The notes beneath the pieces were generated by a model, which saw only the letters and a list, made by a program, of their open reading frames with translations, ran no database searches and was not told the origin of the DNA. Below are positions 1 to 43,551 of a DNA stretch of 43,551 nt, piece by piece (position 1 is the stretch's first letter; every line of letters starts with the position of its first letter). A program made the translations under genes and the position numbers. Source of the stretch: Candidatus Zipacnadia bacterium (GTDB lineage Bacteria > Armatimonadota > Zipacnadia > Zipacnadales > UBA5352); contig JALGTR010000002.1 of assembly GCA_029821265.1 (NCBI GenBank), positions 1 to 43,551 on the forward strand. Reading direction: 5' to 3'.

Positions 1-57
1 ACGGACACGCCGCGATAAATGGAACGGGGAATCGCGATAAGTGGGTCGCGACTTCGG
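1..57 (+). repeat. Left end (attL) with putative transposase-binding sites
   Basis: CGCGATAAATGG (11-22) and CGCGATAAGTGG (33-44) are direct repeats 22 bp apart. ATAAGTGGGTCGCGA (37-51) is a perfect inverted copy of 43417-43431. Confidence 0.85.
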
Positions 58-143
58 TTGGGCCGGGAGGGGTGTGAAGGGGTGAAAATGGGGCGGGAGG
101 GCAGGTAGTTGAAAAAAAACCTCGGAGGGGAAACAAACGCTGT

Positions 144-284
144 CTATGGGGTAGCGGGGAGCTTGGCCAGCTTGGATTCGACGTCGAGCATCTCGCATGT
201 TTCGGGGTCGAGGATGAGAGCCTTTTCGAGATACGCCCGCGTCTGGGCGGCCAGATCGGGACGGCTTGCCGAGAAGAACATCAT
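144..284 (-). CDS. Small hypothetical protein (46 aa)
   Basis: Its ATG overlaps the TGA of the preceding minus-strand gene (ATGA coupling). No family recognised. Confidence 0.35.
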   Translation of the reverse strand: MMFFSASRPDLAAQTRAYLEKALILDPETCEMLDVESKLAKLPATP

Positions 285-793
285 GGCAGGGCGAGCGTGC
301 GCTTTTCGGCGGCATCGAAGAATTGTAGCGATGGGGTCGAGCCTGCCGTGCCCAATAGGGCTCTGCGCCGAGCGCGGGCATCGTAGAACGCCAGTGACGA
401 TACGTCGTCCTGGCAGCCCAGAATCACCCCCCGCCGGCCTGTTGTGCCCAACATCGCCAGGCTGCATACGCGGTTGGGCGCGAGCGAGAGCTGCACCCGC
501 TCTGTCCCGTCGGGGTCGCTCAGTCCCATCATTGCACTCCCGTCTATCACGCCCATGCTCACCCTCGGGTTTTCCTGCGCATCGAAGAACCCCAGCATCA
601 CGTCGCCCCCCTTGGTCCCCATCATCGCCCGCTTGGTTCCCTTCTCATCGACGAGCACGATATACCGCGCGTACAACACATCGTAGGTGATCTTGTTCGC
701 TCCCACTGCCTCCCGCGGCCGGAGCCATTCCGAGATCCCCGCCCCGATCACCACGCCCAGCGCGACCAGTCCGACCGTTGCGAGACGTTGCAT
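281..793 (-). CDS. Hypothetical membrane-anchored/exported protein
   Basis: N-terminal hydrophobic helix (VGLVALGVVIGAGI), then repeated beta-strand units (L.F.D..G..R..LG). Starts just after the repressor stop, with a GGAGG SD. Confidence 0.8.
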   Translation of the reverse strand: MQRLATVGLVALGVVIGAGISEWLRPREAVGANKITYDVLYARYIVLVDEKGTKRAMMGTKGGDVMLGFFDAQENPRVSMGVIDGSAMMGLSDPDGTERVQLSLAPNRVCSLAMLGTTGRRGVILGCQDDVSSLAFYDARARRRALLGTAGSTPSLQFFDAAEKRTLALP

Positions 794-795
794 CG

Positions 796-1581
796 CTATC
801 CCTCCTGAGAAAACAAGTCCATCGCCACGAACACCACCCGCCCGACGATCGCCTCGGGGGCAACCACCAATCTGCCGTGCGCGGGGTTAGCGGGATCGAG
901 CATCAGCACGTCGCCGACCTGCTCGACGTATCGGATCGCGACCGACTCGGCAACCTCGGGGTCCAGCCTGGCCGCGATGATGCGGCGGCCCTTCCACTTG
1001 GCCGCGGCGATCTCTGGCGAGCGGTCGTCGTGATCGATCACAGCGATCGAGCCGCGCAGGATCGTTGGCTCCATACTGTCGTCCGGCACACGCATCGCCG
1101 AGAGCGTGTGCCCCTCTGGCAACACCCCCCGGCGCACGACCACCGCGCCGTCCTCGGCCCCCTCCCTAGTACAAGCTATGCACCTATACTCCTCATCGTC
1201 GCCCACGGGTTCTCCCTCTCGCGCAAAACGCCACACGTGCTCGACCGATTCCCCCCGCGCCTCGGCCGCCCGCACGCGAGCCGCCACCCGCTCCAGTTCT
1301 TCCGCGACGGACATCTGCGGTTCTTCGCCCTGGTAGGCCTCCGCCCTCTCTTTCACCCGCTCGGGGAACGCCTCCCCCTCGCCTGTCAGCAGCCACCGCG
1401 GATCACATTGCGTCTGCGTAACAATCGAGCGGATGTGGTCCGCGTCCGGTGTTGCGCCGCGGGTCCATCGCTGCACCGTGGCGGTCGCCACGCCGACGGA
1501 CCGACCAAACGCAGCCATGCCACGAGCCCCGTGGAAATGTTCCACTAAGGCGGTGATTCTGTCGGATAGTGAGGTCTCCAT
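796..1581 (-). CDS. CI/LexA-like prophage repressor (XRE HTH + S24-like domain)
   Basis: HTH (AFGRSVGVATATVQRW...PRWLLTGEG) and S24-like DDSMEPTI. GGAGG SD upstream of the ATG at 1581. Divergent from the early operon. Confidence 0.9.
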   Translation of the reverse strand: METSLSDRITALVEHFHGARGMAAFGRSVGVATATVQRWTRGATPDADHIRSIVTQTQCDPRWLLTGEGEAFPERVKERAEAYQGEEPQMSVAEELERVAARVRAAEARGESVEHVWRFAREGEPVGDDEEYRCIACTREGAEDGAVVVRRGVLPEGHTLSAMRVPDDSMEPTILRGSIAVIDHDDRSPEIAAAKWKGRRIIAARLDPEVAESVAIRYVEQVGDVLMLDPANPAHGRLVVAPEAIVGRVVFVAMDLFSQEG

Positions 1582-1659
1582 ATTCGCCTCCCCCCCCAAA
1601 CATGTGGCTGCCAAAAGAACCGCGGCGACAGAAAAAGTGCGTAGCCGCAAGTTTTCCGC

Positions 1660-1687
1660 TTGACTCCTGTTGCGCCTGCGGTATAAT
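1660..1687 (+). promoter_or_regulatory. Early sigma70 promoter (Pe-like)
   Basis: TTGACT (1660-1665), 16-bp spacer, TATAAT (1682-1687), upstream of the ner/cro-like gene. Confidence 0.8.
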
Positions 1688-1731
1688 TAGGTGTGTTCAA
1701 ACCTATGCCACCGGCAAAAGGAGTATATCAC

Positions 1732-1932
1732 ATGAACGGGAGGAAGGTCAAACGGATTCGCAAGAAGATGATCGACAGGGGCATCCCGTCAGTCTCTGCT
1801 CTTGCGCGACAGATAGGGGAAGACCAGAGCTACGTATCCAGGATATTGAAGGGCAAGCGCAAAGCCGACCACATCAGAAAAAAGATTGCGCAGGCGCTAC
1901 GTCTCCCACCCCAAGCTCTCGACGTAGCATAG
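1732..1932 (+). CDS. Ner/Cro-like HTH regulator
   Basis: 66 aa basic HTH (SVSALARQIGEDQSYVSRILKG). AAAGGAG SD. First gene of the early operon. Confidence 0.85.
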   Translation: MNGRKVKRIRKKMIDRGIPSVSALARQIGEDQSYVSRILKGKRKADHIRKKIAQALRLPPQALDVA

Positions 1933-1958
1933 TCCCCAACTCAACAGGAGGAGCGGTG

Positions 1959-2108
1959 ATGGATACCCTGTCGTCTGTTCTGGCCGTCGCTGTCAGTGCC
2001 GCTGTGATTATCACCAGCTTGATGTATTTAGAGGTGCTCATTCTCTCCAGAGACATCCGCACTTCTCTTGCCCATTTGAAGGAAATCATTCTGAGGGGAG
2101 GGGGCTGA
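1959..2108 (+). CDS. Small membrane protein
   Basis: AGGAGG SD, one hydrophobic helix, stop overlaps the next start. Confidence 0.6.
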   Translation: MDTLSSVLAVAVSAAVIITSLMYLEVLILSRDIRTSLAHLKEIILRGGG

Positions 2109-2293
2109 TGGTTCGTAGCTTCTTCGTCAAGTTCGCCACCTACGTCGCCCTGATCGTTCTGTATCTGGAGATGTGGTGGCTGGTGACCGAGTTCGGCGGC
2201 CAGTCCATGGGCGCCGACTACGTGTTGTTCTGTGCGACCGCGACCCTCGGTGTCGCCGCCGCCGGTGTGGCCGATCTCACGATTCGATTCTAA
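2108..2293 (+). CDS. Small membrane protein (two predicted TM helices)
   Basis: TGATG coupling; two hydrophobic segments. Confidence 0.65.
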   Translation: MVRSFFVKFATYVALIVLYLEMWWLVTEFGGQSMGADYVLFCATATLGVAAAGVADLTIRF

Positions 2294-2306
2294 GGAGGAG
2301 TGGTGG

Positions 2307-3218
2307 ATGGTAGAAGACAAAAAGACCGCGGCAGATGGCACACAAGTTGCTACCCATGGCGACACGTCGCCATCGAATCCCCCCACATTGGTGCAAAACC
2401 AAAGGAAACATGGCGGCGTGTCGCCATCGGGGTCGCTTTGCGACGCAAAGCGTGTGCCGCTGCAAGATCAGGAATTCTGCCGGGCAATGGGCAGGCTCGA
2501 TGCCACGGGCATATTCGAGCAGATCAGCGCCGCGTTTTCGACCGCCGAACTCAAGAGCGTCCGCGACAACAAGCTCTATCTGCGCGGTGGCTACAAATCG
2601 TTCGAGGATTTCGTCGACGCGGAGCTGCCACTGGCTCGACGCACCTACGAGGAGCGCATCCAGAACTTCGAGACGCTCGGCCCGAAGTTCGTCCAGTGGG
2701 CTGACCGCAACAAGCTGACCGTCCGCGTGATGCGCTCCCTCCGCCAGCTCCCCGCCGGCGAGATCAAGAAGTTCTGCGGTCGAGTCGAGCGCGGCGAGGC
2801 GACAGACGAAGAACTCGTCGCCATGGCCTACGACTACCACCGCCGAACAGAGGAACAGCGCGAGGTCGAGCAATCCCTCCTGCGCCAGGGCGAGAAGATC
2901 GGCTACCTCCAAGACAAGGCCAAGAAGGGCGGCGAGGAAATCGCCAAACGCGACGAGGACATCAAGAAGCTCAAGGCCGAACTCAAGATCGCCCAGAACC
3001 CGAAGAGCCTCACCGAGGAGCAGAAGGCCAAGGCTTGCGCCGACGCCAAGCAGCATTTCCACCGGGGCTTGAGTCTCGTTCGCGGGATTGATCTCTCCGA
3101 TGCCGATGTGCATCTCCGGGCCAGCGTCGTCGGGATGCTCGCCGAGGCCACCACCGCGCTGACCAACTACGAGCGGCTGTATCACCTCGAGGCGGTCGAG
3201 GGGAGGGACGACGAATGA
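2307..3218 (+). CDS. DUF3102-like early protein of Mu-like phages
   Basis: TAAGGAGG SD, Y..GGYKSFEDFV motif, C-terminal coiled coil, typical position upstream of the transposase. Confidence 0.65.
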   Translation: MVEDKKTAADGTQVATHGDTSPSNPPTLVQNQRKHGGVSPSGSLCDAKRVPLQDQEFCRAMGRLDATGIFEQISAAFSTAELKSVRDNKLYLRGGYKSFEDFVDAELPLARRTYEERIQNFETLGPKFVQWADRNKLTVRVMRSLRQLPAGEIKKFCGRVERGEATDEELVAMAYDYHRRTEEQREVEQSLLRQGEKIGYLQDKAKKGGEEIAKRDEDIKKLKAELKIAQNPKSLTEEQKAKACADAKQHFHRGLSLVRGIDLSDADVHLRASVVGMLAEATTALTNYERLYHLEAVEGRDDE

Positions 3219-3664
3219 AGGCGCTCACCATCAAGCAACCCTGGGCCGCGCTGATCGCGGCCGGCTACAAGACCATGGAAGTCCGCTCATGGAAGACCGA
3301 CTACCGCGGGCCGATCGCCATCCATGCGGGCATGAGCTTCGACGAGAACGCTCTCCCGGTCATCCTCGATCACGCTACACGCCACGGGGTCATGGACATG
3401 CATCTCCCTCTCTGCTCAGTGGACGTCGGCGCGGTTGTCGCCGTTGCCGAGCTGGCCACGGTCAAGGCCCTCTATGGCCACGGCTACCACAAGGCGGCGC
3501 TCTGCGATTATGACATCGATGGCGGGCAGTATGGCTGGGTGCTGAATTGCGTCAGACCCCTGGTCCGCCCGGTCGTTTGTCGGGGCGCTCAGCGGCTGTG
3601 GGAATTGAGCGAGAGACAAGTGGAGGCGGTGAACCGTAGGCTTGGCGCAGGAGCGACGGCCTAA
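3215..3664 (+). CDS. ASCH domain protein
   Basis: ASCH signature MKALTIKQPWA.LI..G.KT.E.RSW.T.YRG.IAIHAG, and C-terminal P...RG.Q.LW. Confidence 0.92.
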   Translation: MKALTIKQPWAALIAAGYKTMEVRSWKTDYRGPIAIHAGMSFDENALPVILDHATRHGVMDMHLPLCSVDVGAVVAVAELATVKALYGHGYHKAALCDYDIDGGQYGWVLNCVRPLVRPVVCRGAQRLWELSERQVEAVNRRLGAGATA

Positions 3665-5289
3665 TGCCGCGCCAGCTCGCAACCAACCAGTTCGCCGCGC
3701 TGCTCGCCGAGTGGGAGGCCGCGCCCTTCGGCACGAAGGGCCGCGTGATCGACGCGTGGGCCGCGACTACCGGGCGGTCGCGGTCCGCGCTCGCGCGTGA
3801 GATCGCCCGACGCGCCGGCCGCACGCGCAGCCCCCGCGCGGACGCGGGGCAATACTCCGATGCCGAGGAGGCCGCCTACCAGGAGGTGCTCACCTGCATT
3901 ATGAAGCACTCGCCCGACGCCAAGCCCAACGGCCGGGGGCGCTGGTATCCGACCGAGATGGCCGTCGCCAAGTGCGAGCGCGATGGCCGTCTCGAGCCGG
4001 GCGAGATGAGCGTCTCCAAGTTCCATCGCATGACCAAGCGGATCGACGGACGCCGCCTGCGCAACGCATCCCACCGATTCGAGGCCGAGCGCTCGAATGA
4101 GCTGCACCAGATCGACTCCTCGGGCAGTGAATACCTCCGCCCGCTCGAACGCGACGGCGACGACTGGGTGCTGGAGATCACGTCCCGCTCGGGCGGCGCC
4201 TGGAAAAACAAGCGCACCGGCGAGCGCATGGGGCTGTGGATCACGAACGTCGTCGACGACCACAGCCGCGTGGTCAGTGGCCGCTACTCATGCTACCCCG
4301 GCGAGAGCGCGACCATGGTGATCGAGGCGCTCATGGAGATCTGGGGTGCGTTCGACTCGCTCCTGGCGCTCCAGGGGATCCCCGAGCATGTCTACTGCGA
4401 CCACGGGCCGTTCCAGAACTCAGCGCAGGGCAAAGCCTTCGCCGAGAGCCTCGGGTTCGAGTTCCTCGGCGCCAGGCCGGGCAACTCACGCGCACGCGGC
4501 AAGGTCGAGGGCAACTTCCGCACGATGTGGCGGCGCTTCGAGATGGACCTGCTTGGCCGCGAGGGCGAGCACATCAAGCTCAGCGAACTCAATGAGCTTT
4601 ACGTGCACTACCTCGCGCAGATGCAGGCCAAGTCACACCCGTGGTATCGCGATCAGTCGCGGCTCGACGTGTATCTCGCCGGCCTTGGCGAGGTGCGCGC
4701 CCTGCCCGACGACGCAGCCGCGGCCGCGTTCAACACCGAAGACAGGTATGTCCGGCCCGATCGGCTTGTGTGGTATCGCAATGGGCGCTACGAAGCCCCG
4801 GGCAGGCTGGTTCGCCAGAGGATCAAGGTGCACCGCATGGGCGACGGCCGGCTCGTGGGCGAGAGCGCGGACGGCGAGACGTTCGACCTCGAACCCTACG
4901 AACTCAACCGCATCGGCGAGTTCAGCGCGGACAAGTTGACTCTCGCGGAGCGCGCCAACGCGGCCGCGGCGGACCAGACCTACAGCATCACCTACGACGA
5001 GCGCCCAGCGCAGACCCACGTGGTCGCACGCCCCAGCGCGCCCGTCGAGAACGCATCCCCGATCGCGCAGCACGACCGGGGCGCTAACTTCGCGAACGCG
5101 GAGGAGGCGAAGGCCGCGATGGCGAGCATGATCGGCTGCGCGATCGAAGACATGAGCGCGGAGGCGCAACGCCTCGTCAAGGTCGCCGTCGAGCACTCGC
5201 TTGATCGGCGCTGGGTGCTGCGGTTCGCCGCGGACCTGAGCGGGATGCGTGAAGAGGAAGAGGAGCGGTTCAAGGTGGTGAGAGCATGA
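3664..5289 (+). CDS. MuA-like DDE transposase
   Basis: rve-like core with QIDSS, VVDDHSR, VYCDHG and RARGKVE giving a D-D-E triad. Mu-transposase C-terminal-like region (VWYRNGRYEAP). Confidence 0.92.
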   Translation: MPRQLATNQFAALLAEWEAAPFGTKGRVIDAWAATTGRSRSALAREIARRAGRTRSPRADAGQYSDAEEAAYQEVLTCIMKHSPDAKPNGRGRWYPTEMAVAKCERDGRLEPGEMSVSKFHRMTKRIDGRRLRNASHRFEAERSNELHQIDSSGSEYLRPLERDGDDWVLEITSRSGGAWKNKRTGERMGLWITNVVDDHSRVVSGRYSCYPGESATMVIEALMEIWGAFDSLLALQGIPEHVYCDHGPFQNSAQGKAFAESLGFEFLGARPGNSRARGKVEGNFRTMWRRFEMDLLGREGEHIKLSELNELYVHYLAQMQAKSHPWYRDQSRLDVYLAGLGEVRALPDDAAAAAFNTEDRYVRPDRLVWYRNGRYEAPGRLVRQRIKVHRMGDGRLVGESADGETFDLEPYELNRIGEFSADKLTLAERANAAAADQTYSITYDERPAQTHVVARPSAPVENASPIAQHDRGANFANAEEAKAAMASMIGCAIEDMSAEAQRLVKVAVEHSLDRRWVLRFAADLSGMREEEEERFKVVRA

Positions 5290-5438
5290 AGCTGCCCCAC
5301 ATGCGCACCAAGACCCTCACCGTGCTCGCCGTTGAGCAGCAGATGTATTTCTTCGTCTGGAACGCCAGGCATACGTTCATGGTCCGGTGGCCGGTCGGCG
5401 GCTTCACCGCGATCACGCCCAAGAACAGCGCGAACTGA
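5286..5438 (+). CDS. Small hypothetical protein (50 aa)
   Basis: ATGA overlap with the transposase stop; ends just before the SD of the next gene. Confidence 0.5.
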   Translation: MKLPHMRTKTLTVLAVEQQMYFFVWNARHTFMVRWPVGGFTAITPKNSAN

Positions 5439-5452
5439 AACCAGGAGGAACA

Positions 5453-5998
5453 ATGGACGAGCAGCGACTGATCTTTGTGGACTGCGATGGCGTGCTGGCG
5501 GACTTCGTCGGCGGCGTGCGCCGAGTATGGCATCGGAGCGACCTGGTCCCAGAGCAATACGACCTGGCCGAGCAGCTCGGCCTGACCCTCGAGGAGTTCT
5601 GGGGCACGATCGACAGGCTCGGGCCGGCCTTCTGGTCGCAGCTCGAGGCCTACCCATGGGCGGTCTCGCTCTGGGGCGCGGCACAGAACGCCGGCGAGGC
5701 CTACATCCTCACGCAGCCGTCGCTGTCCCCCGCGTGCGCCGCTGGCAAGACCGAGTGGATCGCCCGCGAGCTGGGCACGCGGAAGTATCTGCTCGCCCCA
5801 CACAAAGCCGCGTGCGCCCGGCCTGGCGCACTGCTCATCGACGACAACGAGGCCAACTGCCGCGAGTGGGAAGCCCGCGGCGGCACGGCCTGGCTTTTCC
5901 CCCAGCCCTGGAACGGCTCGGCCCTGCAGGCCTGGGACGTGATCAACGGACTCGTCAAGCTCTCGCTCAAGGGCGAGCTGGAACCTTTGGTGGCATAA
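5453..5998 (+). CDS. HAD-family 5'(3')-deoxyribonucleotidase (NT5C-like)
   Basis: IFVDCDGVLADF motif I, GK..W, LLIDD motif, FPQPWN. AGGAGG SD. Confidence 0.88.
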   Translation: MDEQRLIFVDCDGVLADFVGGVRRVWHRSDLVPEQYDLAEQLGLTLEEFWGTIDRLGPAFWSQLEAYPWAVSLWGAAQNAGEAYILTQPSLSPACAAGKTEWIARELGTRKYLLAPHKAACARPGALLIDDNEANCREWEARGGTAWLFPQPWNGSALQAWDVINGLVKLSLKGELEPLVA

Positions 5999-6008
5999 GG
6001 AGCAACAG

Positions 6009-6953
6009 ATGGGCCGTGTAATCATGACGGATGCCCTACAACCCCACAAGCCCGTCCGCTCACCCATCCCCTGGTTCGGCGGCAAGTGCCGCCAGGCCAA
6101 GCGGATCATCACCCACTTCCCGCGCCATCACACCTACGTCGAGCCCTACGGCGGCGCGGCCAGCGTGCTGCTCCGCAAGCCGCCATCGCCCGTCGAGGTC
6201 TACAACGATCTCGACAGCGGGCTCGTGACGTTCTTCCGCGTGCTGCGCGACGAGACCATGCGCACCGAGCTGATCCAGCGGCTCGACCTCACGCCATACA
6301 GCCGCGAGGAGTTGTATACCTGCCGCGACGCTACCGGCGGCAGCCAGGTCGAGAGGGCGTGGAGATTTGTCGTGATCGCAGGTCAGAGCTTCTCGGCCGA
6401 GTCCGTGGGGCGCGGGGCCAGCTGGGGCTACGATCGCAAGGGATCGCATCGCGGCATGGCAGGCAACTGCTCCAAGTGGTTGTCGGCCATTGACCGTATC
6501 CCCGAGACCGCGACGCGCCTGCGCATGGTGCAGATCGAGCATCGGCCCGCGCTCGACGTGATCGGCCGCTTCGACACGGCCGACACACTGTTCTATCTCG
6601 ACCCGCCCTATGTATCGGCCACGCGCCGCAACGGCGAGTATGCCCACGAGATGACCGAGGCCGATCACGCCGAGCTGGTCGACGCACTGCTCGGCATCGA
6701 TGGCATGGCCGTGCTCAGCGGCTACCGCACGCCGGTCTACGAGCCGCTCGAGGCCGCCGGCTGGGAGCGGGTCGAGCATCGCGTCCACTGCCATGCCGCC
6801 GGCCGTACCCGCGGAACGGGCATGCTCGGCGCCGGCTCGGCCTCACACCACACGCGCACTGAGTGCCTTTGGATCAACCCCCTGGCCCAAGACCGCCGCG
6901 AGGGAGCGGCGCTCGGACAGCAGTCATTATTCCCCGCGGAGGCGCGAGCGTGA
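6009..6953 (+). CDS. D12-class (Dam-like) DNA adenine methyltransferase
   Basis: WFGGK, YVEPYGG, EVYNDLD and FYLDPPY motifs. Confidence 0.93.
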   Translation: MGRVIMTDALQPHKPVRSPIPWFGGKCRQAKRIITHFPRHHTYVEPYGGAASVLLRKPPSPVEVYNDLDSGLVTFFRVLRDETMRTELIQRLDLTPYSREELYTCRDATGGSQVERAWRFVVIAGQSFSAESVGRGASWGYDRKGSHRGMAGNCSKWLSAIDRIPETATRLRMVQIEHRPALDVIGRFDTADTLFYLDPPYVSATRRNGEYAHEMTEADHAELVDALLGIDGMAVLSGYRTPVYEPLEAAGWERVEHRVHCHAAGRTRGTGMLGAGSASHHTRTECLWINPLAQDRREGAALGQQSLFPAEARA

Positions 6954-7014
6954 ACCTTTTCTGCATTCTCCAACGCGACTCGCGCCTCTGCACAATTCAA
7001 CAGGAGGAACCCTC

Positions 7015-7230
7015 ATGGGCGAAGACGTGGTGATGAACGCGACAACCGCGGCGCTTGTGCGCGATGCGCTCAAACTCGGCAGCAGACGCGATGCTCGCCA
7101 GCGCGTGCGTGTGGCCTGCAGCCGAGCGCTCAAGGCCATGGACAACCACATGGCCATCCGCGACGAGCCGACCGACGACGTGAACGAGGACAGTAAACCC
7201 AAGCCCAAGGCCAAGAAGCCGCGGAAATAG
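7015..7230 (+). CDS. Hypothetical protein
   Basis: AGGAGG SD; basic C-terminus. Confidence 0.6.
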   Translation: MGEDVVMNATTAALVRDALKLGSRRDARQRVRVACSRALKAMDNHMAIRDEPTDDVNEDSKPKPKAKKPRK

Positions 7231-7241
7231 AACTCCCTTCT

Positions 7242-7511
7242 ATGACCTACTGGCTAATCATAATCAGACGCGGTCGTGTAGTGCGCATCTACGACAGCCT
7301 GTTGCCAAACATGATCCCTGACCGGGCACTCGACATGATGGTGGTGGGCGCCGTGGAGGAGATGGGGCTGTGCTCAAATTGCCCAGTGGCGAGACATTGC
7401 CATGTGCTACAGCCAGTCGCCAACACGAGGAAAGTATATCGCAAGTTGTGCCCAGTCTTGTTTCACGACGCCGTGCGCCCTCGCTCTTGGCGCGTGGAAG
7501 AGTTGGCTTGA
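7242..7511 (+). CDS. Hypothetical Cys-rich protein
   Basis: Fills the gap in the operon; CSNCP...C...CP. Weak SD and lower GC. Confidence 0.45.
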   Translation: MTYWLIIIRRGRVVRIYDSLLPNMIPDRALDMMVVGAVEEMGLCSNCPVARHCHVLQPVANTRKVYRKLCPVLFHDAVRPRSWRVEELA

Positions 7512-7539
7512 CCTTATCCCTTAGAGAGGAGCTGCGGTG

Positions 7540-8448
7540 ATGAACAGCATCCTGGAAACGAGTGACCTGAAACGATTGAAGAAGGCGATCCGCGGAGCGG
7601 TCAGCGACCACGCGTGGCTCGCCATCATCGGAGACGCGGGCAGCGGCAAGACCACCGCTGTCAACACCGTGCTCGCCGACATGCCCACCGTGGCCGCGAT
7701 CCAGCCGCCATGCCTGCGTGCCGAGAAGATCGACATCGGCTACGTGCTCTCGTGGTGCGTCTGGGGGCTGCAACAGCACGGCCAGGGCGAGGGAGAGAAC
7801 CCGCGCCGGAGCCTCGCGGCCCGCGAGGTGCAGGCCTGCCGTTTCCTCGGCGAGGCCGCGCAGGGCCGTGAGGTGGTGATCGTGCTCGAAGAGTCGCAGC
7901 GCCTCCACTGGCGCACCATGACGAGCCTCAAGCGCATGCGCGAGATGAGCTTCGCCGGGCAGAGCCCGCTCTTCACGCTCATCCTCGTGGGCCAGCCTGA
8001 ACTCCGCCAGCGGCTCGCGATCCGACGCGAGGTCAACTACCGCTGCCAGCGGCTCGACGTGCGCGGCCTCAGCCCGAGCGAGTTCGCGGTCTATGCCGAC
8101 ATGGAGGGCTGGGGCAAGCTCGCCACGCCCGACGCGCTCGACCGGCTCGAGCAACTCACGTGGGACGATCAGAACGGGCGATCCTACATCCACGTGCAGG
8201 CCAAGCTCGACGACGCATCCCACCTGGCCAACGTGCGCGGCCACAAGCGCATCGAGGTCGGCGACGTGGACGACGTGTTCACCTCGCTCGTGGCGCGACG
8301 GGTCAAGGTCGGCATGACCTATGGCCGGCTCGGCAAATTGATCGGCGAGCCGAAATCGAGCGTGCACGCCGCGCTGGAAGCTGGCGTCGGGCCTGTGTTC
8401 GAGAAGGCGCGTGAAGCCATCGAGAAGGCCGAGCGCAAGACAGCATAG
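7540..8448 (+). CDS. MuB-like AAA+ transposition ATPase (ExeA/GspA-like)
   Basis: Walker A GDAGSGKT, Walker B IVLEES, LILVGQPEL, C-terminal HTH. GAGGAG SD. Confidence 0.9.
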   Translation: MNSILETSDLKRLKKAIRGAVSDHAWLAIIGDAGSGKTTAVNTVLADMPTVAAIQPPCLRAEKIDIGYVLSWCVWGLQQHGQGEGENPRRSLAAREVQACRFLGEAAQGREVVIVLEESQRLHWRTMTSLKRMREMSFAGQSPLFTLILVGQPELRQRLAIRREVNYRCQRLDVRGLSPSEFAVYADMEGWGKLATPDALDRLEQLTWDDQNGRSYIHVQAKLDDASHLANVRGHKRIEVGDVDDVFTSLVARRVKVGMTYGRLGKLIGEPKSSVHAALEAGVGPVFEKAREAIEKAERKTA

Positions 8449-8456
8449 GAGCGCGC

Positions 8457-8750
8457 ATGAAACTCTTCACGACCAAGGATTGCGGCCGCTGCCAAGAGGT
8501 CAAGCGCCTGCTCGACGAGGCCGAGATCCAATATGCCGAGTTCGACATGATGCGCTCCGAGGGCATCTGCGCATACTGCATGATCGTCGAGGCCAAGCGC
8601 GAGCTGCCGTTGCTCGTCGACCCTGAGGGCTGCCAGTGGGCCGGGCGAGCGGCAGTCGTAAGGGCTGAGCGACTGCTCAATGCCCAGCGCTATATCGAGC
8701 GGTCAGAGGCCGCGCAGGAACAAGCTGATGCAAGCCTCATACAAGAGTGA
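8457..8750 (+). CDS. Glutaredoxin/NrdH-like protein
   Basis: LFTTKDCGRCQEVKRLL (CxxC) and LPLLV cis-Pro-like motif. AGGAG SD. Confidence 0.8.
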   Translation: MKLFTTKDCGRCQEVKRLLDEAEIQYAEFDMMRSEGICAYCMIVEAKRELPLLVDPEGCQWAGRAAVVRAERLLNAQRYIERSEAAQEQADASLIQE

Positions 8751-9078
8751 CAACCTACCCGACGCGGTGGCCGCGTATCTGCGCTGCCACTGCGCCGGCC
8801 GAGCCAACGCCCAGACCAAGAAGCGCATCGCGCAGGCGCTGGGCATCGACATGCGGGAGCTGCACGACGTGGTCGCCGCGCTCATCGAGCGCAAGCGCAT
8901 GCCGATCTGCAGCGCATGCCGAGAGCCGATGGGCTACTACCTCGCGACCGCGGCGGGTGACCGCCGCGAGACCGTGCACGCACTACGCCGCCGTGCTATT
9001 GCTATCTGGCGGCGAGCCACCGCGTTGAAGTGCTCGCCGCTCTATCCTGGGGTCCCCAAACAGGGTCAACTGTTCTAA
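8728..9078 (+). CDS. Putative winged-helix DNA-binding protein
   Basis: G.ANA....IA..LG...R......L.....PI.S....GYY pattern, common in Mu-like early regions. Confidence 0.7.
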   Translation: MQASYKSDNLPDAVAAYLRCHCAGRANAQTKKRIAQALGIDMRELHDVVAALIERKRMPICSACREPMGYYLATAAGDRRETVHALRRRAIAIWRRATALKCSPLYPGVPKQGQLF

Positions 9079-9088
9079 GGAGATCATC

Positions 9089-9289
9089 ATGGTATCGACA
9101 ATCAAGCCACGACCGGGCATAACGACTTGCCTCCGCTGCCACCGCGATTGGCGCTCACCGGACGTGCCGCGACTCCGGATCTGCCCACGCTGCACCAGGG
9201 TCAACGAACACGCCCAACGCACTGGCCGTCCGCATCCCGCCCGCGTGCGACTGTCGCGGCCAGCGACCCGAGGAGACGCATCAGAATGA
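9089..9289 (+). CDS. Small zinc-finger protein
   Basis: CLRC...RICPRC; AAGGAG SD; coupled to dnaB. Confidence 0.7.
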   Translation: MVSTIKPRPGITTCLRCHRDWRSPDVPRLRICPRCTRVNEHAQRTGRPHPARVRLSRPATRGDASE

Positions 9290-10614
9290 TCGCTGCCCCA
9301 TCCACTCGGCAACAGCCCCAGAACCTCGACGCCGAGATGGCTGTGCTCGGCGCCATGCTGCTCGACGCCGAGGCCGCGGACGAGGCCATCGAGGCGCTGA
9401 CCGCTGAGCACCTCTACAGCCGCGCCAACCAGATCGTGTTCACGGCCATCGCCGAGATGCGCGACCAACAGCAGGCCATCGACGCGGTCATCCTCCGCGA
9501 GCGTCTCCAGTCCGCTGGCACGCTCGACAAGGCCGGCGGTGCGGGCTACATCATGGCGCTGTTCGACGCGGTGCCCACCTCGGCCAACGTGGGCTACTAC
9601 ATCGACATCGTGCGCAAGGCCTGGCTCCGCCGTCGCATCATCAGCGTGGGCCGCAACATGGTCAGTGATGCCTACGACGGCGACGACATCGATGACATGC
9701 TCGACAAGGCCGAGCAGGACGTGCTCGCGATCAACGATGGCCGCGGGGGCGAGTTGTCCATGAGCGACATCCTCGCTGGCCTCTTCGACACGATCGATGC
9801 CGGCGGCGTCGGCGCGGACGCCGTGCCCACCGGGTTCTACGATCTCGACGACCTCGTCGGCGGGATGCGCAAGAGCGAGTTCATCGTCGCCGCGGCGCGG
9901 CCCAGCATCGGCAAGACGAGTTGGTGCCTCAACGTGGCGCTGCACGTCGCGATCGAGCACAGCACACCCGTGGCGGTCTTCTCCCTGGAGATGGGCGCCG
10001 AGCGCGTCGCACAGAACATGCTCGCCATGCACGCACGGGTCGACGGCGCCCGGCTGGGCAAGGGCCTGATCTCCGATACCGAGTGGGCGGCCGTGACATT
10101 GTCAACTGGCGAACTCACCGCAGCGCCCGTGTTCGTCGACGACACGACCCCGCTCTCGATCCGAGAGTTGCGTGCACGCGCTCGCCGGCTGCATCAGCGG
10201 CATAACATCGGCCTCGTGATCGTGGACTACCTCCAGCTCCTCGACGCACCCGACCGCCGCCGCGATGGCCGCGTGGGCGAGTTGGGTGCGGTAAGCCGCG
10301 GGCTCAAGGCCTTGGCCAAGGAATTGCGGATCCCCGTGCTCGCGGCCGCGCAACTCAACCGCGGCGCGGAGGGCGACGGCGACAAGCCCCGCAAGCCCCG
10401 CATGTCGAACCTGCGCGAGTCGGGCTCGATCGAGCAGGATGCGGACGTTGTCCTGCTCCTGCATCGGGACGACTACTACGACCCCGACGAGCGCCCCGGC
10501 ATCGCAGACGTGATCGTGGCCAAGGATCGCAACGGCCCGACCGGCCAGATCGAGCTGGTCTTCCGTCGCGAGATCATGCGGTTCGAGAGTCTATCACGAC
10601 AAACCGTATCGTGA
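9286..10614 (+). CDS. dnaB: Replicative DNA helicase DnaB
   Basis: N-domain PQNLDAEMAVLGAMLLD; AARPSIGKT, FSLEM, IVDYLQL, AQLNR, LRESGSIEQDAD, AK.RNGPTG. Confidence 0.96.
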   Translation: MIAAPSTRQQPQNLDAEMAVLGAMLLDAEAADEAIEALTAEHLYSRANQIVFTAIAEMRDQQQAIDAVILRERLQSAGTLDKAGGAGYIMALFDAVPTSANVGYYIDIVRKAWLRRRIISVGRNMVSDAYDGDDIDDMLDKAEQDVLAINDGRGGELSMSDILAGLFDTIDAGGVGADAVPTGFYDLDDLVGGMRKSEFIVAAARPSIGKTSWCLNVALHVAIEHSTPVAVFSLEMGAERVAQNMLAMHARVDGARLGKGLISDTEWAAVTLSTGELTAAPVFVDDTTPLSIRELRARARRLHQRHNIGLVIVDYLQLLDAPDRRRDGRVGELGAVSRGLKALAKELRIPVLAAAQLNRGAEGDGDKPRKPRMSNLRESGSIEQDADVVLLLHRDDYYDPDERPGIADVIVAKDRNGPTGQIELVFRREIMRFESLSRQTVS

Positions 10615-11399
10615 TGAAGCTAACCCAACAACCGCTCTGGTTCGAGTCCACAGAGGCCAAGGTCACCGAGGCCGTCGAGTTCATGCGCGATCACGAACCA
10701 CCCGAAGGCTACGGCCTGGGCTTCTCCGGCGGCAAGGACAGCATCGTGCTCCACTGGCTGGCAGAGCGAGCGGGCGTCACGTTCCGGGCGCACTACGCGG
10801 ACACCACCGTTGACCCGCCAGAGCTGCGGCGGTTCATCCGCAAGCACTACCCGCACGCCCGGTGGGTGCGCAGGCGTAAGGAGCATATGTGGCAGAGGAT
10901 GATTGCTAAGCGCATGGTGCCAACACGAGTGAGGCGATGGTGCTGTCATGAATACAAGGAGGTGGGTTCCTCCATCACACGAGAGCGGCATGTCCTCCTC
11001 GGCATTCGCGCCGAAGAGAGCGCGCGACGCAAAGCCTATCCGCGCCACCACATGCACACGGGCGGTTTTCACACTCACCTCTATTACCCCGCGCTCTGGT
11101 TCAACCTGGCCGACGTGTGGGAGATTATCGAGGGCGAGGGCCTGCCATACCCCGCCCTCTACGACGAGGGCTTCGATCGGCTGGGCTGTGTCGTCTGCCC
11201 CTTCCGCAGCGGCAACGCACACACCCCCTGGGAGGAGCGGTGGCCGCGGCACTATCGCCAGTTCAAACGATGCCTCTGCAGGCTCGTTGACAACAGCAAG
11301 CGGTATTGGTTCCTACGCAACGTCCACGATGGCTACCAACTGTATGACCTATGGCGGTGCGGAAACGGCGCGCTACGCGGCAGGGAGGTGCACGAATAG
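10611..11399 (+). CDS. PAPS reductase-family (PP-loop) protein
   Basis: FSGGKDS, RWCC..YKE, GIRAEES.RR and LYDEGFDRLGCVVCP motifs. Confidence 0.9.
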   Translation: MMKLTQQPLWFESTEAKVTEAVEFMRDHEPPEGYGLGFSGGKDSIVLHWLAERAGVTFRAHYADTTVDPPELRRFIRKHYPHARWVRRRKEHMWQRMIAKRMVPTRVRRWCCHEYKEVGSSITRERHVLLGIRAEESARRKAYPRHHMHTGGFHTHLYYPALWFNLADVWEIIEGEGLPYPALYDEGFDRLGCVVCPFRSGNAHTPWEERWPRHYRQFKRCLCRLVDNSKRYWFLRNVHDGYQLYDLWRCGNGALRGREVHE

Positions 11400-11465
11400 C
11401 GAACAGAGAAACAGTGACAGCGCCGGCAACGTCGCCGGCTCACCCTAACCCGATTGGAGGTCAGA

Positions 11466-12047
11466 ATGGCGAAGGCGAAAACGAAGGAGTCAGTGTATCG
11501 GAGCACAGCGGACATCGACGCTGCGCTGGGCGAGATGATCGCCCTCGAGCTGGAGGCGCAACACAAGACCGTGCGCATCCGTCAGAAAATGGCCGCGCTG
11601 CAACAGGAGATGGTCGCCGAGGCGGGCGAGATCCCCGGCAAGACCAAGGCGATCGAGGATCAGATCAAGCTCTTCTGCCAGGCACATCCCGAGGTGTTCG
11701 GCGACAAGCAGACGCTCGATCTCAATAACGGCTCGGTGTCCTTCCGCGAGGGCAACCCCTCCGTGAAGATCGCCGGCAAACACGACGAGGACGGCGCGCT
11801 GGAGAAGTGCCGCGAACTGAACTATCCGCAGTTCGTGGCCACGTCGCCGCGGCTCGACAAGGAGGCCATCTTGCGCGCTGTGCGCGAGGAACAGATCACC
11901 GCCGAAGAGCTGGCCAATCTCTGGATGCGCGTCGAACAGCGCACCACGTGGACGGTCAAGCCCAACGTGCCAGAGGAGATCAAGGGCATTCTCGACGAGA
12001 CGGAGACGGCGATCAAGGCCGGCAAGAAGAAGAAGGCAGCGGCATAG
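11466..12047 (+). CDS. gam: Gam-like host-nuclease inhibitor
   Basis: Coiled-coil N-half, F...K.TL.L..G.VSFR...PS and LDKEAI motifs. GGAGG SD. Confidence 0.85.
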   Translation: MAKAKTKESVYRSTADIDAALGEMIALELEAQHKTVRIRQKMAALQQEMVAEAGEIPGKTKAIEDQIKLFCQAHPEVFGDKQTLDLNNGSVSFREGNPSVKIAGKHDEDGALEKCRELNYPQFVATSPRLDKEAILRAVREEQITAEELANLWMRVEQRTTWTVKPNVPEEIKGILDETETAIKAGKKKKAAA

Positions 12048-12056
12048 GCAGTCGAT

Positions 12057-12083
12057 GGGCAGGCGGCACATCGCCGCCTGCCC
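12057..12083 (+). other. Intergenic GC-rich hairpin after gam
   Basis: GGGCAGGCGGC-ACATC-GCCGCCTGCCC is a perfect 11-bp stem with no U-tract. Confidence 0.6.
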
Positions 12084-12103
12084 GCTCTGACAAGGAGGAG
12101 AAC

Positions 12104-12325
12104 ATGCAAAACCCACCCATAGCATATCTGATTGGTGGCCCCCACGATCTGATGAAACTCGCAGTAGAGCCCGTCGATAACACGAAACCGCCCAACACTC
12201 TGTACCTCACGTTCCCGGCAGACCCCCATGCCCCGTGGGACGGACTGCGGCGTGCCCGCTACGAGCGGTGGCAGCAGATGCGGTTCGGTTACATATATCT
12301 CTATGCTGGCGATGAAGAGGCCTGA
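12104..12325 (+). CDS. Hypothetical protein
   Basis: AAGGAGGAG SD; LIGGPHD motif typical of small phage proteins. Confidence 0.65.
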   Translation: MQNPPIAYLIGGPHDLMKLAVEPVDNTKPPNTLYLTFPADPHAPWDGLRRARYERWQQMRFGYIYLYAGDEEA

Positions 12326-12326
12326 G

Positions 12327-12881
12327 ATGGCAACGGCAACCAAACGAAAAGCACAAACGAGGATGAACGCGCGGCGTGCGTTCCTTGGGCTGTGCAATCA
12401 GCACGGCATCTCAGACGATGACAGGCACTCGATCATCAGTTCGATCACGGGCGGACGGACCGAGAGCGTGGCCAACCCCAAGCGCGGCAAAGCCACGGCA
12501 ACGACAGTCGAGATCATCGACGCCATCCAATGGGTCGAAGGTCAGTATGGCAGAAGTGAGCACTCGCCCAAGGCCAGGCCCGAGCGGCACATGCCAGCGG
12601 ATGCTGACTGGGTGGAGATCCCCCATTGCCCCGTGCGGCCGGGCATGGCCACCGCGGCTACCGTCAAGAAGATCCTCGCCATGGCCCGCGCCGCGTTGGG
12701 CCTGCACTGGCAGGAGCGGCTCGCTGGCCTCGCGCTCGGCGACCACAAGCGCAACCCGATCCCCCCGTTCCACCGCGCCCGCGCGGCCGCGGTGGCTGGA
12801 GGCATCGGCGAGCAGCTCGCGGAGTTGCCCGAGCGCGAGGCGGCGAAGGTGATCCAATTACTCAGCAGGAGGAAGTGGTGA
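12327..12881 (+). CDS. GemA (Mu gp16/DUF1018)-like protein
   Basis: G.SDDD....I..ITG.R..S N-terminus, EA.KVI..L C-terminus, and Mu synteny. Confidence 0.6.
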   Translation: MATATKRKAQTRMNARRAFLGLCNQHGISDDDRHSIISSITGGRTESVANPKRGKATATTVEIIDAIQWVEGQYGRSEHSPKARPERHMPADADWVEIPHCPVRPGMATAATVKKILAMARAALGLHWQERLAGLALGDHKRNPIPPFHRARAAAVAGGIGEQLAELPEREAAKVIQLLSRRKW

Positions 12882-12882
12882 C

Positions 12883-13089
12883 ATGATAGCGACCGAGTCG
12901 GGCACGCGATGGATCTATCCCCGGACAGCCGCGGACCGACTCGGCGTTGACGTGCGAACGATCTACCGCTGGATACGGGATGGCTGGCTCGACTCTCGTA
13001 ACGTCGGCGTGCGCAAGACGCGCGTGTCGGCCGCGAGCGTCGAGCGCCTCATCGAACGACAATCACTCGAACGGCAAGGAGAATGGTAG
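12883..13089 (+). CDS. Excisionase/MerR-like HTH_17 protein (candidate late activator)
   Basis: AADRLGVDVRTIYRWIRDG.L...R...V. Occupies the Mor/C position at the end of the early operon. Confidence 0.8.
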   Translation: MIATESGTRWIYPRTAADRLGVDVRTIYRWIRDGWLDSRNVGVRKTRVSAASVERLIERQSLERQGEW

Positions 13090-13364
13090 TGGACGAGAAT
13101 CAAACAACGATGGCAGATGCAGAGAGCTTGGACAAGCAGCCTGAGGCAACGCCTCCCGGGGGGTGCCCCGAGCCGATGGAGGCTCAGTTCGAGCACGTGA
13201 ACCACTGGGAGAACGTCACAGTATGCGGCATCACTCGCACGGACGTGATCTGGGCGGCGCTGGCCTGTGCCGTCGCGTGCCTCCTTGGCTGGCGATGGGA
13301 ATGGGCGGTGGTCGCGTTCGCCGCGGCCGCGGGCATCCGGGGCTTGGCCGCACACACAGACTAA
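13083..13364 (+). CDS. Hypothetical membrane protein
   Basis: AAGGAG SD; two C-terminal hydrophobic segments. Confidence 0.6.
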   Translation: MVVDENQTTMADAESLDKQPEATPPGGCPEPMEAQFEHVNHWENVTVCGITRTDVIWAALACAVACLLGWRWEWAVVAFAAAAGIRGLAAHTD

Positions 13365-13415
13365 GCGACACAAGCGACAGCGGCCCTATGAAGTGACGGA
13401 GATGGCGCGTACAAT
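13363..13415 (+). promoter_or_regulatory. Putative activator-dependent late promoter
   Basis: AAGCGACA direct repeats at 13363 and 13372, TACAAT -10 at 13410-13415, no good -35. Lies at the early/late boundary. Confidence 0.5.
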
Positions 13416-13449
13416 GTAGAGCAGACGAACACAGACCATCACCGCGGCG

Positions 13450-13495
13450 AGCCCTCGCGAGAGCCGGTAAGGCTTTTGCGGGGGCTTCCGTTTTA
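13450..13495 (+). terminator. Hairpin with T-rich tail in the late leader
   Basis: AGCCCTCGCGAGAGCC-GGTAA-GGCTTTTGCGGGGCT imperfect stem followed by TCCGTTTTAT. Confidence 0.45.
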
Positions 13496-13505
13496 TGGGG
13501 ACTCG

Positions 13506-13961
13506 ATGCGAAACCTCGCCCTCGTCATTCTGGTCGCTCTCGCTGGCTGTCGCGCACCCGCTGACCAGTCCGCAACTCAGCAGGCACGCAACGTCCAGCG
13601 CCAGACCGCGGAGGCTGGACACACGGCTCGCCAGGACGAGACGAGCATCACCGACCAGCGGCAGCAGCAGACGAGCGGCAGCGCGCCCGTCGCCACCACA
13701 GCCCGCGACGTCGGCGCCATGTCAGTGACCGCGAACGCTGAGTTCCACGACCTCGGCAAACACCAGCTCGAGCTGGAGAAGCAGCGCCAGCGATCGGCGG
13801 CGCGATACCAGGCCATGATGGTCGGCGTGCTGCTCGGCGTGACGCTTATCGCGTTCACCACGAGCCCGCTGTTCCGCGGCGGCACGGCCAAGACCACCGC
13901 CCGGCTGTTTGCGTTGGGCCTGATCGGCGTGTCGTGCCTCATCCCCCTGTTGATCCCGTAG
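13506..13961 (+). CDS. Lipoprotein with C-terminal TM helices (putative lysis/spanin-like)
   Basis: MRNLALVILVALAG-C lipobox, polar Q/T-rich middle, two C-terminal hydrophobic helices. Confidence 0.7.
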   Translation: MRNLALVILVALAGCRAPADQSATQQARNVQRQTAEAGHTARQDETSITDQRQQQTSGSAPVATTARDVGAMSVTANAEFHDLGKHQLELEKQRQRSAARYQAMMVGVLLGVTLIAFTTSPLFRGGTAKTTARLFALGLIGVSCLIPLLIP

Positions 13962-13969
13962 AGGCGAGC

Positions 13970-14197
13970 ATGGCCACGAACACCGAGCGGATCGCACAGA
14001 TGGAGCAGGCCCGCAAGGGCGACGTCGAGAAGCTCGACGCAATCAAGTTGGTAGTCGATAGCAACGCCACGGCGCTCGGTGAGTTGCAGGTGAGCCATGC
14101 CGAGCACCTCCAGGCGCACAAGACCACGCGCCGCATCGCCACGGGCATCCTCGCCGCGGCGATGTTCTTGCTCGCGTTATTCGGACTGACGAAATGA
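13970..14197 (+). CDS. Coiled-coil protein with C-terminal TM (XhlA/holin-like)
   Basis: N-terminal heptads and one C-terminal hydrophobic helix, in the lysis-cassette position. Confidence 0.6.
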   Translation: MATNTERIAQMEQARKGDVEKLDAIKLVVDSNATALGELQVSHAEHLQAHKTTRRIATGILAAAMFLLALFGLTK

Positions 14198-14511
14198 ACC
14201 AAGGCCAACTCATAGAGCGAATCGCTACCCGATGCAAAATCAGTCGGGAGTTCGCGACGGACACGATCCACGTCGTGCTCGACGAGATCGCGCTTGCGCT
14301 CTGCCGAGATGAGGAGGTCGTGCTCGTGAGGTTCGGCCGGTTCCGCAACCGGCGCTTCACCGAGCGCACGACCCGCAACCCACAGACGGGCCAGCCCGTG
14401 CACCTGCCCGCCCGGTTAAATCCAGAGTTCCGATCGGCCCCCGATCTCAAGCGCCGCGTGAACGAGGCGCAGGGGATCACGGGGATCGACCATAAGTGGA
14501 GTCGCGGCTGA
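14194..14511 (+). CDS. HU/IHF family DNA-binding protein
   Basis: MN..QLI..IA, V.L..FG.F, R..RNPQTG..V..PAR..P.FR....LK..VN. Confidence 0.93.
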   Translation: MNQGQLIERIATRCKISREFATDTIHVVLDEIALALCRDEEVVLVRFGRFRNRRFTERTTRNPQTGQPVHLPARLNPEFRSAPDLKRRVNEAQGITGIDHKWSRG

Positions 14512-15098
14512 TGGCCCTGCACTCGACGAGCCAGCGCAAGCGCAATCGACGCATCAGCGAGAAGTATCGCGTATATCTCGCTGATCTGGCGCGGATCTAC
14601 GTCGAGGCATCGGAGGCGCCGGGCAAGGCCGCGACGCTCACACACGAGCAACTCGGCCTCGCCCCGGTCAACGCCAAGAGCTTCCGCCGATGGATTGAGG
14701 ATCCCGAGTTCGCCGCGTTCGTCAAGACCGAGCGAGAGCGCCAGGCGAACGAGGCTCGCACGGAGCCCGCTGTCCGCGGCCCGCAGAATATCGCATGGCT
14801 CTGCAAGGTCGGCATCAAACTTCGTGAGATGTATGACCACCCCGACGACGAGAAGGACCGCGTGGCGATCCTCAAGGCGATCCACGGCAACAACGCCGAG
14901 ATACGAGCCGAGGAGCGGCACTACGAAGAGCTGAAGACCGCGGCCGCTCGGCGGGATTTCGCGACTTTCCTGCGCAACCTCGTCAAGTGGGTCAAGCTCA
15001 ACTACTCGACGACCTACAAGATCGTGTTCCCGATCCTGCGCGACGCCCTGAAACGGCTCGACCAGATCATGGCGGGCATTGAGACGGTGGACGAATGA
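14511..15098 (+). CDS. Putative terminase small subunit
   Basis: Directly upstream of and coupled to TerL; helical with an HTH-like segment. Called by synteny only. Confidence 0.6.
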   Translation: MALHSTSQRKRNRRISEKYRVYLADLARIYVEASEAPGKAATLTHEQLGLAPVNAKSFRRWIEDPEFAAFVKTERERQANEARTEPAVRGPQNIAWLCKVGIKLREMYDHPDDEKDRVAILKAIHGNNAEIRAEERHYEELKTAAARRDFATFLRNLVKWVKLNYSTTYKIVFPILRDALKRLDQIMAGIETVDE

Positions 15099-16873
15099 TC
15101 GCGACCGACATCGGACAAGCCCAATTCGCTGGCCTCGCGGCCCTGGACGCGGCCGAGCGCGAACTCGACGCGCGGCACGCCACCGTCGTGGCCCGGCACT
15201 CCGGCGACCGCTGGGCTGATGCGATGGCGCTGCGAGACGACTTCGCGCATAACCACCACCGCACGACCAAAGGCGACCCGCTCGACCTCACGCCGCGCTG
15301 GCTCATGAAGATCTACGCGGAGACAGCGCTGAACATGGTCGTCAAGAAGAGCGTGCAGTGCGGTGTCAGTGAGTGGCTCGTATGCCTCGAGCTGGCACTC
15401 GCCGCGGTTGGGTTCACAACTTTCCATGTGCTCCCGACCTATGACGTCCGAAACCGCTTCGTGCAGCAGCGCGTTAACCGCGAGATCCTTATGGTGCCTC
15501 GGTATCAGGAGCTATCGCTCACCTCCATCGGCGAGGTGGACAACCTGCGCGTCAAGAACTTTGGCGACGGCGTGCTCTACTTCGCCGGCTCGAACACGCC
15601 GAACGAGTTCATCGAGATCCCCGCCGACGTGAAACTCGTGGACGAGATCGACAGATGCGATCAGCGGAACCTCGCGATGGCCGACGACCGCATCAGCGGT
15701 CCGGGCATGAAAGCGTCGGTCATCATCGGCAACCCGACCCACGCGGACTATGGCATCTCCGCGGCCTACGAGGCCAGCGACCAGCGGCAGTGGCACATCA
15801 AGTGCCGTTCGTGCGGCGACTGGCAGCCGCTCGACTTCTTCGTCAACGTCGTGCATGTGGACCGCGACGCGGAGGGCAACGCCCGCGACTACACGCTGCT
15901 CGACCAGAAATGGAATGAGGACAACGACGAGGACATCAAATGCTACTGCCGCAAGTGCCACGCGCCGCTCGACCGCCACGAGAACGACCCGAAGCACTGC
16001 CGCTGGATCGCGACGTATCCGAAGCGCAAGGTGGTCGGCTACCACATCAGCAAGCTCTTCACGCGGCAGACCACGCTCGCCGCGCTGTGGCTCAGGTTCC
16101 GCAAAGCGCTCGACGACGCGTGGGAGTTCCAGATCTTCATGAACTCCGACCTCGGGATCGAATACTCGCCCCCGGGTTCGGCGCTCACTGACGATCTGCT
16201 CAACGCCTGCTGCCGCGACTACATGATGCCCGGCAGCATCGGCGATCGGTCGTGCTCGATGGGCGTGGACGTTGGCGCCACGATGGACGTGCGCATCAGC
16301 GACCGCCCGGAGTCGGGCGTGCGCCGCGCCGCGTTCATCGGACGCGTCAAGAGCTTCGACGACCTGACCGCCCTGTCCAAGCGCTACCACGTGCGCCGGT
16401 GCGTGATCGACGCGGAGCCCGAGGTGCGCAAGACCATCGAGTGGGCGGACTCGTTCGGCACGGGCCGCAAGCGCCGCGTGTGGCGCGCAGATCTATTCTC
16501 ACAGCAGACGGCCCGCGACCTGCCGAACGCGAAGCAAGACGACTCCGACGATGGCTTGCTGCGTCTTGACCGCACGCAGCTCCTCGACATGGCCACCGCG
16601 GACATCATGCGGCAACGCAACTGGCTCCCACGCAACGCGGCCAGCCTGATGCGCGGCGACTTCTATAAACAGATGAAAGAGCCTAAGCGCGTCATGGTCA
16701 CCGCGCCGGATGGCACGCAGCGATGGACGTGGACCAAGGGCGTGGATCACCAGCGGTTCGCCGACGCGTTCGACTGCTATGCGTCGAGCGGCCTTGGCAT
16801 CACCATGGCCTCGGCCGAGTCGTGGGCAGAGGTCACTGGCGTGTCTGTTGACTCGCCCTACGAGGGATATTGA
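15095..16873 (+). CDS. Terminase large subunit (lambda GpA-like family)
   Basis: KSVQCGVSE Walker A variant, VDEID Walker B, GNPT coupling motif, SDQR.W...C..CG and YCRKC Zn motifs, MGVDVG nuclease, C-terminal DH...AD. Confidence 0.9.
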   Translation: MIATDIGQAQFAGLAALDAAERELDARHATVVARHSGDRWADAMALRDDFAHNHHRTTKGDPLDLTPRWLMKIYAETALNMVVKKSVQCGVSEWLVCLELALAAVGFTTFHVLPTYDVRNRFVQQRVNREILMVPRYQELSLTSIGEVDNLRVKNFGDGVLYFAGSNTPNEFIEIPADVKLVDEIDRCDQRNLAMADDRISGPGMKASVIIGNPTHADYGISAAYEASDQRQWHIKCRSCGDWQPLDFFVNVVHVDRDAEGNARDYTLLDQKWNEDNDEDIKCYCRKCHAPLDRHENDPKHCRWIATYPKRKVVGYHISKLFTRQTTLAALWLRFRKALDDAWEFQIFMNSDLGIEYSPPGSALTDDLLNACCRDYMMPGSIGDRSCSMGVDVGATMDVRISDRPESGVRRAAFIGRVKSFDDLTALSKRYHVRRCVIDAEPEVRKTIEWADSFGTGRKRRVWRADLFSQQTARDLPNAKQDDSDDGLLRLDRTQLLDMATADIMRQRNWLPRNAASLMRGDFYKQMKEPKRVMVTAPDGTQRWTWTKGVDHQRFADAFDCYASSGLGITMASAESWAEVTGVSVDSPYEGY

Positions 16874-18315
16874 TGCGCAAGCACGGAGACATCTGGGTGC
16901 CTGAGACATACGCCGAGACCGCGCCAAAGCCGCGCACCGGCGAGGTGGCCACTGTCCGCAGCGACCCCGACTGGGATCAAGAGTGGATGGGCGAGGCGCG
17001 CACCAACCCCGACGAGATTCTGCGCAAGCGGGCCACCGAGTCCGGCGGCGACGCGATCAAACTCTACGACGAGATGGATCGCAAGGACCCCCAGCTCAGC
17101 TCGTTCGTGCAGACGCGCATCAACGGCGTGCTCAGCAAGGATCGACGCATCGTGCCCGGCGAGGACAGCGACGCTGCGCGGGCCATCGCCGAGGGTGCGC
17201 AGGCCATGTTCGACCGCATCCCGGACTTCGAGCAGGACCTGCGCGAGATGATGCGGGCCATCAGTCACGGCTTCTCCGTCGCCGAGGTCATGTGGCAGCG
17301 CAACGGCAACGCGCTCGACATCGCCGACCTCGTGTCGCGGCCTCAGCGCCGGTTCGATTTCGACATGGACTGGCGCCTGCGGATGCTCACCAAAGACAAC
17401 CAGGTCGACGGCGAGCCGGTCGAGAAGCGCTACCCGCGCAAGTTCCTCGTCCACACCCACAACCGCGCCGGCATGAACCGCTACGGTCGCGGCGAATACC
17501 AATTCGCCTACTGGCCCTACTTTTTTAAGAAGAACTGCCTCAAGTTTTGGGCGATCTTCATCGAGAAACGCGCCCTCCCGATCATCGTCGGTCGCTACGA
17601 CCGTGAGAATAGCGGCAAAGACCAACGAAGCGACATCAAGAAGGCGATCAGAGAGGTCGTGCATGACACGGGCATCATAATCCCCGACGACATCGAACTG
17701 GAGTTCGTCGAGGTCACGTCGAGCGTCCCCGTGCGCACGATGAAGGACTTCGTCGAACTCATGGCCGACTGGCAGGCACAGCGCATCCTCGGCCAGACGC
17801 TGACCACTGGCAAGGGCGCGGCTGGCCTCGGCCAGGGCGGCGTCGCCGCGCAGCACGGCGCGGTCCGCCAGGAATACATCGAGGCCGACTCGAAAGAGCT
17901 GCTGCCCGTGCTCGACCAGGCCGTGCGGTGGTATGTCGATGTGAACCACGGGCCGCAGGAGGCCTACCCTCACTGGCAGATCGACTACGAGCCAGCCAAA
18001 GACCTCAAGACCGCGGTCGAGGTGGACAAGGTTTTGATCGTAGACATGGGCCTGCCCGTTGTGGCCGAGGACATCTATGAAAAGTATGGGTGGCGGAAGC
18101 CCGAGGACGAGGACGAGCTGCTGACTCCCGCCGCGCCCAAGCCCAAAGCCGAGCCGTTCGGCGAGCTGTCGCCGCGGCAACAGCTCGCGCTCGGTCGCAT
18201 CGATCGAGACACTCAGCAGATCACCGGCGACGGTGTCGCCGATGGCAAGACCTTCTTCGACCAGTGGCGGCAAGCGCTGATCGAAGACCTAAAAAAAAAA
18301 GCGCCGACGAGCTGA
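16873..18315 (+). CDS. Portal protein (Mu gp29/DUF935-like)
   Basis: LYDEM..KD, A..HGFSVAEVMW, W..F.EK...P, ILGQTLT motifs. Confidence 0.92.
   Translation: MRKHGDIWVPETYAETAPKPRTGEVATVRSDPDWDQEWMGEARTNPDEILRKRATESGGDAIKLYDEMDRKDPQLSSFVQTRINGVLSKDRRIVPGEDSDAARAIAEGAQAMFDRIPDFEQDLREMMRAISHGFSVAEVMWQRNGNALDIADLVSRPQRRFDFDMDWRLRMLTKDNQVDGEPVEKRYPRKFLVHTHNRAGMNRYGRGEYQFAYWPYFFKKNCLKFWAIFIEKRALPIIVGRYDRENSGKDQRSDIKKAIREVVHDTGIIIPDDIELEFVEVTSSVPVRTMKDFVELMADWQAQRILGQTLTTGKGAAGLGQGGVAAQHGAVRQEYIEADSKELLPVLDQAVRWYVDVNHGPQEAYPHWQIDYEPAKDLKTAVEVDKVLIVDMGLPVVAEDIYEKYGWRKPEDEDELLTPAAPKPKAEPFGELSPRQQLALGRIDRDTQQITGDGVADGKTFFDQWRQALIEDLKKKAPTS
18291..18300 (+). other. A10 slippery tract at the portal/MuF junction
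   Basis: CT-AAAAAAAAAA-GCG 15 nt before the end of the portal ORF; the -1 frame is open and continues into MuF. Confidence 0.7.
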
Positions 18316-19061
18316 CTGGCCTCCGCCTGCCGACGCTTCGCTCTTTGAAACTTGACGTTCCGTTCGCCGACCTGGTGCGCGATGTCAATGTGCTCGCGGG
18401 CCTCACCGCTCACTATCACGTGTGCGAGGAGGTGCGCGAGGCCACGGGCATCGACGTTCGCGCCGAGCGCTTCGCTGCCGACTACACCGACGCGATCGAC
18501 TGGACGCTCAGCAAGACGGCCATGACCCGCGACGCGTTCGACGCGCTGACCCTGGTCGAGCAGGCCAACGCGTTCACCGTGGCGCGGATCACCGACGAGG
18601 TCGTGATCGGCCGCATCCAGAAGGCGGTCGGCAAGGCCGTGGCCGAAGGCCTCGACATGGAGACCTTCCGCCAGCGCGTCGATGGCATCGTGTCGAGCGC
18701 CGGGCTCGACACGCTCAACCCGTGGCACCTCGAGACGATCTTCCGCACGAACGTGCAGGACGCCTACGGCGCCGGCCGCTGGGAGGCCTTCAACGCGCCG
18801 GGCGTCGACGAGCATATCCTCGGCTACGAGTATGTGACCGCGGGCGACGACCGAGTCCGCGAGACGCATCAACAGATGGACGGCAACGTCTATACCAAGA
18901 ACGATCCGGTGTGGAGTATCTGGTGGCCCCCGAACGGCTTCATGTGCCGCTGCCAGGTGCTCCCCGTGTTCGCCGGCGAGCGCATGACACTGAGCGAGCC
19001 GCCGATGTATAAGCCCGACCTCGGGTTCGAGCGCAACCCAGCATGGAAGACAGCCGCATGA
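18299..19061 (+). CDS. Minor head protein MuF (gp30/SPP1 gp7-like); start uncertain, probably fused to portal
   Basis: AFTVA, LETIFRTNVQ.AY.AGRW, Y.TAGD.RVR..H, PPNGF.CRC and PD.GF..NP motifs. No ATG with SD near the junction. Confidence 0.88.
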
Positions 19062-19762
19062 GCCTGGCAACCGTAAAAGCACGAATCCTCGATGATGGCA
19101 CTCGCAAGCGCCTCAACGCCGCGGCCGACGCGTGCGCGGGCAAGAGCGCCCGGCTGGAAGAGGGCTTCCGCCTCGCCGGCGTGCGCTTCCTCCGCGACAC
19201 GCAGCGCGAGTTCAAGAAGTTGTCGCGGCGCGAGCGCCGCGGCTGGAAGAAGCTCAGCCCGGTCACCGTGCTCCAGCGCCGACGCGGACGCGGCAAGAAG
19301 ATCGAGGATTGGGACGACATCGAGCGACGCCGGTCGGAGATAGCGATCCTCAACGATTCTGGCCGCCTCGCCGCGAGCCTGTCGCCTGGCGCCACGGGCA
19401 ATGTGCTCAAGGTCAAGCGGCTGTCGGTCGAGTGTGGCACGAACGTGAGTTACGCGGACACGCATCAGCGTGGCAAGCGTTCCACGTTCGAGTTCGACGA
19501 GGGACAGTTCGAGAAGAACGTCAAGAAGATTTTACCGGGCAAGAAGCCCAAGAAGACCGCGAGCGGCAAGAAGTCGCGAGCTAAACGGAACTGGAACACG
19601 ATGTATTTCGTCGCCCGCAACTGGCTCCGCCGGCTCGACGGCAAGCGCTTCAAGGTTCCCAAGCGCGTCATTATCCGCAAGCCGACGCGTGCTCAGGTCG
19701 CCCAATACGTGGCGCCCATCACACGGGCCATCAACGCCGTGCTGCGTGGAAGGGCGCAATGA
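19058..19762 (+). CDS. Virion morphogenesis protein (Mu gpG-like)
   Basis: W..LSP.T, IL.DSGRL..S, GTNV.YA..HQ.G and VP.R motifs. ATGA coupling. Confidence 0.8.
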   Translation: MSLATVKARILDDGTRKRLNAAADACAGKSARLEEGFRLAGVRFLRDTQREFKKLSRRERRGWKKLSPVTVLQRRRGRGKKIEDWDDIERRRSEIAILNDSGRLAASLSPGATGNVLKVKRLSVECGTNVSYADTHQRGKRSTFEFDEGQFEKNVKKILPGKKPKKTASGKKSRAKRNWNTMYFVARNWLRRLDGKRFKVPKRVIIRKPTRAQVAQYVAPITRAINAVLRGRAQ

Positions 19763-19828
19763 GGAGTCCGCGTGCGCCCTGGACGATCATGGACGGCTTG
19801 CTGGCGAAAACAGAGAGAGGTTAGACCC

Positions 19829-21190
19829 ATGCCGAACACGAAACAACATAGCGCAGTAATCCGAGACGCGAAAGCGTTCGATGCCGACAGCCTCCGGGCC
19901 AAGCCGCTGGATGCCGGCGTATCGCTCGTCGTGGGCAAACTGCGCGGCGGCGACGGCATGGAGAAGGTCCAGGGCTACCAGTTCGCCGAGGGGCAGTTCA
20001 GCGCGACGCAGGCGCGTGGCTGGCTCAAGGATCGCGGGGTAGCGAGCTACATGTTCGCCCCCGCCGATGCCGCCGCGGAGACGTTCGCGGAGATCCGCGA
20101 CATGGAGATCTTCGAGGCAGGCACTTACCGCGGGAAGGTCTATACCAACAAAGACCTCGACAAGATCATCGACAATTTCCGCCAGAGCCCCGTCGAACCC
20201 CCGTTGGTCGTCGGGCACGGCGAAGATCAAGAGTTCCTCAAGCGTGAGGGCCTGCCCGCGGCGGGATGGCTGACCGCGCTCAAGCGGGTAGGCAGCAAGT
20301 TGGTGGCCTCGTTCGGAGACGTGCCTCGGGTGATTGCCGAGGCCATCGAGCGCAAGGCCTACAAGCAACGGTCGGCCGAAATCTATCACGACTTCCAGGG
20401 GCGCGGCATGACGTTGCGGCGCGTGGCGCTGCTCGGCGCCGACGTCCCCGAAGTCAAGACCTTGTCCGACGCGGTTGCGCTCTACGGAGACGACGACCCC
20501 GACTACGAGACTCACGAGTTCGCAGCGGCAGATGGCGACGCCATAGTCACCCTGCCGCGCTCAGCACAACCCACGGGAGATAAACCCATGCCCGAAGCAA
20601 CCAACGAACAGCCTCGGACGTTCACCGAGGACCAGATGCAGACGCTCATCAACGCGTCCGTCCAGAAAGCCGTCACAGAGCAGACCACCAAGCTCTCCGA
20701 GCAGGTCACCAAGCTCACCACCGAGCGCGACGACCTCAAGAAGAAATCCGAGCAGCACTCCGAGGCCGAGGCCAAGCACGCGGCCGAGTTGCACAAGATC
20801 GAGCTGGAGCGCTTCATCGAGAAGCTCAAGACCGCCGGCACGCTCCCGCCCGCGTTCGAGAAAATGGGCCTGATCAAGTTCATGGCCAGCCTCGATCACG
20901 GCGAAGGCGACGACGTTGCGGTCGTCGAGTTCGGCGAGAAGGAAGAGAAGGTCGCCCAGCTCGCCTGGTTCGAGAAGTTCCTCGAGCAACTGCCCAAGGT
21001 CGTCACGTTCGAGGAGGTCGCGCCCGACGCGTCCTCGCCCGACGATGACGATGCGGGCAAGGGCGACCTGCCGAAGACGATGGACGACAAGCCCGTCGAC
21101 CCCGAGTCGGCCAAGCTCGTGGCCAAGGCCGAGGCGTATGCCGAGAAACACGAGTGCGACTTCGAGACCGCGCTCATCGCGGTGAGCTGA
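19829..21190 (+). CDS. Prohead protease/scaffold (Mu gpI-like)
   Basis: EIF.AG, PLVVGH, PAAGW, YKQRSAE and VALLGA..P.VK.L, followed by an acidic coiled-coil scaffold region. Confidence 0.88.
   Translation: MPNTKQHSAVIRDAKAFDADSLRAKPLDAGVSLVVGKLRGGDGMEKVQGYQFAEGQFSATQARGWLKDRGVASYMFAPADAAAETFAEIRDMEIFEAGTYRGKVYTNKDLDKIIDNFRQSPVEPPLVVGHGEDQEFLKREGLPAAGWLTALKRVGSKLVASFGDVPRVIAEAIERKAYKQRSAEIYHDFQGRGMTLRRVALLGADVPEVKTLSDAVALYGDDDPDYETHEFAAADGDAIVTLPRSAQPTGDKPMPEATNEQPRTFTEDQMQTLINASVQKAVTEQTTKLSEQVTKLTTERDDLKKKSEQHSEAEAKHAAELHKIELERFIEKLKTAGTLPPAFEKMGLIKFMASLDHGEGDDVAVVEFGEKEEKVAQLAWFEKFLEQLPKVVTFEEVAPDASSPDDDDAGKGDLPKTMDDKPVDPESAKLVAKAEAYAEKHECDFETALIAVS
20588..21190 (+). CDS. Nested in-frame scaffold protein (Mu gpZ-like)
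   Basis: GGGAGA SD 7 nt before an in-frame ATG at 20588, just after the protease domain. Confidence 0.65.
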   Translation: MPEATNEQPRTFTEDQMQTLINASVQKAVTEQTTKLSEQVTKLTTERDDLKKKSEQHSEAEAKHAAELHKIELERFIEKLKTAGTLPPAFEKMGLIKFMASLDHGEGDDVAVVEFGEKEEKVAQLAWFEKFLEQLPKVVTFEEVAPDASSPDDDDAGKGDLPKTMDDKPVDPESAKLVAKAEAYAEKHECDFETALIAVS

Positions 21191-21250
21191 CCCGACCGAT
21201 CTAACCCGCCACGAACGTGGCAGCCCATAGCATCAGAGGAGTAATACCTC

Positions 21251-21640
21251 ATGTCTGCAAAAGTCCGAAACAAGCCTTCCGAGATCGTGGGTGGCGTGGC
21301 CACTGGCACGTTCACGAAGCACTACGCGGCCGTGCGCGACGCAACCGATCCCGAGAAGTTCGCGCAGGCGGACGCCATCAACGATGGCGAGATCGCCGGC
21401 CTCTTCATGAACTCCGGCGTGGCCGGCGACATCGCCCAGGTCTGCTCGGGCGGCTACTTCCCCGGCAAGGCCGGCGACACCTCCGCTGTGAGCGGCCGCA
21501 TTGCGGTCGCCAACGCGGCCGGCAAGATCATCGGCTACGCGGCCGGCTCGACCGGCGTGAACGCGGTTGGCGAGATCTGGAGCGACGCGGCCGCGGCCGA
21601 CGAACTCGTCACGATTCGCGTTGCCCCCACGATCCGCTGA
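21251..21640 (+). CDS. Capsid cement/decoration protein (DUF2190-like)
   Basis: Ala/Gly-rich 129 aa between scaffold and capsid; ends A.AADE.V.I.V; GAGGAG SD. Confidence 0.7.
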   Translation: MSAKVRNKPSEIVGGVATGTFTKHYAAVRDATDPEKFAQADAINDGEIAGLFMNSGVAGDIAQVCSGGYFPGKAGDTSAVSGRIAVANAAGKIIGYAAGSTGVNAVGEIWSDAAAADELVTIRVAPTIR

Positions 21641-21645
21641 TCCCA

Positions 21646-21706
21646 ATGGAGCACAGTCGCCCCCGACTGTGTTCCTTTCCCCCAGCCGAGGGCGGCTGGG
21701 CTCCAT
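21646..21706 (+). repeat. REPIN-like double-hairpin element, copy 1
   Basis: ATGGAG-CACAGTCG-CCCC-CGACTGTG-spacer-CCCAGCCG-AGGG-CGGCTGGG-CTCCAT, near-identical to the copies at 31201 and 41803. Confidence 0.9.
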
Positions 21707-21780
21707 GTGCCGCGGTGATGGACCGTGATCTAACTTCTGGCCCTCACGGGTCGCCCTTGGCCGAACGATAGGAGCTAATC

Positions 21781-22728
21781 ATGCCCACGGCTAAGGATGT
21801 CCATGTCAACGCAGCGTTGTCCAATTTCGCTGTCAAGAAAGGCGTCGGCGGCGGTTTCGTCGCGGACGAGCTGTTCCCGGTCGTCCCTGTCAAGAAAAAC
21901 TCGGACGAGTACTACGTGTATGCGCAGGACGAGATGGACGACGACGTCGAGACCGCCGTCTCCGAGCGCGAGCTGGCGAACGAAATCGACTGGTCGACCT
22001 CGACGGCGGAGTATCTCCTCGTCAAGCACAAGCTCCGGCACTTCGTGTCGGACGACGTGATGGCCAACGCGGACAAGCCGCTGCGTCCGAAGATGCGAGC
22101 GACCGAGCTGCTCGTCCGCCGGCTCAGGATGGGCGTCGAGAAGCGTGTCCGCGATCTCGTGGTGGACACCACCACGATCACCAACGCCACGCCCGCCGTC
22201 AAATGGGACGCTGGGGCCGCGGTCGTGATCGAGAAAAACATCGACGACGCCAAAGAGGCCTTCGCGGTCGCGGCGGGCGTCGAGCCCAACATCATCGTGA
22301 TCCCGCCCGCGGTCGCGAAGGTGATGAAGCGCGACAGCACCGTCCGCGAGCTGATCAAGTATACGCAGAGCAACCTGCTCGTGAACGGTGACCTGCCCCC
22401 GACGGTGTTCAATCTCCGGGTCGTCATCCCCGGCGCGCTCGCCAACTCCGCCAACGCCGGCCTCACGCAGAACGTGGCGCGGCTGTGGTCGGATGACAAG
22501 GTCATCCTGGCCTACGTCGAGCCAAACCCAGGCACGGAGGCCATGACCGCTGGCGTGCAGGTCCGCAAGACCCACGGCCAGACCGCCAAGGGCGTGCAGA
22601 TGACCATCCCGGTCAAAGAGTATCGCGTGCCCGGGCTCGACGGCGTGTTCGTCGAGGCAGGCTTCAAGGTCGACGAGGTCGTCGTGTGCAGCGATGCCCT
22701 CTACATCCTCAACGATGTGCTCACCTAA
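21781..22728 (+). CDS. Major capsid protein
   Basis: LSNFAV, A.ELFPVVPV, E.RV..LV, KWD, G..PN...I motifs and C-terminal Y.L.DV; position after scaffold and cement genes. Confidence 0.88.
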   Translation: MPTAKDVHVNAALSNFAVKKGVGGGFVADELFPVVPVKKNSDEYYVYAQDEMDDDVETAVSERELANEIDWSTSTAEYLLVKHKLRHFVSDDVMANADKPLRPKMRATELLVRRLRMGVEKRVRDLVVDTTTITNATPAVKWDAGAAVVIEKNIDDAKEAFAVAAGVEPNIIVIPPAVAKVMKRDSTVRELIKYTQSNLLVNGDLPPTVFNLRVVIPGALANSANAGLTQNVARLWSDDKVILAYVEPNPGTEAMTAGVQVRKTHGQTAKGVQMTIPVKEYRVPGLDGVFVEAGFKVDEVVVCSDALYILNDVLT

Positions 22729-22746
22729 ACGGTGCGGTGCGTGCCA

Positions 22747-22781
22747 GGGCTGGGTGGGTGCCCCTCCTTCCCACCCAGCCC
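22747..22781 (+). terminator. Hairpin after the capsid gene (terminator or processing site)
   Basis: GGGCTGGGTGGG / CCCACCCAGCCC 12-bp stem with a weak T-tail, immediately before the tRNA. Confidence 0.55.
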
Positions 22782-22787
22782 GCTTAT

Positions 22788-22858
22788 AGCAGGGTAGAGT
22801 AACGGTCACTCAGCGGCTTCATGAGCCGCCCAAGCGGGTTCGACTCCCGCCCCTGCCA
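22788..22858 (+). tRNA. tRNA-Met(CAT), initiator-like, no encoded CCA
   Basis: Cloverleaf: acceptor AGCAGGG/CCCTGCC+A73, D-stem GAGT/ACTC with GG loop, anticodon stem GCGGC/GCCGC with loop TT-CAT-GA, T-arm GCGGG-TTCGACT-CCCGC. Confidence 0.88.
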
Positions 22859-22893
22859 AGTAGTCGGCAACCCCAACTGACCGGAAGTGCAGC

Positions 22894-23916
22894 ATGGCGA
22901 CGTACTGGAAAATTGAATGCGACCCGAGCGCGATCATCGGCGCTGCGCTGACTGACCAGGCAGTGGTCCTGCCCGCGGCTCCCGCTGGGCTCATTACAGA
23001 TTGCGGCGGGACGCTTAAAGACAACGTGGCCATTTCTGATACCCCGGGCGGCAGCCCGTTCAAGTATGGCGTCGAGGATAACAGCATCATCCACGTCAAC
23101 GCGGACATCGCTGACGCGTCACAGTACTTCTGGGCGCGGGCGGAAGCGAATGCCGAGGACAAATCCGGCGTGCCTAGCAGCGACACCGAGTGCTACTGGC
23201 CTCTCGGTGAGTCGAGTAGCCCCGCGGTCAACTGGGCGAACGCGGGCACGCTTGATGGCGTGGGTGTGGGTTCACCGACGTGGGGCGCGGCTGGCCAGAT
23301 TGGTGACGCGGTGGCGTTCAATGGCAGCACGCAGTACTTGGTCCATGGAAACTACCAATTCCCCGCGGCTGTAACCATAGGCTTCTGGGCCAACTGGAAC
23401 TTATCTACCGAGCAGATTGGATTTCCCATTGCAACTGGGGCTTCGAATGCAGCGAACACCTATGGGGTATTCATCTACAAGGTCGACGCAACACACGTTC
23501 GGATCGACCTCTACTTTTTCGCAAATAGCAGCCATTGGCGAGATTGGACGTGGCTCTATACTGATGCTGCGGTGCCGGACAATACTTGGTACAGAATTCT
23601 CATTTCGCAGGCCAGCGCGCTTGCTACTCCAGACCTCTATCTGAATGGAGTTCTCCAGGGAGCGCCATCTCTAGGGTCTGCTGGGACTCCGACCCGCAGC
23701 ACCCAGGCGTTAGCAATTGGGCGACGCGGCGCATACGATCTCCAGAACTTTTCCGGCACTATTGACGCGGCGTTTATCTGCGCACGGGTGCTGTCGAGCG
23801 ACGAGGCGACCTTCGACCACGCCTGCGGCACGGGCAGCATTTTCGGAGCGTGGCAAGAGGTGCCAGACACGGTCGTGATCCCGCCGCTGTTCAACCGACT
23901 CGCGATTGGAGCCTAA
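22894..23916 (+). CDS. LamG/concanavalin A-like domain structural protein
   Basis: YWPLGE, GQIG.A..FNG..QY, T...W, LYLNG, L.IGRR, F.G.ID...I..RVLS..E: LamG_3 pattern. Confidence 0.8.
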   Translation: MATYWKIECDPSAIIGAALTDQAVVLPAAPAGLITDCGGTLKDNVAISDTPGGSPFKYGVEDNSIIHVNADIADASQYFWARAEANAEDKSGVPSSDTECYWPLGESSSPAVNWANAGTLDGVGVGSPTWGAAGQIGDAVAFNGSTQYLVHGNYQFPAAVTIGFWANWNLSTEQIGFPIATGASNAANTYGVFIYKVDATHVRIDLYFFANSSHWRDWTWLYTDAAVPDNTWYRILISQASALATPDLYLNGVLQGAPSLGSAGTPTRSTQALAIGRRGAYDLQNFSGTIDAAFICARVLSSDEATFDHACGTGSIFGAWQEVPDTVVIPPLFNRLAIGA

Positions 23917-23919
23917 CCC

Positions 23920-25272
23920 ATGCCAACCAAAGGCCAGAGCTTCACCGCGCACGTGCTCATCTGGAATACAGCGGACAACGAGCCACGCGCCAACGACGCG
24001 GCCAATCTCACGCTCAAGCTGGTGCGTGACGGGCAGGCCGCGGTGGGCGCGGGCAACTCCCCCGCAGACGTGGACAACGGCATCGTCTCGCTCGTGGTGA
24101 CCGCGGGCGAGGCCGGCAGTTACAACCTCATCACGGTCGAGGGGGTGAGCAGCACCGGCGACACGGTGGTCATCCCGATTAGCTACGCGATGGTGGACGC
24201 GCCCGCGCTCGCCGCGCATTGGACCGAGGCGCGGGCGGGCTACCAAGACAATCTCAACATCGGCGAGAACGTCGCGGGCACGTCGGAAGTGACCGCGATC
24301 CAGAACAACACCCGATGCGTGCGCGTGGTGCCAGCCATCCTCGAACGCCCCGACACTGGCAGCACCGTGTTCATGCTGCACCTCTACCTCTACGACACCG
24401 AGGGCAAGATGGAGGCCCCCGACGCCGCGCCGACCATCCACGCCTACGGCCCGGCGGACGCGAGCCGCGACAGCAACCTCGACTCCACGACCATGACGCT
24501 GGTCGGGACGGGTCACTACAAGAGCACCTATACCGCGGCGAGCGACCATGCCATCGAGCAGGTGCGCTTCGAGTTCAGCGTGGTCGAGGGCGGCGAGACG
24601 CTCAAGTTCGGCAACACCGCGCAGGTCGTCGATACGACCGCTGTGGACTTCACCGCGGCGGACCGCACGAAGCTCGAAGCGATCAACGGTAAGCTCCCCT
24701 CGGGCACCATCAGCGACTTCGACGAGACGACCGACAGCGTGACGATCACCACTGCCGCACAGACGAGCCTCGTCGCTGCCATCTGGGCATACACCGGCGC
24801 GCCGGCAGTGACGCTGCTCAGCAACCTCGCCACCTACTTCTGGGAGACGTTCACCAACCGCACGCTCACCCGCGCCGCGGCCGCGGACGAGATCGCCGCC
24901 GCCGGCACGACAGTCACCCATGCGGTCGCAAACAGCCCATACTCGCAGACCGCCAAGCTCATCACCGTCGACCAACACTCGGCGTCGACCGTGACGTTCA
25001 CGATCTACCTCGATGGCTCGGTGCGCGACGTGTCGAGCTACACGTTCGCACTCACCGCCTACGGCGACAAGAACACGCTGCTCTTCTCTAAGAGCCACAG
25101 CGACTTCGTCGTTACAGGCGCGGCGAGCGGTGTGATCCGCGTGCCGTGGTCTGCCGCCGACCTCGCCACCGCCTGCCGTGCGGGACGCGTCGAGCTGAAG
25201 ATGAGCAAGACCGGCGAGAGCGAGCGCCCGCTCAAGCGCCGCCTCACGATCAAATCCTCTGACCAGAGCTAA
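23920..25272 (+). CDS. Putative virion structural protein (multi-domain, beta-rich, BppU-like C-terminal domain)
   Basis: Thr/Ala-rich beta domains; C-terminal D.S.YT.....A..G.I.V.W...D pattern; within the late operon. Confidence 0.6.
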   Translation: MPTKGQSFTAHVLIWNTADNEPRANDAANLTLKLVRDGQAAVGAGNSPADVDNGIVSLVVTAGEAGSYNLITVEGVSSTGDTVVIPISYAMVDAPALAAHWTEARAGYQDNLNIGENVAGTSEVTAIQNNTRCVRVVPAILERPDTGSTVFMLHLYLYDTEGKMEAPDAAPTIHAYGPADASRDSNLDSTTMTLVGTGHYKSTYTAASDHAIEQVRFEFSVVEGGETLKFGNTAQVVDTTAVDFTAADRTKLEAINGKLPSGTISDFDETTDSVTITTAAQTSLVAAIWAYTGAPAVTLLSNLATYFWETFTNRTLTRAAAADEIAAAGTTVTHAVANSPYSQTAKLITVDQHSASTVTFTIYLDGSVRDVSSYTFALTAYGDKNTLLFSKSHSDFVVTGAASGVIRVPWSAADLATACRAGRVELKMSKTGESERPLKRRLTIKSSDQS

Positions 25273-25276
25273 CACC

Positions 25277-25759
25277 ATGGCCATCATCGACAGAGACATC
25301 CTCTATCAGGTCGCCGCGGCCAAGCGCGTCCGCCTCCACGTCGACGACGACAACGATGGCATCGTGTCCGACGAGGAGGAGGAGAACATCACGCAAGCGA
25401 TGAGCGCGGCAGAGTCCGACGTGATGGGCAAGATCGGCGGCGAGTTCGCTCAGGCCACGATCGAGGCCAACGACTTCGTCACCGAGATCACCGCGCTCCG
25501 TGCGATTTTCTATCTCAACCAGCGCCGGCCTCCGTTGCAGAAGGGCGTCTTCGAGCTGTTCGAGTGGACCGGCCGCATGCTCGACGAGCTGCGCACGGGC
25601 AAGCGCGACCTCTGGGACGGCTCGGCCGTGGCGCCGAGGATCGAGGCGTTCGTTCAAAGCACAACCGCCGACCAGCAACCGATCTTCAGCCAGACCGAAT
25701 ACGACACAGACGGCGAAGAGATGGAGCCTGACGTTAAAGGCACACTGGACGAATACTGA
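25277..25759 (+). CDS. Head-tail adaptor (Mu gp36/DUF1320-like)
   Basis: I..A...A...V.G.I, A...L..RR and L..L..GK..L pattern; synteny. Confidence 0.75.
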   Translation: MAIIDRDILYQVAAAKRVRLHVDDDNDGIVSDEEEENITQAMSAAESDVMGKIGGEFAQATIEANDFVTEITALRAIFYLNQRRPPLQKGVFELFEWTGRMLDELRTGKRDLWDGSAVAPRIEAFVQSTTADQQPIFSQTEYDTDGEEMEPDVKGTLDEY

Positions 25760-26289
25760 TGAAGAGCAAATTCGAGATAGCGTTCGACGCGATCACGGCC
25801 GCGTTCCAAGCGGACGAGAACCTCGCGGCCGCCATCGACGAGATGCAGGGCCGCTGGATCTTCTACGAGAACGTCGACGATGACTACCCGATGGGCTCGG
25901 ACGATGCCCAGGGCATCAACGCCGCGGACCTGCCGTGCGTCATCCTGCGCATGACCGACTGCGACTGGGACTGGCCGTTCAACGTGCCCATGGTCTTCCC
26001 GCTCACCACGCTCGTGGACATCCGCGTCGGCGAGCAGGATCAGCGCAAGGCCGTGCGGCTCTTCGCCCACGTGCTCCAGGTGATCTGCGACCAGGCCGAC
26101 ACGAACTGGTCGCTCAACGGCGACGACGACAACCCCGCCTGCGACAAGACCGAAGTCAAGGGCATGTCGATGAAAAACTTGGCGAACGAAGAAGAGGCCG
26201 GCGGCACGTGCTGGCAGATCACCTTCAACCTCACCCTGCATCTGCGTATCAATCCCAATTCGACAGGCCTCTTCGAGGCCACCTCTTAA
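25759..26289 (+). CDS. Putative tail terminator/neck protein
   Basis: Acidic 176 aa between adaptor and tube; DLPCVIL motif; TGATG coupling. Confidence 0.6.
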   Translation: MKSKFEIAFDAITAAFQADENLAAAIDEMQGRWIFYENVDDDYPMGSDDAQGINAADLPCVILRMTDCDWDWPFNVPMVFPLTTLVDIRVGEQDQRKAVRLFAHVLQVICDQADTNWSLNGDDDNPACDKTEVKGMSMKNLANEEEAGGTCWQITFNLTLHLRINPNSTGLFEATS

Positions 26290-26304
26290 CGAGGAGGAGC
26301 GACC

Positions 26305-27207
26305 ATGTCTCAGGCTTACGTCAGAATTTGCAAGGAAGACTCTTGGGGCGACGGCGTGCCGGGGGCGCCGACCTGGAAGTACTTCCCGATCGAGTCGGAC
26401 GCGTACAACCTCCGGCTCAAAGTCCCCACATGGAAGCCGGAACTCAACGTCGGCTACACCGGCCGCAAGTTCCAGATCCCCAACAAGCACGACCTCAGCG
26501 GCGGTCGGCTGCAACTGCGCCCACAGCCGGCGAACATCGAGTTCCTCCTGTGGATGGGCTGGCAGCGCGATGCCAACGACGAACTGAATAGCTATGTGAT
26601 CGAGTATGAGGATAGCCAGCGCGTTCTCCGGCACAGTGGCGTGCGCGTGGCGACCATGACGTTCTCGTCCGAGCCCGAGACCGGCCCGCAGTTCGAGTTC
26701 GACATCACCGCCAAGGCCCAGGCCACGGGCACGACGTTCAAGTCCACGGCCAAGGCCGGCATCAGCGGCGTGACGTTCTTCAAGCACCAAGATTGTGCGT
26801 TCACGCTCCAAGCCGCGGGCGGCTCGGCAACGTCGATCACCACGTTGACCAACTTCAGCCTGTCGCTCGACAACAATCTCAACGCCGGCCCGCACCTCGG
26901 GTCGTCGCATTACATCGCGTGGCTCAAGGCCGGGCTGCGCTCCGTCTCGTTCGACGCGACCTTCCTCCACGAGGCCACCACGTGGATCGATGCGATGGAG
27001 GCCGAGACGAAGATCCTCGCGTCGTTCATCGGGCAACACCCCGCGGGCGGCACGGACGCGCGGTTCACCATCCACTGCGCGGATGGCAACCTCGAATCGG
27101 CGGAGACGCCGGACAACGTGAACGAGCCGACCCAAGCGAGCTACCACTTCGAGGGCGAACTGGACTCCGCCAACAACGACATCCTGGTCACCGTCGGCGA
27201 CGTCTGA
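26305..27207 (+). CDS. Tail tube (major tail) protein, non-contractile type
   Basis: E..WG, F.L.LDNNL and G.R.V...T motifs; no sheath gene present; GAGGAGG SD. Confidence 0.82.
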   Translation: MSQAYVRICKEDSWGDGVPGAPTWKYFPIESDAYNLRLKVPTWKPELNVGYTGRKFQIPNKHDLSGGRLQLRPQPANIEFLLWMGWQRDANDELNSYVIEYEDSQRVLRHSGVRVATMTFSSEPETGPQFEFDITAKAQATGTTFKSTAKAGISGVTFFKHQDCAFTLQAAGGSATSITTLTNFSLSLDNNLNAGPHLGSSHYIAWLKAGLRSVSFDATFLHEATTWIDAMEAETKILASFIGQHPAGGTDARFTIHCADGNLESAETPDNVNEPTQASYHFEGELDSANNDILVTVGDV

Positions 27208-27220
27208 TCGCACGTTGCTC

Positions 27221-27250
27221 TGGGGCGAGCCGCGCACGCGGTTCGCCCCA
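27221..27250 (+). other. Strong intergenic hairpin after the tail tube gene
   Basis: TGGGGCGAGCCGC-GCAC-GCGGTTCGCCCCA, a 13-bp stem with one G-U pair and no U-tract. Confidence 0.6.
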
Positions 27251-27329
27251 ACCCTCGCATCGCAGCGGCCGTGTGCGCTGTGAACGGTCTTGGACGGCTT
27301 GCCGCTATAACGACACCGAAGGAGGAGAC

Positions 27330-28307
27330 ATGAAGTTTGCGGATCTACTCAAGCGGAAGCGGCCATCTATTCTGATCGAGCGCCACCTCGGTGGGCTCGG
27401 CGATGTCGTGTGCATGCGCGAGGCCGTGGCGTCGCTCAAGGAGGCTCACGCCGATCACGACCTGATCATGCACGTGCAGCGGTGGTATTTCGATTTGTTC
27501 ACCGATCTCGCGGACGCGCTGGTGCCATACGAGGACGCGGGCCTGCCGATCATGTGGCCGATGTCGATGGCGCTCGGCGCGGGGCATCCCCCGATCATCG
27601 CGCACCAGTGCTTCTGCCCGTGCGGCGTCCACGAGAACGAGACCGACTTCCGGCCGACGCGCAATCGGATCGAAAACTTCGCGGACCAGCTCGGAGTCGA
27701 GCCGCGCAAGCCCGACCTCTGGCCGCTGCTCAAGGACTGGGGCAAGCGCCTGGCCAAGGGCCGCCGCAAGCGCGCAGTGATCGGCTTGCAGATCAAGTCG
27801 ATGAACCCGAGCAAGGACTGGCCACTGAGGCGCTGGCAGTCGCTGGCCAAGCTCTTCGGCGAGATCGCCAATCTCGGCCGCGTGCGAGTGTTCTCGCATC
27901 AGCGCGAGACGTGGAAGATGCCCAACGCCGAGCACGTCTGCGCCAAGACATGCCGCGAGCTGATCGAGTCCACGGCCGAGTGCGACCTGATGATCGCCCC
28001 CGACTCGGGGCTGATGCACGTCGCGGCCGCGCTCGACATCCCGACCGTCGCCATGTTCGGCCCGACCGACGGCGCGCTCACATGCAAGTATTACCCGAGC
28101 GTGCGCGTGATCGAGCATCGGGATCCCGAGCGCACGTGCCGCCAGCCCTGCTACTACAACGTCGACAACAACCGCTACCACTGCTACGCGGACGCCAGCG
28201 ACGAGGACACGCCGCGCATCGGCGACTGCATGGTCGGGATCACGGTCGTCGAGGTCTACCACGCGGCGCTCGATCTGCTCCACGAGAGCGGGAGGCTGGC
28301 AGCATGA
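27330..28307 (+). CDS. Glycosyltransferase family 9 (heptosyltransferase-like)
   Basis: GGLGDVV, K.WP...W, CDL.I.PDSG.MH.AAAL..PTV..FGPT and C.PC....C...CM..I motifs. AAGGAGG SD. Confidence 0.92.
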   Translation: MKFADLLKRKRPSILIERHLGGLGDVVCMREAVASLKEAHADHDLIMHVQRWYFDLFTDLADALVPYEDAGLPIMWPMSMALGAGHPPIIAHQCFCPCGVHENETDFRPTRNRIENFADQLGVEPRKPDLWPLLKDWGKRLAKGRRKRAVIGLQIKSMNPSKDWPLRRWQSLAKLFGEIANLGRVRVFSHQRETWKMPNAEHVCAKTCRELIESTAECDLMIAPDSGLMHVAAALDIPTVAMFGPTDGALTCKYYPSVRVIEHRDPERTCRQPCYYNVDNNRYHCYADASDEDTPRIGDCMVGITVVEVYHAALDLLHESGRLAA

Positions 28308-28915
28308 ACCCCGCCATCGACTACAAGGGCGTCTACGATGAGGTCTTCGGTCGCAGTCGCGAGAGCGGCCGCTGCCTCGGCTTCTCGACCTACATGAACG
28401 GCAAGATCACGTTCGGCATCGCCGGCAAGACCGTGCTCGACGTGGGGTGTGGCAAGGGCGACCTCATGGTCATGCTGCGCGAGCGCATGGCCGACGTGCA
28501 GGGCGTGGACGTGGGCCGCTACGTGCTCGACGAGACGCTTCCCGTCGAGGTCGTGCCCACCGCGGCCAAGCTGCCCCACGAGCGCGACTCGTTCGACCTC
28601 GTGACGTGCAGCCACATGCTCGAGCACGTGGTCATCACCGAGCTGCCGAGCGTGATCGGCGAGCTGTTCATCGTGGCCAAGAGCTACGTAATCATCAGCG
28701 TGGGCCTGCCCGACTGCCCCGAGCACATGAGCGTGCTGCCGTGGTCGGAGTGGGTGGTGATGATCGATCGTAGCGCCCGCGCCCATGAGTTCGCCTGCAT
28801 CCGCGCCGAGCAGGACGGCCTCAGCGGCAACAACATCCTCATCTATCGAGCCATCGCCGAGTGCACCGAGAAGGAGTATCAGCCCCGTCGGATCAAAAGG
28901 AGGTATGGAGAATGA
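28304..28915 (+). CDS. Class I SAM-dependent methyltransferase
   Basis: VLDVGCGKG, GVD, LP....SFDLV...HMLEHV. ATGA coupling. Confidence 0.9.
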   Translation: MNPAIDYKGVYDEVFGRSRESGRCLGFSTYMNGKITFGIAGKTVLDVGCGKGDLMVMLRERMADVQGVDVGRYVLDETLPVEVVPTAAKLPHERDSFDLVTCSHMLEHVVITELPSVIGELFIVAKSYVIISVGLPDCPEHMSVLPWSEWVVMIDRSARAHEFACIRAEQDGLSGNNILIYRAIAECTEKEYQPRRIKRRYGE

Positions 28916-29310
28916 ACATTGAGTCAATGGAACTGGGCTACCTGCCCCACGCGGATGACAGAGAGTATCTGTTTCGGCGCTACACGCTCGTGCGATCGGG
29001 CCAACTTGGCCAGGCGTGCGTGATCGTGTCCACGCTTGGCTCGCGCCTCCCGGTCGGCGCGAGGGCGATGGCAGAGATGTCGCCTGGAGTCACGCACCAA
29101 ACAACGGTTCATGCTGCCCTCCAGGACGACGATTGTTACTGGATGCCTGTTCTCGTCCCCCCGATCATCTTGCGTGGTCCGTCCAGCGTCGCCAGTCTCG
29201 GGAGTCACGACTGTGGGACCAACCATAGGGCGTGGCGAAACCACGAGGCTGCGGTCGCAGAGATGATGGCTCGAATGCGAGCCGGCGAGGACTGGGGGGA
29301 GGCGAGCTGA
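28912..29310 (+). CDS. Hypothetical protein
   Basis: AGGAGG/GGAG SD; coupled on both sides; no family recognised. Confidence 0.65.
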   Translation: MNIESMELGYLPHADDREYLFRRYTLVRSGQLGQACVIVSTLGSRLPVGARAMAEMSPGVTHQTTVHAALQDDDCYWMPVLVPPIILRGPSSVASLGSHDCGTNHRAWRNHEAAVAEMMARMRAGEDWGEAS

Positions 29311-29311
29311 C

Positions 29312-30280
29312 ATGAAGACCGCAATCATCTGCCCGCATCAGCCCGGCCCGATCATGCTGTTTGAGAGGCACGCGCCGGTCCACTCGTGGCCGCAATGGGT
29401 CAACGTGCTGCCCGACTGCATCATCGGGTTCGGCTCAGAGATAACGTCCGAGACGCCCGTGCGGCTGTCCGACCGCGAGCTGTTCGTCGTGATCGGCGGG
29501 GCCCAGGCGTTGCACGTCATGCAACAACTGCGGACGCTCTTCCCCGGCGTGCCGGTCGTCGCGCTCCAGGACGGCAACACCGCGTGGGGCTCGCCCTACA
29601 TGGGCGCCCTCTCGTGGCACGACCAATACCCCAAGCTGGTCGAGTTCTACCAGACCGCGGACGCGATCTTCAGCGCCACGGGCAACGCTATGGAGTTCTA
29701 TGGACTACTCAATCCGCGCGTGTCTTACATCGGCCTGCCGTATCCCGAGGAGTATCTCGACTACGCGCTGCCCGACGACGAGCGCGAGGACGATCTGCTG
29801 CTGCTCGGGTGCAGGCATCCGATGGGCGCCGACCTCGTGATCGGCGTGCAGATTGCCAAGCGCCTCGGGATGCGGGTCATGCTGCCCGGCGATCCCGCGG
29901 GTCAGACCAAGGCCTTGTGCGACACGTTCGGCGTCGAGTCTGAGCGCGTCGAGCCGGGACTCGATCAGGTGAGCTGGCTCAAGCGCGTGGCCAAGTGCAA
30001 GGCCGCGCTCTACCTCGATGGCATGGGCAGCGTCGGGCGTTTCGTCCGCGACTGCGCGGCCCTGCGGATCCCGTGCCTCTACAACAGCAGGGCGGACGCA
30101 CCTCTGCCCCTCCGACAAATAAACCCAGATTACCATGTGGTGAGTGTGGAATATTTGCTGGGCGATGTTTTAGAGAACGAGTGGGGGTCCTTAGCGGATC
30201 GTCAGTTTGAGGTGTTGCAGCATTCCTTCACCGCCCCCTCCCGCGCCCGCTTCGAGGAGGCCTGCTCATGCCTCTCGTAG
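29312..30280 (+). CDS. Putative GT-B fold glycosyltransferase
   Basis: AD.IF, Y..LPYP and C-terminal SVGRF..DCAAL.IPC, resembling the GT-B nucleotide-sugar binding motif. Confidence 0.6.
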   Translation: MKTAIICPHQPGPIMLFERHAPVHSWPQWVNVLPDCIIGFGSEITSETPVRLSDRELFVVIGGAQALHVMQQLRTLFPGVPVVALQDGNTAWGSPYMGALSWHDQYPKLVEFYQTADAIFSATGNAMEFYGLLNPRVSYIGLPYPEEYLDYALPDDEREDDLLLLGCRHPMGADLVIGVQIAKRLGMRVMLPGDPAGQTKALCDTFGVESERVEPGLDQVSWLKRVAKCKAALYLDGMGSVGRFVRDCAALRIPCLYNSRADAPLPLRQINPDYHVVSVEYLLGDVLENEWGSLADRQFEVLQHSFTAPSRARFEEACSCLS

Positions 30281-30498
30281 CCCCACCACTCATGCCGCGC
30301 CCGCGCGTCGGCGCACGGGTCCGCGTCACGGCCCCGCTCGTCGGCGGCACGTTGCAGCCGGGCGAGGAGGGCACGGTCATGCAGACTGGCAGCCGCGGCG
30401 ACTTCGGCGACGGCACGTTCTACTTCATGGTTACGTTCCCCAACCACATGGGCTGGTTCAATTTCACCGAGCGCGACTCGGGATTGGAGATTGTATGA
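30268..30498 (+). CDS. Small hypothetical protein (SH3-like beta barrel?)
   Basis: VG.RVRV......G..GTV......V.F pattern; GAGGAGG SD. Confidence 0.55.
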   Translation: MPLVAPPLMPRPRVGARVRVTAPLVGGTLQPGEEGTVMQTGSRGDFGDGTFYFMVTFPNHMGWFNFTERDSGLEIV

Positions 30499-31196
30499 AT
30501 CCGTTCGCGGAGGCGACAAGCTATTTCGAATTGACCGAGGGCCGCGGCAAGGGCAGCGAGTTCTATGACTACTACAAGAACGAGCGCGGGCTTGATCTGT
30601 TCGCGTTCGGCACGTGGCAGGTGCAGTATGCCGACATGGTCATCAGCGCGTTCGGTCTCACTCCCGGCACGAAGCTGCTCGACATCGGCTGCGGCGGCGG
30701 CGCTAACACGAAGGCGTTCCTCTCCCGCAACATCGACGCCTGGGGCGTGGACATCAACCGCTGGGTGATCGAGAACTCACCCCACGCCAACGGCCGCCTG
30801 AGCGTGGCAGGCGCGGACGACCTCGCACTCTACGACGATGGCCTGTTCGACTTCCTCCATTCGCAGCAGGTCTTCGAGCACATCGCCGAGGAGCGCTGCG
30901 ATGCCATGTTCGCAGAGCTGCGTCGCGTGGCCAAGCCCAACGCGCTATTGTTCGCCGGCCTCGTGGTAGCGCCCGAGCCGAAGCGCGACGACACATGCGC
31001 GGCCGAGCCAGACATCGTGCGCGAGTTTGACCCCGACGACGACCCGACGCACATCAACGTCAAGCCCTGGTCGTGGTGGCATGAGTTGGCCACCAACCAC
31101 GGGTTCGTGCGGCAACGGGTTTACGAGACCGCGCTGCGATGCCACCCATGGTTCGACGGGCACGCGTTCGACTTCGCCGTCTGGCGCAGAACGTAA
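30495..31196 (+). CDS. Class I SAM-dependent methyltransferase
   Basis: LLDIGCGGG, WGVDI, FD..HSQQVFEHI and DPTHINVK..W motifs. Confidence 0.9.
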   Translation: MNPFAEATSYFELTEGRGKGSEFYDYYKNERGLDLFAFGTWQVQYADMVISAFGLTPGTKLLDIGCGGGANTKAFLSRNIDAWGVDINRWVIENSPHANGRLSVAGADDLALYDDGLFDFLHSQQVFEHIAEERCDAMFAELRRVAKPNALLFAGLVVAPEPKRDDTCAAEPDIVREFDPDDDPTHINVKPWSWWHELATNHGFVRQRVYETALRCHPWFDGHAFDFAVWRRT

Positions 31197-31200
31197 GACC

Positions 31201-31257
31201 ATGGAGCACAGTCGCCCCCGACTGTGTTTTCCCCAGCCGAGGGCGGCTGGGCTCCAT
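31201..31257 (+). repeat. REPIN-like double-hairpin element, copy 2
   Basis: Same two hairpins and ATGGAG/CTCCAT termini with a shorter spacer; abuts the tape measure SD. Confidence 0.9.
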
Positions 31258-31267
31258 CGAGGAAATC

Positions 31268-34153
31268 ATGGCCGACAAAACCACAATCATCATCGAAGGC
31301 AAGGACAAGGCCTCGGCGGTCTTCAAGAAGATCGCCCAGGCATACGCGTCCATGGAGTCGAAGGTCTCCAAGAGCAGTATGGCTGGCGCGGGCATGATGG
31401 GCGCGGTCATGGGCCTGCCCGGGATGATCCTTGGCGTGATGGGCACGTCGCTCAAGATCGTCACCGGCGGCATGAGCGCTATCCTCAACGTCGCCACCAA
31501 GACCATCGGCCTCGTGGTCGGCGTGGTGCGCGGTGCGGCGAGTGCCGTGCTGGCCGTCGTGTCTGGCGTCGTGCGCACGATCACGTCGATCGTCGGCGCG
31601 CTTGTGGGGGTTGCCACGCGCATCGCGGGAGTGATCGTGGGCATCGTGGCCAAGGCGACGCTCGCGGTCGGCGCGGCCGCGGCCGCGATGTTCGCGGCCA
31701 TCGTCTACCAGGGCGTCAAGTTCGAGCGGCAGATGGCGGAGGTATGGACGCTCGTCTCCGAGCAGGGGCAGGGCGAGTTCGCCAAGCTCAAGAGCGGCGT
31801 GATCTCGATCTTCCGCGACCTGCCCACGAGCTTGACCGGCCTGACCAGGGGACTCTACGACACGATCAGCGCCGGCATCACCAACGCCGACGACGCGCTC
31901 ACCGTGATGCGCGAGGTGAGCAAGGCGGCCATCGCTGGCGTGTCCGACGCCGGCACGATGGGCAGCGCCTTCATGACCGTGATGCAGGGCTTCAAGATCC
32001 ACGCGTCGAAGGCCAAGGACATCTCCGACGCCTTCTTCGCCACGATCAAGCAGGGCCGCCTCGTGGCCAACGACCTCGCCCAGGGGCTCGGGTTCGTCGC
32101 GGGCATGGCCGGCAACATGGGCATCAAGTATCGCGAGGCGCTCGCTGCCATCGCGGTGGCCACCCGCACGTTGCGACCCGAGATGGCCTTCGTCGGCATG
32201 GCGCAGTTCCTCCAGGCGCTCATCAAGCCCGCGGACGCCGCGGCCAAGGCCATCGAGCGCATGGGCCTGCGCTTCTGGAAGGTCGGCAAGAACGGCAAGA
32301 AGACGTTCGTCGGCTTGAAGAACGCCATCGATCAGATCATCAAGCTCAAGCTCGACCCCACCCAGGTCGCGGAGCTGTTCCCCGAGGCACGCGCCCAGCG
32401 CTTCGTGCTCGCGCTCATGGCGCAGCGCAAGGAATACAACCAGATCTTCGCGGACGTGAAGGGCGCGTCGGGCACCGCGAAGACCGCGTTCGACATCATC
32501 GCCAACACCGCGGGCGCCCAGATGCAGCTCGCGTGGAACAAGGTGCGTGCGGGCGGCCTGAGCGTATGGGAGGAGATCAAGAAGGCCGCGCTGCCCACGC
32601 TCAAGCTGATGAACGAGAGCATCGACAGGATCAGCGACGCGCTCGACGACGCGCTCGCCAGCAAGGCGTGGAAGGACTTCTCCGCGTCGGCGCAGACCTT
32701 CCTCGAGGGCGCGGCCAACGACGTGGTGCTGTGGCTCATGGATCTGCCCGGCCACATCGACACGGCCACCACGAAGCTCGCCGAGTGGACCAAGCCCGTG
32801 CGCGAGGCGGTTGACTACCTAAGCCGCATCGACCTCACCGCGACCGCGGCGAAATACGGCACGGCATGGGCCACCGCGCAGAAGAGCATCAGCGAGGGCG
32901 CGCAGCGCGTGCGCGACTGGCTCATCGACACCGCGGCCGCCGCGGCCAAGGCCATGCTCGGCATCGGCGTCTCGTTACTCATGGGCTTCCAAGAATCCCT
33001 GCCTCAGATCAACTCCATCCTCGCGGGCATCGCCGACCAGATCAACACCGTCGCTGCGTCGCTGCAGTGGGTGCTGTCGGCGGGGATCGGCGCGGAGATC
33101 GGGCATCAGAAGAACATCCAGCGAGACCAGATGGGCAAGGCCGATGCTGCCGAGAAGGGCAGCCCCGAATGGAAGGCCGCGTATAAGGCGTGGCGAGAGG
33201 CCGCACAGCGAGAGAAGGAGCTGACCGAGCAGCGCAAGAGGCTCGTCGAGGGCGGCGACATTATCGACTTCAAGCCCATCGACGTCACGGTCATCCCCCT
33301 CGCCCGCAAACTCAACGAACTCAAGAAGGGCGTCGACCAGAACGCCGCGGACCTCAAGAAGGGCAAGCTCCCCGAAGCGGTCGACGACCTCGCCAAGAAG
33401 ATCAAGGACGCGGCGAACAAGATCGCGCCGGTCATGCGGCCTCCCGCGGAAGCACCACCCGCCGCGCAGCCCGCCGCACCACCCGCGGATGATGCCCCCG
33501 CGGAGAAGCCCAAGCGCAAGCGCCGTCGCACGATCGCCGACGTCCTGCGCGACCGCAAGCGTGCCCGCATCGCCAAGCGCAAGGCGGAGCGCGAGGGCGG
33601 AGCGGGTCCCGAGCCCGCGATCGATGGCGGCGATGCTACCGAAGACCAGGGGGGAGCCCCTGCCGCTCAGCCACAACGCCGCAACCCTGCTCGCGATATC
33701 TTCACGGGCCGCGGTCGCAGGCGTCGACGCAAGCGCCGCCGACGCGACCCCCTCCGCTATGCGCGGAAGCGCCGCGGTGGCGCCGAGCGCGAGCCAGTCG
33801 AGTGGGAGGAGGTCAATGACCCCGAGACCGCGGCACGCGTGCGCGGTGAGATGGAAGAGCGCATGGGCGGCGGCGCCAAAGAACTCGCGCAGGACAAGGG
33901 CGCTGAGATGCAGCGCGCCACCGACGAGCGCCAGGCCGCGGCCGCGGAGAAGGCCGCCGCTATGGAGGAGTCCGTCGCGGCGGCGCAGGAGGAGGCCGCG
34001 ACCAACATGGAGCGCATGGCCGACGCCGCGGAGAAGAATGCCGAGCAAACCGAGAAGTTAGCCGCCACCGCCAAAGACCGCCTCGCGACCATCGAGGCGG
34101 CCTTGGCCAACGCCGAGTCGCAGATCGCTGCGCTCGCACAGCCGGGAGGCTAA
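31268..34153 (+). CDS. Tail tape measure protein (TP901-family core)
   Basis: ~960 aa and Ala-rich; I.GKDKAS N-terminus, FE..MA.V.T, GLY..ISAG, SDAFF.T.K.G motifs. Confidence 0.92.
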   Translation: MADKTTIIIEGKDKASAVFKKIAQAYASMESKVSKSSMAGAGMMGAVMGLPGMILGVMGTSLKIVTGGMSAILNVATKTIGLVVGVVRGAASAVLAVVSGVVRTITSIVGALVGVATRIAGVIVGIVAKATLAVGAAAAAMFAAIVYQGVKFERQMAEVWTLVSEQGQGEFAKLKSGVISIFRDLPTSLTGLTRGLYDTISAGITNADDALTVMREVSKAAIAGVSDAGTMGSAFMTVMQGFKIHASKAKDISDAFFATIKQGRLVANDLAQGLGFVAGMAGNMGIKYREALAAIAVATRTLRPEMAFVGMAQFLQALIKPADAAAKAIERMGLRFWKVGKNGKKTFVGLKNAIDQIIKLKLDPTQVAELFPEARAQRFVLALMAQRKEYNQIFADVKGASGTAKTAFDIIANTAGAQMQLAWNKVRAGGLSVWEEIKKAALPTLKLMNESIDRISDALDDALASKAWKDFSASAQTFLEGAANDVVLWLMDLPGHIDTATTKLAEWTKPVREAVDYLSRIDLTATAAKYGTAWATAQKSISEGAQRVRDWLIDTAAAAAKAMLGIGVSLLMGFQESLPQINSILAGIADQINTVAASLQWVLSAGIGAEIGHQKNIQRDQMGKADAAEKGSPEWKAAYKAWREAAQREKELTEQRKRLVEGGDIIDFKPIDVTVIPLARKLNELKKGVDQNAADLKKGKLPEAVDDLAKKIKDAANKIAPVMRPPAEAPPAAQPAAPPADDAPAEKPKRKRRRTIADVLRDRKRARIAKRKAEREGGAGPEPAIDGGDATEDQGGAPAAQPQRRNPARDIFTGRGRRRRRKRRRRDPLRYARKRRGGAEREPVEWEEVNDPETAARVRGEMEERMGGGAKELAQDKGAEMQRATDERQAAAAEKAAAMEESVAAAQEEAATNMERMADAAEKNAEQTEKLAATAKDRLATIEAALANAESQIAALAQPGG

Positions 34154-34156
34154 CCC

Positions 34157-34945
34157 ATGCGCGGCGTGTTCGACGACGGCTCCTCAACGATCACCCTCGG
34201 CAGCGACTGCTACCTCGTCCCGAGCAGCATGTCCGAGCGCGTGCGCCACGCGCCGCTCAACCGCACGCAGGAGTTCATCTTCGACGTCGGCGGCGGCTAC
34301 TACAACCTCGTGGTCGCGGGCGAGATCGAGCGCCACAACCAGGGCGACGCGGAGTGGTGGCTCTACCAGAAGCTGCTCGCACTCGGCGCCAGCGGCCTCG
34401 GCGACCTCAGCGTCAACGGCCACAAGTTCCCCAACGCCATGTTCACCAGCGGCCGCGGCTACGTCAACGCGTTCAAGGCGGTCACCTACTGGTATCAGTT
34501 CGCCTGCTCGCTGCCCGAGCGGAGCGCGTCCCTCGCCGCGGGCGACAGCGCCGGCGCGGACGAGGCCGAGTATGCCGGCCGCGGCTCGTGGGACATCTAC
34601 CACCTCGCGGGCGAGCAGCTCGGCACGATGGGCGCGCTCGAGATCGCGGTGAGCCGGCCCGTCGAGATCAAACGCCTCACCCGATGCTATGGCGTGCGCA
34701 TCGAGGATCTGTCCCGCGGGCGGCAGGTGAGCCTGACCTACAGCGGCGATCACCACCACGACACCTACGCCGACCTCTGCGAGTGGTGCTGGCAGTTCCA
34801 AGCACGCATCGGCTACCAGGAGGCCACGCTCACCGGCTGTGGCAACACGTTCGACAACGTCTTCCTCCAGAGCATCACCCCCGAGACCGACGCGGACCGC
34901 AGGCAACTGCGGTTCACGGCCCAGATGATCCAATACGCAGCATGA
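34157..34945 (+). CDS. Putative distal tail (Dit-like) protein
   Basis: Directly after the tape measure gene; two similar halves (G.L...G..F.N..). Confidence 0.55.
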   Translation: MRGVFDDGSSTITLGSDCYLVPSSMSERVRHAPLNRTQEFIFDVGGGYYNLVVAGEIERHNQGDAEWWLYQKLLALGASGLGDLSVNGHKFPNAMFTSGRGYVNAFKAVTYWYQFACSLPERSASLAAGDSAGADEAEYAGRGSWDIYHLAGEQLGTMGALEIAVSRPVEIKRLTRCYGVRIEDLSRGRQVSLTYSGDHHHDTYADLCEWCWQFQARIGYQEATLTGCGNTFDNVFLQSITPETDADRRQLRFTAQMIQYAA

Positions 34946-35118
34946 ACCGACGACGCACACCCATGATCAACGGCTACGAATACGACATGCTCACCACGTG
35001 GCGGCGGAACGCCCATAGCAACCGCGGGCGGTCCGACTGGGCCAAGCGCTCCTATCGCCGCCGCGTCCGCCGCTCCGAACGCACCGAGATCGAGCAAGCC
35101 CTCACCGACAGCGAGTAG
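34942..35118 (+). CDS. Small basic hypothetical protein
   Basis: ATGA coupling; EYD.LT.WRR...KR.Y.RR.RR pattern. Confidence 0.55.
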   Translation: MNRRRTPMINGYEYDMLTTWRRNAHSNRGRSDWAKRSYRRRVRRSERTEIEQALTDSE

Positions 35119-35121
35119 ACC

Positions 35122-39386
<4,265 letters not shown>

Positions 39387-39389
39387 CCC

Positions 39390-40190
39390 ATGCACATCAC
39401 CGCCATCTGCCCGACCTACGGACGCTTCGAGCTGCTGCGTGCAGCGGTGGGATGCTTCGTCACGCAGACGCACGCGGACCGCGACATGCTCATCCTCAAC
39501 GACGCGCCTGTGCCGATCGAGTGCGACGTGCCCGGCGTGCGGGTCATCAACAACACACACGACTTCGGCTCACTCGGCGGGAAGTATGCCCATATGCTGG
39601 ACGAGGCCGAGGGCGACGTGATCGCGCACTGGGAGGACGACGACCTCTATCTCCCGTGGCACCTCGCGTCCGCGGCCGAGGCGATGGACGAGCCCCGCCT
39701 CGCAACGAAAGGGGACACGATTCCGAATCGTGTCCCCTTCCCCGGCGTGGTCAAGCCCCGCCTGTCGTGGTGCGTGGTCTGGGATGGCGAGCGCTGGAAG
39801 CTCGGCGGCCGGACCAATGCGCTCTGCGAGGCCAGCACGGTCTACCACTTTGCCGCGTGGACTTACTGTGGGGGCTACCGACCCGAGCACTCGACCCACA
39901 GCCGCGCAACGCTGTTGCAGGCCGATAGCATGGGCATGCTGCGTCGCTACGACCCCCGGCCCTGCACGGGCTACGTCTTCTGTCGGCTGCACCCTGGCAT
40001 CCGACACGGCAGCGGCCTGCTCGACCGCCGCGACGGCAAGGCCATCTTCGAGGCGGGCAACAAGGACTTCGGCGACGGCCAGCCACTCACCCCCGTGTTC
40101 GACGACGGCCGGCTCGCGGCCTTCCGCGATGGCCTCAGCGCAAAACTCCCCCCTGAACAGGAGCGGCGCGTTGCATCCCAACTCGCGTAA
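39390..40190 (+). CDS. Glycosyltransferase family 2
   Basis: ICPTYGR, F..QT, ILND, SLG.K, and A.GD.IAHWEDDD.YLPWHL motifs. Confidence 0.88.
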   Translation: MHITAICPTYGRFELLRAAVGCFVTQTHADRDMLILNDAPVPIECDVPGVRVINNTHDFGSLGGKYAHMLDEAEGDVIAHWEDDDLYLPWHLASAAEAMDEPRLATKGDTIPNRVPFPGVVKPRLSWCVVWDGERWKLGGRTNALCEASTVYHFAAWTYCGGYRPEHSTHSRATLLQADSMGMLRRYDPRPCTGYVFCRLHPGIRHGSGLLDRRDGKAIFEAGNKDFGDGQPLTPVFDDGRLAAFRDGLSAKLPPEQERRVASQLA

Positions 40191-40644
40191 GCTCATGGCC
40201 GCGTTCGTGGCCACGTTGCCGCCGCCGCCCCTGCGCATCATCGACGTCGGCGCACAGAACGTCAACGGCGTCTACCGCGATCTGTTCGCCGGCTACGACT
40301 ACGTGGGGGCGGACATCTGCGCCGGCCGCAACGTGGATGTGGTCATGCACAGCCCCTACGACTGGCGTGTGGGCGCCGATTGGGACGTGGCGATCTCTGG
40401 CCAGTGCGTCGAGCACGTGCCCGACGTGGCCGCGTGGGCTCGCGAGTTCGGCGCCCTGTTGAGGCCAGGGGGATGGGCCTGCATTATCGCCCCGTGGAGG
40501 TGGGGCGAGCACCGTTACCCCGTCGATTGCTGGCGCGTCATGCCCGATGGCATGGCATGGATCATGGAGACGGCTGGACTGATCGCTGTCAAGACGCGTA
40601 TGGATCAAAACGACTGTATAGGCACCGCAAGGAGGTCATCGTGA
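40171..40644 (+). CDS. Class I SAM-dependent methyltransferase
   Basis: IIDVGAQNVNG, YVGAD...G.NVD.V, ISGQ..EHV and EHRYPVDCWR. TTG start with AGGAG SD (alternative ATG at 40195). Confidence 0.88.
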   Translation: MHPNSRKLMAAFVATLPPPPLRIIDVGAQNVNGVYRDLFAGYDYVGADICAGRNVDVVMHSPYDWRVGADWDVAISGQCVEHVPDVAAWAREFGALLRPGGWACIIAPWRWGEHRYPVDCWRVMPDGMAWIMETAGLIAVKTRMDQNDCIGTARRSS

Positions 40645-42011
40645 GAATCTGCTTCATCAACCCGCCACGGCCGTGGCTCGTCAACCCCCACGCGCAAGCG
40701 CCCATCGGCATCCTCTACCTCGCTGCCGCGCTCGAGCGCGCCGGGCATGACGTGCGCATCGTCAACTGCGCTGGGCATCAGCAGGCCAGGCAACTCAACG
40801 TGGCCGATGTCTACTGCATCACCGGCACGTGGCTCGACGTGCCCCAGGTGAATGAGATCGCCGAGTTCCTGAAGGGCACGTTCGGTCGCTGCCGCATCCT
40901 CGTCGGCGGCCCCATCGCACTCTCGCCCGACGAGCTGAGCGACGATATCGACGTGATCGTGAGGGGAGAGGCCGAGGCGGACATCCTGTCCATTGTGGAC
41001 ATGGAGTCCATCCCATGCAGCGGCCTCTACACCTGCGAGCCCCCCGACGACCTCGACGCGCTCCCATTCCCGGCCCGCCACCTCTGGGCGGGGCCGTTTG
41101 GCGGGAACGTGTTCATCGGCGGCGAGAACTATTTCGGCGGCGGCTCGACCACCATCCTCAGCTCGCGGGGCTGCCCCTACGACTGCGCATTCTGCGCGTC
41201 GAGCGCGCTCGCGCCGCGCAAGGTGCGGTTCCGCTCGGCCGAGAGCGTGGTCGAGGAGATGGAGCAGTGCGTCGTCGACTTCGGCGTGCGCCAGTTCCGC
41301 TTCTCCGACGAGAACTTCAACGCATGCCTCCATCGTGTCGAGGCGCTGTGCGATGCGATCATGTCCAGCAAGATCCTCGGCCACGGCGACGGCGTGGCCT
41401 GGCGAGCGTCCATCGCGGTGCGGCCGATCAACGTTGGGACGTTCGACTACATGGCCGACGCCGGCTGCAAGGAGGTCTCCATCGGCGTCGAGTCGGCCGA
41501 CTCCGCGGTGCTCGAACTGATCTGCCCGGCCAAGCTCAAGAGCCCCAACGGCGCGGTCAAAGCGCTCGCCATGGCCACGAGCGCCGGCCTCAAGACCCGT
41601 GCCCTGATGATGGTCGGCACGCCCGGCGAGAACGCGGACACGGCCCGCCTCAACATCGACTTCATGCATGACATCTGTAACACGCTGCCAGGCCCCTGGT
41701 CAACAGAGCGTGCCCTCTGCGACGCGCTCGCGGTGACCGTCTTCACCCCCATGCCTGGCAGCGACATCTACAACCATCCCGAGCGCTACGGCTGTCGCAT
41801 CCGTGGAGCCCAGCCGCCCTCGGCTGGGGAAGCGGACACAGTCGGGGGCGACTGTGCTCCACGCCGCTCCGTTTGCCTCTACGGCCCCGACGGCGCGCAC
41901 GCGCTCGAGCCCACCATCGAACTCGACGACTTCCCCCTCGACGCCCTCCGCCAGTCCATGCGCACCCAAGTCGCCGCGGCCGAGGCCACCGGCAAGATCG
42001 GGAGAGGCTGA
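40641..42011 (+). CDS. B12-binding radical SAM enzyme (class B methyltransferase-like)
   Basis: PIGILYLAA.L, VGGP, VRGEAE, SRGCPYDCAFC (CxxxCxxC), GVES, G.PGE and PMPGS motifs. AAGGAGG SD. Confidence 0.93.
   Translation: MRICFINPPRPWLVNPHAQAPIGILYLAAALERAGHDVRIVNCAGHQQARQLNVADVYCITGTWLDVPQVNEIAEFLKGTFGRCRILVGGPIALSPDELSDDIDVIVRGEAEADILSIVDMESIPCSGLYTCEPPDDLDALPFPARHLWAGPFGGNVFIGGENYFGGGSTTILSSRGCPYDCAFCASSALAPRKVRFRSAESVVEEMEQCVVDFGVRQFRFSDENFNACLHRVEALCDAIMSSKILGHGDGVAWRASIAVRPINVGTFDYMADAGCKEVSIGVESADSAVLELICPAKLKSPNGAVKALAMATSAGLKTRALMMVGTPGENADTARLNIDFMHDICNTLPGPWSTERALCDALAVTVFTPMPGSDIYNHPERYGCRIRGAQPPSAGEADTVGGDCAPRRSVCLYGPDGAHALEPTIELDDFPLDALRQSMRTQVAAAEATGKIGRG
41803..41862 (-). repeat. 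REPIN-like double-hairpin element, copy 3 (inverted, in frame in the radical SAM gene)
   Basis: GTGGAG-CCCAGCCGCCCTCGGCTGGG-GAAGCGGA-CACAGTCGGGGGCGACTGTG-CTCCAC; 60 bp with no stop in frame. Confidence 0.9.
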
Positions 42012-43279
42012 TGCCCAACGCCCCCAAGCCCACCTGGCAATCCCCATGCGGCCGCGCAACGCTCTACCACGGCGACTGCCTGGAGATCATGCCCAGCCTC
42101 CCAGAGGCGAGCGCCGATGCGGTCGTCACCGACCCGCCGTATGGGCTGGGCTTCATGGGCGCGGCGTGGGACCACAGCGTGCCGGGCGTGCCGTTCTGGG
42201 AGGCGGCGTTGCGCGTAGCCAAGCCGGGCGCGCACCTACTCGCGTTCGGCGGCACGCGGACGTTCCATCGCCTGGCCGTGGCCATCGAGGACGCGGGCTG
42301 GGAGTTGCGGGACTGCGTGATGTGGGTCTACGGCACGGGCTTCCCGAAGAGCCACGACGTGAGCAAGGCGATTGACAAGGCCGCGGGCGCGGAGCGGGAG
42401 CAGTGGCAGGGCTGGGGCACCGCGCTCAAGCCGGCATGGGAGCCCATCATCGTGGCCCGCAAGCCGCTCGACGGCACGGTCGCGGCCAACGTGCTCGCAC
42501 ACGGCACGGGCGGCATCAACGTGGACGCGTGCAGGGTGGAGGTGGACGCAGCGGATGCAAAGGCCTGGTCGGGCCGAGCGCAAGCGCCTTCGAGTGTGGG
42601 CATGAAGAACATATCCAGTGAGGTTTATGGTGAGGGCTTCAAGCGCAACTATGCTGGCCCCGAGCGCGGCCGCTGGCCTGCGAATCTGATCCACGACGGC
42701 AGCGACGAGGTCGTGGGGCTGTTTCCGAAGCAGAAGTCGCCAGGCAACTACAAATCAAAGACAACAAGCGTTCCAGGGCAGAACGGGACGATGGGCAAAT
42801 GGCCCACGAAAAAGGAGCGCCATTATGGTCATGGCGACTCCGGCTCCGCGGCCCGCTTCTTCTACTGCGCCAAGGCGAGCAAGGCTGACCGCGACGAGGG
42901 ATGCGAGGGGTTGGAGGAGCATAATTCTCAACGACTTCGGCTTCCTGCACAAGAGTCCATAGATCACGATGGTAGGCCCCATCAGACAAGTGGTGCAGAG
43001 CGATACCGACCCCGCCGCAACACCCATCCCACCGTCAAGCCCACCGCGCTCATGCGCTACCTCTGCCGGCTCGTCACGCCGCCAGGGGGCCTGATCCTCG
43101 ATCCGTTCATGGGCTCGAGCTCGACCGGCAAGGGCGCGGGCCTCGAGGGATTCCGTTTCGTCGGCATCGAACTCGACCCCGAGGACAAGGGCTTCCTCGA
43201 CATCGCCCGCGCCCGCATCACCCACGCCATCGCCCAGCGCACCGCCGACATGCCCGTATCCCAGGAGGCCTCAGGATGA
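42011..43279 (+). CDS. N6/N4 DNA methyltransferase (beta class)
   Basis: GDCLE, VVTDPPY, W.YGTGFPKS, GWGTALKPA.EPI, GRWPAN, HPTVKP and LDPFMGSSSTG motifs. Confidence 0.93.
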   Translation: MPNAPKPTWQSPCGRATLYHGDCLEIMPSLPEASADAVVTDPPYGLGFMGAAWDHSVPGVPFWEAALRVAKPGAHLLAFGGTRTFHRLAVAIEDAGWELRDCVMWVYGTGFPKSHDVSKAIDKAAGAEREQWQGWGTALKPAWEPIIVARKPLDGTVAANVLAHGTGGINVDACRVEVDAADAKAWSGRAQAPSSVGMKNISSEVYGEGFKRNYAGPERGRWPANLIHDGSDEVVGLFPKQKSPGNYKSKTTSVPGQNGTMGKWPTKKERHYGHGDSGSAARFFYCAKASKADRDEGCEGLEEHNSQRLRLPAQESIDHDGRPHQTSGAERYRPRRNTHPTVKPTALMRYLCRLVTPPGGLILDPFMGSSSTGKGAGLEGFRFVGIELDPEDKGFLDIARARITHAIAQRTADMPVSQEASG

Positions 43280-43416
43280 TCACCTGCCACCTCTACGTCT
43301 CAGCCGGTATCGTGGGCAGCGGTAGGCCATTGCGCCTGGTCCCTTGATCCGCTATGCTACCCTCGCCGAGCCACCCCAACTGGCACGCCATTTGAAACCC
43401 CCTCAAAACGGGAATA

Positions 43417-43470
43417 TCGCGACCCACTTATGTCGCTGTTCCTGCCCCGAAAATCGCGCTTGCTCCGACA
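43417..43470 (-). repeat. Right end (attR), terminal CA at 43469-43470
   Basis: Reverse complement TGTCGGAGCAAGCGCGATTTTCGG...ATAAGTGGGTCGCGA aligns with the left end. Confidence 0.8.
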
Positions 43471-43551
43471 GTGTGCGAGCTTGCCATCGACGAGTTCCTC
43501 CGCGCCGCCGTTGAGCGCGATGTTGTCTTGCGCGATGGCAGACGCGGCCAG
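43471..43551 (-). other. Flanking host DNA, probably an interrupted secreted-protein gene
   Basis: Minus strand reads LAASAIAQDNIALNGGAEELVDGKLAH and runs into the phage end. Confidence 0.45.

What the first reader, a model, noticed from the sequence alone, without database searches (positions are those of the whole stretch)
27330..42011. Candidate phage-encoded virion O-glycosylation and glycan-tailoring system in the tail operon
Seen: two enzyme blocks lie in the late operon, co-oriented and mostly translationally coupled. Block 1 (27330-31196) has GT9, MTase, hypothetical, GT-B-like GT, small protein, MTase. Block 2 (38385-42011) has a ppGalNAc-T-like GT, GT2, MTase and a B12 radical SAM enzyme. 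They flank the tape measure/Dit/hub genes, and the hub carries about 110 + 210 residues of Gly-Ser/Thr repeats. None of the enzymes has an obvious TM segment or signal peptide, and there is no GtrA-like flippase. Established: some mycobacteriophages glycosylate their own capsid and tail proteins with phage-encoded GTs, whereas seroconverting Gtr systems need membrane components. Inference: an initiating GT, three elongating GTs and four methylating enzymes build a methylated glycan coat on a dedicated mucin-like acceptor. This could shield the virion or aid adhesion, and would be an unusually elaborate system for a transposable phage.
Basis: partly seen in the sequence, partly recalled or inferred. 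Interest (0 to 1): 0.92.

Follow-up and report, generated by a model that had tools for sequence, protein, structure and literature searches.

The report
Phage genes for sugar-coating virions
A Mu-like phage carries its own sugar-adding and methyl-adding enzymes beside a tail-tip protein with long Gly-Ser repeats, and related phages show the same pairing, so the phage probably decorates its own particle with sugars, which has so far been shown only for a few mycobacteriophages.

Summary
Two co-oriented, tightly packed enzyme blocks flank the tape measure, a Dit-like gene and a 1082-aa tail hub. Block 1 is GT9-like, MTase, unknown, GT-B fold GT, small protein, MTase. Block 2 is GT2, GT2, MTase, B12 radical SAM. 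The hub carries 110 + 214 residues of Gly-Ser/Thr repeats.

- A profile of the first block-2 GT (h1) matches animal polypeptide GalNAc-transferases (GT27) best (E 2e-37), with the DxH and Gal/GalNAc-T motifs aligned.
- The hub core folds like Mu gp44/gp27 hubs.
- In 12 of 12 related loci with enough downstream DNA, GT genes follow the hub gene. In 10 of those 12, a tail-tip protein has a Ser/Thr-rich tract.
- All 4 loci with close h1 homologues also carry the rSAM and (G-S/T)n repeats in virion or neighbouring proteins. None of 42 control loci (36 distinct contigs) has such repeats.

Best reading (about 0.6): cytoplasmic O-glycosylation of repeat "tags" on virion proteins, followed by tailoring. 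This is unproven. Block 1 is linked by position only, the rSAM may not be a methylase, and two relatives lack Ser/Thr tracts. If true, it is a new variant of phage virion glycosylation.

The parts
26305..27207 (+). Tail tube protein, upstream boundary of block 1
   Evidence: Pfam Phage_tube_2, 2.9e-19. Homologues lie upstream of Dit-like and hub genes in relatives.
27330..28307 (+). g1: GT9-like glycosyltransferase (only the nucleotide-sugar-binding half is recognisable)
   Evidence: Pfam Glyco_transf_9, 1.2e-17, residues 146-270. PDB: 3tov, WaaF and WaaC at E 3e-6 to 1e-4. NCBIfam heptosyltransferase equivalogs score far below their cut-offs.
28304..28915 (+). g2: class I SAM-dependent methyltransferase
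   Evidence: Pfam Methyltransf_25/11/23, about 1e-11. 27% identical to g6.
28912..29310 (+). g3: 132-aa protein of unknown function
   Evidence: No Pfam, PHROG or NCBIfam hit. The Atlas gives only weak structural neighbours among phage hypotheticals.
29312..30280 (+). g4: GT-B fold (GT4-like) glycosyltransferase
   Evidence: No Pfam hit. Three homologues at 44-49% identity. AF2 pLDDT 82. Foldseek: SenB E 3e-9 with TM 0.69, MshA, methylmannose-polysaccharide mannosyltransferase, GtfA/B, SdgB.
30268..30498 (+). g5: 76-aa small protein, SH3-like/DUF4314-like (lead only)
   Evidence: Atlas feature score 0.92 to DUF4314 clusters. No Pfam hit.
30495..31196 (+). g6: class I SAM-dependent methyltransferase
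   Evidence: Pfam Methyltransf_11, 6e-13. PDB best hits are generic (CmaA1, UbiG-like).
31148..34153 (+). Tape measure protein (start uncertain: 31139, 31148 or 31268)
   Evidence: Pfam PhageMin_Tail, 2e-22. Candidate starts.
34157..34945 (+). Dit-like tail-tip protein
   Evidence: No family hit. Homologues at 25-33% identity lie directly upstream of the hub gene in the 20 of 21 related loci that hold sequence upstream of the hub; L151 does not.
35122..35709 (+). Hub N-terminal appended domain (aa 1-196)
   Evidence: Homologous domains occur in P0028 (fused, followed by a Thr-rich linker) and as separate proteins in L139, L158 and L165.
35710..36039 (+). Hub repeat tract 1 (aa 197-306; [10 protein letters not shown] and GS units): proposed acceptor
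   Evidence: Translation, composition, TRF periods 30/18/36.
36040..37725 (+). Hub core (aa 307-868), gp27/Mu gp44-like baseplate hub fold
   Evidence: AF2 with a 26-sequence alignment, pLDDT 78. Foldseek: MuSo2 tail protein 3cdd 2e-11, Mu gp44 1wru, HFTV1 tail, 80alpha baseplate. 49 homologues.
37726..38367 (+). Hub repeat tract 2 (aa 869-1082; [18 protein letters not shown] and GTGEGS units) running to the C-terminus: proposed acceptor
   Evidence: Relatives have poly-Thr/PT linkers plus Cys-rich domains at this position.
38385..39386 (+). h1: GT-A glycosyltransferase with a GT27-like (polypeptide GalNAc-transferase-like) catalytic domain; candidate initiating enzyme
   Evidence: Pfam GT2, 2e-15. 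Single-sequence best PDB hit GalNAc-T2, 1e-3. The family profile gives GalNAc-T2, T10, T12, T1, T4 and T9 as the top 14 hits, E 2e-37 to 2e-30, with DxH, WGGEN-like and H..R..PY aligned.
39390..40190 (+). h2: GT2 glycosyltransferase
   Evidence: Pfam 1e-6. PDB PglI-like 9jma, 2e-4. Homologues downstream of the hub in L138, L145, L149 and L153, and 70% identical in L180.
40195..40644 (+). h3: small SAM-dependent methyltransferase
   Evidence: Pfam Methyltransf_23, 3e-9. phrog_32762, 4e-12. Homologues in L158 (47%), L166 (40%) and, short and weak, L165 (35% over 40 aa).
40641..42011 (+). h4: class B (B12-binding) radical SAM enzyme; reaction unknown
   Evidence: Pfam Radical_SAM 1.4e-18 plus B12-binding 5.6e-10. 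CPYDCAFC motif. PDB best AprD4, 1e-15. All NCBIfam hits are far below their cut-offs. Homologues at 50% in L155-157, 36% in L158 and 71% in L180.
42011..43279 (+). h5: N6/N4 DNA methyltransferase, adjacent and probably not part of the system
   Evidence: Pfam N6_N4_Mtase, 3.2e-24.

Best explanation
The contig is a Mu-like transposable siphophage. Its late operon encodes a soluble, cytoplasmic protein-glycosylation and tailoring system for its own virion.

Proposed mechanism (inferred, not shown):
1. h1 has a GT-A catalytic domain of the polypeptide-GalNAc-transferase (GT27) type. It transfers a first sugar to Ser/Thr in the disordered Gly-Ser/Thr repeat tracts of the tail hub (143 Ser/Thr in 324 residues), before or during tail assembly.
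2. h2, and possibly g1 (GT9-like) and g4 (GT-B), extend the glycan.
3. The SAM methyltransferases (h3, possibly g2 and g6) and the class B radical SAM enzyme h4 tailor the sugars, or possibly the peptide itself.

The repeats behave as portable acceptor tags. In other phages that carry close h1 + h4 homologues, the same kind of repeat sits in a head-tail connector, a head completion protein and other neighbouring proteins.

The likely benefit is an extended, protease-resistant, hydrated linker or coat at the tail tip, serving as a tether, shield or adhesin. This last step is speculation.
For: 1. Enzyme identities.

2. The h1 family is GT27-like. A profile of 14 sequences gives polypeptide GalNAc-transferases as its 14 best PDB matches (E 2e-37 to 2e-30) over profile positions 6-247. 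The DxH, the WGGEN-like motif and the downstream His-x-x-Arg..Pro-Tyr are aligned. The next different family, chondroitin synthase, scores 6e-25. h1 itself carries D95-A-H97 and H245.

3. The repeat-bearing protein is a genuine virion hub. It is the only protein in the window with a Ser/Thr-rich tract, and the only repeat of this kind in the 4.24-Mb genome bin.

4. Conserved synteny. Of 21 related hub loci, 12 have at least 1.2 kb beyond the hub stop codon. All 12 carry GT gene(s) within 3 kb downstream. In 11 the GT is a PF00535/h1-like gene, usually the N-terminal domain of a 790-990-aa multi-GT protein. These 12 form 10 clusters at 70% hub identity and three deep lineages with less than 35% identity. 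Among 32 further downstream ORFs there are 6 GT2, at least 5 MTases, 1 GT9 and sugar-nucleotide enzymes.

5. Ser/Thr-rich tracts occur in the hub or Dit-like protein in 10 of those 12 loci, and in 15 of 36 hub homologues from the representative library.

6. Enzyme and tag co-vary. All 4 IMG/VR loci with h1 homologues at 36% identity or more also carry an h4-like rSAM (36-50%) and (G-S/T) runs of 8 or more. In L155-156 the runs sit in Pfam-recognised virion proteins (gp6-like connector, head completion protein). In L158 they sit in a 736-aa protein next to the GT. The same runs occur in 0 of 21 hub loci and 0 of 21 other GT loci, which together are 36 distinct contigs and 593 kb of similar GC content. 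The more distant GT27-like enzymes (25-31%) sit beside poly-Thr/PT tracts instead.

7. Everything is soluble. There are no TM segments in the window's enzymes, nor in 41 of 42 GT-region ORFs of relatives at 2 or more TM-like windows. No flippase, polymerase or priming transferase is present in the window.

8. Gene packing indicates co-transcription with tail genes.

9. Precedent. Passages in PMC12363180 and PMC12619734 summarise mycobacteriophage virion glycosylation. A passage in PMC7826918 describes the PBCV-1 GT-GT-methyltransferase protein.
Against: - No glycan, mass shift or expression data exist.
- GT27-like catalytic similarity does not prove a peptide acceptor. The lectin domain and membrane anchor of true GT27 enzymes are absent.
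- Two informative relatives (L135, L149) have the GT cassette but no Ser/Thr-rich tract in the visible tail proteins.
- One relative (L139) has a 4-TM-like ORF in the cassette. One of the 32 ORFs scanned matched Polysacc_synt_C. That call does not say which ORF, so assigning the match to the L139 ORF is my inference.
- The closest h1 relative, L180 (62% identity, 4.5 kb), shows h1-h2-MTase-h4 but no repeat, and no hub upstream. It is too short to show virion genes.
- L155-157 are one lineage, so the enzyme-tag link rests on three independent lineages.
- Block 1 has no counterpart in any relative.
- h4's nearest solved relative is a dehydratase.
- The sigma-70 and terminator scans are crude and may not fit this host.
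Confidence: 0.6

Rival explanations
1. The enzymes remodel a host envelope glycan (LPS core, O-antigen, exopolysaccharide or a cell-wall glycoprotein). They would act on host-made lipid-linked intermediates at the cytoplasmic face, for superinfection exclusion or to keep progeny from re-adsorbing.
For: - g1 is GT9-like and its nearest relatives are LPS heptosyltransferases.
- The host bin has two GT9 genes, so ADP-heptose is probably available.
- h1 has a weak hit to a GtrB-like PHROG, 4.7e-5.
- Block 2 lies at the right end of a Mu-like genome, where accessory genes often sit.
- One relative has a 4-TM-like ORF in its cassette, and one cassette ORF matched Polysacc_synt_C.
- GTs that act on Und-PP-linked sugars are often soluble.
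Against: - There is no flippase, polymerase, ligase or priming transferase in the window.
- The genes are packed into the tail operon, with a 14-nt gap after the hub and no promoter-like site before h1.
- GT adjacency to the hub is kept across lineages with less than 35% hub identity, which is unlike a moron.
- The co-variation between GT subfamily and repeat type in virion proteins is unexplained by this reading.
- The enzymes are 28% identical or less to any host gene.
Confidence: 0.15
2. The repeats are only flexible or extended linkers, or a contingency/size-variation device, and are not modified. The GT/MTase/rSAM enzymes act on other sites of virion proteins, or on the repeats by non-glycan chemistry such as RiPP-like C-methylation or protein methylation.
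For: - Relatives use poly-Thr/PT linkers at the same positions to tether extra domains.
- L135 and L149 have GT cassettes without Ser/Thr tracts.
- At least 120 IMG/VR contigs carry (G-S/T)12-type DNA, and only 1 of 80 fetched has any homologue of the window's GTs, MTases or rSAM (h2-like in L020). One other, L041, matches only the DNA methylase h5.
- Class B rSAM enzymes include peptide C-methylases (NCBIfam ApyD, RiPP maturase and MCR Gln methylase hits, all below cut-off).
- A search listing shows a 2026 paper on functional methylation of a mycobacteriophage tail protein (PMC13445384; title and abstract seen).
Against: - The 4 of 4 versus 0 of 42 association of G-S/T runs with close h1 + h4 homologues argues that the repeats and enzymes are functionally tied.
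- In the window the C-terminal tract tethers nothing, because the protein ends in it.
- GT27 enzymes act on exactly this kind of disordered Ser/Thr sequence (established knowledge, recalled).
Confidence: 0.12
3. The block-2 enzymes hypermodify phage DNA (glycosylated or methylated bases) to evade restriction, as in T-even phages and other phages with DNA-glycosylating GTs.
For: - A DNA N6/N4 methyltransferase directly follows h4.
- The phage also has a Dam-like MTase, a PAPS-reductase-like protein and a deoxynucleotidase-like protein.
- Phage GTs that glycosylate DNA are known (passage in PMC12619734).
Against: - No hydroxymethylase or thymidylate-synthase-like gene was found in any ORF scanned.
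- h1 has no match in 50,697 phage records, which include the DNA-glycosylating phages.
- The link to hub genes and to repeat-bearing virion proteins is unexplained by this reading.
Confidence: 0.05
4. The enzymes make a soluble methylated oligosaccharide, polysaccharide or other small molecule in the infected cell (like mycobacterial methylmannose polysaccharides or glycosylated mycofactocin), unrelated to the virion.
For: - g4's fold neighbours include the methylmannose-polysaccharide mannosyltransferase 7qsg.
- The best NCBIfam hits of g2 and h1 are the mycofactocin oligosaccharide methyltransferase MftM and glycosyltransferase MftF, both far below their cut-offs.
- h4 resembles the aminoglycoside enzyme AprD4.
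Against: - All these matches are weak and generic.
- There is no precursor-peptide or aglycone pathway in the window.
- The placement inside the tail operon and the co-occurrence with repeats are unexplained.
Confidence: 0.05

Closest known systems
Mycobacteriophage virion glycosylation (Che8, Corndog, Myrna; Freeman et al. 2023, known here only through passages in PMC12363180 and PMC12619734; the paper itself is not held)
   Same: Phage-encoded, soluble glycosyltransferases that modify the phage's own structural proteins in the cytoplasm.
   Different: - There the acceptors are the C-termini of the capsid and tail-tube subunits. Here the proposed acceptors are long Gly-Ser/Thr repeat tracts in the tail hub, and in connector/head-completion proteins of relatives.
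- No sequence relationship: h1 finds nothing in 50,697 phage records, and g1 finds only LPS-type GT9 matches.
- The host group differs, and three SAM MTases and a class B rSAM are added.
Animal/protist polypeptide GalNAc-transferases (CAZy GT27), initiators of mucin-type O-glycosylation
   Same: The catalytic domain matches at profile level (E 2e-37). The DxH, the Gal/GalNAc-T-like motif and the downstream His are aligned. The proposed acceptor is a disordered Ser/Thr-rich repeat.
   Different: - No ricin-type lectin domain and no membrane anchor.
- Cytoplasmic rather than Golgi.
- Donor sugar unknown.
- About 20-30% identity only.
Bacterial serine-rich-repeat and SD-repeat glycosylation (GtfA/GtfB on SRRPs; SdgA/SdgB on Ser-Asp repeats)
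   Same: Cytoplasmic O-glycosylation of long dipeptide-type Ser repeats, followed by stepwise elongation by further GTs. g4's fold neighbours include GtfA/B (5e9t) and SdgB (7vfm).
   Different: - Those initiators are GT-B/GT4 enzymes, and their substrates are secreted adhesins of Gram-positive bacteria.
- Here the candidate initiator is GT-A/GT27-like and the substrate is a virion protein.
- The g4 similarity is generic GT-B (TM about 0.6).
Chlorovirus PBCV-1 capsid glycosylation (A064R: two rhamnosyltransferase domains plus an O-methyltransferase domain; passage in PMC7826918)
   Same: Virus-encoded, soluble, multi-enzyme glycan assembly on a virion protein, including methylation of sugars. 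Relatives of this phage also fuse several GT domains into one 790-990-aa protein.
   Different: A eukaryotic giant virus with N-linked atypical glycans on the capsid protein. There is no sequence relationship, and no repeat acceptor.
Bacterial autotransporter heptosyltransferases (TibC/AAH; abstract of PMC4358343)
   Same: Heptosyltransferase-type enzymes that O-glycosylate Ser in repetitive passenger domains in the cytoplasm. They serve as a precedent for g1 acting on protein.
   Different: g1 matches LPS-type GT9 enzymes, and TibC does not appear even at E 10. That BAHTs resemble GT9 enzymes is recalled, not tested here.
Seroconverting Gtr systems (GtrA/GtrB/GtrC)
   Same: Phage-encoded GT2-type enzyme. 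h1 has a weak GtrB-like PHROG hit.
   Different: No GtrA flippase, no GtrC and no TM segments. The genes lie inside the tail operon.

Membership tests
GT27 polypeptide GalNAc-transferase | GT-A catalytic domain with a DxH metal-binding motif and a downstream metal-binding His | tested here: met
   h1 has D95-A-H97 and H245, invariant or nearly invariant in the family alignment. These align to DSH and to the His in VGHVFRKQHPY of GalNAc-T2. The metal-binding role is recalled, not tested.
GT27 polypeptide GalNAc-transferase | Gal/GalNAc-T motif (WGGEN-like) | tested here: inconclusive
   The profile's WGfseqaLs aligns to WGGENLEIS. h1 itself reads CGFFEQEL, which conserves only part of the motif.
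GT27 polypeptide GalNAc-transferase | C-terminal ricin-type lectin domain and N-terminal membrane anchor | tested here: not met
   h1 is 333 aa with a catalytic domain only. There is no lectin family in Pfam and no hydrophobic segment.
GT27 polypeptide GalNAc-transferase | Transfers GalNAc from UDP-GalNAc to Ser/Thr of polypeptides | not testable with these tools
   Needs an enzyme assay.
Mycobacteriophage-type virion glycosylation | Homology to the Che8/Corndog/Myrna glycosyltransferases | tested here: not met
   tblastn of h1 against 50,697 phage records gives no match. g1 gives 5 weak matches, none mycobacteriophage. g4, h2 and h4 were not searched there.
Mycobacteriophage-type virion glycosylation | Glycans attached to virion proteins | not testable with these tools
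   Needs virions or co-expression plus mass spectrometry.
Gtr seroconversion system | GtrA flippase plus membrane-anchored GtrB and GtrC | tested here: not met
   No such families in any scan. No TM segment in any enzyme.
GT9 heptosyltransferase | Full-length match to the family, including the acceptor-binding N-terminal domain | tested here: inconclusive
   Pfam scores 64.5 bits (cut-off 22) but covers only profile positions 103-236. NCBIfam equivalogs score 42 bits or less against cut-offs of 134 or more.
Class B (cobalamin-binding) radical SAM enzymes | N-terminal B12-binding domain plus a radical SAM core with CxxxCxxC | tested here: met
   Pfam B12-binding 39.5 bits (cut-off 32.1) and Radical_SAM 68.1 bits (cut-off 29.5). 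CPYDCAFC is seen.
Class B (cobalamin-binding) radical SAM enzymes | Methyltransferase activity | not testable with these tools
   The best solved relative is AprD4, a dehydratase. All NCBIfam subfamily hits are far below their cut-offs.
Tail/baseplate hub (gp27, Mu gp44, siphophage Tal N-domain) | Hub fold | tested here: met
   Foldseek gives 40 PDB matches at E 1e-3 or better, nearly all hubs or spike bases of phage tails and contractile injection systems. The best are 7aef_q 1.7e-11 and 3cdd 2e-11; TM by target reaches 0.67.
Mu-like transposable phage | DDE transposase A, MuB-like ATPase, Gam, Mu-type portal and F protein | tested here: met
   phrog_310 9e-23, phrog_296 3e-15, Phage_Mu_Gam 2.8e-21, Portal_Mu 6.9e-85, Phage_Mu_F 1.9e-19. 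The ends and target-site duplications could not be examined.

The most novel reading that the evidence does not exclude
Phages have a modular 'tag and writer' system. Short Gly-Ser/Gly-Thr (or poly-Thr) repeat tags are grafted onto different virion proteins (tail hub, Dit-like protein, head-tail connector, head completion protein). A portable cassette then reads them. Its initiating enzyme is a prokaryotic-virus relative of the animal mucin-initiating GalNAc-transferases. The glycan (or the peptide) is further tailored by SAM methyltransferases and a cobalamin radical SAM enzyme. This would be a phage 'mucin' made in the bacterial cytoplasm. It would also put close structural kin of GT27 into the bacterial virosphere.
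Probability: 0.35. Interest if true: 0.9.

Novelty: new variant of a known kind. Interest (0 to 1): 0.8.

Why it matters
Self-glycosylation of phage particles has been shown only for a few mycobacteriophages. There it alters antibody recognition (passages in PMC12363180 and PMC12619734).

If this reading is right, virion glycosylation reaches a quite different phage lineage. It is found on metagenomic contigs and in genome bins labelled Planctomycetota (Brocadiaceae). The lineage would use different enzyme families and a recognisable, transferable acceptor tag.

That would give:
- a sequence signature (GT27-like gene plus G-S/T or Thr-rich tracts in virion proteins) for finding glycosylated phages in metagenomes;
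- a soluble, bacterial-cytoplasm-compatible O-glycosylation enzyme and tag pair of possible use in glyco-engineering;
- a prokaryotic-virus branch of the enzyme family that initiates mucin-type glycosylation in animals.

My searches of the held library found no description of such a system. That library lacks most subscription journals, and supplements were closed.

Tried and rejected
- Single-protein scan of IMG/VR with h1 found nothing; the same with the portal found nothing. Alignments were needed.
- A word-indexed homologue search with the hub core found nothing, not even the query itself. The exhaustive search found 49 homologues.
- A search of 401 genomes of the window's phylum with the hub core matched only the window.
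- A search of 67 genomes of its order with h1 gave only weak N-terminal GT2 matches (best E 1e-7).
- No terminal overlap of the contig.
- The tail-assembly chaperones of relatives have no counterpart in the window. Whether g3 or g5 fills that role is open.
- The Atlas gave no usable lead for g3 and only a DUF4314-like lead for g5.
- The MTases could not be assigned a substrate.
- TibC-type protein heptosyltransferases do not match g1 even at E 10.
- The general (G-S/T)12 DNA pattern is found in at least 120 IMG/VR contigs. Most matches lie in short or non-coding frames; only 16 of 80 lie in ORFs of 500 aa or more. This is not specific to this system. Only L020 matched one of the window's GT/MTase/rSAM enzymes (h2-like), and L041 matched only the DNA methylase h5.
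- The metagenome scan added one close relative, L180. It is too short to test the repeat prediction.
- Sequencing runs: none was listed and no RNA holder was listed.
- Complex prediction was not used, because an enzyme with a low-complexity substrate is the case the tool advises against.
- In some searches, ORFs were kept only if their GC3 exceeded a threshold (0.72, or contig GC + 0.08), to drop shadow frames. ORFs ending before position 6000-7000 were not listed.

Full report
WHAT IS THERE

The window is the whole of contig C72 of a 4.24-Mb, 362-contig genome bin. It has no terminal overlap. Its GC content is 65.1% against 66.1% for the bin. Its tetranucleotide correlation to the bin is 0.954, the lowest of the 57 contigs of 20 kb or more. 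The host assignment therefore rests on binning alone.

Nearly all genes are on the + strand. Family scans show a Mu-like transposable siphophage:
- S24/CI-type repressor
- transposase (phrog_310, 9e-23)
- MuB-like ATPase (phrog_296)
- Mu Gam
- gpA-type terminase
- Mu portal (6.9e-85)
- Mu F
- protease
- major head protein (phrog_1005)
- tail tube (Phage_tube_2)
- tape measure (PhageMin_Tail)
Known phages are at most about 30% identical in the portal.

Block 1 runs from 27330 to 31196:
- g1, GT9-like
- g2, SAM MTase
- g3, unknown
- g4
- g5, 76 aa
- g6, SAM MTase

Block 2 runs from 38385 to 42011:
- h1, GT2
- h2, GT2
- h3, MTase
- h4, B12-binding radical SAM

These assignments are. g4 has no Pfam hit. 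A model built with its three homologues (pLDDT 82) is a GT-B/GT4-like glycosyltransferase. Its Foldseek neighbours are SenB (3e-9, TM 0.69), MshA, the methylmannose-polysaccharide mannosyltransferase, GtfA/B and SdgB.

Gene junctions are 4-nt overlaps or gaps of 14 nt or less. No + strand terminator-like site follows 25504, and no promoter-like site precedes h1 (crude consensus scans). None of the enzymes has a TM-like segment.

Between the blocks lie the tape measure, a 262-aa Dit-like protein, a 58-aa basic ORF and a 1082-aa protein. Its residues 197-306 and 869-1082 are Gly-Ser/Thr repeats holding 143 Ser/Thr in total. The repeats are encoded by in-frame tandem arrays that occur nowhere else in the window, nor, at the protein level, in the bin.

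THE REPEAT PROTEIN IS A VIRION HUB

Pfam and PHROGs are silent on this protein. The core (aa 307-868) has 49 homologues in the exhaustive representative search. A model built on 26 sequences (pLDDT 78) matches baseplate and tail hubs: MuSo2 43-kDa tail protein 2e-11, Mu gp44, HFTV1 tail, 80alpha and p2 baseplates, and T4 gp27.

In the homologues the core is usually N-terminal. Where extra domains are appended before or after it, they are joined by poly-Thr or Pro/Thr-rich tracts. Of 36 homologues, 15 have a 30-residue window with at least 50% Ser/Thr. The window's hub has Gly-Ser tracts at the same two positions. Unusually, it has nothing after the C-terminal tract.

h1 IS GT27-LIKE

Alone, h1's best solved relative is human GalNAc-T2, but weakly (E 1e-3). 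I built a profile of h1, its two close homologues, the GT domains found next to hub genes in relatives, and three bacterial relatives.

Its 14 best PDB matches are all polypeptide GalNAc-transferases (2e-37 to 2e-30), matching across the whole catalytic domain. The DxH motif, the Gal/GalNAc-T-like motif and the downstream His-x-x-Arg..Pro-Tyr are aligned. The next different family, chondroitin synthase, scores 6e-25.

h1 lacks the lectin domain and the membrane anchor. I therefore call it GT27-like and not a GT27 member.

h1 has no match in 50,697 phage records. It has no close relative in 67 genomes of the host's order.

COMPARATIVE TEST 1: DO GT GENES GO WITH THE HUB?

Using the hub alignment I fetched 17 IMG/VR loci and 4 loci from genome bins titled 'uncultured candidatus Brocadiaceae bacterium'.

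Nine loci end within the hub gene or less than 0.9 kb after it, and say nothing. The other 12 are L135, L136, L137, L138, L139, L140, L143, L145, L146, L147, L149 and L153. All 12 carry glycosyltransferase genes within 3 kb downstream.
- Nine were seen by tblastn with h1 in the IMG/VR loci.
- L153 was seen the same way.
- L135 was seen by Pfam.
- L149 has a GT9-like, an MTase-like and a GT2-like region.

In most of them the h1-like domain heads a 790-990-aa protein with further GT domains: a second GT2 stretch, or GT64 in L145.

Among 32 further downstream ORFs there are 6 more GT2, at least 5 SAM MTases, a GT9 and sugar-nucleotide enzymes (epimerase/dehydratase, RmlC/FdtA-like, RmlD-like). 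One ORF matches Polysacc_synt_C. Only one ORF, L139:15209-16171, has several TM-like windows.

The 12 loci are not independent. They form 10 clusters at 70% hub identity and three deep lineages of less than 35% identity, besides the window.

A Ser/Thr-rich tract is present in the hub or Dit-like protein in 10 of the 12. L135 and L149 have none in the visible tail proteins, which counts against a strict link.

COMPARATIVE TEST 2: DOES THE REPEAT TYPE GO WITH THE ENZYME TYPE?

Scanning IMG/VR with the h1-family alignment gave 25 loci. Four of them (L155-L158) hold full-length h1 homologues at 37-42% identity.

All four also hold an h4-like rSAM (50% in L155-157, 36% in L158). L158 additionally holds an h3-like MTase (47%), a homologue of the hub's N-terminal domain and a GT-B.

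All four have (G-S/T) runs of at least 8 dipeptides in + strand coding frames.
- In L156 the runs are an internal (GS)12 insert in a gp6-like head-tail connector and a C-terminal (GS)n tail on a head completion protein. Both proteins are recognised by Pfam. There is also a Ser/Gly-rich 198-aa protein just upstream of the GT.
- In L158 there are about 190 residues of GT/GS/GTGD repeats in a 736-aa protein next to the GT.

No such run occurs in the 21 hub loci or in the other 21 GT loci. Six of those share contigs with hub loci, so they make 36 distinct contigs and 593 kb, of similar GC content.

L155-157 are one lineage, with the same gene order and the same identities. The association therefore rests on three independent lineages: the window, L155-157 and L158.

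The more distant GT27-like enzymes (25-31%) sit beside poly-Thr/PT tracts, and L159 (34%; 32% by tblastn) sits beside a (TP)n tract. The writer subfamily and the tag composition therefore co-vary, and the tag sits in different virion proteins in different phages. This is the strongest argument that the repeats are the substrate.

The closest relative of all, L180 (h1 62%, h2 70%, h4 71%), is a 4.5-kb metagenome contig with no virion gene in view and no repeat. It confirms the block but cannot test the link.

WHAT REMAINS OPEN

- Block 1 sits where tail-assembly chaperones normally lie. No chaperone homologue is detectable. No relative has block 1, so its membership in the pathway is positional inference.
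- g1 matches only the nucleotide-sugar half of GT9 enzymes. The bin has two GT9 genes of its own, so ADP-heptose is plausibly available. Protein-heptosylating TibC does not match g1.
- The MTases are generic.
- h4 is a class B rSAM with the CxxxCxxC motif. Its best solved relative is the diol dehydratase AprD4, and every NCBIfam subfamily hit is far below its cut-off. It may methylate, deoxygenate or do something else, on the sugar or on the peptide.
- None of the enzymes is more than 28% identical to a host gene.
- There are no expression data; no sequencing run was listed.

COMPARISON WITH KNOWN SYSTEMS

- The system would work like mycobacteriophage virion glycosylation, known to me here only through passages in PMC12363180 and PMC12619734. 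It shares no enzymes with it and has a different acceptor.
- It would work like serine-rich-repeat or SD-repeat glycosylation in Gram-positive bacteria, with cytoplasmic O-glycosylation of dipeptide Ser repeats. The initiator here is GT-A and GT27-like rather than GT-B.
- Like chlorovirus PBCV-1, it combines GTs and methyltransferases encoded by the virus (PMC7826918 passage).
- It is not a Gtr-type seroconversion system.

My literature searches found no description of GT27-like enzymes or Gly-Ser acceptor tags in phages. The library lacks most subscription journals, and supplements were closed.

VERDICT

Best explanation, with confidence about 0.6: phage-encoded cytoplasmic O-glycosylation and tailoring of repeat tags on virion proteins, here the tail hub.

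Rivals:
- host-glycan remodelling, 0.15
- unmodified linkers, or non-glycan modification, 0.12
- DNA hypermodification, 0.05
- soluble glycan or small molecule, 0.05

Novelty: a new variant of a known kind. Interest: 0.8.

Noticed in passing
L156:2-1012 and L156:1012-1422 (also L155, L157): A gp6-like head-tail connector with an internal (GS)12 insert, and a head completion protein with a C-terminal (GS)n tail. Both are in a phage otherwise unrelated to the window that carries h1- and h4-like genes about 6 kb downstream.
   Followed up: partly
L180:898-2142: The closest h1 homologue (62%) is interrupted in frame by two copies of a roughly 45-residue His/Gly/Arg- and Ser/Pro-rich insert and by a triplicated 'GVPPSGGLPAEV' unit. 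These look like in-frame repeat or mini-element insertions in a GT gene.
   Followed up: no
P0027, P0030, P0031, P0032, P0037, P0039, P0043, P0045 (hub homologues): After the Thr-rich linkers, many hub homologues carry Cys-rich C-terminal modules that end in motifs such as ...ITVYT, ...SVYS or ...IYVYS. These recall (from memory, untested) the Cys-rich YTV cell-wall proteins of planctomycetes. The window's hub has no such module.
   Followed up: no
window 27207-31196: No recognisable tail-assembly chaperone (gpG/GT type) lies between the tube and the tape measure; block 1 occupies that slot. Chaperone candidates of relatives have no match in the window.
   Followed up: partly
window 31139-31196: The tape-measure reading frame opens 50-58 nt before the stop of g6. 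The true start (31139, 31148 or 31268) is undecided.
   Followed up: no
window 34942-35118: A 58-aa, very basic ORF (MNRRRTPMING...) lies between the Dit-like gene and the hub. Small ORFs sit at the same place in several relatives (for example L139:9617-9874 and L134:9569-9847) but show no detectable similarity.
   Followed up: partly
window 9127-10614, 6009-6953, 10611-11399: This transposable phage also encodes a full DnaB-type replicative helicase (DnaB_C, 6.6e-89), a Dam-like MTase and a PAPS-reductase-like protein. That is an unusual replication and DNA-modification set for a Mu-like phage.
   Followed up: no
window 23920-25272: A 450-aa protein with 21% Ser/Thr and no family (weak pertactin-like hit, 3e-3) lies between the head genes and the connectors. 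It may be a decoration or fibre protein, and so another conceivable glycosylation target.
   Followed up: no
L137, L138, L140-L143 (tube to hub region): In several relatives no ORF of tape-measure size lies between the tube-like and Dit-like genes on the + strand. Only an ORF of about 80 aa is there, so their tail architecture may differ from the window's.
   Followed up: no
L135:13575-15084: Downstream of the GT2 gene this relative has radical SAM, SPASM and SAM-MTase domains in one reading frame, and no Ser/Thr-rich tract in its visible tail proteins.
   Followed up: no
window 1-60: The left contig end carries two copies of a CGCGATAA(A/G)TGG-like motif about 24 nt apart. They may be transposase-binding sites of the phage end.
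   Followed up: no
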